Of a DNA stretch of 32,000 bases, positions 1 through 32,000 are shown piece after piece. Numbering within the stretch: the stretch's first letter is position 1; each line of letters begins with the position of its first letter. Source of the stretch: Desulfotalea psychrophila LSv54 (GTDB lineage Bacteria; Desulfobacterota; Desulfobulbia; Desulfobulbales; Desulfocapsaceae); contig NC_006138.1 in assembly GCF_000025945.1 (NCBI RefSeq), positions 960,001 through 992,000 on the forward strand. Reading direction: 5' to 3'. The notes below the pieces were generated by a model, which was not told the origin of the DNA, searched no databases, and saw nothing but the letters and a program-made list of their open reading frames with translations. The position numbers and the translations under genes are program-made.

Positions 1-319
1 CAGCCTCGCTCTGCAGTTGATCTAACATTCCCTGCGAGTAGTCAATGGCGGTAACTCTTTGAACCTTCTTGGCAATGGGCAGGGCCAGGGTTCCAGAGCC
101 CGCTCCTATGTCGAGTACCGTCATTCCTGTTTCCAGGGGAAGATGGGAGAGGAAGAGAGAGCTGTAGTTGCTCTCTTTAGCGCTTTTAGAAAAAGATGGT
201 GCTTTTTTGTCCCAGTCACGTGCTTTTTTGCTTTTCCATGCCTTTTCCTTGCAGGCGTTGGCATGGAGTAACTTCCAGTCAATATCCTGGTAACAGCTGG
301 GAGAGTTTTTCTTTGTCAT
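1..319 (-). CDS. Class I SAM-dependent methyltransferase (5' part; gene continues past the left edge)
   Basis: Absent from the ORF track because it has no in-window stop. The reverse-strand ATG at 319-317 opens a frame that stays open to position 1: MTKKNSPSCYQDIDWKLLHANACKEKAW...GMTVLDIGAGSGTLALPIAKKVQRVTAIDYSQGMLDQLQSEA. VLDIGAGSG matches SAM-binding motif I. Confidence 0.7.
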   Translation of the reverse strand, partial: MTKKNSPSCYQDIDWKLLHANACKEKAWKSKKARDWDKKAPSFSKSAKESNYSSLFLSHLPLETGMTVLDIGAGSGTLALPIAKKVQRVTAIDYSQGMLDQLQSEA

Positions 320-463
320 AAAAAAAAGATTAGTTGAAAGTATGCGCAGTTAAGAACAGGTCTATTTTGTTTTTACCTGAGAAAAAAACGGTTTAGGTCC
401 CTGCAAAAATATCACAGCTAAAGTTCTTTAGCAAGAATAGGTCTCTTCTACAAGTTAAAATGT

Positions 464-492
464 TTGACACTAGCCCCTATTTGTGTTTAATA
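464..492 (+). promoter_or_regulatory. Candidate sigma70-type promoter upstream of rpmH operon
   Basis: TTGACA (464-469), a 17-nt spacer, then TTAATA (487-492), about 165 nt upstream of the rpmH ATG. Sequence match only. Confidence 0.35.
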
Positions 493-658
493 TTCCCACT
501 TTTCAAAAATGAAGAATTGTTGGGAATAGGCGATTTCCTAAGCAATGACCTGTACTGCTTGCTTTAGGCTTGCAGTTTTGTTTGTTGCGTGGGAAACTGA
601 AGTACGCTTTTTTCTGAGAAATAGCCTGTATTCTGTAAAATAATAAGAGGAAGTCGAA

Positions 659-796
659 ATGAGTAAAAGAACTTTTCAGCCAAGTAACATCAAGCGTAGT
701 CGTACCCATGGTTTTCGTGCGCGTATGAGCACCCGTGCCGGTCGTGCAATTCTTAACGCTCGCAGAGCTAAAGGACGTAAGAGACTTTCTGCATAA
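659..796 (+). CDS. rpmH: 50S ribosomal protein L34
   Basis: A 45-aa ORF too short for the track: [45 protein letters not shown]. This is near-canonical L34. AAGAGGAAG lies upstream of the ATG, and the gene sits directly upstream of rnpA as in most bacteria. Confidence 0.97.
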
Positions 797-797
797 T

Positions 798-1160
798 TTG
801 GAAAGGTATCGGCTTCCAAAGACTGCCTTTGTTCGTAAAGGGTGGGAGTATGATGCGGTATATCGTGGAGGACGTCGCCTGCATGGCGTTGGTTTCACCA
901 TTATTTACCTGCTGAACTCGACGGAGAATAATAGGTTAGGGATAAGCGTTCACCGTAAGCTTCGGGGAGCCGTTAAGCGCAATCGGATTAAGAGAATAAT
1001 TCGGGAGTGTTTTAGGTTACATCGTGATATCTTTCCTCAAAAAGCAGATATAGTTTTTGCTGTTCGTCCTGGGTTTGCTCTCTCTTCACCCGAACAGATT
1101 CGACAGGCAGTTGGGTCTCTTTGTGGTACTCCCTGTGGTGTATGCAATGAAAAAGCCTAA
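798..1160 (+). CDS. rnpA: Ribonuclease P protein component
   Basis: The track ORF 735-1160 starts at a GTG inside rpmH. A TTG at 798, right after the rpmH stop, gives a typical 120-aa RnpA. The basic RNR-type motif [14 protein letters not shown] and the rpmH-rnpA-yidD-yidC synteny support the call. The start is uncertain (735 or 798). Confidence 0.9.
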
Positions 1161-1383
1161 TTTTGCACAGTTACCCCGATTATTTATATTAGGGCTTGTC
1201 AAAGTCTACCAATACTGCATTTCTCCACTTTTTCCCCCAACGTGTCGTTTCACGCCCTGTTGTTCAACATATATGATTCAAGCAGTTGAAAAACATGGTG
1301 TGATACGAGGTGTTGCACTTGGCCTTTGGCGTATACTCCGCTGTCATCCATTTTCTAAGGGCGGCTATGACCCTGTTAAATGA
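1147..1383 (+). CDS. yidD: Membrane protein insertion efficiency factor YidD
   Basis: The internal ATG at 1147 of track ORF 1057-1383 gives 78 aa: MKKPNF...[19 protein letters not shown]...[14 protein letters not shown]. This is the conserved YidD signature. It overlaps the rnpA end and precedes yidC. Confidence 0.9.
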
Positions 1384-1441
1384 GCCGACTTAAACTAACA
1401 CAATCGAATTCTGCGTATTCACTGCGTAAGAGAACCTAACT

Positions 1442-3103
1442 ATGGAAACCAAAAGAGCCCTTCTTGCGATTGTTATCTCGTTTGCCATTCTATTTGGCTA
1501 TCAGTATTTCTTTCCTGGTCTTGATCAGCCAGTCCAAACTACTTCAGAAACTCAGACCACTGTAAATGGTACTTCTGCAAAACAGGCAGGAGCTATACAA
1601 GAAATTACTGCTCCAGTTATTCCCGTTGTCGCCTCCGCAAAATACGATCGTGTTCCACGTGATATCGTTGTTGATACAGATCTCTATACCGCAACAATTA
1701 GTGAAGCCGGCGGTGCTCTGAAAAGCTTTGTCCTGAAAGAGCAAAAAGAGACCAATGCTGAAGATTCTCCAGGTATGCAACTGGTTAACAATAGCAAGAC
1801 GGATGGCTATCCTTTGACGTTCTCCTGGGGTGGTGCCGCTCCTTCTAACCTGCTCTATACCAGCCAGGATAGCGAGGTACGTTTTGGTAGCAACGGTAAG
1901 GCCCGCCTTATTATGACTGCCAAATCATCTACTGGACTTGTTATTGAAAGGGTTTATACCTTTGATAAAAAGACCTATCTCTTTGATCTCGATGTTCGTG
2001 TTGTTAATCAGTCGGGTCAGGCCCTGCAGGGATCTGCCCAGCTCCATCAGGTAAGTGTTCCCTATGAGTCAACCGAAGATAATCCTGCCGCTCGCTTTCT
2101 CTTTATGGGCCCTGTTGTCTATGCAGATGGTGAGCTTACAGAGATAGACCCTAAAGACCTCGAGGATGGTCCTCAGTCTTTTATGGGTGATATCCAGTGG
2201 CTTGGTTATGAGAGCCGCTATTTCATGTCAATGATTGTTCCCTATGGCCTTGATGGTCAAACCTTCACCACTTCCGGTGGTGCTGATCTGACCAAATCCT
2301 TCATTGCCGGCGGTTTGGATACCTTGGCAGCAGGGGCTGAAAAAGAGTATAAATACCACGTTCTCTATGGACCGAAAAAAGTAGAGATGCTTAAGAGTGC
2401 AGGCTATGATCTTGATAAGGCCGTGAACTTTGGCTGGTTTGATATCATTGCCAAACCCACTCTCTGGTTGCTCAACTTCTTTCATAGCTTTACCCATAAC
2501 TACGGTATCGCAATTATCCTTGTAACCATCATGTTCAAGGGCATTTTCTGGCCAATTACCCAAAAGGGTATGAAGTCCATGAAAAACATGCAAAAATTGC
2601 AACCTAAGATGGCTGCTCTTAAGGAGAAGCATAAGGACGATCCAACCAGGATGAACAAAGAGGTGATGAGTCTCTATAAGGCGTATAAGGTGAATCCTTT
2701 GGGCGGTTGTTTACCCATGGTCCTGCAGATTCCTGTCTTCTTTGCCCTCTATAAGGTACTCCTGCTCTCCATCGAGCTTCGCCATGCCCCTTTTATGTTC
2801 TGGATCACCGACCTCTCTGCTCCTGATCGTCTCTGGATTGGTTTTAACCTGCCATACCTTGGCGGTTTGCCGGTGTTGACCCTGTTGATGGGTGCCTCCA
2901 TGTTTCTTCAGCAGAAGTTTAGTCCGACAACTGCCGATCCGACCCAGGCAAAGATTATGATGTTTCTCCCTGTTGTTTTTACCTTCATGTTCTTGAACTT
3001 CGCCTCGGGCCTTGTTCTCTACTGGTTTGTGAATAATCTGTTATCTATCCTGCAACAGGTTCTCATTAATCGGGATGTGAAGCATAAAACCGCTACTGCC
3101 TAA
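1442..3103 (+). CDS. yidC: Membrane protein insertase YidC
   Basis: 553 aa with an N-terminal TM segment and a large periplasmic domain. The conserved C-terminal core reads NPLGGCLPMVLQIPVFFALYKVL...GLVLYWFVNNLLSILQQ. Synteny supports the call. Confidence 0.95.
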   Translation: METKRALLAIVISFAILFGYQYFFPGLDQPVQTTSETQTTVNGTSAKQAGAIQEITAPVIPVVASAKYDRVPRDIVVDTDLYTATISEAGGALKSFVLKEQKETNAEDSPGMQLVNNSKTDGYPLTFSWGGAAPSNLLYTSQDSEVRFGSNGKARLIMTAKSSTGLVIERVYTFDKKTYLFDLDVRVVNQSGQALQGSAQLHQVSVPYESTEDNPAARFLFMGPVVYADGELTEIDPKDLEDGPQSFMGDIQWLGYESRYFMSMIVPYGLDGQTFTTSGGADLTKSFIAGGLDTLAAGAEKEYKYHVLYGPKKVEMLKSAGYDLDKAVNFGWFDIIAKPTLWLLNFFHSFTHNYGIAIILVTIMFKGIFWPITQKGMKSMKNMQKLQPKMAALKEKHKDDPTRMNKEVMSLYKAYKVNPLGGCLPMVLQIPVFFALYKVLLLSIELRHAPFMFWITDLSAPDRLWIGFNLPYLGGLPVLTLLMGASMFLQQKFSPTTADPTQAKIMMFLPVVFTFMFLNFASGLVLYWFVNNLLSILQQVLINRDVKHKTATA

Positions 3104-3118
3104 AGATATTATATGAGA

Positions 3119-3145
3119 GGCGGAGGAAGAGTCCTCTGCCTTTTT
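3119..3145 (+). terminator. Hairpin plus T-run after yidC (possible attenuating intrinsic terminator)
   Basis: GGCGGAGG (3119-3126), loop AAGAGT, CCTCTGCC (3133-3140), giving an 8-bp stem with one G-T pair, followed by TTTTT (3141-3145). It lies between genes that are usually co-transcribed, so its function is uncertain. Confidence 0.4.
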
Positions 3146-3160
3146 GAATGGAGATAGTTC

Positions 3161-4027
3161 ATGGCTTTTGGAAAAAAAGAAGAGCATGATTTTTATGGTA
3201 AAGAAGTCACCGATGCAATCAAAAAGGCCTGTGAGACCTTTGCTGTTCCCCAAGAGGAATTGGATATAGAGATTGTCTTTACCGGTTCCGCTGGTATCTT
3301 TGGTCTTATCCGCAAGAAGGCGCATATTCGTGCTTTTGTTAAGCAGGCAGAAAAAGAAACAGCCCCCGTTGTAGAAGAAGAGGTGCTTGTTAAATCTGCC
3401 CCTCCTGCCCGGAAAGAGGTTGTTGCATCGGCTCTTGCTCCGAATAAAGAAGAGGCCTACGATAGGAATAATCTTCCCACCGAAGTCAGCGATGAGAGTA
3501 TTGCCCTGATAGAGCAGGAAACGCTTAAGGTCATTGAGTTGATGAAGTTTACTGCCGTGGTTAAGGCCACTGCCGAGGCGGGAACCGTTCGTTGTGTGAT
3601 AACTACTGATTTCGAGGATGAGCTGACCGGACAGGATGGTAAAACACTTGATAGTCTTCAGTATATTATTCGTAAGATCGTGGTGAAGAGGGTTGAGGAC
3701 AGGCTGCGAATTAATCTTGATGTTAATGATTTTCGTACCCGTCGCCTTGAAGAGCTGAAACAGCGGGCTGTAGAGCTTGCATCCAAGGTCAAAGAAGATG
3801 GTAAGACCCAGGTGATCACCTCTCTGAATCCCTCTGAACGCCGAGCTATTCATATGATATTGCAGGAAGATAAGGAGATTCGCAGTCGCTCCATTGGCGA
3901 TGGCCTCTTTAAGAAAATTCTTATCTATAAGCCAGGTAATGGCAATCGTGGCGGGCGTAAGCGTTATAGCCCCGGTCGTAAGGATCGTACTGGCAAGAGT
4001 GAGACGCCGGTAAGCGACGAATCCTAA
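3161..4027 (+). CDS. jag: RNA-binding protein Jag/KhpB (Jag_N-KH-R3H)
   Basis: 288 aa. The Jag-N-like N-terminus reads GKEVTDAIKKACETFAVPQEELDIEIV, and the C-terminal R3H-type segment reads LNPSERRAIHMILQEDKEIRSRSIGDG. GGAGAT lies upstream of the ATG, and the position between yidC and mnmE is conserved. Confidence 0.9.
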   Translation: MAFGKKEEHDFYGKEVTDAIKKACETFAVPQEELDIEIVFTGSAGIFGLIRKKAHIRAFVKQAEKETAPVVEEEVLVKSAPPARKEVVASALAPNKEEAYDRNNLPTEVSDESIALIEQETLKVIELMKFTAVVKATAEAGTVRCVITTDFEDELTGQDGKTLDSLQYIIRKIVVKRVEDRLRINLDVNDFRTRRLEELKQRAVELASKVKEDGKTQVITSLNPSERRAIHMILQEDKEIRSRSIGDGLFKKILIYKPGNGNRGGRKRYSPGRKDRTGKSETPVSDES

Positions 4028-4126
4028 TATTTTTTAGTAGGTTGTTTTTTTAATGGGCGCAGGCATATCGTTGATGTGTTCTGCGCTCAGTTGTTTGTAC
4101 TGGAGCACTCTAAGGGGAAATTTGAA

Positions 4127-5581
4127 ATGGCTGTATTTCCCAGGGTGGTTCGAAAAATTATAGAGATCAATAAGACCATGGCTATATCCTACGCTGATAA
4201 TGAAACTATTGCTGCTATTTCAACTCCTATGGGTACCGGAGGCATTGGGGTCATCCGCATAAGCGGCAAAGAGTCTCTGACCATTCTCCAGACAATTTTT
4301 CGTCCCCATAATGACTCCTGCAGTTACCGTAGTCATCAAATGTATTATGGGCAGATCGTGGCAGCCGATGGCCATCAGTTGGATGAGGTTTTGGTCGTCT
4401 ATATGCGGGCTCCCAAGACATATACCTGTGAAGACATTGTCGAGATACACTGTCATGGTAATTTTCTTGTCCTGCAAAATGTTCTGGAGCTGGTTATCGA
4501 GAAGGGGGCAAGTCTGGCTGAGCCCGGTGAGTTTACCAAGAGGGCCTTTTTTAATGGCCGGATTGATCTGACCAAGGCCGAGGCTGTTATTGATGTTCTC
4601 TCAGCCAAGACCCGTAAGGGAGTAGATGTGGCTCAGGAGCAGCTGGCAGGTTCCCTCTATCGTCGTATCGAGCCGATCCGTAACGCCCTGGTCCATATGC
4701 GTGCCCTCTTTGAGGTGGCTATTGATTTCCCTGATCAATCCCATGACATTGTTGACTATGAGCAGATAGATCTGCAGCTGAAGACAGAGGTGATTGCCCC
4801 TGTTAAGGAACTCTTGGCTGGGGTGGATAGGGGCCGGATATATCGTCAGGGGATTTCCATGGTTATCGCCGGTCGACCCAATGTCGGCAAGTCCAGTCTG
4901 CTTAATGCGGTTCTCCAAGAGGAGCGGGCCCTGGTTACCTCCATTGCCGGCACCACCAGAGACTCCATTGAAGAGATGGTGGATATCCTCGGGATGCCTG
5001 TTCGTATTGTCGATACGGCAGGAATACGCCGGCAGGCGGGAGAGGTGGAGGCCCTGGGCATTCAGCGGGCCAAGGATCTGATTAATAGTGCCGACCTCGT
5101 CCTCTTCATGGTCGATGGTTCTCGGCAGCTTGATCAGTCTGATCTTGAACTCTATGAAGACATTGCTCATAAGCCGATGATTGCCGTGATCAATAAGCTG
5201 GATCTTCTGGCCGAGGATGGCACTGCAGCTGCGGCTCTGCTTGACTTTGTCCCTGCATCTGTCCCCCGCCTGGCCATTTCAGCGAGGGAAGGTGAGGGGC
5301 TAGAGGCACTTAAGCAGGCAATTTTTACCGTGGTAACTGGTAGTGATACCCCTTGGGACGAAGAGGGCTGTGCCCCTAACCTGCGTCATAAAAAATCACT
5401 GGAGGCAACTCTCATTGCTGCCGAGCGCATGGTCGACGATCTGGCTCAGGGCATGGGGAGTTCCGACCTCCTCTCCATTGATATGCAGGAGTGTCTTGAC
5501 CAGCTGGGCGACATCATCGGCATCACCACCACCGACGATGTCTTTGACGTCATCTTCTCTGAATTCTGTCTTGGCAAATAA
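4127..5581 (+). CDS. mnmE: tRNA uridine-5-carboxymethylaminomethyl(34) synthesis GTPase MnmE
   Basis: N-terminal TIAAISTPMGTGGIGVIRISG; G-domain motifs GRPNVGKSS, DTAG and NKLD; C-terminal FCLGK. The ATG at 4127 has an AAGGGGA Shine-Dalgarno. The ATG at 4178 (MAISYADNETIAA) is an alternative start, and the track start at 4076 looks too long. Confidence 0.93.
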   Translation: MAVFPRVVRKIIEINKTMAISYADNETIAAISTPMGTGGIGVIRISGKESLTILQTIFRPHNDSCSYRSHQMYYGQIVAADGHQLDEVLVVYMRAPKTYTCEDIVEIHCHGNFLVLQNVLELVIEKGASLAEPGEFTKRAFFNGRIDLTKAEAVIDVLSAKTRKGVDVAQEQLAGSLYRRIEPIRNALVHMRALFEVAIDFPDQSHDIVDYEQIDLQLKTEVIAPVKELLAGVDRGRIYRQGISMVIAGRPNVGKSSLLNAVLQEERALVTSIAGTTRDSIEEMVDILGMPVRIVDTAGIRRQAGEVEALGIQRAKDLINSADLVLFMVDGSRQLDQSDLELYEDIAHKPMIAVINKLDLLAEDGTAAAALLDFVPASVPRLAISAREGEGLEALKQAIFTVVTGSDTPWDEEGCAPNLRHKKSLEATLIAAERMVDDLAQGMGSSDLLSIDMQECLDQLGDIIGITTTDDVFDVIFSEFCLGK

Positions 5582-5913
5582 GGCAGCTATCAGAGAACTA
5601 CAGCTGTCAGCTATCAGCTGTCAGAAAAAAGATGCTAGATACGAGATACGAGAAAAAACTTAACAGCAAAAAGAGCTTAAAAATAAGGTTATTACCGCAC
5701 TCGCCATTTCGCTCCGCTTTACTGCTGTTTTTATCTCTTTCTAGAATCTCGTATCCGTCCTTGCAGTTGCTTTTTCTTATAGCTGTCAGCTCCCAACTGA
5801 TAGCTTTTTCCCTCTGTGTTCTCCCCTTCCTCTGTGGTTAACTGTTTTTTCTGATAGCTGATAGCTGATAGCTGATAGCTGATAGCTGACAGCTGACAGC
5901 TGACAGCTTTCTC
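5582..5913. repeat. Mosaic intergenic repeat spacer 1 (family shared with five other spacers)
   Basis: Module GATGCTAGATACGAGATACGAGAAAAAACTTAACAGCAAAAAGAGCTTAAAAATAAGGTTATTACCGCA (5631-5699) recurs at 10897-10965 and 14136-14211. Also present are CGCCATTTCGCTCCGC..ACTGCTG, TCTAGAATCTCGTATCCG, CAGCTCCCAACT and CCTCTGTGTTCTCC..CCTCTGTGGTTAA (5811-5841), each repeated elsewhere. Confidence 0.85.
5853..5908. repeat. Perfect heptamer tandem array (GATAGCT)x5 (GACAGCT)x3
   Basis: Counted directly: GATAGCT at 5853, 5860, 5867, 5874 and 5881; GACAGCT at 5888, 5895 and 5902. The array ends 5 nt from the elbB stop codon (5914-5916, minus strand). Confidence 0.95.
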
Positions 5914-6570
5914 CTACTCCATCATTTCCACTATTTCCGTCATTAAAGCATCTGCCCCCGCCCCAATCTGGTCAACCCGGGCATCGAGCATATAGCAGGG
6001 GGTGCTTACCACCAGGTTCTTTCTATCTATTACGATCTGACCATGATCCGTTGTTTGGGTCGAGGCTCCCATCTTCTCGGCATTTTGGTGCGAGATAGGA
6101 TCTTGGCCGAGGGTTATCTCTACTCCGGAGATGAGTCTGGCCAGAAGCATGGGGGCAATGCAGAGGGCACCGATGGGCTTTTTTGCCTGGTGCATGTCGA
6201 TAATTGCCTTTTTCACCTCGGGGTTAACCTGACAGTTCACTCCTGCACTAAAATAGTCCGAGAGGTTTTTGGCGGCGCCAAAGCCTCCGGGGATGATGAG
6301 GGCGTCGTAGTCTTCCGCCTTGAACTGGTTAAGATCACTGATCTTGCCCCGGGCAATGCGGGCAGACTCCACCAATACATTTCTGCTCTCGCCCGTCTCC
6401 TCACCATTCAGATGATTGATCACATGGAGCTGATCTATATCGGGGGCAAAACAGTGGTAGTCACAGCCATGGCTGTGAATGGCCCAGAGGCTCATGGTTG
6501 CCTCGTGGATCTCAGAGCCATCAAGGTGACCACATCCAGAGAGAATTACTGCAATTTTGTGTTTTTTCAT
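5914..6570 (-). CDS. elbB: ElbB-type DJ-1/PfpI family glyoxalase (isoprenoid biosynthesis protein ElbB)
   Basis: 218 aa: MKKHKIAVILSGCGHLDGSEIHEA...CFAPD...VINHL.GE...RNVLVESARIARG...DALIIPGGFGAAKNLS...KPIGALCIAP. It is co-linear with my recollection of E. coli ElbB, including the nucleophile-elbow Cys. Confidence 0.85.
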   Translation of the reverse strand: MKKHKIAVILSGCGHLDGSEIHEATMSLWAIHSHGCDYHCFAPDIDQLHVINHLNGEETGESRNVLVESARIARGKISDLNQFKAEDYDALIIPGGFGAAKNLSDYFSAGVNCQVNPEVKKAIIDMHQAKKPIGALCIAPMLLARLISGVEITLGQDPISHQNAEKMGASTQTTDHGQIVIDRKNLVVSTPCYMLDARVDQIGAGADALMTEIVEMME

Positions 6571-6632
6571 TATCGTTCCTCTTGTTGATTAAGTGGGGAA
6601 GTGAGACTTTTTAGCTCTTGCTCGTTATCTTT

Positions 6633-6641
6633 CTCGTATTC
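6633..6641. repeat. IS1 target-site duplication, left copy (CTCGTATTC)
   Basis: Bases 6633-6641 (CTCGTATTC) are identical to 7410-7418 and directly abut the IS1 ends. 9 bp is the canonical IS1 duplication length. Confidence 0.92.
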
Positions 6642-6656
6642 GGTAATGACTCCAAC

Positions 6657-7160
6657 TTATTGATAGTGTTTTATGTTCAGATAATGCCCGATGACTTTGT
6701 CATGCAGCTCCACCGATTTTGAGAACGACAGCGACTTCCGTCCCAGCCGTGCCAGGTGCTGCCTCAGATTCAGGTTATGCCGCTCAATTCGCTGCGTATA
6801 TCGCTTGCTGATTACGTGCAGCTTTCCCTTCAGGCGGGATTCATACAGCGGCCAGCCATCCGTCATCCATATCACCACGTCAAAGGGTGACAGCAGGCTC
6901 ATAAGACGCCCCAGCGTCGCCATAGTGCGTTCACCGAATACGTGCGCAACAACCGTCTTCCGGAGACTGTCATACGCGTAAAACAGCCAGCGCTGGCGCG
7001 ATTTAGCCCCGACATAGCCCCACTGTTCGTCCATTTCCGCGCAGACGATGACGTCACTGCCCGGCTGTATGCGCGAGGTTACCGACTGCGGCCTGAGTTT
7101 TTTAAGTGACGTAAAATCGTGTTGAGGCCAACGCCCATAATGCGGGCTGTTGCCCGGCAT
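6657..7160 (-). CDS. insB: IS1 InsB' frame (expressed as InsAB' transposase after -1 frameshift)
   Basis: Track ORF, 167 aa: ...[42 protein letters not shown]...[10 protein letters not shown]...KHYQ. This is IS1 InsB with the DDE region, and it overlaps the insA 3' end in the -1 frame. Confidence 0.92.
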
Positions 7161-7354
7161 CCAACGCCATTCATGGCCATATCAATGATTTTCTGGTGCG
7201 TACCGGGTTGAGAAGCGGTGTAAGTGAACTGCAGTTGCCATGTTTTACGGCAGTGAGAGCAGAGATAGCGCTGATGTCCGGCGGTGCTTTTGCCGTTACG
7301 CACCACCCCGTCAGTAGCTGAACAGGAGGGACAGCTGATAGAAACAGAAGCCAC
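7079..7354 (-). CDS. insA: IS1 InsA transposition inhibitor / N-terminal part of InsAB'
   Basis: 91 aa: [91 protein letters not shown]. Zinc-finger plus HTH, matching IS1 InsA. Confidence 0.95.
7097..7103 (-). promoter_or_regulatory. IS1 A6C programmed -1 ribosomal frameshift site
   Basis: Plus strand GTTTTTT (7097-7103) reads AAAAAAC on the minus strand. It lies inside TTAAAAAACTC near the 3' end of insA, the established IS1 slippery motif. Confidence 0.85.
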
Positions 7355-7409
7355 TGGAGCACCTCAAAAACACCATCATACACTAAATCAGTAAGTTGGC
7401 AGCATCACC

Positions 7410-7418
7410 CTCGTATTC
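7410..7418. repeat. IS1 target-site duplication, right copy (CTCGTATTC)
   Basis: Identical to 6633-6641. Confidence 0.92.
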
Positions 7419-7500
7419 TTCTATAATAGAGAGAAATGAACCGTCCCACAAATGATATGCTCTCTCTTTTAAATTTTTATGAGTCCCTAAGGAAAATGCC

Positions 7501-8688
7501 ATGAACCTTCTTGATATCCTTCACTCAGAACTCAACCCTGTCCCGGTCAGTCAGGAAATTGTACCTTTAATAGAGGCCGGTGGCCGGGTTGTCTCTGAAG
7601 ATATTCGGGCCCGGATTCCCCTGCCTAGCTATGATCAGTCCAGTCGGGATGGTTTTGCTCTTGCCTCTCTTTCGGAAATGGGCGCTAGCTATCGACTCCT
7701 GGAGTTTGAGGCCTTTGCTGGCAATAGCGAGACGATTTCGCTTCGGGCCGGAGAGGCCTGTGCGGTGATGACCGGTGGCCTGATACCTCTTGGTGCCTCC
7801 CGAGTGGTGCCTAAGGAGCACTGTGCTCCCATGGCTGATACTCTTCAGCTTGATCTGGCGGCCATGGGCCTGCCTCCCTTTATCCAGAGGGTGGGGGAGG
7901 AGGTCGGCCTGCATGAGATAATTATTAAGAGGGGAGAACTTGTCCAGGCCGAAGATCTGGGGCTCTTGGCCAGCACCGGTAATGGGCAGATTCCTGTTTA
8001 CAGGCGACCAAGGGTGGGCTTTTTTGCCACCGGCACCGAATTGCTTGAGTTGGGGCAGGCACCTGTCGCTGGTATGAAGTTTGCCTCAAATCATTATATG
8101 CTTGCCGAACTCTGCAGTCTCTATGGCAGTGAGGGGCACAATATGGGAAGGGTGTCCGACAGGGGGGAGGTACTTACCAAGCTCTTCTCGGAGATAGTCG
8201 AGGGGGATCTTGATCTGGTCATAAGTACCGGCGGTATGGGGCCCGGTCGTTATGATCTGCTTGAGGAGAGCTTTGTTGCAGCCGGTGGCAGACTGGTGGT
8301 GAACTCTCTGCCCATGCTGCCCGGTAGATCAACCTTGGTCGGCTGGCTTGGTACGACCCTCTTCTATGGCCTCCCCGGTACCCCTCGGGCAATTCGTCCC
8401 CTCTTCACCGAGCTCATCTCCCGTTCCCTGCTTGCCATGCAGGGGCTGCTGGAAAATGCTCCCGTGCAGATAGAGGCTCGTCTTATTCGGGACTGTCGCC
8501 TGCGCAGGGCAGATGTTCCCAGTCTACAGGGAGGCAAGCTCTCCTATCAAGATGGGCGGGTCTGGGTTGAGAGGGTGGCTAGGACGGGTTCTCCCGATTG
8601 TTTTATGTTGGTGCCTGCTGGTTCTGATTGTCTTGAGGCTAATAGCTCTGTTCGGGTCCACCTGACAAGGTCACCATTTTCTCGTTAG
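7501..8688 (+). CDS. moeA: Molybdopterin molybdenumtransferase MoeA-like
   Basis: 395 aa. MoeA hallmarks: SSRDGFA (substrate-domain S.xDG[FY]A), VMTGGLIP, tandem domain organisation, ISTGGMGPGRYDLL (MoCF_biosynth TGG motif) and GLPGTP. Confidence 0.82.
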   Translation: MNLLDILHSELNPVPVSQEIVPLIEAGGRVVSEDIRARIPLPSYDQSSRDGFALASLSEMGASYRLLEFEAFAGNSETISLRAGEACAVMTGGLIPLGASRVVPKEHCAPMADTLQLDLAAMGLPPFIQRVGEEVGLHEIIIKRGELVQAEDLGLLASTGNGQIPVYRRPRVGFFATGTELLELGQAPVAGMKFASNHYMLAELCSLYGSEGHNMGRVSDRGEVLTKLFSEIVEGDLDLVISTGGMGPGRYDLLEESFVAAGGRLVVNSLPMLPGRSTLVGWLGTTLFYGLPGTPRAIRPLFTELISRSLLAMQGLLENAPVQIEARLIRDCRLRRADVPSLQGGKLSYQDGRVWVERVARTGSPDCFMLVPAGSDCLEANSSVRVHLTRSPFSR

Positions 8689-8942
8689 AAGATAATGGAG
8701 GTCGTAAAATCAAGTAAGCGTAGGTAGTTGCCCTTTTTTTGAGCATTGGGTAGAATCAGGTCATGCCCTTCAGTCATGGGCAGGAAGCTGGACTAAGGAT
8801 CTAAAAAAAGAGAATTTATCTTTTAGGGCGTGACATTCTATCCTGAATCTGGGCAGGATAGTAGGTGCAGAGGCCTTGCCGGTCATGGTCGATGAAGAGC
8901 TGATTTTTTTACAGATTTCAGGGGAGATGAGGATTTAACAAG

Positions 8943-9743
8943 ATGAAAAAGATATATATAAGTGCCGATATAGAGGGTATTTGCGGGGTGACTGATTGGG
9001 GCGAAACAGAACTTGGCTCAGCCACCCATGAGGAGTTTCGCAGGCAGATGACCTGTGAAGTGGCCGCCGCCTGTGAGGGTGCCATAGAGGCCGGGGTAGA
9101 GGAGATACTGGTGCAGGATGCCCACGACAGTGCCCGTAATATCCTGGCCGCAGATCTGCCGCCGAAGGTGCAGCTGATCCGGGGTTGGGCGGGGCATCCC
9201 TACTGCATGTTACAGAGTCTTGACTCTTCCTATGATGCCGTCCTCTTTATTGGTTATCACTGCGCAGGGGGTCGGGTTGGTAATCCTCTGGCCCATACCA
9301 TGACCAATGATAAGGCTTATTGGCTCAAGTTAAATGGAGAGTTTGTTTCTGAATTTTATCTTAATAGCCTCATTGCCTGCCGGGAGAATGTGCCGGTGCT
9401 CTTTCTCTCAGGCGATGCCGAGGTCTGTGCCGAGGCCAACCAACTCTCCTCCTCCATCGCGACCCTGGCCAGCAAAGAGGGTATGGGGGCCTCCACCATC
9501 AACCGTCATCCCTCTGAGATCTGTGCAGAGACCAGAAGGTTGGTTGCCGAGGTCCTGAAGAGGGGGGCGCCAGGGAGCCTGACCATGCCCCAGACCTTTA
9601 CGCTGGAGATTTGCTATAGCGGCCATGCCCTTGCCTATAGGAACTCCTTCTATCCCGGGGCGACTCTGGTGGATGGTAATCGGCTCCTCTTTGCCACCCA
9701 GGACTATTTTGAGGTGCTGCGTTTTATCCATTTTGTTCTGTAG
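8943..9743 (+). CDS. M55 family metallopeptidase (D-aminopeptidase DppA-like)
   Basis: 266 aa: MKKIYISADIEGICGV...VQDAHDS...FIGYH...FLSGD. It aligns by eye with the B. subtilis DppA metal-ligand motifs (DMEG, DSH, GYH). Confidence 0.82.
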   Translation: MKKIYISADIEGICGVTDWGETELGSATHEEFRRQMTCEVAAACEGAIEAGVEEILVQDAHDSARNILAADLPPKVQLIRGWAGHPYCMLQSLDSSYDAVLFIGYHCAGGRVGNPLAHTMTNDKAYWLKLNGEFVSEFYLNSLIACRENVPVLFLSGDAEVCAEANQLSSSIATLASKEGMGASTINRHPSEICAETRRLVAEVLKRGAPGSLTMPQTFTLEICYSGHALAYRNSFYPGATLVDGNRLLFATQDYFEVLRFIHFVL

Positions 9744-9794
9744 TCGTTTATTTTTATAAGTTGCCACCCATGTTTGAATATAAAAGGAGTTAGT

Positions 9795-10676
9795 ATGCGA
9801 CAGATCGTTTCTCTACTATTGTTAGTCTCTGGTATCATGGAAGTGTTTACCAGTGTGGTTCTCTATATTGTTCCGGCCGGGCGGGTTGCCTATTGGTCTG
9901 GTTATCGTTTTTTATGGCTCAGCAAGGAGCAGTGGGGGGATATGCATATTACCCTCGGTGTCCTCTTTCTATTGGCCGCGGTTCTTCATTGCTTTGTTAA
10001 TATCCGATCGATTGTCAACTACTTCCGTAATAAGGCCAGAAAGTTCAGCTTCTTCAACACTAAGTTCCTGATCGCCCTGATTCTCTCCCTCTATGTTGCC
10101 ATCGGCACCCTCTATCGTCTTACTCCCATGAATTACGTTTTGACCTGGGGGGAAGAGTTTAGTCAGACGGCTAACCAGAAGTACGGTGAACCACCCTATG
10201 GACATGCCGAAATGTCGTCGCTTACCATGTTCTGCAAGAGGATGAATCTGGACCTTGACAGGGCCAGTGAACTGCTGACAGCGAACGGCATTCAGTTTGC
10301 CGGTCCAGCCACTCCCATCAGTGAAATTGCCGTGGAAAATGGTAGAATCCCTCAGGACATATATCAGATTATTCGCTCAGCTAAGGCCCAACCGAAGGTT
10401 CGCCAGAATGGTCAGGGCCAGATCTCAGCTAAGGTGACCCCCATCTTCCCGGACCTGCCCCCCGCAGGTTTTGGCAATATGACCATTGGCTCCATCTGTC
10501 AGCAGTATGAGGTCCTCCCGAGCCACCTCTTGGCCGAGCTACAGAATCGAGGTCTCCTTATCGATGAGATGGATACAGTAAAAGAGGTTGGGGTAAAGAA
10601 CAACACCAGCCCCATGACCGTCTTTGAACTGATCCACGAGGTGTTGGTCCCACCGGCCCCCGCTACTAAGATTTAG
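9795..10676 (+). CDS. DUF4405-like integral membrane protein
   Basis: The ATG at 9795 is preceded by AAGGAG at 6-nt spacing; the track start at 9774 is unlikely. The N-terminus has 3-4 hydrophobic helices (LLLLVSGIMEVFTSVVLYIVPAGRVAYWSGYRFLWLSKEQWGDMHITLGVLFLLAAVLH) resembling the DUF4405 family, followed by a soluble C-terminal half of unknown function. Confidence 0.6.
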   Translation: MRQIVSLLLLVSGIMEVFTSVVLYIVPAGRVAYWSGYRFLWLSKEQWGDMHITLGVLFLLAAVLHCFVNIRSIVNYFRNKARKFSFFNTKFLIALILSLYVAIGTLYRLTPMNYVLTWGEEFSQTANQKYGEPPYGHAEMSSLTMFCKRMNLDLDRASELLTANGIQFAGPATPISEIAVENGRIPQDIYQIIRSAKAQPKVRQNGQGQISAKVTPIFPDLPPAGFGNMTIGSICQQYEVLPSHLLAELQNRGLLIDEMDTVKEVGVKNNTSPMTVFELIHEVLVPPAPATKI

Positions 10677-11207
10677 TCTGTGTAGTAAAGGATATTAACC
10701 ACAGAGGGCACAGAGACATTTTAGGTGAACTGCTTAAAAACAAAACCTTAATTCAGCTAAAAAGCTCTGTGCCCTTTAATCAATGGTCAGCCGTAGAGAC
10801 GTCGATTTATCGCGTCTCCGATACACCCCAGCGTCAACCTGTTACATCTGCTGTAAAGTAAAAGATATTAACCACTGGCAACCGAGATAGAAGAAAGATG
10901 CTAGATACGAGATACGAGAAAAAATTTAACAACGAGAAAAGCTTAAAAATAAGGCTGTTACCGCAGTTCTTTCTGGTATCCGCCGCTTCGCTGCTAGCAT
11001 CTCATATCTAGTCTCTGCCTTTCTGCCCTTTCTTTTACCCTTTAAATTTTAAAAATGAGTGTTCTCCAGGCAGTGGTTAGTTGCCCTTGCAGTTGTTCTT
11101 TCTTACAGCTGTCAGCTCCCAACTCACAGCTTGCTGCTATTTCTGTTGCAAGCTAATAAGGAACTCCGTTTGAACCATTTTCGTCCAAGAGGTAGAGAAT
11201 TTCCACC
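10677..11207. repeat. Mosaic intergenic repeat spacer 2
   Basis: TTAACCACAGAGGGCACAGAG...TTTTAGGTGAACTGCTTAAAA...CTTAATTCAG (10695-10774) recurs at 25113 and 25314. TTAACCACTGGCAACCGAG plus the GATGCTAGATACGAGATACGAG module (10868-10965) recurs at 14108-14211. GAGTGTTCTCCAGGCAGTGGTTAGTTGCCCTTGCAGTTG...CAGCTGTCAGCTCCCAACT recurs in spacers 1 and 3. Confidence 0.85.
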
Positions 11208-12371
11208 TTATAGGCATATTCGATTTCGTCCCGACTCCTTGGCCTCCTGTAGTTTTTTCCCAGCCCTTTTTAAGGTAGTCTCGAAGAGCTCTTCTTCCGC
11301 TCTATATATGGCGATACCAGCGCTAATGGTAATGTGAAATTTTTCATTGCGTTCATCAAAAACTAAACAGTCTGTTTCTGTTCTTATTATTTCAGTAATT
11401 TGTATTATCTCTTTTTCATTGTTGAAAAAACCAATAAGAAGAAACTCTTCACCACCAAAACGAATACTAAAATCATTTGGCCGGGTATTTTCTATAATAA
11501 TATTGGCTAATCTCTTTAAGACACGATCGCCACAGCTACGCCCATAGTTAGCGTTAATTTTTTTAAAGTGGTCAATATCCAAGTCTATTACTGCCAAAAG
11601 CTTTTCGTTATCCTGGTGCAGTTTTGTTAAGATAGTTGGTAAAATCTCTTTGAGGAATCGTTTTGTATAAAGGTTTGTAAGAGTATCCTTTATTGCAAGT
11701 TCACCAATTTGTCGTAGAAAATAATTTATAACAAAGATTGCAATGACAACAAAAACAATAAAACAGGCACTAAATATTACCGAGGTTTTAAAAACGATCC
11801 AAAAAATATTTTCCTGCATATCATCAAGATAGAGGCCTGTCCCCAGAACCCAGTCCCATGGGGTGAAATAGGTCACATAAGAAATTTTAGGACTCTCCTC
11901 GGGTATATTGGGCTTAGGCCAGTAGTATGAGACCCAACCGCCACCATTTTTAGCTGTGCTAATAAACTCTTTAAAAAAATATTTTCCCTTGAAGTCGGTC
12001 CAGTTGATGAGGTTAAGACCAACTCTATTCGGTGTATATGGTTGCATCAAAAGCACTCCTTCTCCACTGTTTACCCAGAGATAACCATTTGCTCCATATG
12101 TGGCTCCATTTAAGGTATTTAATGCTCTTGCCTTTGCCTGCGAAGAGGTCAGATTTCCATCTGCACTCAGTTGATAAAAATGTTGAACAACTCCCAGACC
12201 AACCTCAGTAATATGTTTAGATTGGTCTTTTTTTTCTTTTTCTAAATTTGTTGAAAGAGAGTAATGAAAAAACAAAAGAAAGGCAGTTAGTCCAAGACCA
12301 ATAAGAATAATAAATGCCAGAAGTTTCTTCTGAATCGGAGACCTGATTGTTAGGGATGCTGAGTTATTCAT
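11208..12371 (-). CDS. Sensor diguanylate cyclase (TM-sCache_2-TM-GGDEF)
   Basis: 387 aa. An N-terminal TM segment is followed by a periplasmic Cache-like segment (YLWVNSGEGVLLMQPY...GGGWVSYYWPKP...PKISYVTYFTPWDWVLGTGLYLDD) and a second TM. The GGDEF domain has DTLTNLYTKR, DIDHFKKINANYG and an intact RFGGEEF active site. The gene is visibly AT-rich (17/60 GC in line 11401-11460). Confidence 0.9.
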   Translation of the reverse strand: MNNSASLTIRSPIQKKLLAFIILIGLGLTAFLLFFHYSLSTNLEKEKKDQSKHITEVGLGVVQHFYQLSADGNLTSSQAKARALNTLNGATYGANGYLWVNSGEGVLLMQPYTPNRVGLNLINWTDFKGKYFFKEFISTAKNGGGWVSYYWPKPNIPEESPKISYVTYFTPWDWVLGTGLYLDDMQENIFWIVFKTSVIFSACFIVFVVIAIFVINYFLRQIGELAIKDTLTNLYTKRFLKEILPTILTKLHQDNEKLLAVIDLDIDHFKKINANYGRSCGDRVLKRLANIIIENTRPNDFSIRFGGEEFLLIGFFNNEKEIIQITEIIRTETDCLVFDERNEKFHITISAGIAIYRAEEELFETTLKRAGKKLQEAKESGRNRICL

Positions 12372-12878
12372 GGCTATACTCTCGCTTAATCTTGAGGTGT
12401 GGAGACGATAGTAGCTCTTTTCTAGGTGTCCTTTATTGTAGGAGAAAAAACAGATGTTGGGAATATTTTTATAATTTTTTTTTAAGCTGTTAAGGAAAAC
12501 AGGCCTAGATTAGGATATATATGTTACTTATTAAGGGGATGGCAGGAATCTGCTGGTGATGCTAAAACGTGGAGAGGATCAGTCGTATAACATCCAGTCA
12601 TTCAGATTTGTCTGGCAAAGACAGTTTGCTTTCATCACAATGGGAATTTTTCTAAACAACAGATTGGCATCACGGCCTGGAAAATGGAGTGGTGCTGGCG
12701 CAACAAAAGACTTAGGATAAATAAGGCGAGATTGCCCCCTGTTCCCACAGTTGCAGTTGTGCCAGTTGATCTTATTTTGGGACATTATATTCGCCCCCTG
12801 AGTATCTGCTAAGCCATAAGCGTCAACGAGGCAATAAAGGTATGGGCAAAGGGCAAACGGGAAAAGAGGTCGTCTACC

Positions 12879-13172
12879 TGTATAAAGCCTGAAAACCCGA
12901 GGAGACGAGCAATATACAGATGTATAAAGCCTTAAACACCGAAGAAAGAGACAATATACAAATGTATAAAGCCTGAAACACCGAAGAAACAGACAATATA
13001 TAAATGTATAAAGCCTGAAACACCGAAGAAACAGACAATATACAAATGTATAAAGCCTGAAAACCTGAGTTGACGGACAATATACGGATCTACACAGGCC
13101 AAAACCTTGAGGAGATGGCCAATATACATCCATACGAAGGCTCAAAACTTGGGTAAATGGCTTATCTGCGAG
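12879..13172. repeat. 42-bp tandem repeat array (5 good + 2 degenerate units)
   Basis: Units start at 12879, 12921, 12963, 13005 and 13047 (TGTATAAAGCCTGAAACACCGAAGAAACAGACAATATACAAA and close variants). Units at 13089 and 13131 are degenerate. Unit junctions form TATACA-AA-TGTATA inverted motifs. Confidence 0.92.
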
Positions 13173-13686
13173 CGTAGACAGTCTTTTTTATAGGGCAAGA
13201 TCAACATCCCTGATTTGCACTTACTGACAGCTCGCCATTTCGCTCGCCACTCGTTCGCCGCTACGCTGCTGATGCTACTCGTTGTCACTCACTGCTACTT
13301 CACTGCTGTTTTTCCTGCTCTTTCTAGTATCTGTCCTTGTCCTTTAAATTAAAAAAAATCAGTGTTCTCCAGGCAGTGGTTAAGCGCAGTTGCCCTTGCT
13401 TTTGTCCTTTCTGATAGCTGTTGGCTGACAGCTCCCAACTCGCCATTCCGCTCGCCACTCGTTCGCCGCTACGCTGCTGACGCCACTCGTTGTCACTCAA
13501 TGCTACTTCACTGCTATAGCTTCTTCCTATCGCTTTCCCGTCCCTGTCCTTGCCTGTGCCCTTTAACGTTAAAGTGTCCTTCTCTGTGTTCTCCCACCCT
13601 CTGTGGTGAACTGTTTTTTGTAGTTTTTGTAGTTTCTGGCCTATAATAGATTCTGCTTCTTGATCTACCCCATACATCAATAAAAA
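13173..13686. repeat. Mosaic intergenic repeat spacer 3 (contains an ~85-bp direct repeat pair)
   Basis: GACAGCTCGCCATTTCGCTCGCCACTCGTTCGCCGCTACGCTGCTGATGCTACTCGTTGTCACTCACTGCTACTTCACTGCT (13226-13307) is repeated at 13427-13515 with a few substitutions and a CCCAACT insert. Also present are TCAGTGTTCTCCAGGCAGTGGTTAA, CTGATAGCTG..GCTGACAGCTCCCAACT and TCTCTGTGTTCTCCCACCCTCTGTGGTGAACTGTTTTTT (13581-13619; compare 5811-5850). Confidence 0.88.
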
Positions 13687-13701
13687 TTGGAGGAGAGCAC
13701 C

Positions 13702-14094
13702 ATGCTAACCAGAGAGGATGTCCGCAGCCTGTTTGAACATTTGAAGTCTGACCCGGATCAGTTCTTTGCCCATGTCGCAACTGATGTGCAGTGGACGGTG
13801 ATGGGAACCCACCCCCTGGCCGGAATCTATCAGAGCAAGGAGGACTTTCTCGACCACACCTTTAAACGCTTGGCCAAAATCCTCAAAGAGGGCGCTCTAT
13901 TGGAGATAGTGGATCTCTTTATCGACGGTTCCACGGCCATCGTCGAGATGCGCTCTATCTCCACCGCCAATAACGGCAAACCCTTTGATAACAGATATTG
14001 CTGGATCGTTACCTTCAGCGGCGATCTCATCACAGCCGTCAAGGCCTACCTCGATTCGGCCCTTGTCCAGCAACTCGTCAGCGAAAATGAATAG
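13702..14094 (+). CDS. NTF2-fold / SnoaL-like (ketosteroid-isomerase-like) small protein
   Basis: The ATG at 13702 has GGAGGAG 6 nt upstream; the track start at 13687 is a TTG. The 130-aa product (MLTREDVRSLFEHLKSDPDQFFAHVATDVQWTVMGTHPLAGIYQSKEDFLDHTF...NRYCWIVTFSGDLITAVKAYLDSALV) follows the pattern typical of SnoaL-like NTF2 family proteins. Confidence 0.72.
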   Translation: MLTREDVRSLFEHLKSDPDQFFAHVATDVQWTVMGTHPLAGIYQSKEDFLDHTFKRLAKILKEGALLEIVDLFIDGSTAIVEMRSISTANNGKPFDNRYCWIVTFSGDLITAVKAYLDSALVQQLVSENE

Positions 14095-14770
14095 GGGCAT
14101 TTAAAAATCAACCACTGGAACCGAGGAAGAAAAAAGATGCTAGATGCTAGATACGAGATATGAGAAAAAACTTAACAGCGAAAAAAGATTAAAAATAAGG
14201 CTGTTACCGCATTTCTTTCTAGTGTCTAGCACTTCGTATCCGCCCTTGCCCTTGCTCTTCCTGGCACCTCCTAACTAATAGCTTCTCCCCACTTGTTCTC
14301 ACCCTCCTCGGAAAGAGACTTTCTGCCCAAAAAATTTTCCCGGAAGCAATGTCCTGTCAATTCTTAGGTAAGACCTTGAAAAGGTGTACAGAGCTACTCC
14401 TCCTCTTGGCAAGGGGAGGCTGGGTGGGGTTTGTCTTTTTTGCTGCATTTTAGCCAAAAAAATTCTCAGTGTTCTTCAAACAGTGGCCAATCGCTTTGCT
14501 TTTTCTAGTATCCGCCATTCCGCTGTGCTCCACTGCTAGCATCTAGCATCTAGCATCTAGTATCTCGCATCTGCTTTTACATCTTCTCTTTTCCTGAATA
14601 AGTATTGTAGTATCTTCTGGGGCTGTGGTAAAATGCCTTGGATATTCGTACGCTTACCAGATTGTGGTATCTGCCTCTTGCTGTGAGCTGGCTGGAAGTA
14701 GGATGTAGGATGGGCAGCAGCGAAGCGAAGCGGCGAAGGGAAGCGAAGCGGAGCGTGCCCATCAATGTTG
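14095..14770. repeat. Mosaic intergenic repeat spacer 4 (inverted heptamer arrays)
   Basis: The array (GATGCTA)x2 GATACGA GATATGA at 14136-14163 is mirrored by its reverse complement (TAGCATC)x3 TAGTATC TCGCATC at 14537-14571. Between them lie the central module AAAAAACTTAACAGCGAAAAAAGATTAAAAATAAGGCTGTTACCGCA, CCGCCATTCCGCTG..CACTGCT, CAGTGTTCTTCAAACAGTGGCCAA and the hairpin CTCCTCCTCTTGGCAAGGGGAGG (14397-14419). GCGAAGC-type repeats occupy 14715-14757. Confidence 0.88.
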
Positions 14771-14955
14771 ATGGGTGAGGAATTGGCTCATGTGAAGATT
14801 TTCAGTTTTTGGATGATGCTGGAGTAATACAATAAGTGAGGCTTTTCGGAGTTATCCAGGCCTTTATAATAACTTGTTGTGTGTGATTACAAATATCATC
14901 ATATATAGATTTGCATTATTGATAATCAGATGATCCATTTTAAGGAAATGCCAAA

Positions 14956-17900
14956 ATGATAAAAAATAATAGTTTAACAATTTTGCACCTATCAGATCTA
15001 CAGTTCGGAAAGAATCATAGATTTTTCCAATCAAATATTTCAGAAGAAAACTTCAATTTCAGTACACTTCAAGCAAGATTACAAACTGATCTTAAAATAG
15101 TAAAAAGTAAATATGATCTTGAACCAGACCTTATAGTTATCACTGGTGACCTAGTTGAATACGGTCAACAGTCTGAATTTGATCAAGCCAAAGTTTTCTT
15201 CAATGAGTTAGCTTCATTTTTGAATGTTCATATATCAAATGTATTAATTGTTCCAGGCAACCACGATATTAATAGAAAGGCATGTGAAGCATATTTTGCA
15301 GAATGTGAGGCTGACGAAAAAAAGCCTACTTTGCCTTATAAACCCAAATGGAGACATTTTAAAAATTTTTATAATAGCTTTTACTCAGATATTTCCAGAA
15401 AGTTTGATTTAGAAACTCCATTTGGGTGCACTGAATATCCTGAGTTGAAAGTAGCAGTTGCAAACCTTAATTCAACGGTTCAAGAAAGCCATCAAGAGAA
15501 AGATCATTATGGTTTGATTGGAGAGAATCAAGCTCAAAAAATTGCAGAGCAACTAGCGAAAAGAAAAGATGAAGGTTGGTTTAATATTGCAGCTGTTCAC
15601 CATAATGTTGTTCGCGGTGCAATAGAAGATGATGACAATTTACGAGATTCAGAAATGTTACAGAGGGTTATTGGTGATCACATAGATCTAATATTACACG
15701 GGCATACACACCGTGGAAAAATGCATTGGTGGTCCCCGCAGCTTCCAGTAATTGGAACGGGTAGTGCTTCTGTTGAAAAAAGTGCAAGACCAGATGAAGT
15801 GCCAAATCAATATCAATTACTAAAATTTACAGGGCTTGGTTTTACACGATATTGTCGTGCTTTTGCTCCGGATGAAGCGAAATGGATTCCTGATTCTAGA
15901 GTCAACGATGATGGTGTTGAAGAACATGAAATAAATTTTAGAAATGTGCACGCTGCATTTCCAGAATCACTAGAACAAAAAACAAATACACAAAATTCAA
16001 ATAATATAGATACGCTACCAAAAGAATTAGATGGTAGTAGCGATCAAATACCCAAAATATTTAGCCCAACATTTAAATTTCCGTTCACCCACTATTGTGA
16101 TTTACCACCTGTCGTAGATGTTTGGGTTGGAAGAGATAAACAATTAACTTCAGTTTTATCAACAAAAAGTGGTGTTGTTGCAATTACAGGCATAGGGGGA
16201 CAAGGGAAATCTGCACTCGCTGCTAAGTGCCTTGAACAATGGAAGCTGAATCACCCAAAATCATTTTGGGATTGGCGTGATTGTCGTGAAGAGGGCGATA
16301 GATTCCACACACAATTGTTAGGGCAAATTGAGAGGATTACAGATGGCGCTGTTGGAGGTGAAGAGTTGGCCGGTGCTCCAACGATCGATTTGGTTAAATA
16401 TTTGTTCGAAATAATAGGTGATCGTGATTGTTTGTTTGTTTTTGACAATGTTGACCAATATGTCAATGTAAACGAAAATTCCTTTGTTTCTGGTGTTTCG
16501 ACTTTCGTGAATGAGTCGTTAAGAGGAAAGCATAATTGCTTGATTCTTATTACTTGTAGACCACGAATAACATACCCCAACATCCGATTTTTCGAAATCT
16601 ATCTAGACGGGTTATTGTTTGAAGATACAATCGACTTGTTTAATAAACGTGGGGTTGATATCAAAAAAACTGGAATGCTTAATACTCTGAATGAGGTTTA
16701 CACTTTAACTGAAGGTCATCCTCTATGGCTTAACTTACTAGCAATACAAATATCAAGAGATGAAAAAAGTAGTGAGAATATTTTAGAAGAGTTGAGGAAC
16801 GGTGAGGCAGATAATAGGGCAAGGTCTATGTTACGACCTATTTGGAAAGGATTAAATGTTAACCAACAACAAGTTTTGCGTTGTATGGCAGAAATCCCAA
16901 GGCCAATGGACTCTGTCCAAATTCATAATTGCATAAGTGGTAAAATAAAAACATTTAACAGATTTAAGAGAGCGTTCAAGACCATAAAAGCATTAAGTCT
17001 GGTTGTTAAATGCGAGTCCGATGACGGCAACAACAAATATGATTTGCATCCTTTAGTTCGTAGTTTTATCAAAACTGAGTACGCTACAACCAAAGAGAGA
17101 TTGCCTTACATTGATCCGATAGTTTGCTATTTAAGGCAGCTAATTATGGGTTCATCGGCAAAAATTAGCACTGAGACTTCTTTTGATAAGCTGAGAATGT
17201 GGTCCGAAAAAGCTGAACTAGAAATAGAATCAGGGCTTATGGCGGATGCTGTTGAGTCATTAGGTTATGTGGCAAATAGATTGTTAGCAATGGGTTATTC
17301 TGAGGAATTGTTCCGTGTAGGTAAACGAATAATTGATGATTTTATCATTAACCCTTCTCATTATAATGAGATAAAAGAATTTGATGAGTTATTTCAAGTC
17401 ATCATTGAAGCTCTAATTGAATTTGGTCACGAAGCTGATGCGCGTCGTTTCCTAAAAAACTACGAAGATTTTGTTGAGGAAGGGACCGCACTGTTTATAG
17501 GTTTTTGTAGTCTCATGACATGGGTTGAGTGGCATCTTTATAACTATGACGAAGCTATTTATTGGGGAGAACGTGGTAGGTACTTAAAGAAACAATCTTC
17601 AATTGACACTTCCTGCGACTGTAGCCATAACCTTGCATTAGCATTACGAGACTCAGGTCGCTATGCGGAAGCAATGGAATATTTTTTAATGGGTAATTCA
17701 CTTGAATCTTTATTTTATGCTGATGCTGAATCAGAAAGAGATGGTTCTTTCTGGGGGAATATTGGACGCTGCTTGATGCTTCAAGGTGATTACATAAATG
17801 CTATTCAATGTCTTAAAAAATCTGCAGAATCACTAGGTAATGACCAAGGTGCAAACGGGATAAAAAATCAAGGATATGCTGCAAAGTGGATCGCACAATG

Positions 17901-18186
17901 CCTAGAAGAATGTTCAATCCTTGATGATGCGTACATTTTTTATCGTAAAGCAAAGAGCATATGGGATCAAAGAGCACCTATACTTTCTCATGAAATTAAC
18001 GTTAAGTTGAAAGATTTGGAACAATCTAAAAGACTTAACGAAGTGCTTAAACTAGGGGAGAAAGATATAATCAGGCGGTGTTCTGTTTGGCTAAAAAGCG
18101 ATCCAGTCCCTAAATCAGGGAAGAGGGTGCACACAACCAACCATTCCACCGGACTCGTTGAAGCTCGCCGCAGAGCTTGTCGTTAG
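14956..18186 (+). CDS. Metallophosphoesterase-NB-ARC (STAND P-loop NTPase)-TPR fusion protein; candidate NLR/Avs-like defence protein
   Basis: 1076 aa; AAGGAA lies 9 nt upstream of the ATG.
- aa 7-300: calcineurin-like phosphoesterase motifs LHLSDLQFG, TGDLVEYG, VPGNHD, AVHHNV and LHGHTHRG.
- aa ~390-705: NB-ARC signatures, namely Walker A GIGGQGKSA (K418, nt 16207-16209), Walker B CLFVFDNVD (D497), LILITCR, a GLPLAL-like TEGHPLWL and a winged-helix YDLHPLVRSF (MHD-like).
- aa ~740-1010: TPR-like helical repeats (NLALALRDSGRYAEAMEYF; GNIGRCLMLQGDYINAIQCLKKS; YAAKWIAQCLEECSILDDAYIFYRKA).
I see no HTH or DNA-binding module. The gene is visibly AT-rich relative to its neighbours. Confidence 0.9.
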   Translation: MIKNNSLTILHLSDLQFGKNHRFFQSNISEENFNFSTLQARLQTDLKIVKSKYDLEPDLIVITGDLVEYGQQSEFDQAKVFFNELASFLNVHISNVLIVPGNHDINRKACEAYFAECEADEKKPTLPYKPKWRHFKNFYNSFYSDISRKFDLETPFGCTEYPELKVAVANLNSTVQESHQEKDHYGLIGENQAQKIAEQLAKRKDEGWFNIAAVHHNVVRGAIEDDDNLRDSEMLQRVIGDHIDLILHGHTHRGKMHWWSPQLPVIGTGSASVEKSARPDEVPNQYQLLKFTGLGFTRYCRAFAPDEAKWIPDSRVNDDGVEEHEINFRNVHAAFPESLEQKTNTQNSNNIDTLPKELDGSSDQIPKIFSPTFKFPFTHYCDLPPVVDVWVGRDKQLTSVLSTKSGVVAITGIGGQGKSALAAKCLEQWKLNHPKSFWDWRDCREEGDRFHTQLLGQIERITDGAVGGEELAGAPTIDLVKYLFEIIGDRDCLFVFDNVDQYVNVNENSFVSGVSTFVNESLRGKHNCLILITCRPRITYPNIRFFEIYLDGLLFEDTIDLFNKRGVDIKKTGMLNTLNEVYTLTEGHPLWLNLLAIQISRDEKSSENILEELRNGEADNRARSMLRPIWKGLNVNQQQVLRCMAEIPRPMDSVQIHNCISGKIKTFNRFKRAFKTIKALSLVVKCESDDGNNKYDLHPLVRSFIKTEYATTKERLPYIDPIVCYLRQLIMGSSAKISTETSFDKLRMWSEKAELEIESGLMADAVESLGYVANRLLAMGYSEELFRVGKRIIDDFIINPSHYNEIKEFDELFQVIIEALIEFGHEADARRFLKNYEDFVEEGTALFIGFCSLMTWVEWHLYNYDEAIYWGERGRYLKKQSSIDTSCDCSHNLALALRDSGRYAEAMEYFLMGNSLESLFYADAESERDGSFWGNIGRCLMLQGDYINAIQCLKKSAESLGNDQGANGIKNQGYAAKWIAQCLEECSILDDAYIFYRKAKSIWDQRAPILSHEINVKLKDLEQSKRLNEVLKLGEKDIIRRCSVWLKSDPVPKSGKRVHTTNHSTGLVEARRRACR

Positions 18187-18349
18187 CTCCCACACCTCTC
18201 CTCCTCTTCTCCGAGTGGACTGGGAGGGGGAATGTGAAAAATGGCTCACAGAACCAACGCCCCTAGTGTCAGTTTGATTTCTCCCCTAATCTTGCCCTAT
18301 ACTATGGGTTCAAACTCGTGCCACCCCCAAACCTCAACCAGAGACTATC

Positions 18350-18490
18350 ATGTATTGGCTTCTCACCAAATATCTGCTTACCGCGGCGATTGTTGTCCTG
18401 GTCTCGGAGGTGGCAAAGCGTAGCGACAGGTACTTCTCTTCCGGGTCTTGCAATCGCCTTTGTAGTTGCAGTGGCTTTTGTATTTTCTAG
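18350..18490 (+). pseudogene. 5' remnant of a small membrane-protein gene (DUF3147-like N-terminus) truncated by repeat sequence
   Basis: The ATG at 18350 gives MYWLLTKYLLTAAIVVLVSEVAKRSDR. This resembles the conserved N-terminus of DUF3147-type proteins (...ITK.I.SA.IIV.VSEV.KRS...), recalled from memory. From about 18431 the frame runs into repeat modules (GCAGTGGCTTTTGTATTTTCTAGCATCCGCCATTCCGC) and stops at 18490. Confidence 0.35.
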
Positions 18491-18830
18491 CATCCGCCAT
18501 TCCGCAGTGCTTCACTGCTGTTTTTCCTGCTCTTTCTAGTATCTAGTATCTCGTATCCGTCCTTGTCCTTTAAATTAAAAATGTTCTCCTCCGTGTTCTC
18601 TGTGCCCTCTGTGGTTAGCGGCTCTTGCTCTTATCTCTTTTAGCCTGTCTATCGGCCAAAAAAAATCCCCTCCTCTTGCGAGGAGAGGGTCGTTACCTCT
18701 TTTTCTGTCCTTGCAGTCGCCCTTGTAGTAGTAGTGGCTTTTGCATTTTCTCGCATCTAACATCCGCCATTCCACTGCTGCTTTTTTGCCCTTTCTGACA
18801 GCTCCTAACTGAGAGCTTTCAGCTGCTTTT
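18431..18830. repeat. Mosaic intergenic repeat spacer 5
   Basis: CATCCGCCATTCCGCAGTGCTTCACTGCTGTTTTTCCTGCTCTTTC, then (TAGTATC)x2 TCGTATC (18537-18557), TCCTTGTCCTTTAAATTAAAAA and GTTCTCCTCCGTGTTCTCTGTGCCCTCTGTGGTTAG (18581-18617). A second CATCCGCCATTCCACTGCTGC and CTGACAGCTCCTAACT follow at 18760-18812. All are shared with spacers 1, 3 and 6. Confidence 0.85.
18658..18689 (-). terminator. Rho-independent terminator-like hairpin downstream of xsc
   Basis: The minus strand reads CCCTCTCCTC-GCAA-GAGGAGGGG followed by A then TTTTTTTT (the plus-strand A-run at 18658-18665). It lies about 140 nt past the xsc stop. Related hairpin cores (CCTCTTG(G)CRAGG) occur at 14397-14419 and about 25268-25281, so it may be a module of the repeat family. 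Confidence 0.5.
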
Positions 18831-20627
18831 CTATTTCTTACAACAGCAGCATTGCGGACGCATATCCTCTTTCTTAATCCCGGCAACCATTACCGGAGCC
18901 TTCATGGCATCGCGACGGAAGGGTTCGCCCAGCTCCTGATTGACCAGTACCTCAATAAAGGTGGTCTTGCCCTCTTCCATTTGAACCCTTACGGCCTCTT
19001 TGAGCTGAGCTGTTAGATCGTCCGTGCAGGTAGCCTGAACGCCTATCAGGCCGCAGGCCTGGGCGATTTTTGCATAGGAGACATTGGGATCGAGCTCGGT
19101 GCCGACAAAGTTATCGGAATACCAGAGGGTGGTGTTTCGTTTTTCTGCGCCCCACTGGTAGTTACGAAAGATGATCATGGTGATTGGTGGCCAGTCCTTT
19201 CGACCGCAGGAGACCATCTCGTTCATGGAGATACCAAAGGCACCGTCGCCTGCCATGCCGATTACCGGAACATCCGGTTGGGCAATTTTAGCCCCGCAGA
19301 TTGCCGGAAAGCCGTATCCACAGGGACCGAACATACCGGGGGCCAGATATTTTCTGCCCTCTTCGAAGGTCGGATAGGCATTACCAATGGCACAGTTATT
19401 ACCGATATCAGAGGAGATGATGGCATTCTCTGGAATAACGGATTTCATCGCATTCCAGGCCTCACGGGGAGACATCTTATCTGGCTCACGATCACGGGCT
19501 CGTTTATTCCAACTGGTACCAGGATCATCCTCTTCGTGGACCAGGTTGGCCAGCTCTACGCTCCATTCTGCCTTGGTCTTGCCGATGTTTGCCTTGCGTA
19601 TTTCACGGTCTGTGTCGCCTGCTGTGGCTGTGAGTCGGTTAAGAATTCCCCGGGCAACCTTTTTAGCATCACCGATGATACCAACTTTTACCGCCTTGGT
19701 CAGACCGATACGATCTGGGTTTATATCAACTTGGATGATTGCCGCATTCTGTGGCCAGTAGTCAATCCCGTATCCCGGCAGGGTAGAAAAAGGGTTGAGT
19801 CGGGTACCAAGGGCCAGGACAACGTCGGCTTGGGCAATGAGTTCCATTCCTGCCTTTGAGCCGTTGTAACCAAGGGGGCCTGCGGCCAGTGGATGGCTGC
19901 CGGGGAAGGCGTCGTTATGCTGATAACCACAGCAGACTGGGGCGTCCAGACGTTCGGCCAGCTCTATGGTATCTTTTATGGCCCCGCCCAGGATAACACC
20001 GGCGCCGTTGAGGATGACGGGGAACTTTGCCTTAGAGAGAAGTTCTGCCGCCTTCTCCAGGGCCTTTTCTCCACCGGCGGGTCGTTCAAAATCAACGATG
20101 GCGGGGAGTTCAATTTCAATTACCTGGGTCCAGTAGTCACGGGGGATGTTGATCTGGGCCGGGGCAGAGGCCCGTTTGGCCTGCATGATTACCCGGTTGA
20201 GTACCTCGGCCATGCGCCGTGGGTCTCGGACCTCCTCTTGATAGGCGACCATATCTTTAAATACAGCCATCTGTTCAACTTCCTGAAAACCACCCTGGCC
20301 CATGGTTGCGTTTGCTGCCTGGGGGGTGACTAAGAGGAGTGGGGTGTGGTTCCAATAGGCTGTTTTGACGGGGGTGATAAAGTTGGTAATACCAGGACCG
20401 TTCTGGGCTACCATCATTGACATCTTGCCGGAGGCTCGGGTGTAACCATCGGCCATCATTCCGGCGTTACCCTCGTGGGCACAGTCCCAGAAGGTGATAC
20501 CTGCTTTGGGGAAGAGATCAGAGATAGGCATCATGGCAGAACCAATGATACCGAAAGCATGTTCAATGCCATGCATTTGAAGGACTGTGATAAAGGCCTC
20601 TTCCGTGGTCATTTTCATTTTAGTCAT
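18831..20627 (-). CDS. xsc: Sulfoacetaldehyde acetyltransferase (ThDP-dependent)
   Basis: 598 aa. MKMTTEEAFITVLQMHGIEHAFGIIGSAMMPISDLFPKAGITFWDCAHEGNAGMMADGYTRA...QINIPRDYWTQVIE...APVCCGYQHNDAFPGSHPLAAGPLGYNGSKAGMEL...TRLNPFSTLPGYGIDYWP is almost co-linear with the Xsc sequences I recall. The ThDP motif is GDGAFGISMNE. Confidence 0.88.
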   Translation of the reverse strand: MTKMKMTTEEAFITVLQMHGIEHAFGIIGSAMMPISDLFPKAGITFWDCAHEGNAGMMADGYTRASGKMSMMVAQNGPGITNFITPVKTAYWNHTPLLLVTPQAANATMGQGGFQEVEQMAVFKDMVAYQEEVRDPRRMAEVLNRVIMQAKRASAPAQINIPRDYWTQVIEIELPAIVDFERPAGGEKALEKAAELLSKAKFPVILNGAGVILGGAIKDTIELAERLDAPVCCGYQHNDAFPGSHPLAAGPLGYNGSKAGMELIAQADVVLALGTRLNPFSTLPGYGIDYWPQNAAIIQVDINPDRIGLTKAVKVGIIGDAKKVARGILNRLTATAGDTDREIRKANIGKTKAEWSVELANLVHEEDDPGTSWNKRARDREPDKMSPREAWNAMKSVIPENAIISSDIGNNCAIGNAYPTFEEGRKYLAPGMFGPCGYGFPAICGAKIAQPDVPVIGMAGDGAFGISMNEMVSCGRKDWPPITMIIFRNYQWGAEKRNTTLWYSDNFVGTELDPNVSYAKIAQACGLIGVQATCTDDLTAQLKEAVRVQMEEGKTTFIEVLVNQELGEPFRRDAMKAPVMVAGIKKEDMRPQCCCCKK

Positions 20628-21090
20628 TGCTGCACCTCAATAATTTAATCATGCCCTAAACCTATAGGGCGGTTGTACCTACGTATCAGGCAGGCTACTA
20701 AAGCTGCAATCGGGTAAACTGATCCTCCTAAGGATAACTTGGTAGTGGGCTGCCAAGACAGGTTGAGGTTAAAAGCTTAGGGGTTACAAAAAAACTGCTA
20801 TCTGTGCATTGTAGTGAGTAAAGACGGCATTGGCAATGTCAGGGAGAGGATTAGTAGACGGTGGGGGTGGGGGGCTTGCTTGCAGCTGAGTTATTTCAGG
20901 CTCTTGCCCAGAGGTAAGTTTTTTTGGTCTGGGGAGCGGCCCATCTCGGTCGTTCTGCTTTTTAATATTGAGTGATGGAGGAAGAGGTAAGATCTATTGA
21001 CAGACGGGGGAGGTTTAGGATCTTATGTGCTCTTCGGGGCAATGCCATCTGCAGGCTGACCTGCTCTTCAACGCACGATAAAGGACCACT

Positions 21091-22011
21091 ATGAATTTCA
21101 GGAAGATCGTTCAGGGCTTTTTCTTCTCTATCACCCTTCTCGCCGGTATTCGATTTATTTTCTATATTTCAGCGCTTAAACAGGGTCTGGATGCAGGACT
21201 AAAGCCCGGCCTAATTGAGGGATTCCTGCCCATAAGCGCCCTCATGGGCCTGAAGCAGTTGCTGGTGACGGGTGAGTGGGATATGATCCATCCCGCTGGT
21301 CTGACAATTTTCTTAATGGCAATTATAATGAGTGCTGTCTTTAAGAAGAGTTTTTGTAGCCATGTCTGCCCTCTCGGTTTTGTTTCGGAGACAGTCTCTC
21401 GCTTGAGCAGGAAAATCAAATTAAAGAGATGGCAGTTCGCTATATTGGCCAGTATTAAGTATCTGATCCTGGCCTTCTTCTCCTATGGGATACTGGTGCA
21501 GATGAATCCTGGCGCCATCGCCTCCTTTCTGCATAGCCCATTTAATATCGTGGCCGATGCCAGGATGCTGCACTTCTTTACATCCCCTTCCCGTACCACC
21601 CTGATAGTCTTGGCAATCGTTCTCTTTTGCACCCTTTTGCTCAGAAATGTCTGGTGTCGACTGCTCTGTCCCTATGGAGCTCTTCTCGGTTTAGTTTCAA
21701 CCCTCTCCCCCTTTCGGGTGAGGAGATCGCCCCAAAACTGCACCGGCTGTGGCGCCTGCAGCGCTGCCTGTCCAAATGATATAGAGGTGGAGAAGAGGGG
21801 CACTGTCTATAGTCCGGAGTGTATGGGCTGCTATGAATGTGTCAAAGCTAAAACTCAAGCGGACTGTCTGAGCGTCCCCCTGCCTCATTATGATAAGCTA
21901 CCTCTCTTGATAGCAGGGGTCGTTCTCGGAGTCTTTCTCTTGGCCTATTTTGGCGGTTATTGGGATTCGTCGGTTACCAATGCCGTTTATGGCAAGATTC
22001 TCTTGCCTTAG
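21091..22011 (+). CDS. Membrane-bound 4Fe-4S ferredoxin-type protein (NapH/NosR-like polyferredoxin architecture)
   Basis: 306 aa with about 5-6 hydrophobic segments. Paired CxxxCP(L/Y)G motifs (CSHVCPLG, CRLLCPYG) are typical of NapH/MauN-type membrane proteins. There is also a classical cluster CTGCGACSAACP and a second Cys motif, CMGCYECVKA. Confidence 0.78.
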   Translation: MNFRKIVQGFFFSITLLAGIRFIFYISALKQGLDAGLKPGLIEGFLPISALMGLKQLLVTGEWDMIHPAGLTIFLMAIIMSAVFKKSFCSHVCPLGFVSETVSRLSRKIKLKRWQFAILASIKYLILAFFSYGILVQMNPGAIASFLHSPFNIVADARMLHFFTSPSRTTLIVLAIVLFCTLLLRNVWCRLLCPYGALLGLVSTLSPFRVRRSPQNCTGCGACSAACPNDIEVEKRGTVYSPECMGCYECVKAKTQADCLSVPLPHYDKLPLLIAGVVLGVFLLAYFGGYWDSSVTNAVYGKILLP

Positions 22012-22016
22012 ACCCT

Positions 22017-22736
22017 TTAGTCGGCGAGATAGTATTCCACCGTGGAGACAACCCGTATCTTTTTGATATGAGGGTTGTTTCTGTCGCGGGCACCGATACT
22101 GAACTGTCCTTGAGATGCTCGTTTGATCTTACCCAGTCGACTCTCGGAATCGCTGGCAAATTTTTCTGCCACCTCTCGAGCCTTTTTGGTGGCCTCTTCG
22201 ATCATCTCCGGTTTCACCTCGTTCAGGCGGTTAAAGATATACTCGGTCTGTCCCTGATAGTTGGCACTGGTGAAGACAATTCCCTGTTTACCAAGGCGAC
22301 CAAGAGCGCTTTTTATCTCTCTTACTGCCTTGATGTTATGGGAGTAAACGGTCACCGTCTGCTTGGCTGTATAGCGAAATTCAGGCAACTTATTGCCCCC
22401 ATACTGCTGGGCATATTTATCGACAATGGAGGGGCTGGAGAAGGAGATCTCTTCGTTTTTGATGGCAAATTGGAGGAGGAAGTCCTCTATCTTTTTATTG
22501 TTTTTTTCCACCGCCTCGTAGAGTTTGCTCAGGTCGTTGCCGGTGACGGAAAACTCGATGGGCCAGATCACGGTGTCGGCCTGATATTCCCGTTCGGACA
22601 GGCCCTTGACCCGTACGGTTCGGTCGAACTGCTTATACTCTATGGCCGCATTGGCCAGCAGGTATCCAAGGCTGGTAAGGCCTATTATCAGACAGATGCC
22701 CAAAAAATTGAAAGAGGGTGATGGTCTTGTGTTCAT
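22017..22736 (-). CDS. SIMPL domain protein (YggE/DUF541-like, periplasmic)
   Basis: 239 aa with an N-terminal signal/anchor (FLGICLIIGLTSLGYLLANA). The body (RTVRVKGLSEREYQADTVIWPIEFSV...LSKLYEAVEKNNKKIEDFL...YTAKQTVTVYS...ATKKAREVAEKFA...LGKIKRASQG) matches the SIMPL family pattern from memory. Confidence 0.78.
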   Translation of the reverse strand: MNTRPSPSFNFLGICLIIGLTSLGYLLANAAIEYKQFDRTVRVKGLSEREYQADTVIWPIEFSVTGNDLSKLYEAVEKNNKKIEDFLLQFAIKNEEISFSSPSIVDKYAQQYGGNKLPEFRYTAKQTVTVYSHNIKAVREIKSALGRLGKQGIVFTSANYQGQTEYIFNRLNEVKPEMIEEATKKAREVAEKFASDSESRLGKIKRASQGQFSIGARDRNNPHIKKIRVVSTVEYYLAD

Positions 22737-22817
22737 GTGAAATCCTTGAGGTTGATAAAAGTATTTAAATTTCCAATTTAGCTAAGAGGCAAGATGCCAT
22801 GTCTGGTCCTAACTCAC

Positions 22818-23420
22818 CTATTTTAAAATGTTTTTTATGGGTAGAGGATCGAGGAGATCCGCCTCTCCCTTCAGGGCATTGAGCAGGGAGAATGAGTGGA
22901 ATCTGGCCAGATCGGCCAGGCCTATTTTTGCTTCGACAATGATACCCTCGGCTAGCAGTCGTGCCCTGCAGGTTCCCGCCAGCAGGGGACTGTCTGGGGT
23001 AAGCCATCGCTTACCGTCAAAAAAGACAATATTGGCAATGGAGGTGTCGCCGATGAGGCCATCCACAACTATCAGGATATCGTCGCACTGCCCTTTCTGG
23101 CTCACCAGCTCATTTATGGCCTGTCGGTCGGTGAACTTGAAGGGATAGTGAATTGTCTCCACCTCAACGATCTTTAAGCTCTCTATCCTTCGTGCCTGAT
23201 AGGGGGAAAATTCGTAGCGGTAGTTCGTCTGGTCATAGAGAAAGCGGAGCTTATGGAGGCCCTTGGAAAACTTGCGGGGGATATGGATAATCTCTGCCAG
23301 CGTAAACGGTGACTCTGCCTGGTAGTAGCTGTGGAAGGTAGCGTCTAGCCTCTTTTGATGATAGTTAAGATGAAGCGCTTCACCATCCACAACCTGTACT
23401 GTCTCAACAAGTGGGAACAT
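22818..23420 (-). CDS. pabC: Aminodeoxychorismate lyase-like (class IV aminotransferase fold)
   Basis: The internal ATG at 23420 of track ORF 22818-23690 gives about 200 aa (MFPLVETVQVVDGEALHLNYHQKRLDAT...ILIVVDGLIGDTSIANIVFFDGKRWLTPDSPLLAGTCRARLL). It overlaps the pabB stop by 17 nt. Position and fold-type motifs support PabC; the start could instead be 23441. Confidence 0.68.
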   Translation of the reverse strand: MFPLVETVQVVDGEALHLNYHQKRLDATFHSYYQAESPFTLAEIIHIPRKFSKGLHKLRFLYDQTNYRYEFSPYQARRIESLKIVEVETIHYPFKFTDRQAINELVSQKGQCDDILIVVDGLIGDTSIANIVFFDGKRWLTPDSPLLAGTCRARLLAEGIIVEAKIGLADLARFHSFSLLNALKGEADLLDPLPIKNILK

Positions 23421-24366
23421 AGACCTTATCCACCATTTCATTGTATTCGTTTTTTGGGAGGCTGTTGGCGGTAATACCGCCACCGCTACGAAATTGTAGT
23501 CCACCCTCGCCTCTCTCGATGAAGCGAATATTGACGGCGCTGTTGATATTTTCTCCATCAAAGATACCAAAGACACCGGTGAAGTAGCCGCGATCCTGCC
23601 CCTCTGCCTGGCCGATGATCTCCAACGTCTTCTGTTTCGGGGCCCCGCTGATGGAACCGGCGGGGAGGAGGGTGGCAATGATTCTGCCAATACCTGTCTG
23701 CCAGTCGGGGCCGAGATTTCCCTCTATCTCTGAGCTTACCTGCAGGAGGTTTTTCTTAATACTCTTAATGGTGCTGATAAAGCGGAATCTGTTCACCGAT
23801 ATATCTCTTGCTACCATGGCCAGGTCGTTACGGATCAGGTCAACAATGGTGTTATGCTCCCACTCCTCTTTTTGGTCGGCCAGGATTATTGCCTCGGCCC
23901 CCTCTATGTCGGCATCAATGGTGCCCTTCATGGGGTAGGAGTATATGCTGTTTTGAGCCGTTTTGATAAAACATTCCGGGGAGAAGAGGATGAATTGGTC
24001 TTTGAAGTAGAGCTTGTACTCTGCCTGGGCGAAGTTGAAAATCTCTTTCAGAGAAAAATTTGTCGCAATTTCGGTGGGGAAGGTGAGGTTGAGCAGATAG
24101 CTGTTGCCGGCCAGGATATTTTCTTCAACGATTTTAAATCGTTCCTGGTAGGTCTGGTAGTTCATGGGGGCAATATCGAGGCGAAGATTTTTCTCTGTTG
24201 TCTCCGGCGTGAAATTTTTTTCCGTGCCTACCTGGTAAAAGACCCCCTGCTCTGCGGTCTTGCTAAGGGGGAGGATGATCGGCTTTTGTAGTTCGAAATC
24301 GAGCAGAAAGAGGAAGGGGGTTCCGGCCTTGCCGTAGCTATTAGCCTGTTTGATAAACTCTTGCAT
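23404..24366 (-). CDS. pabB: Aminodeoxychorismate synthase component I (short chorismate-binding enzyme)
   Basis: 320 aa. Chorismate-binding core motifs: HNTIVDLIRNDL, LLPAGSISGAPKQKTLEII, RGYFTGVFGIFDG and GGGITANS. It lies between pabA and pabC. Confidence 0.85.
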   Translation of the reverse strand: MQEFIKQANSYGKAGTPFLFLLDFELQKPIILPLSKTAEQGVFYQVGTEKNFTPETTEKNLRLDIAPMNYQTYQERFKIVEENILAGNSYLLNLTFPTEIATNFSLKEIFNFAQAEYKLYFKDQFILFSPECFIKTAQNSIYSYPMKGTIDADIEGAEAIILADQKEEWEHNTIVDLIRNDLAMVARDISVNRFRFISTIKSIKKNLLQVSSEIEGNLGPDWQTGIGRIIATLLPAGSISGAPKQKTLEIIGQAEGQDRGYFTGVFGIFDGENINSAVNIRFIERGEGGLQFRSGGGITANSLPKNEYNEMVDKVYVPTC

Positions 24367-24368
24367 AG

Positions 24369-24947
24369 TTATGTCAGCTTAATGAAGTTTTCAAGTATTT
24401 TAAGGCCATGCTCTGTGATGTGGGATTCCGGATGAAATTGAATGCCCCAGATGGGTAGGTCTGTGACCCTGATGGCCATGATTACGCCTCGGGCGGAGAG
24501 GGCTGTTACGACAAGTCTTGCCGGTATGGTTTTTGGATCGACCAGCCAGGAGTGGTAGAGCCCCACGCGAAATTCTCTCGGTAGTCCGGAAAAGAGGGAG
24601 TCGTCTCTGAGGACTTGCATGGGCACGGCCTGACCATGAACCACGGGCAGCTGTTGGCTGAGATCGGCCCCGAAAAACTGGGCGATGGCCTGGTGACCTA
24701 GACAAATCCCTAAGATCGGCTTTGTCCTGTGGTAGCGCTGCAGCACTTCGAAGAGTTTTGGGAAGTCTTTGGGCAGTTCCGGGCCGGGTGAGATGATAAT
24801 CCCGTCGTATTTGTCCAGTTCTTCGATATCCAACTCATGGGTGTTGATAACCCGGAACTGAACTTCCGTCATGCCTCTCAGATAGTCGACGATATTATAG
24901 GTAAAGGAGTCGTTGTTATCGAGTAGGACTATTTTGCGCTTGGCCAT
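24369..24947 (-). CDS. pabA: Anthranilate/aminodeoxychorismate synthase component II (class I glutamine amidotransferase)
   Basis: 192 aa: VLLDNNDSFTYNIVDYL, IIISPGPE, PILGICLGHQAI (catalytic Cys) and GIQFHPES (His-Glu). It ends 2 nt upstream of the pabB start. Confidence 0.9.
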   Translation of the reverse strand: MAKRKIVLLDNNDSFTYNIVDYLRGMTEVQFRVINTHELDIEELDKYDGIIISPGPELPKDFPKLFEVLQRYHRTKPILGICLGHQAIAQFFGADLSQQLPVVHGQAVPMQVLRDDSLFSGLPREFRVGLYHSWLVDPKTIPARLVVTALSARGVIMAIRVTDLPIWGIQFHPESHITEHGLKILENFIKLT

Positions 24948-25050
24948 CTGTTGATTATTGGAAAAACTGGGTTAATAGGTTGTGTTTACCGAAAATGATC
25001 CCACTATACACCCTCGCCCCTGTACTGCCTATTGGAATTTATTATGCCTC

Positions 25051-25750
25051 TTGCCAGCTATCAGTAGCAGTGAAGCATAGTGAAGTGGCGAAAAGCAAAA
25101 AGCAAAAAAAAGTTAACCACAGAGGAAGAAGAGTACACAGAGGAAAATATTTTAGGTGAACTGCTTAAAAAAACAAAAACTTAATTTAGTTAAAAAACTC
25201 CTTGCCCTTGTATTTTTAAAGAGCTGGTAATGTGCAATTGTATTGTCTAATCAATGGAATAGATCTTCCTCTTGGCGAGGGTAGGTGTGCTGCCCTCTGT
25301 GCAGAAAAAGACATTAACCACAGAGCTCACAGAGTTCACAGAGGACAGGGGAAGAAGGTCGTTTTAGGTGAACTGCCTAAAAGATCAGGACTTAATTTAG
25401 TGTTGGGCCCCTGATGATTTCCTAGACATCCGGTTTAAGATGTAAGCCATCCTTCTGTTGCACATCTTTTTTTCCTATAGTTCTTTAATTTATGCCCTCT
25501 GTGTCCTCCCCTCCTCTGTGGTTAACCGTAGTTGCAGTTGTCCTTGCCCTTGCTCTTTCTTACAGCTTATAGCTGACAGCTAACAACTCGCCATTCCACT
25601 CCGCTTCACTGTTGTAATTGCAGTGGTTTTGGCATTTTCTAGTATCTAGAATCTCGTATCCGCCATTCCGCTTGTCACTCGTTTGACGCCACTCGTTGTC
25701 ACTCACTGCTACTCGCTGCTGCTTCACTGCTGTTTTTGTCTTTCTTTTTG
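25051..25750. repeat. Mosaic intergenic repeat spacer 6 (contains a TIR-bounded ~413-bp unit)
   Basis: The left half carries reverse-orientation modules (CAGCTATCAGTAGCAGTGAAGCATAGTGAAGTGGCGA). TTAACCACAGAGG... copies occur at 25113 and 25314. The inverted arm CCCTCTGTGTCCTCCCCTCCTCTGTGGTTAA lies at 25495-25525. These are followed by GCTGACAGCTAACAACTCGCCATTCCACTCCGCTTCACTG, TAGTATC TAGAATC TCGTATC (25640-25660) and CCGCCATTCCGCTTGTCACTCG...CTTCACTGCTG. Confidence 0.85.
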
Positions 25751-25845
25751 TTGTATGATCGTGGTCGATGAAAGATGAGGCTTTTTGGTTATCTGCAGGC
25801 ATTAAGCGGATATTTAACGGTGATAAATAGGAAGGAGAGGTTGTT

Positions 25846-26241
25846 ATGAGTATGCAGGAAGATTTTAGGGCAGGTTTGAAGGTGGCAATGAAGGCACGGC
25901 AGAAGGACAAGGTGGGCGCGATTCGTATCCTCATCGGTGAATTCCAACGCCAGCCGGAGAAGGAGCTCAGCGATGATCAGGTCATTGCCATTATAAAAAA
26001 ACTTATCAAGTCAGAGCGGGAGTTGCTTGCCGCCGCCGGTGAAGAGAGCTCCGGATTTCTCGTTGAGATGGAGGCCTTCCTGCCCCGTCAGGCCACCGAG
26101 GAAGAGGTGCGTGAGTGGGTCGGGGCAAACATAGATTTCGCAGCCTTTGCTAATAAGATGCAGGCTATGAAGCCGATCATGAATCACTTTGGTAGCAGTG
26201 TTGATGGTAATATGGTTAAGAAGGTGCTTCTGTCACTTTAG
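25846..26241 (+). CDS. yqeY: GatB/YqeY domain-containing protein
   Basis: 131 aa with GGAAGGAGAGG upstream. MSMQEDFRAGLKVAMKARQKDKVGAIRILIGEF...IIKKLIKSERE follows the YqeY family pattern (...L...A.K..D......R.L........). Confidence 0.8.
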   Translation: MSMQEDFRAGLKVAMKARQKDKVGAIRILIGEFQRQPEKELSDDQVIAIIKKLIKSERELLAAAGEESSGFLVEMEAFLPRQATEEEVREWVGANIDFAAFANKMQAMKPIMNHFGSSVDGNMVKKVLLSL

Positions 26242-26419
26242 GGTGTCTCGCAGTCGGGGCTGAGCTGAGCTTTATCGAAAAGGACAATTTTTACAAACCA
26301 TTCTGTAGAAATTTTTTGACCTGAAGCTGGCTAAGAATTCTCGGGTCTGAGCGCCCTTTCTTTTGGTGGTCTTCCCTTCAGTAAAAAAAAATTAACCATC
26401 ATTTTTGCAAAGTTGTTTT

Positions 26420-27673
26420 ATGTCTGCTTATTTACAATTCATCCGTCATAATATGGCGGGTCTGGGCTTTGGTTTTCTGGCAGTCTTTTTTGGAAACTTC
26501 GGTCAGTCTTTTTTTCTTGCCTGGTTTGGTAGTGATATTCAGCAGACCCTTGGCCTCTCGGCGGGCGATTATGGTTTAGCCTACTCGCTGGCTACCCTCG
26601 GCAGTGCCCTGAGTCTCCTCTGGCTCGGTGGACTGATCGACCGGGTCAGTGTGGCAAAGTATGTTGCTGGCATTACCATCGGTCTTGCTGCGTCTGCCAT
26701 TTTTATGAGTCAGGTGAGTGGGGTTGTTGGCCTGGTCTGTGGCTTTTATGGTCTACGGCTCTGTGGCCAAGGGCTTTTGCCCCATACCGGTCAGACCATT
26801 ATGGTGAAGCATTTTAGTAAGAGTCGGGGTAAGGCCCTGGGTATTGCCATCAGCGGTGTGCCCGTGGGTGAGGTGATCTTGCCTGTTTTTGTGGTTTGGC
26901 TCATATCCCAATACGGTTGGCAGGATTCATGGCTCTTTATCGGCTGTGCAATCCCCCTTCTCTTTCTTCCCGCCGCTCTCACCCTCCTCTCCCGGATGAA
27001 GGCTGTACCGGATGAGAAAAGTAGTGAGGCATCTGCTACGACGCGAGTCCTGGCGGATGAGGAGGAGGTGGTCTCCGTGGGTCGCAGGGAGATGCTTGCC
27101 GATGGTCGATTTTGGTGTCTGCTCCCGGCAATTCTGGCCCCGCCCTATGTTATCACTGGGATTTTTATTCATCAGGGGGCCCTGCTTGAGGCTAAATCCT
27201 GGAGTGCCAGTTGGTTTGCCACCTGTTTTATCTTCTACGGCATTACCCATTGGCTTGGTTCTCTTCTGGCTGGTGGTCTGGTTGATAGATTCAGCGCTAA
27301 ACGTCTGATCTGTTTCTATCTCCTGCCAATGTTGGTGGGATTCACCCTGCTCATGCTCTTTAGTGGCCGTTACATTGCCCCTCTCTTTATGATCTGTCTC
27401 GGTGTCTCCATGGGCGCCAGCGGGCCGATTATCGGTTCCCTCTGGGCGGAACTCTATGGCACCATCTATATGGGTTCGATTCGCTCACTTATTACTGCCA
27501 TTGTCGTCTTTTCCAGTTCTCTTTCTCCTGTCATGTTTGGCTTTTGGCTTGATGGTGGTGGCAGTATGCAGGGTATTATTCGCCTGATCTGTCTGGGCTT
27601 TGTCCTTGCCATCCTCCTTGCCAGTTATGGCTCCTTCCTATCGCTAAAAAAGTCAGGGAACCGCGAAAAGTAG
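26420..27673 (+). CDS. MFS transporter
   Basis: Start set at the ATG at 26420; the track start at 26405 is a TTG. The product is about 417 aa with roughly 12 hydrophobic helices in a 6+6 arrangement separated by a charged central loop (KAVPDEKSSEASATTRVLADEEE). The G..DR motif (GGLIDRV) follows TM2. Confidence 0.78.
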   Translation: MSAYLQFIRHNMAGLGFGFLAVFFGNFGQSFFLAWFGSDIQQTLGLSAGDYGLAYSLATLGSALSLLWLGGLIDRVSVAKYVAGITIGLAASAIFMSQVSGVVGLVCGFYGLRLCGQGLLPHTGQTIMVKHFSKSRGKALGIAISGVPVGEVILPVFVVWLISQYGWQDSWLFIGCAIPLLFLPAALTLLSRMKAVPDEKSSEASATTRVLADEEEVVSVGRREMLADGRFWCLLPAILAPPYVITGIFIHQGALLEAKSWSASWFATCFIFYGITHWLGSLLAGGLVDRFSAKRLICFYLLPMLVGFTLLMLFSGRYIAPLFMICLGVSMGASGPIIGSLWAELYGTIYMGSIRSLITAIVVFSSSLSPVMFGFWLDGGGSMQGIIRLICLGFVLAILLASYGSFLSLKKSGNREK

Positions 27674-27696
27674 TCTTTTTTGCAAATCTTTGCCTT

Positions 27697-27770
27697 GCAT
27701 GAAAAATTTTATCCTCGAAGCTAAGCGTAGACTCCGATATTATTCCGGTCTGTGGTAAAATTTTTCATGC
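27697..27770. promoter_or_regulatory. Perfect 15-bp inverted repeat pair (stem-loop or operator) between the MFS and nitroreductase genes
   Basis: GCATGAAAAATTTTA (27697-27711) and its exact reverse complement TAAAATTTTTCATGC (27756-27770) are separated by 44 nt. Confidence 0.5.
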
Positions 27771-27838
27771 GCCCCTTATTGAAAGATCTGAATTTTTCAA
27801 GATCCTTATCAGTTTAACCCAGTAACGTTGAGGTTCCT

Positions 27839-28369
27839 ATGCAAGAGCTACTCCGAAAACGAAGAAGCACCCGTCTCTTTCAAGATCGTCCCGTCGAGGC
27901 GGAGAAGATCGATCTCCTCATAGAGGCGGCCCTGCGCTCGCCCTCTTCCATGGGCCGGATGCCGTGGCACTTTATTGTGGTAACCGAAGCTGAGACCTTG
28001 ACGGCGCTGGCCGGGGTGAAGTCGCATGGGGCCCGTTTTCTTGGCGGAGCTCCCCTGGCCATTGCCGTGGTTGCCGATCCCGATCTCTGTGATGTTTGGA
28101 TAGAGGACTGCTCCATTGCCAGCCTTATTCTTCACCTTACTGCCACCGAGTTGGGCTTGGGCAGCTGTTGGGCCCAGATCCGTTCCCGCATGGATGAGCA
28201 GTCGGTGGATGCCGAGGAAAATGTTGCCAGGATTCTCGCCCTTCCAGATGGTTTCAGAACCCTTGCCATCATAGGCATAGGCTATGGCGCAGAGGAGAAG
28301 GAGGGACATCCTCAGGATTCGCTCAACTACGACAGGGTACACTCTCAGAGATATGGGGCAGGCCAGTAA
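27839..28369 (+). CDS. Nitroreductase family protein
   Basis: 176 aa: LLRKRRSTRLFQDRPV (the RRS.R.F signature), SSMGRMPWHFIVV, and a CSIASLILHLTATELGLGSCW dimer-interface segment. Confidence 0.83.
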   Translation: MQELLRKRRSTRLFQDRPVEAEKIDLLIEAALRSPSSMGRMPWHFIVVTEAETLTALAGVKSHGARFLGGAPLAIAVVADPDLCDVWIEDCSIASLILHLTATELGLGSCWAQIRSRMDEQSVDAEENVARILALPDGFRTLAIIGIGYGAEEKEGHPQDSLNYDRVHSQRYGAGQ

Positions 28370-30681
28370 TGGTGGAGTTGACCGCAGAGCAGAGGCGGAT
28401 CATAGAGCATAAGGGCGGTCATGCCCGGGTTCGGGCCGTTGCCGGTTCGGGTAAGACCACTACCATGGTGGAACGGGTAGCAGTCCTGCTTGCCCGTGGG
28501 GTAGATCCCTCCCATATCATGATCCTGATGTTTAACCGATCGGCGCGTGATGCCTTTGCCGCCTCCCTGAAAAAACGTCTCCGGAAAACGGGGTATCGGG
28601 GCCCGGAGGTGCGAACCTTCCATGCCCTGGGGCTGCGTTTGGTGGAGAGCTTTGTACGTCGGGGCGCCCTGCCGGCCCATCGCCTTGTCACCGAGGAGGG
28701 GCTGCGGGAAAATCTGGCCCGCCGGGTTGGGCAGAGTCTGGTTGGTCAAGGGGAGGCTTGGAGTCTGCGGGACGATCTGGAGGATTTTCTTACCTTTATA
28801 GATCTGGTCAAGGCCAAGCTGGCCTCGCCTGCCCAAGTTGCCCGGGAGATAGGGCTACCGGAAAAATTTGCCAGCTTTATAGAGGGTTATAGTCTCTTTG
28901 AGGATCTTCGTCTCAAGGAGAAGATTCGTTTCTACAGTGAGCTTATCAATGAACCTGTTCTGGCCATGGAGGAGGATGCAGAGCTACGGGCCTGGGTTGA
29001 GAATCGGGTGGAGCATATTATTGTCGATGAGTATCAGGATATCAGCAATTGCCAGCAAGGCCTTCTAAAAATGGTTGCCGGTAGCCGGGCTCAGGTAATG
29101 GTGGTGGGTGATGCCGATCAGTGTATCTATGAGTGGCGCGGGGCTAAGCCGGAGTATATCAGTACCCTCTTTGCCGAGGACTTTCCTGCGCCCCGAGACT
29201 ATACCCTCTCCTTCTCTTTTCGTTATGGTCATCAGCTGTCGCTTGCGGCAAATCATCTGATTGCCCATAATATTGATAAGAGCCGAACTCTCTGTCGTTC
29301 CCATCCACTGAACGTTAACACTCAGATCTTTACTGCTGAGCTGGTGGCGGGCGAGAGGCATCCGCTGGTGGGGATTGTTCGTGACTGGCAGGACTCAGGC
29401 CGATCCCGCGCAGAGATAGCCGTTCTGGTCCGGCTCTACGGCATGTCCGTTCCCGTTGAACTTGCCCTGTTGGAGGCGGGTATCCCCTATCAACTGCAGG
29501 GTGGACGTACTGTTTTTCGCTGCCCGGAAATTCTGGCCCTGATCGGTTATCTCCGCTTCTGTGATGGTAGTATAGTTGAAATTTCTGGTCAAGAGCGTAA
29601 GGCCCTTGTTCAGGAGATGTTGGTTCAGCCTCATTTGGGTCTGAAAAAGGGGCAGATGGAGCATCTGCTTGTCTCTATAACGGCCTCTCCTCTGGCCGCT
29701 CCTGCCCTTATTCTCGGCCTTGTTAACGAAGCCATGCCAGCTTATCAGCGCAAGAGACTGGCGCGTCTGTCCGACTGTTGGCAGTGGCTTGTGGCGGAGC
29801 CCGGGGAGGCACGGGCCGATAAGGTTCTGAAGAGGTTAGTGGCAAGGCTTGATCTCTACGCATTCTACCGTGATTTCGCCAGTCGTCAGGTCAGTGGAGA
29901 GAACCGGATCCAGATCTGCCGTTCTCTCATTGCCTTTGCCGAAGAACGGGCAAGGGGGGTAGCTGACTTTCTTCTTGAATTTGATCGGCTTAAAAAGAGT
30001 GATGGTGCCGGGGCAGATCCCCTCTTGATCACCTCAATTCATCGGGCCAAGGGCTGCGAGTGGCCCCTGGTGATTCTGCCGGGCCTTGAGGAGGGTAGCT
30101 TTCCCTTTCGCCGTCAGCAAAAGGAGTCGCCATCGTTTACGGAGGTGGATGATGAGCGCAGGCTCTTCTATGTGGGGATGACCCGGGCCATTGAGAGGCT
30201 CTATCTTCTGCACCCGAGGGATTTTTTTCTGCAGGAGGCCATGGTCGCTGGTCGTGCCGGTCATTCCCTGGCCGATGATCCTCTTGCAAGTTGCTTTTTA
30301 TACGAGGCAAATTTAGGCATCAGTCGTCGGGTGGGGGAGGCCATCGCTCGTAATGAAGATGTGGGCCATATAGAGGCGGTGGATGCTGATATGGCAAATG
30401 CCTATCTGCAGTTACAGGCGGGGGATCATGGTCAGGTAGTTACCCGACAGCAGGTCAAAAAATTGCCTGTGGCGGCGGTTGCACAACCTGTCACTGGTGG
30501 CCATAGGCGCCTTAGTTCAGCTGAGGTCAGAGAGGGTATGGAGGTGGTTCACGATCGCTTTGGTCGTGGCCAAATATCTGCCGTGATCGACAGGGGACAG
30601 GGAAAGGTACGGGTCGCCTTTGAGGAGGAGGGGGAGATGATCCTGCTTCTCTCCTATGCTAAGCTCTATCTGCGCAGGTAG
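28369..30681 (+). CDS. UvrD/Rep/PcrA-family ATP-dependent DNA helicase
   Basis: 770 aa. Motifs: I AVAGSGKTTTMV, Ia, II HIIVDEYQDIS, III VVGDADQCIYEWRGA, V/VI TSIHRAKGCEWPLVILPG and LFYVGMTRAIERL. The C-terminal Tudor-like tail reads VVHDRFGRGQISAV...VRVAFEEEGEMILLLSYAKL. The start ATG overlaps the upstream stop (TAATG). Confidence 0.9.
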   Translation: MVELTAEQRRIIEHKGGHARVRAVAGSGKTTTMVERVAVLLARGVDPSHIMILMFNRSARDAFAASLKKRLRKTGYRGPEVRTFHALGLRLVESFVRRGALPAHRLVTEEGLRENLARRVGQSLVGQGEAWSLRDDLEDFLTFIDLVKAKLASPAQVAREIGLPEKFASFIEGYSLFEDLRLKEKIRFYSELINEPVLAMEEDAELRAWVENRVEHIIVDEYQDISNCQQGLLKMVAGSRAQVMVVGDADQCIYEWRGAKPEYISTLFAEDFPAPRDYTLSFSFRYGHQLSLAANHLIAHNIDKSRTLCRSHPLNVNTQIFTAELVAGERHPLVGIVRDWQDSGRSRAEIAVLVRLYGMSVPVELALLEAGIPYQLQGGRTVFRCPEILALIGYLRFCDGSIVEISGQERKALVQEMLVQPHLGLKKGQMEHLLVSITASPLAAPALILGLVNEAMPAYQRKRLARLSDCWQWLVAEPGEARADKVLKRLVARLDLYAFYRDFASRQVSGENRIQICRSLIAFAEERARGVADFLLEFDRLKKSDGAGADPLLITSIHRAKGCEWPLVILPGLEEGSFPFRRQQKESPSFTEVDDERRLFYVGMTRAIERLYLLHPRDFFLQEAMVAGRAGHSLADDPLASCFLYEANLGISRRVGEAIARNEDVGHIEAVDADMANAYLQLQAGDHGQVVTRQQVKKLPVAAVAQPVTGGHRRLSSAEVREGMEVVHDRFGRGQISAVIDRGQGKVRVAFEEEGEMILLLSYAKLYLRR

Positions 30682-30879
30682 TTGGGAGCTTTGTCTACGA
30701 CCTTGGCGCGGCAGAGGAGTTTACTTGTCCTGACCTAATGATTTAACTGTAAAAAAATTTAAGTAAGTCCTGTTCTTATGATAAAATAAATTAATTATTT
30801 ATGACTTAGGGCATGGTAGTGTTTTTTTGTAAAAAAATCATTTTTTGGTGTGAACAAATTCGGATCCATAGGGGCATGT

Positions 30880-32000
30880 ATGAAGAGATATTTTTTTTCT
30901 GTAATTTCTGTGTGCTTCTTGGTGGTATGGGCGATCCCTGCTCTTGCCTCGGATCTTCAGCTAACGCCCGCGGAGCAGTCATGGCTCAGGGCGCATCCGG
31001 ATATTCGATTGGGTGTTGATCCGGATTATGCCCCCTTTGAGAGCATTGAAGGGGGAGTTTATGTTGGTCTTGCTGCAGATTATGTCAGCCTCGTCTCTAA
31101 AAAGCTTGGTCTTTCCCTGGTGCCTGTGCCTGACCTTACCTGGAAAGAGGTTATGGCTCTGGCCGAGCAGGGTGAGCTTGATCTCTTTCCAGCCGTGGTG
31201 CAGACGCCTGAACGTAATGAGCTCTGGCTTTTTGCCAAACCACATATGGCCTATTCAACGGTGATTTTTACCCGTGATGACTACTGGAATGTTTTTGGTT
31301 TGGCTGATTTTGCAGGGAAAAAGGTTGCTGTCGTCCGAGGCTATGCAATTCTTGATTTTATTCGAAGTGCTCATCCTCATCTTGATATTGTTCTGGTCGA
31401 TTCCGTTGATATGGGTTTGCGGCAGTTGGAAGCTGGAAGGGTTAGTGCATTTGTTAATGATATTGCTACAGGTGTCTCTGCCATTCAAAAAATGAATTTG
31501 AAAAATTTAAAAATTGCCGCCTATACCGATTTAAAGGATAAGGGGTTGGGCTTTGCCGTGCGTAAGGATTGGCCTGAATTGGTGGCGATGATAGATAAGG
31601 TCCTTGCCAGTATCACTCCCGAAGAGCATGCTGCCATCCATAATAGATGGATCAAGGTAGAGAGCTTTTCGCCATGGCAACACTGGGCCAGGTGGTTGTT
31701 TATTGGCCTGGCAATGGTGGCTGTTTCTCTTCTCGCATTCACTGGCTGGATCTATCTGCTTCGTAAACAGGTGGCGAGCCGTACGACCAAGTTACAGGCA
31801 AGTGAGGCTTGGACTGTGGCTATTCTTGATACGGCCTCAAATCCGATCATTACAATAGATGAGGATGAAACAGTTCTCTCTTTTAACCTTGGTGCAGAGC
31901 GGAGTTTTGCCTACAGTGCTGAGGAGATCATTGGCCAGAAGGTGAAAATTTTGCTCCCTGATCTCTATGAAAAATATGAGGACGAGTTTGCAACCAGTTT
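30880..32000 (+). CDS. Sensor protein, N-terminal part: signal peptide, periplasmic solute-binding (SBP_bac_3-like) domain, TM, PAS (continues past the right edge)
   Basis: Absent from the track because it has no in-window stop. The ATG at 30880 gives MKRYFFSVISVCFLVVWAIPALASDLQLTPAEQSWLRAHPDIRLGVDPDYAPFESIEGGVYVGLAADYVSLVSKKLG...GFAVRKDWPELVAMIDKVL. This is followed by a TM segment (WLFIGLAMVAVSLLAFTGWIYLL) and a PAS-like start (AILDTASNPIITIDEDETVLSFNLGAERSFAYSAEEIIGQKV). I read the frame codon by codon to position 32000 and found no stop. Confidence 0.8.
   Translation, partial: MKRYFFSVISVCFLVVWAIPALASDLQLTPAEQSWLRAHPDIRLGVDPDYAPFESIEGGVYVGLAADYVSLVSKKLGLSLVPVPDLTWKEVMALAEQGELDLFPAVVQTPERNELWLFAKPHMAYSTVIFTRDDYWNVFGLADFAGKKVAVVRGYAILDFIRSAHPHLDIVLVDSVDMGLRQLEAGRVSAFVNDIATGVSAIQKMNLKNLKIAAYTDLKDKGLGFAVRKDWPELVAMIDKVLASITPEEHAAIHNRWIKVESFSPWQHWARWLFIGLAMVAVSLLAFTGWIYLLRKQVASRTTKLQASEAWTVAILDTASNPIITIDEDETVLSFNLGAERSFAYSAEEIIGQKVKILLPDLYEKYEDEFATS

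What the first reader, a model, noticed from the sequence alone, without database searches (positions are those of the whole stretch)
6633..7418. Intact enterobacterial-type IS1 with perfect 9-bp target duplication in a non-enterobacterial context: possible cloning-host artefact or very recent HGT
The 768-bp element (6642-7409) has both IS1 terminal inverted repeats, intact insA and insB' frames and the A6C frameshift site. It is flanked by identical CTCGTATTC copies at 6633-6641 and 7410-7418, so it looks like a fresh, undecayed insertion. It reads as the E. coli IS1 I know from memory.

The surrounding genes (xsc, heptamer-rich repeats, this gene order) do not look enterobacterial. IS1 hopping into inserts during propagation in E. 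coli is a classical artefact of clone-based sequencing.

The element splits the 153-bp divergent elbB/moeA control region, lying 72 nt from the elbB ATG and 92 nt from the moeA ATG. If real, it should perturb both promoters.
Basis: partly seen in the sequence, partly recalled or inferred. Interest (0 to 1): 0.6.

Follow-up and report, generated by a model that had tools for sequence, protein, structure and literature searches.

The report
E. coli IS1 in Desulfotalea genome
A complete copy of the E. coli jumping gene IS1, identical base for base to the copy in laboratory E. coli K-12, sits between two genes of an Arctic sulfate-reducing bacterium; it most likely jumped in while the DNA was being cloned in E. 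coli for sequencing, so it is probably an artefact, not gene transfer in nature.

Summary
Window 6642-7409 (minus strand) is an intact 768-bp IS1. It has 23-bp terminal inverted repeats, insA, insB', the A6C frameshift site and a perfect 9-bp target duplication (CTCGTATTC).

The element matches E. coli K-12 copies IS1A and IS1E at 768/768 bases. It differs at 9 positions from IS1B/C/D and at 73 from IS1F. E. coli similarity stops exactly at the element ends: the other 31 kb have no megablast hit in 5,426 E. coli genomes.

The host is Desulfotalea psychrophila LSv54, a psychrophilic marine sulfate reducer whose genome was published in 2004. Near-identical IS1 copies in the plasmid and phage collections were seen only in Enterobacterales. 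IS1A is also the IS most often found inserted in plasmids grown in E. coli.

I therefore rate a cloning-host transposition artefact at about 0.85 and genuine recent HGT at about 0.1. This is not proven. The rest of the genome, raw reads and native DNA could not be examined, and no independent assembly or sister genome exists in the collections searched.

The identical IS1 in this genome was already reported in 2007 and read as HGT. The element is ordinary. The main value is a caution about a reference genome.

The parts
6642..7409 (-). Complete IS1 element, 768 bp, of the IS1A/IS1E allele of E. coli K-12
   Evidence: 768/768 identical to NC_000913.3 IS1A (19796-20563) and IS1E (3583428-3584195). 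100% full-length hits in MG1655, DH1, C600 and ER1709.
6633..6641 (.). Left copy of the 9-bp target-site duplication, CTCGTATTC
   Evidence: family D2, 100% identical to the right copy
7410..7418 (.). Right copy of the 9-bp target-site duplication, CTCGTATTC
   Evidence: family D2
7387..7409 (-). Left terminal inverted repeat (IRL, insA side), GGTGATGCTGCCAACTTACTGAT
   Evidence: (I1)
6642..6664 (+). Right terminal inverted repeat (IRR), GGTAATGACTCCAACTTATTGAT; 18/23 match to IRL
   Evidence: (I1)
7079..7354 (-). insA, 91 aa (zinc ribbon + HTH; binds the IRs and represses transposition; function from established knowledge of IS1)
   Evidence: ORF. Pfam Zn_ribbon_InsA 76 bits and HTH_Tnp_IS1 107 bits.
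6657..7160 (-). insB' reading frame (167-aa ORF; DDE catalytic part, expressed only as the InsAB' fusion)
   Evidence: ORF. Pfam DDE_Tnp_IS1 260 bits.
7097..7103 (-). A6C (AAAAAAC) programmed -1 ribosomal frameshift site joining insA to insB'
   Evidence: motif at element positions 307-313; a -1 shift yields a 232-aa InsAB'. NCBIfam IS1 family transposase, 243 bits.
5914..6570 (-). Flanking host gene elbB (DJ-1/PfpI-type glyoxalase); its ATG is separated from the IS1 end by 71 nt
   Evidence: NF008747 ElbB, 298 bits vs cut-off 180
7501..8688 (+). Flanking host gene, moeA-like (MoeA_N + MoCF_biosynth, no MoeA_C domain); its ATG is separated from the IS1 end by 91 nt
   Evidence: (100% identity to D. 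psychrophila MoeA)
7422..7427 (+). Consensus TATAAT hexamer 3 nt beyond the right TSD copy. It is a possible -10 box of moeA whose upstream (-35) DNA is displaced by the insertion. Inferred only.
   Evidence: Sequence; hexamer scan of the reconstructed empty site (best 9/12, weak -35).

Best explanation
The element is an E. coli K-12-type IS1 (allele IS1A/IS1E). Most likely it transposed from the chromosome of the E. coli cloning host into a cloned fragment of Desulfotalea psychrophila LSv54 DNA while the shotgun or cosmid library was being propagated. It was then carried into the finished consensus.

The mechanism is standard IS1 transposition, from established knowledge of IS1:
1. A -1 frameshift at A6C makes the InsAB' DDE transposase.
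2. The transposase binds the 23-bp terminal repeats.
3. It inserts the element at a staggered 9-bp cut in an A+T-rich target, here the 153-bp elbB/moeA intergenic region.
4. Repair of the staggered cut creates the CTCGTATTC duplication.

Shown here: the anatomy, the exact allele, the exact boundaries, the host identity, and the enterobacterial range of near-identical copies. Inferred: that the jump took place in E. coli and not in D. psychrophila. It is also possible that the insertion was favoured because it uncoupled a promoter-like A+T-rich region in the clone; this is speculative and untested.
For: 1. Zero divergence from the K-12 allele. The element is 768/768 identical to K-12 IS1A and IS1E, against 9 mismatches to IS1B/C/D and 73 to IS1F. 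Lab strains DH1, C600, ER1709 and MG1655 carry 100% copies.
2. The matching allele is the one that contaminates clones. IS1A was the commonest IS in E. coli-propagated plasmids, found in 363 of 535 IS-bearing plasmids among 47,877 Addgene plasmids (PMC8867978). [quoted passage not shown] That IS jumps into cloned DNA are a known artefact is stated in PMC2758499 (abstract).
3. E. coli similarity ends exactly at the inverted repeats. Window 1-6641 and 7410-32000 have no megablast match in 5,426 E. coli genomes. No donor plasmid or phage DNA came with the element.
4. The perfect 9-bp TSD and intact frames show a fresh transposition event.
5. The host is ecologically and phylogenetically remote from the element's range. 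The host is D. psychrophila LSv54. Among the 5,000 best plasmid hits the ten genera named by the tool are all Enterobacterales (12 further first words were not shown). All 20 phage hits are phages of Escherichia, Shigella, Klebsiella or Salmonella.
6. There is one copy in the 32-kb window. The element has 53.3% G+C against 47.3% for the rest of the window.
7. The genome dates from 2004 (Rabus et al., cited). From my own knowledge, bacterial genomes were then sequenced from libraries propagated in E. coli; the paper itself could not be read.
Against: - No direct test was possible. No raw reads, clone coverage, native-DNA PCR or second assembly were available.
- In a finished genome with several-fold clone coverage, an insertion in one clone is normally outvoted. 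Survival into the consensus needs low coverage at this spot or selection for the disrupted clone.
- The exact IS1A allele is also widespread in wild E. coli and on conjugative plasmids. Identity to K-12 therefore does not by itself prove a laboratory source.
- Zero differences over 768 bp only bounds the age to roughly thousands of years (my estimate).
- The IS1 copy number in the rest of the chromosome and in the two plasmids was not determined.
- Two published surveys accepted the element as genuine HGT (PMC2018620; PMC2688936), though neither discusses cloning artefacts.
Confidence: 0.85

Rival explanations
1. The insertion is genuine and very recent horizontal transfer. An enterobacterial IS1A reached D. 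psychrophila, or its immediate ancestor, on a transient plasmid or phage. It transposed into the elbB/moeA intergenic region, and the donor replicon was lost. The insertion would then be real in strain LSv54 and would separate the divergent elbB and moeA promoters.
For: - The element is fully intact with a perfect TSD, so it is a true transposition product.
- The exact allele is common in wild E. coli, and near-identical copies sit on conjugative plasmids (3,436 of the 5,000 best plasmid hits are predicted conjugative).
- The published finished genome retains it, and Wagner et al. 2007 interpret it as HGT.
- Faecal contamination of marine habitats is invoked by Hooper et al. 2009 for host-marine transposase links.
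Against: - Near-identical IS1 was seen only in Enterobacterales plasmids and phages.
- The recipient is a strictly anaerobic psychrophile from Arctic sediment (organism; physiology from the title of Rabus et al. 2004 and my own knowledge).
- No co-transferred DNA is present.
- There is only one copy in the window and no divergence at all.
- The allele is the one that dominates laboratory clone contamination.
- The same signature is reported for another genome, Haemophilus ducreyi. I believe that genome is also of the clone-based sequencing era (own knowledge, not checked here), which would fit a shared laboratory cause better than independent natural transfers.
Confidence: 0.11
2. The element is an assembly chimera or contamination: reads from contaminating E. 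coli host DNA were mis-joined into the D. psychrophila consensus without any transposition event.
For: The E. coli-identical DNA sits inside an otherwise unrelated genome.
Against: - A mis-join would not produce boundaries exactly at both inverted repeats together with a perfect 9-bp duplication of the D. psychrophila target.
- No E. coli chromosomal sequence flanks the IS.
- Removing the element and one repeat copy restores a continuous 153-bp intergenic region.
Confidence: 0.02

Closest known systems
IS1A / IS1E of Escherichia coli K-12 (IS1 family; insA, insB', InsAB' by -1 frameshift)
   Same: Identical at all 768 positions. It has the same 23-bp inverted repeats, the same A6C site, the same 91-aa InsA and 232-aa InsAB', and the 9-bp target duplication typical of IS1.
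   Different: Nothing in the element itself. Only its location differs: the chromosome record of a Desulfobulbaceae-type sulfate reducer, not an enterobacterium.
IS1B, IS1C, IS1D and IS1F of E. coli K-12
   Same: Same family, same length and same organisation.
   Different: 9 mismatches (IS1B/C/D) and 73 mismatches (IS1F) to the window element. The window copy is specifically the IS1A/E allele.
E. coli IS insertions acquired by cloned DNA during propagation (IS1A, IS10R, IS5 in plasmid repositories; IS10 in pUC19)
   Same: The same allele (IS1A) is the most frequent contaminant (363 of 535 IS-bearing Addgene plasmids; PMC8867978). As in such insertions, the element here is intact, has a fresh target duplication and sits in foreign insert DNA. 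The phenomenon is described as a known source of cloning artefacts in PMC2758499.
   Different: Here the insertion sits in a finished chromosome consensus, not in a single plasmid. The clone origin is inferred, not observed.
Published report of 'identical IS1 elements' shared by D. psychrophila, E. coli and Haemophilus ducreyi (Wagner, Lewis & Bichsel 2007, IScan; PMC2018620)
   Same: It is the same observation, very probably the same element. The odd link of D. psychrophila to enterobacteria also appears in Hooper et al. 2009.
   Different: Those papers read it as natural horizontal transfer and do not mention cloning artefacts. The present analysis adds the allele assignment, the exact boundaries and the enterobacterial range, and favours an artefact.

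Membership tests
IS1 family, isoform IS1A | Length of about 768 bp, bounded by imperfect terminal inverted repeats of about 23 bp beginning GGT | tested here: met
   768 bp; inverted repeats 6642-6664 and 7387-7409, 18/23
IS1 family, isoform IS1A | Two consecutive frames, insA and insB', joined by a -1 programmed frameshift at A6C to give the InsAB' transposase | tested here: met
   insA 91 aa, insB' ORF 167 aa, AAAAAAC at 7103..7097, fusion of 232 aa
IS1 family, isoform IS1A | Protein domains: InsA zinc ribbon and HTH, IS1 DDE transposase | tested here: met
   Pfam PF03811, PF12759 and PF03400, all above their cut-offs. NCBIfam NF033558, 243 bits vs 100.
IS1 family, isoform IS1A | 8-9 bp direct target-site duplication | tested here: met
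   9-bp CTCGTATTC on both sides, 100% identical
IS1 family, isoform IS1A | Nucleotide identity to the reference IS1A copy | tested here: met
   0 mismatches in 768 to NC_000913.3 IS1A and IS1E
IS1 family, isoform IS1A | Transposition activity | not testable with these tools
   Inferred from sequence identity to active K-12 copies
Cloning-host IS insertion artefact | The IS is identical to an allele carried by the E. coli strains used for cloning | tested here: met
   100% identity to copies in K-12 MG1655, DH1, C600 and ER1709. The strain actually used for the library is unknown.
Cloning-host IS insertion artefact | E. coli-derived DNA is limited to the IS itself, with a target duplication made of insert DNA | tested here: met
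   No E. coli match outside 6642-7409. The TSD is D. psychrophila intergenic sequence.
Cloning-host IS insertion artefact | The genome was sequenced from libraries propagated in E. coli | not testable with these tools
   The Rabus et al. 2004 paper is not held. The 2004 date implies Sanger clone libraries; that inference rests on my own knowledge.
Cloning-host IS insertion artefact | The element is absent from native genomic DNA (empty site by PCR or clone-free reads) | not testable with these tools
   No independent assembly encodes the flanking proteins. The empty-site sequence was not found in genome or metagenome contigs. The nearest MoeA relative is only 48% identical.
Cloning-host IS insertion artefact | No other, diverged copies of the IS in the same genome | tested here: inconclusive
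   One copy in the 32-kb window. The rest of the chromosome and the two plasmids could not be fetched.

The most novel reading that the evidence does not exclude
The insertion is real in D. psychrophila LSv54. An unmutated enterobacterial IS1A was naturally delivered into, and transposed within, a psychrophilic, strictly anaerobic Arctic sulfate reducer of a different phylum. This would show that IS1 works far outside Enterobacterales and that gut-bacterial mobile DNA reaches polar sediment anaerobes on a very recent timescale.
Probability: 0.1. Interest if true: 0.5.

Novelty: already known. Interest (0 to 1): 0.15.

Why it matters
Biologically the element is the textbook E. coli IS1, and its presence in this genome record was already noted in 2007.

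The practical point is data hygiene. If it is an artefact, as the evidence suggests, a reference genome carries 777 bp (768-bp IS plus one 9-bp repeat) that do not belong to the organism.

Consequences of the artefact, if confirmed:
- It splits the annotated elbB/moeA control region.
- It adds spurious transposase genes.
- It has already been counted as cross-phylum horizontal transfer in at least one IS survey (PMC2018620). It probably also contributes to a puzzling marine-enterobacterial link in a transposase network study (PMC2688936).

A single PCR would settle it.

Tried and rejected
1. Exact search for the reconstructed empty site in GTDB genome contigs and JGI metagenome contigs: no match.
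2. Search for loci encoding MoeA relatives in genome contigs: none confirmed.
3. Exact-protein look-ups of MoeA and ElbB in public assemblies: not on record, so there is no independent assembly of the strain.
4. Synteny in the nearest relatives (P0002 and P0011): elbB is not next to moeA there, so they give no usable empty site. The closest MoeA is only 48% identical.
5. Fetching the two LSv54 plasmids (NC_006139 and CR522871): not in the collections.
6. Reading the genome paper for library and host-strain details: not held.
7. Supplementary tables of the two survey papers: none held, or no mention of Desulfotalea.
8. Literature search for an explicit statement that this IS1 is an artefact: none found.
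9. Promoter scans: only a weak -35/-10 candidate in the empty site. The idea that the insertion was selected in E. coli for silencing a promoter stays speculative.
10. Chimeric misassembly: rejected because of the exact IR boundaries and the TSD.

Full report
**1. What is in the sequence.**

Reading window 6400-7700 and listing ORFs shows a 768-bp block at 6642-7409 with the organisation of IS1 on the minus strand.

- Terminal inverted repeats lie at 7409..7387 (GGTGATGCTGCCAACTTACTGAT) and 6642..6664 (GGTAATGACTCCAACTTATTGAT). They match at 18 of 23 positions.
- insA is 7354..7079 and encodes 91 aa. The overlapping insB' frame is 7160..6657 and encodes a 167-aa ORF.
- The AAAAAAC slippery motif is at 7103..7097. 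A -1 shift there joins the two frames into a 232-aa InsAB'.
- Pfam finds the InsA zinc ribbon, the InsA HTH and the IS1 DDE transposase domain, all far above their cut-offs.
- NCBIfam's IS1 family transposase model scores 243 bits against a cut-off of 100 on the fusion protein.
- The element is flanked by CTCGTATTC at 6633-6641 and 7410-7418. For a specified 9-mer at a specified place this has a chance probability of about 4e-6.
- A degenerate search for IS1 ends finds only these two in the 32-kb window, against 0.03 expected by chance.

This includes the geometry: 71 and 91 intervening nucleotides to the elbB and moeA start codons, and a reconstructed 153-bp intergenic region with 63% A+T.

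**2. Which IS1 it is.**

Megablast against 5,426 complete E. coli genomes gives 100% full-length matches in many strains. These include K-12 MG1655 and the laboratory derivatives DH1, C600 and ER1709.

I fetched the six annotated IS1 copies of NC_000913.3 and compared them base by base.

| K-12 copy | Mismatches to the window element (of 768) |
|---|---|
| IS1A | 0 |
| IS1E | 0 |
| IS1B | 9 |
| IS1C | 9 |
| IS1D | 9 |
| IS1F | 73 |

The window element is therefore specifically the IS1A/E allele.

**3. Where it sits.**

The flanking genes are an elbB equivalog (NCBIfam 298 bits against a cut-off of 180) and a moeA-like gene (MoeA_N + MoCF_biosynth). Upstream lie yidC, jag and mnmE.

The MoeA protein is 100% identical to 'molybdopterin molybdotransferase MoeA [Desulfotalea psychrophila]' on a 3,523,383-bp contig. 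That is the chromosome size given for strain LSv54 in Table 1 of PMC2702500. The next-best MoeA in 5.8 billion clusters is only 48% identical, so no sister genome exists in these collections.

The 6.6 kb to the left and the 24.6 kb to the right of the element have no megablast match in any E. coli genome. The E. coli-identical DNA begins and ends exactly at the inverted repeats. The element has 53.3% G+C, against 47.3% for the rest of the window.

**4. Natural range of this element.**

- Among the 5,000 best plasmid records, 4,970 of them at 99% identity or more, the ten genera named by the tool are Escherichia, Klebsiella, Salmonella, Enterobacter, Citrobacter, Shigella, Leclercia, Providencia, Serratia and Proteus. 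All are Enterobacterales. Twelve further first words were not shown.
- All 20 phage records with a match are phages of Escherichia, Shigella, Klebsiella or Salmonella.

**5. Explanation.**

The anatomy shows a genuine and recent IS1 transposition into D. psychrophila DNA. A mis-assembly of contaminating E. coli reads would not give exact IR boundaries plus a 9-bp duplication of the host target, so that rival is rejected.

The open question is where the jump took place. I favour the E. coli cloning host, at about 0.85, for these reasons.

- **(a) The allele.** It is identical to the K-12 IS1A/E allele. IS1A is the IS most often found in plasmids propagated in E. coli: 363 of 535 IS-bearing plasmids among 47,877 Addgene plasmids (PMC8867978). 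[quoted passage not shown] 2013. [quoted passage not shown] PMC2758499 states that IS elements of cloning strains are known to cause cloning artefacts.
- **(b) No accompanying donor DNA.** Nothing else from E. coli came with the element. This is trivial if the donor was the host chromosome. In nature it would require a transient replicon.
- **(c) The recipient.** It is an Arctic, psychrophilic sulfate reducer, outside the enterobacterial range seen.
- **(d) The date.** The genome was published in 2004. From my own knowledge this implies Sanger sequencing of E. coli-borne libraries. The paper itself is not held.
- **(e) A parallel case.** The same 'identical IS1' is reported for Haemophilus ducreyi. 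Hooper et al. were puzzled by links joining D. psychrophila, Beggiatoa sp. and B. cereus ATCC 10987 to enterobacteria. Such a pattern would be expected from a shared laboratory host. This last point is my inference.

**6. What weakens the conclusion.**

- Nothing here observes native DNA.
- A finished consensus usually rests on several clones, so the insertion would have had to lie in a thinly covered stretch or be favoured in E. coli.
- I looked for a reason for such selection. The element sits 12 nt upstream of a consensus TATAAT (7422-7427, sequence), in A+T-rich DNA. However, the reconstructed site has only a weak -35, and the generic scan is at background level. This stays speculation.
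- The IS1A allele is also common in wild E. coli and on conjugative plasmids.
- Zero substitutions in 768 bp only bounds the age to the order of thousands of years (my estimate).
- Copy number in the rest of the genome could not be determined. The source genome was not retrievable from genome contigs, its plasmids are not in the plasmid collection, and no other assembly encodes the flanking proteins.
- Genuine recent HGT therefore keeps about 0.1.

**7. Comparison with what is known, and novelty.**

The element meets every testable defining feature of IS1 and is the IS1A isoform by identity. Its presence in D. psychrophila has been published before. Wagner et al. 2007 state that D. psychrophila, E. 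coli and H. ducreyi 'all share identical IS1 elements' and take this as evidence of horizontal transfer. Neither that paper nor Hooper et al. 2009 mentions cloning artefacts.

The finding is thus already known as an observation. It is an ordinary element and probably not part of the organism's genome. Its value is as a flag on a reference sequence and on HGT inferences drawn from it.

**8. Verdict.**

- Observation: confirmed.
The artefact is favoured but not proven.
- Interest: low (0.15).
- Decisive test: a PCR across window 6501-7560 on DSM 12343 DNA, giving 283 bp if the site is empty and 1,060 bp if it is occupied. Clone-free resequencing would serve equally.

Noticed in passing
window 5851-5908 and 14536-14572: There are two heptamer tandem arrays. 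CTGATAG x8.3 (98% matches) lies in the gap between the convergent mnmE and elbB genes. CTAGCAT x5.3 lies upstream of the 1076-aa ORF. Function unknown.
   Followed up: no
window 12879-13105: A 42-bp tandem repeat (about 4.4 copies, 90% matches; TGTATAAAGCCTGAAACACCGAAGAAACAGACAATATACAAA) overlaps ORF 12579-13145(-), which has no Pfam hit.
   Followed up: no
window ~14600-18050 (and ~10750-12700): There are two low-G+C blocks (35-38% against about 47-50% around them). The first carries a 1076-aa protein (14956-18186, +) with a metallophosphatase domain, a weak NACHT NTPase hit and TPR repeats. This is a STAND-like architecture that might be a defence or signalling gene on an acquired island. 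The second block carries an sCache-GGDEF diguanylate cyclase (11208-12371, -).
   Followed up: partly
window 7501-8688: The moeA-like protein and its nearest ~37 relatives (Desulfotalea, Desulfoprunum and Electrothrix-type MAGs) have MoeA_N and MoCF_biosynth but lack the C-terminal MoeA_C domain (PF03454) that more distant homologues carry. It scores well below the NCBIfam MoeA equivalog cut-offs (200 bits vs 440). It may be a distinct MoeA/Glp-like subfamily.
   Followed up: partly
window 9774-10676; locus L008 6310-7221: A DUF4405 gene lies about 1.1 kb downstream of moeA both in the window and in a Desulfotalea sp. MAG. The elbB-moeA adjacency is not conserved in relatives.
   Followed up: partly
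literature (PMC2018620, PMC2688936): Haemophilus ducreyi is reported to share the identical IS1. B. cereus ATCC 10987 and Beggiatoa sp. are linked to enterobacteria and D. psychrophila through shared transposases. These may be further cloning-host IS artefacts in published genomes and have been used as evidence of cross-phylum HGT.
   Followed up: no
Its specificity was not tested.
   Followed up: no

Follow-up and report, generated by a model that had tools for sequence, protein, structure and literature searches.

What fills six long intergenic gaps in the origin-proximal region of Desulfotalea psychrophila LSv54, and how might the filling have arisen? Repeat mosaics between genes have been described from E. 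coli, cyanobacteria and some further groups; outside the RAYT/REP case it is unclear how they originate and spread. We have analysed a 32,000-nt stretch of the genome (the window), in which a sequence-only reading had described a mosaic, partly palindromic intergenic family of BIME-like, MITE-like or structured-RNA character. The description of the family stands and BIME-like is a fair analogy; the other labels fare less well.

Modules of the six spacers

The six gaps (S1 to S6, Table 1) are patchworks of common short non-coding repeat modules. All eight modules of the sequence-only reading were found again in place, with matches only within the spacers and far above chance: the shuffle expectation per module is 0-0.4, module 6 excepted. 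The window contains six GATRCKA-type and five CAGCTGW-type heptamer-array sites, three copies of the A-rich core, eight of CGCCATTCCGC (8/8 on the + strand), nine of CTTCACTGCTG, two of TCCTTGTCCTTTAAATTAAAAA, seven of CWGTGGTTAA, five of CAGCTGTCAGCTCCCAACT and three of CCTCTTGGCRAGG. Taken as a 10-mer, module 6, TTGCCCTTGC, is weak: with one mismatch allowed it matches 11 times, 5 of these outside the spacers. In a repeat search of the whole window, numerous families of direct and inverted repeats connect the six spacers. When the spacers were compared with the window by short-word BLAST, significant non-self matches fell only inside 5601-5908, 10696-11124, 13231-13619, 14135-14558, 18447-18757 and 25104-25737, and none was seen in coding DNA or in the remaining spacers of the window. 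The blocks in common are 11-79 nt long, 85-100% identical and largely non-collinear, and some are 100% identical across 35 nt.

Head-to-tail heptamer units in the intergenic DNA, as detected by TRF, are CAGCTGT, CTGATAG, AGATACG, CTAGCAT and GGATGTA, with period-7 arrays at 5601, 5637, 5851, 10903, 14135, 14536, 14694, 18535 and 25559. The two inverted arrays of S1 are 93-96% complementary and unequal in copy number (3.4 versus 8.3), which indicates slippage. Arrays related to (CTAGCAT) lie at 5631-5653, 10897-10919 and 18535-18557. Two spacers carry internal duplications: 13228-13307 and 13436-13515 in S3 are 94% identical and 208 nt apart, and 18431-18527 and 18694-18790 in S5 are 73% identical and 263 nt apart. 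One candidate unit with terminal inverted repeats spans 10867-11082 and has TTAACCACTGGC and GCAGTGGTTAG at its ends, and further candidates are the A-core blocks flanked by heptamers; the boundaries of such units are not fixed. A CRISPR identity was rejected for the 42-nt array at 12837-13172, which has no spacers of its own.

Table 1. Spacers, repeat blocks, hairpin arms and terminator in the window
Feature	Position	Strand	Context or contents	Support
Spacer S1	5582..5913		between mnmE (+) and DJ-1-like gene (-), convergent; in order: (CAGCTGT)3, A-run, (GATRCGA)3, A-rich core, CGCCATTTCGC..TTTACTGCTG, (CTAGAAT/CTCGTAT), CAGCTGTCAGCTCCCAACT, reverse arm, T-run, (CTGATAG)5(CTGACAG)3	
Spacer S2	10677..11207		between DUF4405 (+) and GGDEF (-), convergent; in order: forward arm with TTTTAGGTGAACTGCTTAAAA block, forward arm variant, heptamers, A-rich core, reverse heptamers, reverse arm variant, TTGCCCTTGC, CAGCTGTCAGCTCCCAACT	
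Spacer S3	13173..13686		5' of SnoaL-like gene (+); pyrimidine-rich (reverse) modules only	
Spacer S4	14095..14770		between SnoaL (+) and NACHT/TPR (+); forward arm variant near 14110-14126; (GATGCTA/GATACGA) 14135-14163; A-rich core 14165-14211; reverse heptamers 14218-14240; TTGCCCTTGC at 14246; unique DNA with hairpin CCTCTTGGCAAGG at 14402; reverse arm variant 14469-14488; CGCCATTCCGC at 14513; (CTAGCAT)5 at 14536-14572; purine-rich (GGATGTA) and (GCGAA) arrays, 14694-14755	
Spacer S5	18431..18830		3' of TPP-enzyme gene (-); reverse modules only	
Spacer S6	25051..25750		between pabA-like (-) and yqeY (+), divergent; left: two forward arms, TTTTAGGTGAACTGCYTAAAA block after each; right: reverse arm and reverse modules; outer CAGCAGTGAAG-type arms pair, about 25066-25092 with 25700-25735	
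A-rich-core block, copy 1	5623..5724	+	heptamers and AAAAAACTTAACAGC..TTAAAAATAAGGYTRTTACCGCA	75-85% identical (repeat search)
A-rich-core block, copy 2 (reference)	10889..10990	+		90-92% identical over 77-79 nt to others
A-rich-core block, copy 3	14135..14236	+		repeat search and block comparison
Heptamer array (CTGATAG/CTGACAG)	5851..5908		inverted partner (CAGCTGT), 3.4 copies, 5601-5624	8.3 copies
Heptamer array (CTAGCAT)	14536..14572		inverted partner (AGATGCT/AGATACG), 14135-14163	5.3 copies
ACCACAGAGG-type arm	5810..5843	-		nhmmer E = 1.6e-6
ACCACAGAGG-type arm	10692..10715	+		nhmmer E = 4.6e-6
ACCACAGAGG-type arm	13580..13612	-	TTCACC variant	nhmmer E = 1.4e-4
ACCACAGAGG-type arm	18593..18618	-		nhmmer E = 1.2e-6
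ACCACAGAGG-type arm	25112..25145	+		nhmmer E = 1.2e-6
ACCACAGAGG-type arm	25313..25345	+	three CACAGAG units	nhmmer E = 0.0026; TRF period 9
ACCACAGAGG-type arm	25495..25525	-		nhmmer E = 2.5e-6
Arm variant GTGTTCTCCAGGCAGTGGTT	11059..11078	-	also 13362-13381; more diverged at 14469-14488	
Intrinsic terminator (module 8 hairpin, then T8)	18667..18688	-	143 nt past TPP-enzyme stop codon	9-bp stem, 6 G-C pairs, tail ATTTTTTTTG

Polarity, coding content and surroundings

Polarity is uniform in all four two-sided spacers, with purine-rich modules on the left and their pyrimidine-rich complements on the right, so that each is a large imperfect palindrome; S3 and S5 hold a single orientation, and right halves are far richer in modules than left halves. 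The mirror pairs pointed out earlier are real: for 14136-14163 and 14537-14571, the arms 14128-14157 and 14536-14565 are 83% complementary, and for 5635-5652 and 5742-5758, the S1 fold pairs heptamers at about 5637-5646 with others at about 5746-5755. The broader claim that each spacer can form a long hairpin survives in part. It stands for S1, which folds as one long imperfect hairpin (z = -7.5 versus shuffles), and for S6 (z = -4.4). The stretch 14095-14600 as a whole is not significant against shuffles (z = -1.4), though its heptamer arms pair, and S3 and S5 have modules of one orientation only.

The spacers are non-coding. A 118-aa ORF in S3 matches only its own LSv54 annotation among 5.8 billion proteins, and a pooled six-frame translation of all spacers gave no protein match, at low sensitivity for blocks below about 60 nt. 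The apparent truncation of a gene at 18431 was not confirmed: the 46-aa ORF at 18350-18490 has no significant family match in Pfam. The suggestion of a structured RNA is not borne out either: the three A-core copies show double changes at 0 of 28 pairs and a positive covariation term (+2.78), three sequences giving little power. Rfam has no match in the window that reaches a family's gathering threshold, in agreement with the statement that no named family could be matched. Terminator-like sites number 12 against 12.0 expected from shuffles. Module 8 does form an intrinsic terminator in S5 (Table 1); its copies at 14402 and 25268 lack a T-run. This terminator, the single polarity of the two-sided spacers and the cross-phylum family of module 5 described below go beyond the sequence-only reading.

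No transposase cognate to the repeats, RAYT, integrase or recombinase was found in the window, and none of its 20 main ORFs matches a Y1 transposase family. The sole IS is of the E. coli IS1 type, with ends unrelated to the repeats. Spacers lie both upstream and downstream of genes and, as had been observed, flank AT-rich cargo, namely the GGDEF (11208-12371) and NACHT/TPR (14956-18186) genes. Apart from the strain's own, the closest MnmE among 5.8 billion proteins is 76% identical. Two relatives, with 71-76% identical MnmE, have short spacers (median 57-97 nt versus 165 nt in the LSv54 window), and in them we find no heptamer arrays, module matches or arm matches. Gene order relative to these genomes breaks at S1 and S2. 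Given their position at gene-order differences and beside foreign AT-rich genes, the spacers may be hot spots of recombination or insertion.

Searches for the lineage-specific modules in wider collections relied largely on exact-pattern scans, which are insensitive. The A-rich core has no match in GTDB representative genomes, module 3 has none in JGI metagenomes, and the TTTTAGGTGAACTGC block has none beyond chance in the latter. TTTTAGGTGAACTGCYTAAAA gave two pattern matches, both due to chance and one inside a coding gene. In viral contigs, module 3 with a gap gave three raw pattern matches; six matches to TCTAGWATCTCGTATCCG, all inside one phage gene, were discarded. A blastn search of S4 against a plasmid collection returned nothing. 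Modules with no match outside, in GTDB, JGI or plasmids, could be local.

Module 5 and a hairpin arm found across phyla

Module 5 matches a 27-nt arm made of three CACAGAG units. An nhmmer profile made from 134 arms found in other organisms detects seven copies in the window (E = 1.2e-6 to 2.6e-3), all within spacers, while shuffled windows yield only E between 1 and 10. Judged by these matches, module 5 is clearly a member of a cross-phylum hairpin-arm family and not lineage-specific. Arms in the window either begin TT(A/C)ACCAC or are heptamer arrays, and forward arms lie left of reverse arms in S2 and S6. The arm at 25112-25145 pairs with 25495-25525 in the S6 fold, and its region is 89% complementary to 5807-5850; between S2 and S3 the variant GTGTTCTCCAGGCAGTGGTT shares 97% identity across 29 nt.

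Elsewhere, arms of the ACCACAGAGG / CACAGAG x3 type turn up in more than 120 genome stretches that represent many phyla, as well as in 100 viral contigs (L014-L133 and L142-L241). Nearly identical across distant phyla and in viral contigs, they are found in Bacteroidota, Cyanobacteria, Acidobacteriota, Planctomycetota, Verrucomicrobiota, Gemmatimonadota, Proteobacteria and Desulfobacterota. The search pattern leaves a gap unconstrained; a third unit fills this gap in 111 of 135 genomic matches and 94 of 104 viral ones, where chance predicts 0.4%. The foreign arms are intergenic (83% fall outside crude ORFs), enriched between convergent genes (31% versus 19%) and depleted between divergent ones (10% versus 18%), with A/T-rich outer flanks. 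They usually form an arm-loop-arm hairpin, that polarity being dominant (57 against 21 in genomes, 33 against 2 in viral contigs). Short-period arrays of other kinds are 2.5 times denser within 300 nt of the arms.

DNA flanking the arms is 41.7% complementary within an element versus 29.6 +/- 2.0% for swapped partners, which fits a putative insertion into pre-existing palindromes. At inter-unit positions the two arms of a foreign element are 70.3% complementary, no more than swapped partners (71.0 +/- 1.4%); arm pairing is thus not obviously selected, and selection for it was set aside as an explanation. A comparison of 52 foreign arm pairs with partner-swapped controls gave no excess of direct repeats (2-8 nt, offsets 0-4), so that no target-site duplication is detected.

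Some foreign arms enclose accessory genes. In the Verrucomicrobiales contig L051, seven back-to-back arm junctions delimit cassettes with PIN, DUF433 plus DUF5615 and DDE_3 transposase genes, and elsewhere the genes enclosed are GxxExxY (three loci), DUF3800, a C-5 methylase or Cas2. A specific partner gene was sought among 178 ORFs of 80-260 aa with ends at most 120 nt from arms and was rejected, only GxxExxY recurring, at 3 of 120 loci. Rfam has no match for 14 foreign loci with canonical hairpins save an unrelated RNase P RNA in L110, rejected as an insertion site at 4 kb from the arm.

The Desulfotalea arms resemble this wider family in the seven profile matches, arm-loop-arm polarity, intergenic habit and nearby short-period arrays. 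They differ in their usually degenerate middle unit (GAAGAAGAG, GGGGAGA), in that several of them are solo, in being embedded among lineage-specific modules, and in having no GxxExxY or toxin-antitoxin cargo between them. The family is apparently unnamed. In the library searched we found no publication that prints the arm motif, motif-sequence literature searches giving primers only, and RepRanger lists 2,529 generic extragenic palindromes for D. psychrophila with nothing specific to this family.

Origin of the mosaics

The explanation that we favour, at a probability of about one half, is that the spacers are pile-ups of small REP/BIME-like palindromic elements, nested in loops and reshaped by slippage, duplication and deletion. 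An element would consist of a purine-rich arm of tandem 7-10-nt units, a loop and a complementary arm. New elements would insert by preference into hairpins or loops already present at gene ends, and the outcome would be palindromes nested one within another, purine-rich arms all to the left and pyrimidine-rich arms all to the right. Array slippage, internal tandem duplication, deletion and recombination between spacers could then have produced the scrambled mosaic. Mobility, loop-targeted insertion and any effect on transcripts are putative. Two features count against nesting, neither of them predicted by its simple form: the excess of modules in right halves and the occurrence of CGCCATTCCGC on the + strand only.

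The spacers resemble E. coli BIMEs in kind and are unrelated to them in sequence. BIMEs of E. coli and other Proteobacteria are likewise non-coding, intergenic mosaics of a few short motifs in both orientations, with clustered imperfect palindromes often at gene 3' ends. In BIME/REP a GT(A/G)G head precedes an imperfect palindrome of 20-40 nt; the Desulfotalea arms are instead arrays of tandem 7-10-nt units, and no recurring GTAG-headed palindrome is present in the spacers. The window also differs in having no RAYT gene, in its cluster size of 330-700 nt and in polarity, which alternates in BIMEs and is nested here, with every purine-rich arm left of every pyrimidine-rich one. MITEs such as Correia of Neisseria and those of cyanobacteria share small size, lack of coding content, multiple copies, terminal inverted repeats able to nest and an association with rearrangements. 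In the strict sense a MITE is unproven here, as the window has no cognate transposase and no related autonomous IS, the foreign arm family has no detected target-site duplication, and element boundaries in the window are undefinable. ERIC, Correia and BOX are presumably set apart from the Desulfotalea repeats by their sizes and architecture.

Heptamer repeats offer further parallels. An example of a cyanobacterial STRR unit is CCCCAGT; neither this nor TAACTGA is among the window heptamer units. Assemblages of the TAACTGA type occur in Beggiatoaceae, cyanobacteria and Bacteroidetes and are missing from close relatives (MacGregor 2015, PMC4679880). As there, several kinds of tandem heptanucleotide array are mixed in one long spacer, close relatives have shorter, repeat-free spacers, and a tie to gene rearrangement is suggested. 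Unlike those assemblages and STRR, the Desulfotalea heptamers are GATRCGA, CAGCTGW and CTAGCAT, set in inverted pairs and interleaved with non-tandem modules of 20-100 nt, and the host is a sulfate reducer of the Desulfobacterota. Geobacter metallireducens has multicopy intergenic families that include four or five tandem heptanucleotides (Aklujkar 2009, PMC2700814). They too are deltaproteobacterial and missing from a close relative; their units (GGGACCG, MTYCTGA) differ in sequence, and the Desulfotalea motifs were not found in the supplements of that paper.

The alternative that survives best, unlikely as we judge it and yet with a real chance of being right, dispenses with a mobile element. 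Slippage, duplication of segments, and ectopic recombination or gene conversion between a few neighbouring spacers would have produced the modules in place, within a hypervariable origin-proximal island, the ACCACAGAGG arms being one imported piece. All copies seen in the 32-kb window lie within 20 kb, S3 and S5 have internal tandem duplications, the perfect 35-nt identities suggest recent conversion, no paralogous spurious ORFs exist in the protein database, and no lineage-specific module turned up in GTDB representative genomes, in JGI metagenomes or on plasmids. The insensitivity of the exact-pattern scans blunts that last point. Segmental duplication alone would be hard put to scatter non-collinear blocks in both orientations over six spacers with conserved housekeeping genes (moeA, TPP enzyme, pabABC) between them, and the module 5 family spreads across phyla and viral contigs.

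We consider it improbable that the repeats are functional cis-elements, be they bidirectional terminators, mRNA-stabilising 3'-end hairpins, arrays that bind a host protein or structured small RNAs. The preference of foreign arms for gene 3' ends, their A/T-rich outer flanks, the one canonical terminator, the very stable hairpins predicted for S1 and S6 and the iteron-like look of conserved units 9-10 nt apart, with no arm-to-arm covariation, would suit such roles. However, Rfam matches neither the window nor the 14 foreign hairpin loci, the A-core copies lack compensatory changes, terminator-like sites are no commoner than in shuffles, spacers lie on both sides of genes, relatives manage without spacer repeats, and rapid shuffling is unlike a conserved RNA or operator.

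Very unlikely is an integron- or CALIN-like system in which the repeats are recombination sites and a site-specific recombinase exchanges single-gene cassettes (GGDEF, SnoaL, NACHT): the spacers do flank each AT-rich or accessory gene in the window, and arms delimit cassettes in L051 and enclose GxxExxY, DUF3800, C-5 methylase and Cas2 genes elsewhere, but the window has no integrase or recombinase, the genes between spacers point both ways and are not co-oriented, the spacers measure 330-700 nt versus 60-140 nt, and any two arms less than 3 kb apart enclose some gene, cargo type being uncontrolled. Integron attC sites carry RYYYAAC / GTTRRRY cores at the ends of a 60-140-nt palindrome, and an attC identity was rejected on core misfit, the full RYYYAAC core being expected in only about 9% of arms from flank base frequencies; window arms read AGTTAAC, CATTAAC and TATTAAC.

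A wider reading, which we hold to be doubtful, takes the ACCACAGAGG / CACAGAG x3 arms as an undescribed, horizontally spreading and virus-carried system. A putative conserved trans-acting protein would recognise the arms, empty hairpins would target existing hairpins, and fuller forms would bracket single genes of accessory or defence function and mobilise them; in Desulfotalea the spacers would be a local graveyard of this arm and of sister heptamer-arm elements, and their place around the AT-rich genes (GGDEF and NACHT) would go back to the capture of cassettes. Putative cargo comprises GxxExxY nucleases, toxin-antitoxin pairs, methylases and Cas2.

To return to the pile-up of palindromic elements, the locus is a compact, well-resolved mosaic in a sulfate reducer, and its uniform nested polarity, synteny breaks and foreign genes make it well suited to testing whether such repeats bring about the gain and rearrangement of genes. 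Should the arm family prove to be new to the literature, it would be a candidate for a widespread element, either mobile or recognised by a protein, and phylogenetic profiling could then identify its partner protein.

Anatomy of the mosaic spacers

Six long intergenic spacers, S1 to S6, share repeats, as a sequence-only reading had proposed: exactly these six are joined by many direct and inverted repeat families. In short-word BLAST against the whole window their significant non-self matches are confined to the six, with none in coding DNA or in the ~8 other intergenic regions, and TRF places period-7 arrays in 5/6 of them. All eight short repeat motifs (modules) listed in that reading were re-found by fuzzy patterns, with counts of 2-9 against a shuffle expectation of 0-0.4; the 10-mer TTGCCCTTGC is exceptional among them in also matching outside the spacers. 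The two quoted mirror pairs hold up, one as inverted repeats (I11 and I19) and the other in the fold of S1. The feature is real and was correctly described.

One rule had been left unstated. In the module map, S1, S2, S4 and S6, where both orientations are present, carry purine-rich modules on the left and their pyrimidine-rich complements on the right, and each is thus a large imperfect palindrome of concentric shells; S3 and S5 carry right-hand (pyrimidine-rich) modules only. The outermost shell of S1 pairs (CAGCTGT)3.4 with (CAGCTGA-type)8.3, the middle shell A6 with T6, and the inner shell (GATACGA) with (TCGTATC), enclosing the A-rich core. The idea that every spacer folds into a long hairpin holds for S1, folded as single-stranded DNA (-62.7 kcal/mol versus -32.5 +/- 4.0 for shuffled sequence, z = -7.5), and for S6 (z = -4.4), but not for the first 500 nt of S4 (z = -1.4), though the S4 heptamer arms do pair. 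Partners in inverted heptamer pairs differ in copy number, the outcome that replication slippage would give.

Pairwise comparison of the spacers yields common blocks, 11-79 nt long and 85-100% identical, whose order is mostly not collinear, so 'mosaic' is an accurate term. Two orders recur: an arm variant followed by TTGCCCTTGC and CAGCTGTCAGCTCCCAACT, and CGCCATTCCGC followed by CACTGCTG, heptamers, TCCTTGTCCTTTAAATT and an arm. Internal tandem duplications are found in S3 (208 nt, 94% identity; D13) and S5 (263 nt, 73% identity; D11). On its right side S4 has purine-rich arrays and, after them, the 8-bp palindrome CCCATCAA-TG-TTGATGGG, none of which the other spacers share. At the edge of S5, a short ORF encodes 27 hydrophobic, membrane-helix-like residues and then runs into repeat modules from 18431; it has no family match and is consistent with a gene cut there by deletion or insertion.

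The spacers are non-coding: a search of 5.8 billion proteins gave no homologue for the sole annotated ORF in a spacer, and six-frame translation of all spacers, concatenated, gave no protein match. The alternative of a structured RNA, also raised in the sequence-only reading, fares no better. Rfam at gathering thresholds reports nothing in the window, and the three A-rich-core blocks, whose number gives little power, have a weak consensus fold with compensatory change in 0/28 pairs and a positive covariation term; nothing supports it. Consensus terminator-like sites in 5500-19000 are as frequent as in shuffles (12 versus 12.0). One of the 12 is a copy of module 8, the hairpin CCTCTTG(G)CRAGG; by its stem, tail and position this copy is an ordinary intrinsic terminator.

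Features of the window, with GxxExxY genes at three genome loci bearing arms
Feature	Position	Strand	Remarks
Annotated MnmE	4076-5581		501 aa, GTG start
S1	5582-5913		
IS1 target duplication	6634-6642; 7411-7419		9-bp direct repeats CTCGTATTC
IS1	6643-7410		complete, 768 bp; between DJ-1-like gene and moeA
S2	10677-11207		
GGDEF gene	11208-12371	-	
Promoter-like site	12812-12784	-	10/12 positions matching; region's best
42-nt array	12837-13172		~7 tandem copies of TGTATAAAGCCTGAAACACCGAAGAAACAGACAATATACAAA; adjoins S3
S3	13173-13686		
Annotated spacer ORF	13324-13680	-	LSv54 'unknown protein'
S4	14095-14770		
Module 8 copies	14402; 25268		no T-run
S4 purine-rich arrays	14694-14780		(GGATGTA)2.7 and (GCGAA/GCGGCGAAGCGA), ~8 units in all
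Metallophosphatase-NACHT-TPR gene	14956-18186	+	1076 aa; N-terminal calcineurin-like phosphoesterase, weak NACHT NTPase match, TPR repeats
ORF at S5 edge	18350-18490		46 codons
S5	18431-18830		
Module 8 copy	18688-18667	-	9-bp stem, T8 tail, 143 nt past TPP-enzyme stop codon
Class IV aminotransferase ORF	22818-23690	-	
Chorismate-binding ORF	23404-24366	-	
S6	25051-25750		
GxxExxY genes (TIGR04256, PD-(D/E)XK-like)	L044 3697-4139; L056 6909-7500; L133 5892-6333		E = 1e-24 to 1e-43

Genomic setting and relatives

The window opens with yidC-jag-mnmE, followed by mixed housekeeping and accessory genes; the encoded MnmE is 100% identical to LSv54 TrmE. The yidC-jag-mnmE block is a usual neighbour of the replication origin. 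Most window genes have a GC content of ~47-56%; it is 33-39% in the GGDEF and metallophosphatase-NACHT-TPR genes. The latter has mosaic spacers on both sides, and the N-terminal domain of its product hits PDC-S60, a candidate defence family in PADLOC (E = 1.6e-14); the gene is a possible STAND-type defence gene.

The closest public MnmE proteins besides the strain's own are 71-76% identical. We compared contig L001 and two contigs (L002 and L003) of one Desulfotalea sp. MAG. These relatives retain rpmH-rnpA-yidC-jag-mnmE and, beyond it, DJ-1, moeA and DUF4405. Their median spacers are 57 and 97 nt, versus 165 nt in the window, and their spacers longer than 300 nt sum to 0.65-1.2 kb versus 6.0 kb. 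Their contigs contain no period-7 arrays, no arm matches and no module matches except one 15-mer. The mnmE-to-DJ-1 interval and the DNA after DUF4405 differ in all three genomes, placing S1 and S2 at variable junctions. From this comparison, we take the repeat family to be lineage-specific at this depth (MnmE 71-76%) and associated with rearrangement. The A-rich core gave nothing in an exact-pattern scan of 185,579 representative genomes, pattern scans of JGI metagenomes for the lineage-specific modules gave nothing real, and blastn of S4 against plasmids gave nothing. These modules are thus not widespread outside the lineage, a result with little bearing on the rest of the LSv54 chromosome.

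Several further observations concern the neighbouring genes. InsB of the window IS1 matches its E. coli K-12 counterpart at 100% identity, and at the DNA level the element and IS1A agree at >=99% identity in 6,166 records of E. coli. For an Arctic sulfate reducer whose genome was assembled from clones in 2004, the likeliest origin of the IS1 is transposition from the E. coli cloning host, which would make it an assembly artefact and not a native element. Annotated MnmE has an N-terminus ~36 residues longer than in all relatives (462-469 aa), which align with it only from residue 31-35 onwards; translation probably begins near 4180. The chorismate-binding and class IV aminotransferase ORFs share 287 nt, read in different frames. 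In L001 the two domains form a single fused gene (596 aa); the window arrangement may reflect a frameshift, a pseudogene or a sequencing error. The AT-rich GGDEF gene has the 42-nt array 470-800 nt upstream, with the promoter-like site just past the array. Each unit is edged by TGTATA and TATACA; the array is ruled out as a CRISPR, having no spacers, and an overlapping 188-aa ORF has no family match.

Module 5 and hairpin arms in other organisms

Alignment of the 11 window copies of module 5, TTAACCAC(A/T)G, suggests a unit structure of ACCACAGAGG, 8-9 nt and ACACAGAG. In representative genomes this pattern matches at least 120 stretches, versus ~35 chance matches calculated for equal base frequencies, and IMG/VR holds 100 further stretches. 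Among the matches listed, a third CRCVRRG unit occupies the unconstrained gap in 111/135 (chance ~0.4% per match), and the three preceding bases, which the pattern does not specify, are T, T and A/C in 53-63%. The resulting 27-nt arm, TT(A/C)ACCACAGAGG-nCACAGAG-nACACAGAG (foreign consensus AAAATTTAACCACAGAGGACACAGAGGACACAGAGAAAA), is nearly identical in many phyla and in viral contigs (L014-L133 and L142-L241, respectively). Hosts among the matches listed are Acidobacteriota, Verrucomicrobiota, Planctomycetota, Nostoc, Microcoleus, Gammaproteobacteria, Bacteroidota (a complete Bacteroides finegoldii genome among them), Chloroflexota, Gemmatimonadota and Thermodesulfobacteriota. Seven window copies, all within spacers, match a profile of 134 arms from other organisms (foreign arms) at E = 1e-6 to 3e-3; on shuffled windows the profile gives only matches with E 1-10. 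By these matches, module 5 is placed as a member of a cross-phylum arm family.

Among the matches listed, 83% of foreign arms lie outside crude ORFs, with ~80% of the DNA coding; they are over-represented in convergent-gene spacers (31% versus 19%) and under-represented in divergent ones (10% versus 18%). An inverted partner lies <=260 nt downstream in 57/135 of the matches listed (median gap 74 nt) and upstream in 21, seven of these from one contig; in viral contigs the numbers are 33 versus 2. The unit is thus arm-loop-arm with the purine-rich arm leading, a polarity shared with the window. At variable positions between units, arms are no more complementary within an element than across genomes (70.3% versus 71.0 +/- 1.4%). 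DNA outside the arms (positions 4-12) is more complementary within an element (41.7% versus 29.6 +/- 2.0%), and covariation extends to the base beside ACC, where A pairs with T and C with G. Foreign arms show no detectable target-site duplication of 2-8 nt. Other period 6-12 arrays, including inverted heptamer pairs, are 2.5x denser within 300 nt of arms than in the remainder of those loci, a ratio inflated by coding sequence in the comparison DNA, and sister arms with units CACGAAG, CACAAAG, CGCAGAG and CGCCAAG stand beside CACAGAG arms. This context makes the Desulfotalea layout the general one: conserved arms inside larger host-specific palindromes amid heptamer arrays.

Foreign loops are mostly <150 nt, but some enclose genes. 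At three loci a GxxExxY gene sits exactly between forward and reverse CACAGAG arms, the arm entering the 5' end of the ORF; this is the sole recurrent protein family near arms (3/120 loci among the matches listed). In a Verrucomicrobiales MAG (L051, JABTUJ010000058.1, 1-8000), seven back-to-back junctions (reverse arm, ~17 nt, forward arm) mark off cassettes of 0.4-2.3 kb along the 8 kb. Their contents are a PIN toxin preceded by a small ORF, a DUF433 and DUF5615 pair and a DDE_3 transposase, and the layout resembles a cassette array. Further arm pairs surround DUF3800, a C-5 DNA methylase and a Cas2-like protein. The contents, in small numbers and with no control set, are suggestive of mobile accessory cassettes.

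Proposed nesting of palindromes, and known repeat systems

The data are best fitted by small palindromic repeat elements piling up in intergenic DNA. Such elements would accumulate there, each nesting within others, and slippage, duplication, deletion and recombination between spacers would then rework them. Nesting would account for the uniform polarity (left arms remain left, right arms right), the concentric shells and the complementary flanks of foreign arms. It leaves unexplained the surplus of right-hand modules and the strand bias of CGCCATTCCGC (8/8), which may stem from loss of left halves by deletion or from a bias tied to replication. Mobility we infer from the occurrence of one module across phyla and in viral contigs.

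The earlier 'BIME/MITE-like' label is reasonable as an analogy, BIME being the closest for the Desulfotalea spacers, but membership of named families fails where tested. The closest described phenomena are heptamer assemblages of Beggiatoaceae, cyanobacteria and Bacteroidetes (PMC4679880) and multicopy intergenic elements of Geobacter metallireducens (PMC2700814), with sequences unlike those of Desulfotalea. For the canonical foreign hairpins there is no Rfam family, annotated plasmid records have no feature under the arms, and full-text searches for the arm motif in the literature library covered returned unrelated primers only; the widespread hairpin-arm family appears to be undescribed. Intergenic mosaic repeats are themselves known, and the more interesting lead is that one of their modules belongs to this widespread, seemingly undescribed family.

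Follow-up and report, generated by a model that had tools for sequence, protein, structure and literature searches.

The question raised by this locus is what function is served by a single long protein of Desulfotalea psychrophila LSv54 in which a metallophosphoesterase (MPE), a STAND NTPase and an array of helical repeats are joined. In the window (i.e., the whole stretch of 32,000 nucleotides analysed, positions 960,001 to 992,000 of contig NC_006138.1), the complete gene for this MPE-NB-ARC-TPR single-protein system was located at 14956..18186 on the + strand, with an ATG start and 1076 codons plus stop. The translated product was 100% identical to the NCBI entry 'metallophosphoesterase [Desulfotalea psychrophila]', and homologues aligned to it from residue 1 to about residue 1050. 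The preliminary description had recognized one 1076-aa ORF with an MPE, an NB-ARC-type STAND NTPase and a TPR-like array, and each of these parts was recovered by Pfam, by alignment and in an AlphaFold2 model; the motifs quoted there were likewise present, all of them invariant or nearly so across 38 full-length homologues.

The N-terminal effector domain (residues 1-336; 14956..15963, + strand) was assigned to the calcineurin-like metallophosphoesterases, and within these to a DS-9A/MisA-like (Calcineurin-CE) type, from Pfam and NCBIfam matches, invariant metal-ligand motifs and fold matches. The HMMER check against Pfam that had been proposed placed Metallophos on residues 8-253 well above its cut-off (E=2.2e-16, 61.3 bits compared with 21.5 bits), and in the alignment of homologues G64-D65, G101-N102-H103-D104, H215-H216 and G249-H250-x-H252 were invariant and D14 nearly so. 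Positions 190-484 of the 486 in the NCBIfam profile DS9_1 'anti-phage phosphoesterase' (DS9_1_antiphage, NF053862) aligned with residues 3-282 (E=5.5e-38), at a score of 131 bits that is far under the equivalog cut-off of 420, whereas the DS-8 profile NF053861 matched part of the MPE domain only (E=5.6e-11, 40.9 bits compared with a cut-off of 790). Judged from sequence, therefore, DS-9A is the characterised protein that the MPE most resembles. DS-9A is the same protein as MisA of Metis and as PUA-Cal of PUA-Cal-HAD; it cleaves NAD+ to NMN+AMP and, together with HAD, depletes dNTPs. Counterparts of the PUA-Cal residues essential for defence (D207/H209, D255, N367, H420 and H462/H464) were all present in the MPE (D14/Q16, D65, N172, H215 and H250/H252), and a further PUA-Cal metal ligand, H293, aligned with H103. 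The replacement of H209 by Q16 was the sole change among these aligned residues, so that motif I reads D14-x-Q16 instead of the canonical D-x-H metal ligand. The closest free-standing relatives of the MPE (41-51% identity) were fused to the NACHT-associated NA-iREase3 domain and farther members of its family to EAD7, TIR, CHAT or PUA-like domains, all of which are typical effector contexts of conflict systems.

Loss of the motif I histidine could be taken as a sign that the gene is a relic, decaying or without catalytic activity, as could an odd C-terminal tail and the repeat-rich DNA around the gene. This tail (residues 1051-1076 plus the stop codon; 18106..18186, + strand) is non-conserved and disordered, homology ending at about residue 1050 and pLDDT being below 50 at 1054-1076. 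Decay is nevertheless very unlikely: the DxQ variant and an FGxxHRF extension are kept in about 40 relatives of differing domain architecture and therefore constitute a selected subfamily signature, the remaining metal ligands and the NTPase motifs are all preserved, no interruption breaks the 3.2-kb ORF, and short, variable tails were also noted in homologues. The same substitution implies, on the other hand, that activity, metal or substrate preference could differ from those of MisA.

Beyond the effector lies a disordered linker (residues 337-380; 15964..16095, + strand; pLDDT below 50 at 337-378), followed by the STAND nucleotide-binding domain (residues 381-545; 16096..16590, + strand), in which Walker A GIGGQGKS (K418), Walker B LFVFD497 and a sensor-I-like T533-x-R535 were identified from invariant columns and from NACHT and NB-ARC Pfam matches. 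This domain is the best-conserved part of the body (47% mean identity), with G412, G415-Q-G-K418-S419, D497, N498, D500 and T533/R535 (LILITCR) invariant across the 38 homologues. Helical domain 1 and the winged-helix domain (residues 546-710; 16591..17085, + strand) were recognized from structural matches and from the invariant residues G587-H588 of GHPLWL (GLPL-like) and L697-H698-P699 of LHPLVR (MHD-like). The predicted sensor, a C-terminal TPR-like helical repeat region (residues 711-1050; 17086..18105, + strand), was all-helical at high confidence in the AlphaFold2 model (mean pLDDT 82.9), carried a Pfam TPR match at 889-960 and was also matched by PDB profiles, consensus TPRs among them; its residues 861-1050 are conserved as strongly as the NTPase helical domains. 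Profile searches bore out the TPR part of the preliminary assignment directly (TPR_1, 29.9 bits compared with a cut-off of 27.8) and the NB-ARC part by way of homologues, some of which exceed the NB-ARC cut-off (e.g., 42.7 and 40.3 bits), whereas this protein alone scored under cut-off for both NACHT (21.2 bits) and NB-ARC (18.5 bits). Foldseek comparison of the model agreed with the assignment, the matches including the STAND-TPR protein PH0952 (6mfv, E=4e-15), Apaf-1 (E=3e-11), MalT, CED-4 and plant NRC NB-ARC structures (including NRC1), and 6mfv was also matched by PDB profile (E=2.3e-17).

The exchange of N-terminal domains on this body was evident from comparison with its relatives. From residue 381 to about 1050 the protein shares 30-45% identity with proteins that begin with SIR2_2, either of two MPE lineages, multi-TM, TIR/SEFIR, Mrr_cat nuclease or Schlafen AlbA_2 domains; body homology of all effector classes starts at about residue 381, so the swap point is the linker. 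When 1.84 billion representatives were scanned exhaustively with HMMER, the STAND-TPR body proved to define a compact family (about 234 clusters at E<=1e-30) that is patchy in taxonomic distribution and present on plasmids. Other MPE-bearing members (P0008, P0016 and P0041) have a DS-8-like MPE (97-127 bits, DS-8 profile positions 1 to about 290). The NB-ARC-TPR chassis was recognized by no model in PADLOC v2 or NCBIfam r20, and the PADLOC v2 AVAST models did not match the protein, or its SIR2, TIR and TM paralogues, beyond the effector domain.

Defence genes were frequent near homologues in a context survey that had no matched background control and in which enrichment is consequently qualitative. 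Thus, a 63%-identical homologue directly follows Thoeris genes (ThsA SIR2-STALD, ThsB TIR and a TIR_2 protein), a multi-TM form is flanked by a type I R-M system on one side and GmrSD on the other, and the surroundings of a SIR2 form include DruA, reverse transcriptases, an integrase and SMODS+SLATT (Druantia/CBASS-like). Further homologues had as neighbours either a DUF4062-HATPase protein, or a TIR_2 protein, or else caspases together with a toxin-antitoxin pair; a homologue on a Pantoea plasmid adjoins an integrase, with a retron-type HNH/ATPase pair nearby; and at another 15 loci, with 138 neighbouring ORFs in all, hits were obtained for the PADLOC models of type I R-M, MADS and PDC-M48. 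The neighbours were, however, housekeeping genes at four loci (D. psychrophila itself, a 75%-identical orthologue and two other homologues). No partner gene was common to 252 neighbour ORFs at 27 loci. A HAD gene lay downstream in only one homologue; DS-9A requires its HAD partner for dNTP depletion, and the lack of a conserved one at STAND-TPR loci counts against the same output here.

The housekeeping flanks in D. psychrophila, together with PH0952 as the best structural match of the body and the match to MalT, might suggest a regulatory, non-immune STAND protein akin to MalT/AfsR, or a housekeeping scaffold. That proposal is hardly tenable, since neither an HTH nor another DNA-binding domain was recognized, the N-terminus is swapped for SIR2, TIR, Mrr, Schlafen or TM domains, a conserved operon was not found, and the family is patchily distributed, plasmids included, and often has defence genes as neighbours. 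The earlier argument from the lack of an HTH thus holds, no HTH family appearing among Pfam matches at E<=1.

Composition and context point to horizontal acquisition of the gene by D. psychrophila. The AT-richness reported previously was evident from a G+C content of 35-38%, compared with about 48-54% for most of the window and about 50% for the flanks, and the 75%-identical orthologue occupies a completely different housekeeping context; both observations argue for mobility. The repeats that had been taken to mark a mobile unit do exist but make a weak argument, belonging to a dispersed intergenic family with further copies at about 10.7-11.2 kb, 13.2-13.7 kb and 25.65 kb; they do not delimit the gene and are not island borders.

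These findings indicate that the gene is probably a horizontally acquired, stand-alone, single-protein NLR-like (Avs-type) immune receptor with a nucleotide/NAD+-hydrolysing MPE effector. The receptor part of this reading, which the preliminary description had put forward, is well supported by effector exchange (SIR2, TIR/SEFIR, Mrr, Schlafen, multi-TM and MPE on the same body), the lack of an HTH and of a conserved partner, and defence neighbours, and from these we infer anti-phage activity for this particular protein. At rest, the NB-ARC module would bind ADP through its P-loop and the MHD-like His698 while the TPR-like C-terminus holds the protein closed. When a phage or other mobile element infects the cell, the TPR sensor would bind a conserved ligand, most likely a phage protein; this would allow nucleotide exchange and oligomerisation of the NTPase, by which the N-terminal MPE domains would be clustered and switched on. 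The MPE would then most likely hydrolyse pyrophosphate/phosphodiester bonds of free nucleotides (i.e., it would split NAD+ into NMN+AMP, attack (d)NDP/(d)NTP pools, or do both), and pool depletion would arrest the growth of the infected cell or kill it (abortive infection) and so stop phage replication.

Regarding effector output, for which DNA/RNA degradation and nucleotide-pool or second-messenger depletion had both been proposed, the evidence favours nucleotides or NAD+. The same receptor could instead carry an Mre11/SbcD-type nuclease that, once activated, degrades DNA or RNA. PADLOC's only other domain-level match, of PDLC00736 ('Effector - Endonuclease') to residues 31-255 (E=2e-11), accords with a nuclease, as do weak NCBIfam matches to SbcD (E=3.5e-4) and Mre11 (E=8e-3), similarly weak PDB profile matches to both, and Mrr-type nucleases in the same N-terminal position in paralogues. 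Since the same chassis also bears Mrr and multi-TM effectors, effector equivalence does not single out NAD+ or nucleotides. A nuclease is nonetheless unlikely, because the DS-9A/MisA match is far stronger, because the nearest structural neighbours of the MPE (Foldseek) are the nucleotide or small-molecule phosphodiesterases Rv0805 (TM 0.75), GpdQ, Lmo2642 and SMPDL3A, because NAD+ and nucleotides are the substrates of characterised relatives, and because no Mre11-type capping or DNA-binding domain was predicted in the protein.

Some of these neighbours equally suggest a cyclic-nucleotide or second-messenger phosphodiesterase, whether in a receptor that destroys a signalling nucleotide or in a non-immune, STAND-regulated enzyme of host signalling (cAMP, c-di-GMP). 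Class III cNMP phosphodiesterases (Rv0805, Lmo2642 and CpdA, of which PRK11148 matches the MPE at E=1.5e-6) are structural or sequence neighbours, a cyclic-nucleotide target was suggested for DS-8 by its authors by analogy with SMPDL3A, calcineurin phosphodiesterases are placed among cyclic-nucleotide-cleaving modules by Aravind and colleagues (2020), and the window contains, 2.6 kb upstream of the gene, a gene for a GGDEF diguanylate cyclase. This possibility is likewise rather improbable: destruction of a messenger alone would give a stand-alone sensor-effector no effector output, each of the paralogous effectors (SIR2, TIR, Mrr and TM) acts by killing or depletion, neither a nucleotide cyclase nor any other partner gene is conserved nearby, the GGDEF neighbour is not conserved beside the 75%-identical orthologue, and NAD+ is the substrate of the closest characterised relative.

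The claim that the system is undescribed was overstated. Kaur et al. count calcineurin-superfamily phosphoesterases among the effectors of NTP-dependent conflict systems (2020, eLife) and among the interchangeable N-terminal effectors of STAND NTPases (2021, eLife), the name Calcineurin-CE was given to them in 2023, DS-8 has been validated, and the chemistry of DS-9A/MisA is known. The gene is thus a real, uncharacterised variant of a defence design already described and, in E. coli, validated. PADLOC detected the effector domain only; judged by PADLOC v2 and NCBIfam r20 models, what appears to be new is that an NB-ARC-TPR chassis carries a DS-9A-type MPE in which the DxQ variant is conserved.

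Among known systems, Avs/AVAST (Avs1-5, extended to Avs7-24, with 589 STAND clades, by Lee et al., Nature 2026) has the same order of N-terminal effector, STAND NTPase and C-terminal TPR-like sensor, and also modular effectors (SIR2, TIR, Mrr, TM), single-gene organization, horizontal transfer and proximity to defence genes. The NTPase here is NB-ARC-like as opposed to the nSTAND3 of Avs5 and in structure resembles PH0952 and Apaf-1 more than it does Avs3 or Avs5 (Foldseek), and the sensor is short (about 340 aa); the separation from Avs is that drawn by the PADLOC v2 AVAST models. With PH0952 and the AP-ATPase clade (Apaf-1, CED-4 and plant NLR NB-ARC) the protein shares an NBD-HD1-WHD module with P-loop, Walker B, TxR, GxP-like and MHD-like His elements (Foldseek E-values 4e-15 to 1e-8), yet sequence identity is only 13-17%, and in contrast with Apaf-1, CED-4 and plant NLRs this bacterial single-gene system has, in place of a CARD, CC or TIR adaptor, an enzyme effector fused in cis. 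The closest MPE relatives bear adaptor domains (NA-iREase3, EAD7) of the conflict systems covered by Kaur et al. and Nicastro et al. (2023, NAR), whereas STAND examples from Kaur et al. 2021 (NACHT, MNS and nSTAND1 with FGS sensors) differ from the NB-ARC-TPR chassis. DS-8 (DefensePredictor; DeWeirdt, Mahoney & Laub, Science 2026; NF053861), a single protein with validated anti-phage activity for which both the catalytic residues of its N-terminal metallophosphatase and its NACHT domain are required, likewise places a metallophosphatase effector before a STAND NTPase in one polypeptide, but has a NACHT body in place of the NB-ARC/AP-ATPase-like NTPase and TPR sensor, and its MPE is not of the DS-9A-like lineage found here. 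DS-9A/MisA differs in having a PUA-like sensor domain that binds m6dAMP, a HAD partner gene and DxH in motif I, as opposed to a STAND-TPR sensing module, no such partner and DxQ. Of the characterised proteins it is, however, the nearest to the effector domain, sharing the motif layout SDLxFGxxHxF, GD, PGNHDI, LNS, HH and LHGHxH in a match that spans the whole Cal domain, and is itself a metal-dependent nucleotide phosphoesterase that serves as an abortive-infection effector.

The ORF list and translation of the window gave a single long open reading frame (14956-18186, forward strand, ATG start) encoding a protein of 1076 residues, 100% identical to an NCBI record named 'metallophosphoesterase [Desulfotalea psychrophila]'. 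Pfam matches to this protein comprised Metallophos (PF00149) at residues 8-253 (E=2.2e-16, 61.3 bits against a cut-off of 21.5 bits) and TPR repeats at residues 889-960. Matches to NACHT (residues 407-539) and NB-ARC (residues 402-613) were sub-threshold, the latter scoring 18.5 bits against a gathering threshold of 23.5 bits in this protein as opposed to up to 42.7 bits in members of its family, many of which carry precomputed PF00931 matches. Thus, HMMER searches supported the metallophosphoesterase (MPE) assignment of the preliminary description in the protein itself and the NB-ARC assignment above cut-off in its relatives. An alignment of 38 full-length homologues, which was the basis for both motif conservation and the AlphaFold2 model, indicated that MPE motifs GD64-65, GNHD101-104, H215-H216 and GH250xH252 were invariant or nearly so, as was every motif previously quoted, and that Walker A (GxxGxGKS, 412-419, including K418), Walker B (D497), sensor I (T533/R535, TxR), the HD1 motif (G587-H588, GHPLWL) and the winged-helix motif (L697-H698-P699, LHPLVR, MHD-like) were invariant. 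The set characteristic of STAND NTPases of the NB-ARC/AP-ATPase clade, namely P-loop, Walker B, TxR, GxP-type motif and winged-helix histidine, is therefore complete. Among the five metal motifs of MPE domains (DxH, GD, GNH[DE], H and GHxH), motif I alone deviates (DxQ), and alongside an uninterrupted reading frame with these conserved residues, a decayed gene is a very improbable reading.

The AlphaFold2 model (mean pLDDT 82.9) confined disorder to a linker (residues 337-378) and the C-terminal tail (1054-1076). In Foldseek searches of the PDB, the STAND-TPR body (residues 381 to ~1050), predicted to adopt an NBD-HD1-WHD fold in its NTPase, matched the STAND-TPR protein PH0952 (6mfv, E=4e-15), Apaf-1 (3e-11), CED-4 (1e-8) and the NB-ARC domain of NRC1 (6e-8, TM 0.68), as well as MalT, plant NRC NB-ARC domains and Avs3, while the N-terminal domain, modelled as an MPE alpha/beta sandwich, matched Rv0805 (TM 0.75, rmsd 4.0), GpdQ, Lmo2642 and SMPDL3A. 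In agreement with these results, PDB sequences searched with a profile gave 6mfv (E=2.3e-17) and Lmo2642 (E=3.9e-13). The ORF call, Pfam, the alignment and the structural comparisons were thus in agreement on one protein comprising MPE, NB-ARC-type STAND and TPR-like array. The second-ranked Foldseek match of the whole model was chain B of PDB 9a6c, B. subtilis YydB (E=4e-12, target-normalised TM 0.52); as 9a6c is an integrative YydD-YydB model, the match hints that YydB and YydD may be a related pair of MPE and ATPase.

Exchange of effectors within the family was evident from comparisons of the body, which was 30-45% identical to proteins with differing N-terminal regions, the boundary of homology falling sharply at about residue 381, coincident with the disordered linker. 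Clustering of the N-termini of the 120 best matches distinguished 47 SIR2_2 domains, 41 MPE domains, more than 20 multi-TM regions in several unrelated clusters, and one TIR domain; more distant members, with NB-ARC above the Pfam cut-off, carried Mrr_cat nuclease, Schlafen AlbA_2 or SEFIR/TIR domains in this position. In an exhaustive phmmer search of 1.84 billion representative proteins, only 234 clusters (at 50% identity) passed E<=1e-30 and 633 passed E<=1e-3, indicating a small, sharply bounded family; the partial matches had the look of truncated genes, not of sensors standing alone. Within the TPR region, the C-terminal half (861-1050) was conserved (36% mean identity) to about the same degree as the NTPase helical domains (37-39%), which suggests, as far as sequence can, a conserved ligand for the putative sensor. 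In species-representative genomes, the body was noted in Bacteroidota, Acidobacteriota, Pseudomonadota, Planctomycetota, Verrucomicrobiota, Actinomycetota and other taxa, the scan yielding 483 relatives, a count that includes loci matching the MPE domain alone. Three plasmids also carried the body. The phage collection yielded no homologue of it and hence no evidence for prophage carriage. No model of PADLOC v2.0.0 (including AVAST) or NCBIfam r20 recognised the body of either the query or its SIR2, TIR and TM paralogues, the closest being a weak match to the TPR protein of the FxSxx-COOH system. In PADLOC, the query was matched solely through its MPE domain and these paralogues at most through their effector domains.

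Genes of defence or conflict systems were found within 10 kb of many homologues. Thus, one homologue (63% identical) directly follows Thoeris genes (ThsA SIR2-STALD, ThsB TIR and a TIR_2 protein), a multi-TM member has type I R-M genes on one side and GmrSD on the other, and a SIR2 member has DruA, reverse transcriptases, an integrase and SMODS+SLATT in its vicinity. A further homologue has a TIR_2 and an RHH protein nearby, another has caspases, a giant WD40 protein and a DUF433/DUF5615 pair in its surroundings, and on a Pantoea plasmid an integrase adjoins the homologue, with a retron-type HNH/ATPase pair close by. Apart from this group, a Rhizobium plasmid homologue has toxin-antitoxin pairs as neighbours. 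The MPE-bearing homologue P0041 adjoins a protein with DUF4062 and HATPase_c_4 domains (13695-15212 of its locus), DUF4062 being reported in a 2026 preprint as an immune NADase domain ('NIR'). PADLOC models for type I R-M, MADS and PDC-M48 matched among 138 pooled neighbours from 15 further loci; these are per-family counts and are not quantitative. The association with defence genes expected in the preliminary description was therefore seen as a qualitative enrichment, with housekeeping neighbours in four cases, namely D. psychrophila (order MoeA, M55 peptidase, DUF4405, GGDEF, SnoaL, query gene, TPP enzyme), the 75%-identical orthologue from a MAG (rpsA ... guaB, guaA) and two others. A non-immune STAND regulator, which such neighbours and the structural match to MalT might call to mind, is the least credible reading beside the exchange of effectors and the defence neighbourhoods. 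In agreement with the preliminary description, no HTH domain was present among Pfam or NCBIfam matches to the query at E<=1, and the lack of this DNA-binding domain speaks against a STAND transcription factor of the MalT/AfsR/LuxR type.

The stand-alone and foreign character attributed to the gene was also borne out. No family was common to more than three of 27 loci (252 neighbour ORFs), which argues for a single-gene unit without a conserved partner, and the occurrence of close orthologues in unrelated contexts together with the low G+C of the query gene (35-38% as opposed to about 50% in its flanks) indicates horizontal acquisition. A HAD partner of the kind found in Metis was considered and rejected, no partner gene being conserved at the 27 loci; a HAD-family hydrolase (Hydrolase, Hydrolase_6, Hydrolase_like; 9360-10139 of its locus) does lie 66 bp downstream of one homologue, P0014, an arrangement that recalls the Cal-HAD pairing and is not conserved at other loci. 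The mobile-looking repeats flanking the gene did not prove to mark a mobile unit or to border an island, as the same intergenic family is dispersed over several other sites (window 10680-11200, 13150-13690, 14100-14800, 18190-18830 and 25652-25671). The repeat core TCTAGYATCCGCCATTCCGC occurred four times against none expected, a 35-nt stretch was identical at 13298 and 18510, and inverted arms of the CTAGCATCTAGCATCT type were noted at 14128/14536. The repeat family matched no Rfam entry, and Rfam (gathering thresholds) and tRNA scans of the whole window were likewise empty, indicating neither a tRNA integration site nor a known RNA in the repeat-rich flanks. A promoter and terminator scan gave results near shuffle expectations, and searches of the E. 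coli genome with the gene and with its flank gave no match.

Three other features of the window were noted. About six tandem copies of a 42-nt unit (12837-13172) lie within an ORF lacking a Pfam match (12579-13145, reverse strand, 188 residues), which may encode a small protein with internal repeats or may be non-coding repeat DNA. A short ORF on the forward strand (18350-18490), starting MYWLLTKYLLTAAIVVLVSEVAKRSDR and running into a repeat element at 18431, has the appearance of a small membrane-protein gene that the repeat has cut short, leaving a 5' stump; its identification as a DUF3147-type gene was abandoned, no Pfam match supporting it. An sCache_2-GGDEF diguanylate cyclase gene (11208-12371, reverse strand), AT-rich relative to its surroundings (~38% G+C) and not conserved beside the 75%-identical orthologue, may likewise have been acquired horizontally.

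The affinity of the effector was indicated by NCBIfam, in which the best match was DS9_1_antiphage ('anti-phage phosphoesterase', NF053862; E=5.5e-38), residues 3-282 of the query aligning with positions 190-484 of 486, the Cal domain alone. The match to DS8_antiphage (NF053861; E=5.6e-11) was confined to residues 54-254 and profile positions 31-230 of 994. Three MPE-bearing proteins with the same body (P0008, P0016 and P0041) showed the reverse preference, scoring 97-127 bits to the DS-8 N-terminus and weakly to DS9_1, which indicates that two MPE lineages joined the body independently. The closest relatives of the MPE domain searched alone (41-51% identity) were proteins of 450-560 residues with MPE fused to NA-iREase3, a 'NACHT-associated' adaptor, and remoter relatives were fused to EAD7, TIR, CHAT, receiver or PUA-like domains, the PUA-like form including the DS-9A-like P0175 (340 bits to DS9_1); these fusions are typical effector contexts of conflict systems. 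The query subclade bears the signature HLSD[LP]QFGxxHRF, in which motif I reads D14-x-Q16 in place of DxH. This His-to-Gln substitution (residues 9-24, window 14980-15027), kept in about 40 sequences of a conflict-system MPE clade that includes relatives P0121-P0163, occurs in NA-iREase3 and TIR fusions as well as in the STAND fusion. Defence by PUA-Cal is abolished by mutation of D207/H209, D255, N367, H420 or H462/H464, and its cryo-EM structure adds H293 as a metal ligand; by motif order and spacing, these residues would correspond to D14/Q16, D65, N172, H215, H250/H252 and H103 of the query. A nuclease as the MPE activity, a class of effector represented by Mrr_cat in distant family members, appears unlikely given the DS-9A-like affinity of this domain, and a cyclic-nucleotide phosphodiesterase, whether immune or, as the gene's neighbours in D. 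psychrophila could suggest, housekeeping, is similarly improbable, the closest characterised relative cleaving NAD+.

The query is probably an Avs-type single-protein immune receptor whose effector, an NAD+- or nucleotide-hydrolysing Calcineurin-CE domain, brings about abortive infection. Binding of a ligand to the TPR sensor would cause the NB-ARC module to swap nucleotide and oligomerise, the clustered Calcineurin-CE domains would then switch on, and hydrolysis of NAD+ and/or (d)NDP/(d)NTP pools would lead to abortive infection; caution over substrate is due mainly to the DxQ variant and the absent HAD partner. What the comparisons themselves show is the architecture, the integrity of the motifs, the behaviour of the family and the affinity of the effector, whereas substrate, trigger, activation mode and activity are inferences. 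A bolder combined reading, offered tentatively as one possibility, is that an uncatalogued Avs-like NB-ARC-TPR family with a short (~340 residues), well-conserved sensor has recruited a DxQ, DS-9A-type Calcineurin-CE effector, making this the first NLR-type receptor with pyrophosphatase-type cleavage of NAD+ (giving NMN plus AMP) or of nucleotide diphosphates without HAD, and with a trigger unlike those of Avs1-21. Confirmation of the receptor would indicate that a Calcineurin-CE effector, so far characterised solely with a PUA sensor and HAD, could also be driven by NLR-type oligomerisation, and would add an NB-ARC/TPR chassis with its own trigger to the bacterial pattern-recognition receptors. 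The DxQ variant offers a naturally occurring test of metal and substrate specificity among defence phosphoesterases. The family of about 234 clusters, spread over many phyla and some plasmids under generic record labels ('metallophosphoesterase', 'ATP-binding', 'NB-ARC domain-containing', 'SIR2 family protein'), merits corrected annotation and a place among Avs-like candidates, although it will not surprise specialists.

Relative to known systems, the query belongs to a kind already described; what sets it apart is a DS-9A-type phosphoesterase borne by an uncharacterised family of NB-ARC-TPR chassis. In 2020, phosphoesterases of the calcineurin superfamily were named as effectors of NTP-dependent conflict systems, and in 2021 they were included with the N-terminal domains that STAND NTPases interchange; the Calcineurin-CE family was defined in 2023 (Nicastro et al.), and DefensePredictor validated both DS-8, in which one protein joins an N-terminal metallophosphatase to NACHT and requires both domains, and DS-9, a pair of metallophosphatase and HAD. 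MPE, absent from the Avs1-5 effector classes given in the preliminary description, is a STAND effector in the 2021 listing and in DS-8; the description's proposal of a candidate undescribed Avs-like immune system is strengthened as to immunity by the effector-swapping family and defence neighbours and loses the word 'undescribed' to DS-8 and Calcineurin-CE. With both MPE-STAND defence and Calcineurin-CE chemistry in print already, the advance in concept is modest, and the exact MPE-NB-ARC-TPR architecture or its clade may possibly be mentioned in earlier literature, for example in Calcineurin-CE or STAND surveys. In Metis (DS-9, PUA-Cal-HAD), m6dAMP is sensed by the PUA domain, NAD+ is cleaved to NMN and AMP by Cal, dNTPs are converted to dNDPs and then dNMPs by Cal with HAD, and the complex assembles into filaments. 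In contrast with DS-9A-like proteins, which carry the PUA-like sensor (PF24405), the query lacks this domain and begins its MPE at residue 8, and, unlike Metis with its adjacent HAD, it has no HAD among scanned flanking ORFs. It shares with DS-9A the Cal domain alone (131 bits against the equivalog cut-off of 420) and with DS-8 only part of the MPE (40.9 bits against the full-length cut-off of 790). The STAND and sensor models for Avs1-5 (AVAST I-V) in PADLOC-DB v2.0.0 do not match the query. Lee et al. (Nature 2026) sorted prokaryotic STANDs into 589 clades (198 defence-associated), clustered sensors of at least 400 residues, and reported phage-protein triggers for Avs7, Avs8 and Avs10-21, together with anti-phage Avs22-24, for which no trigger was identified; the novelty of the chassis is judged against PADLOC v2.0.0 and NCBIfam r20.
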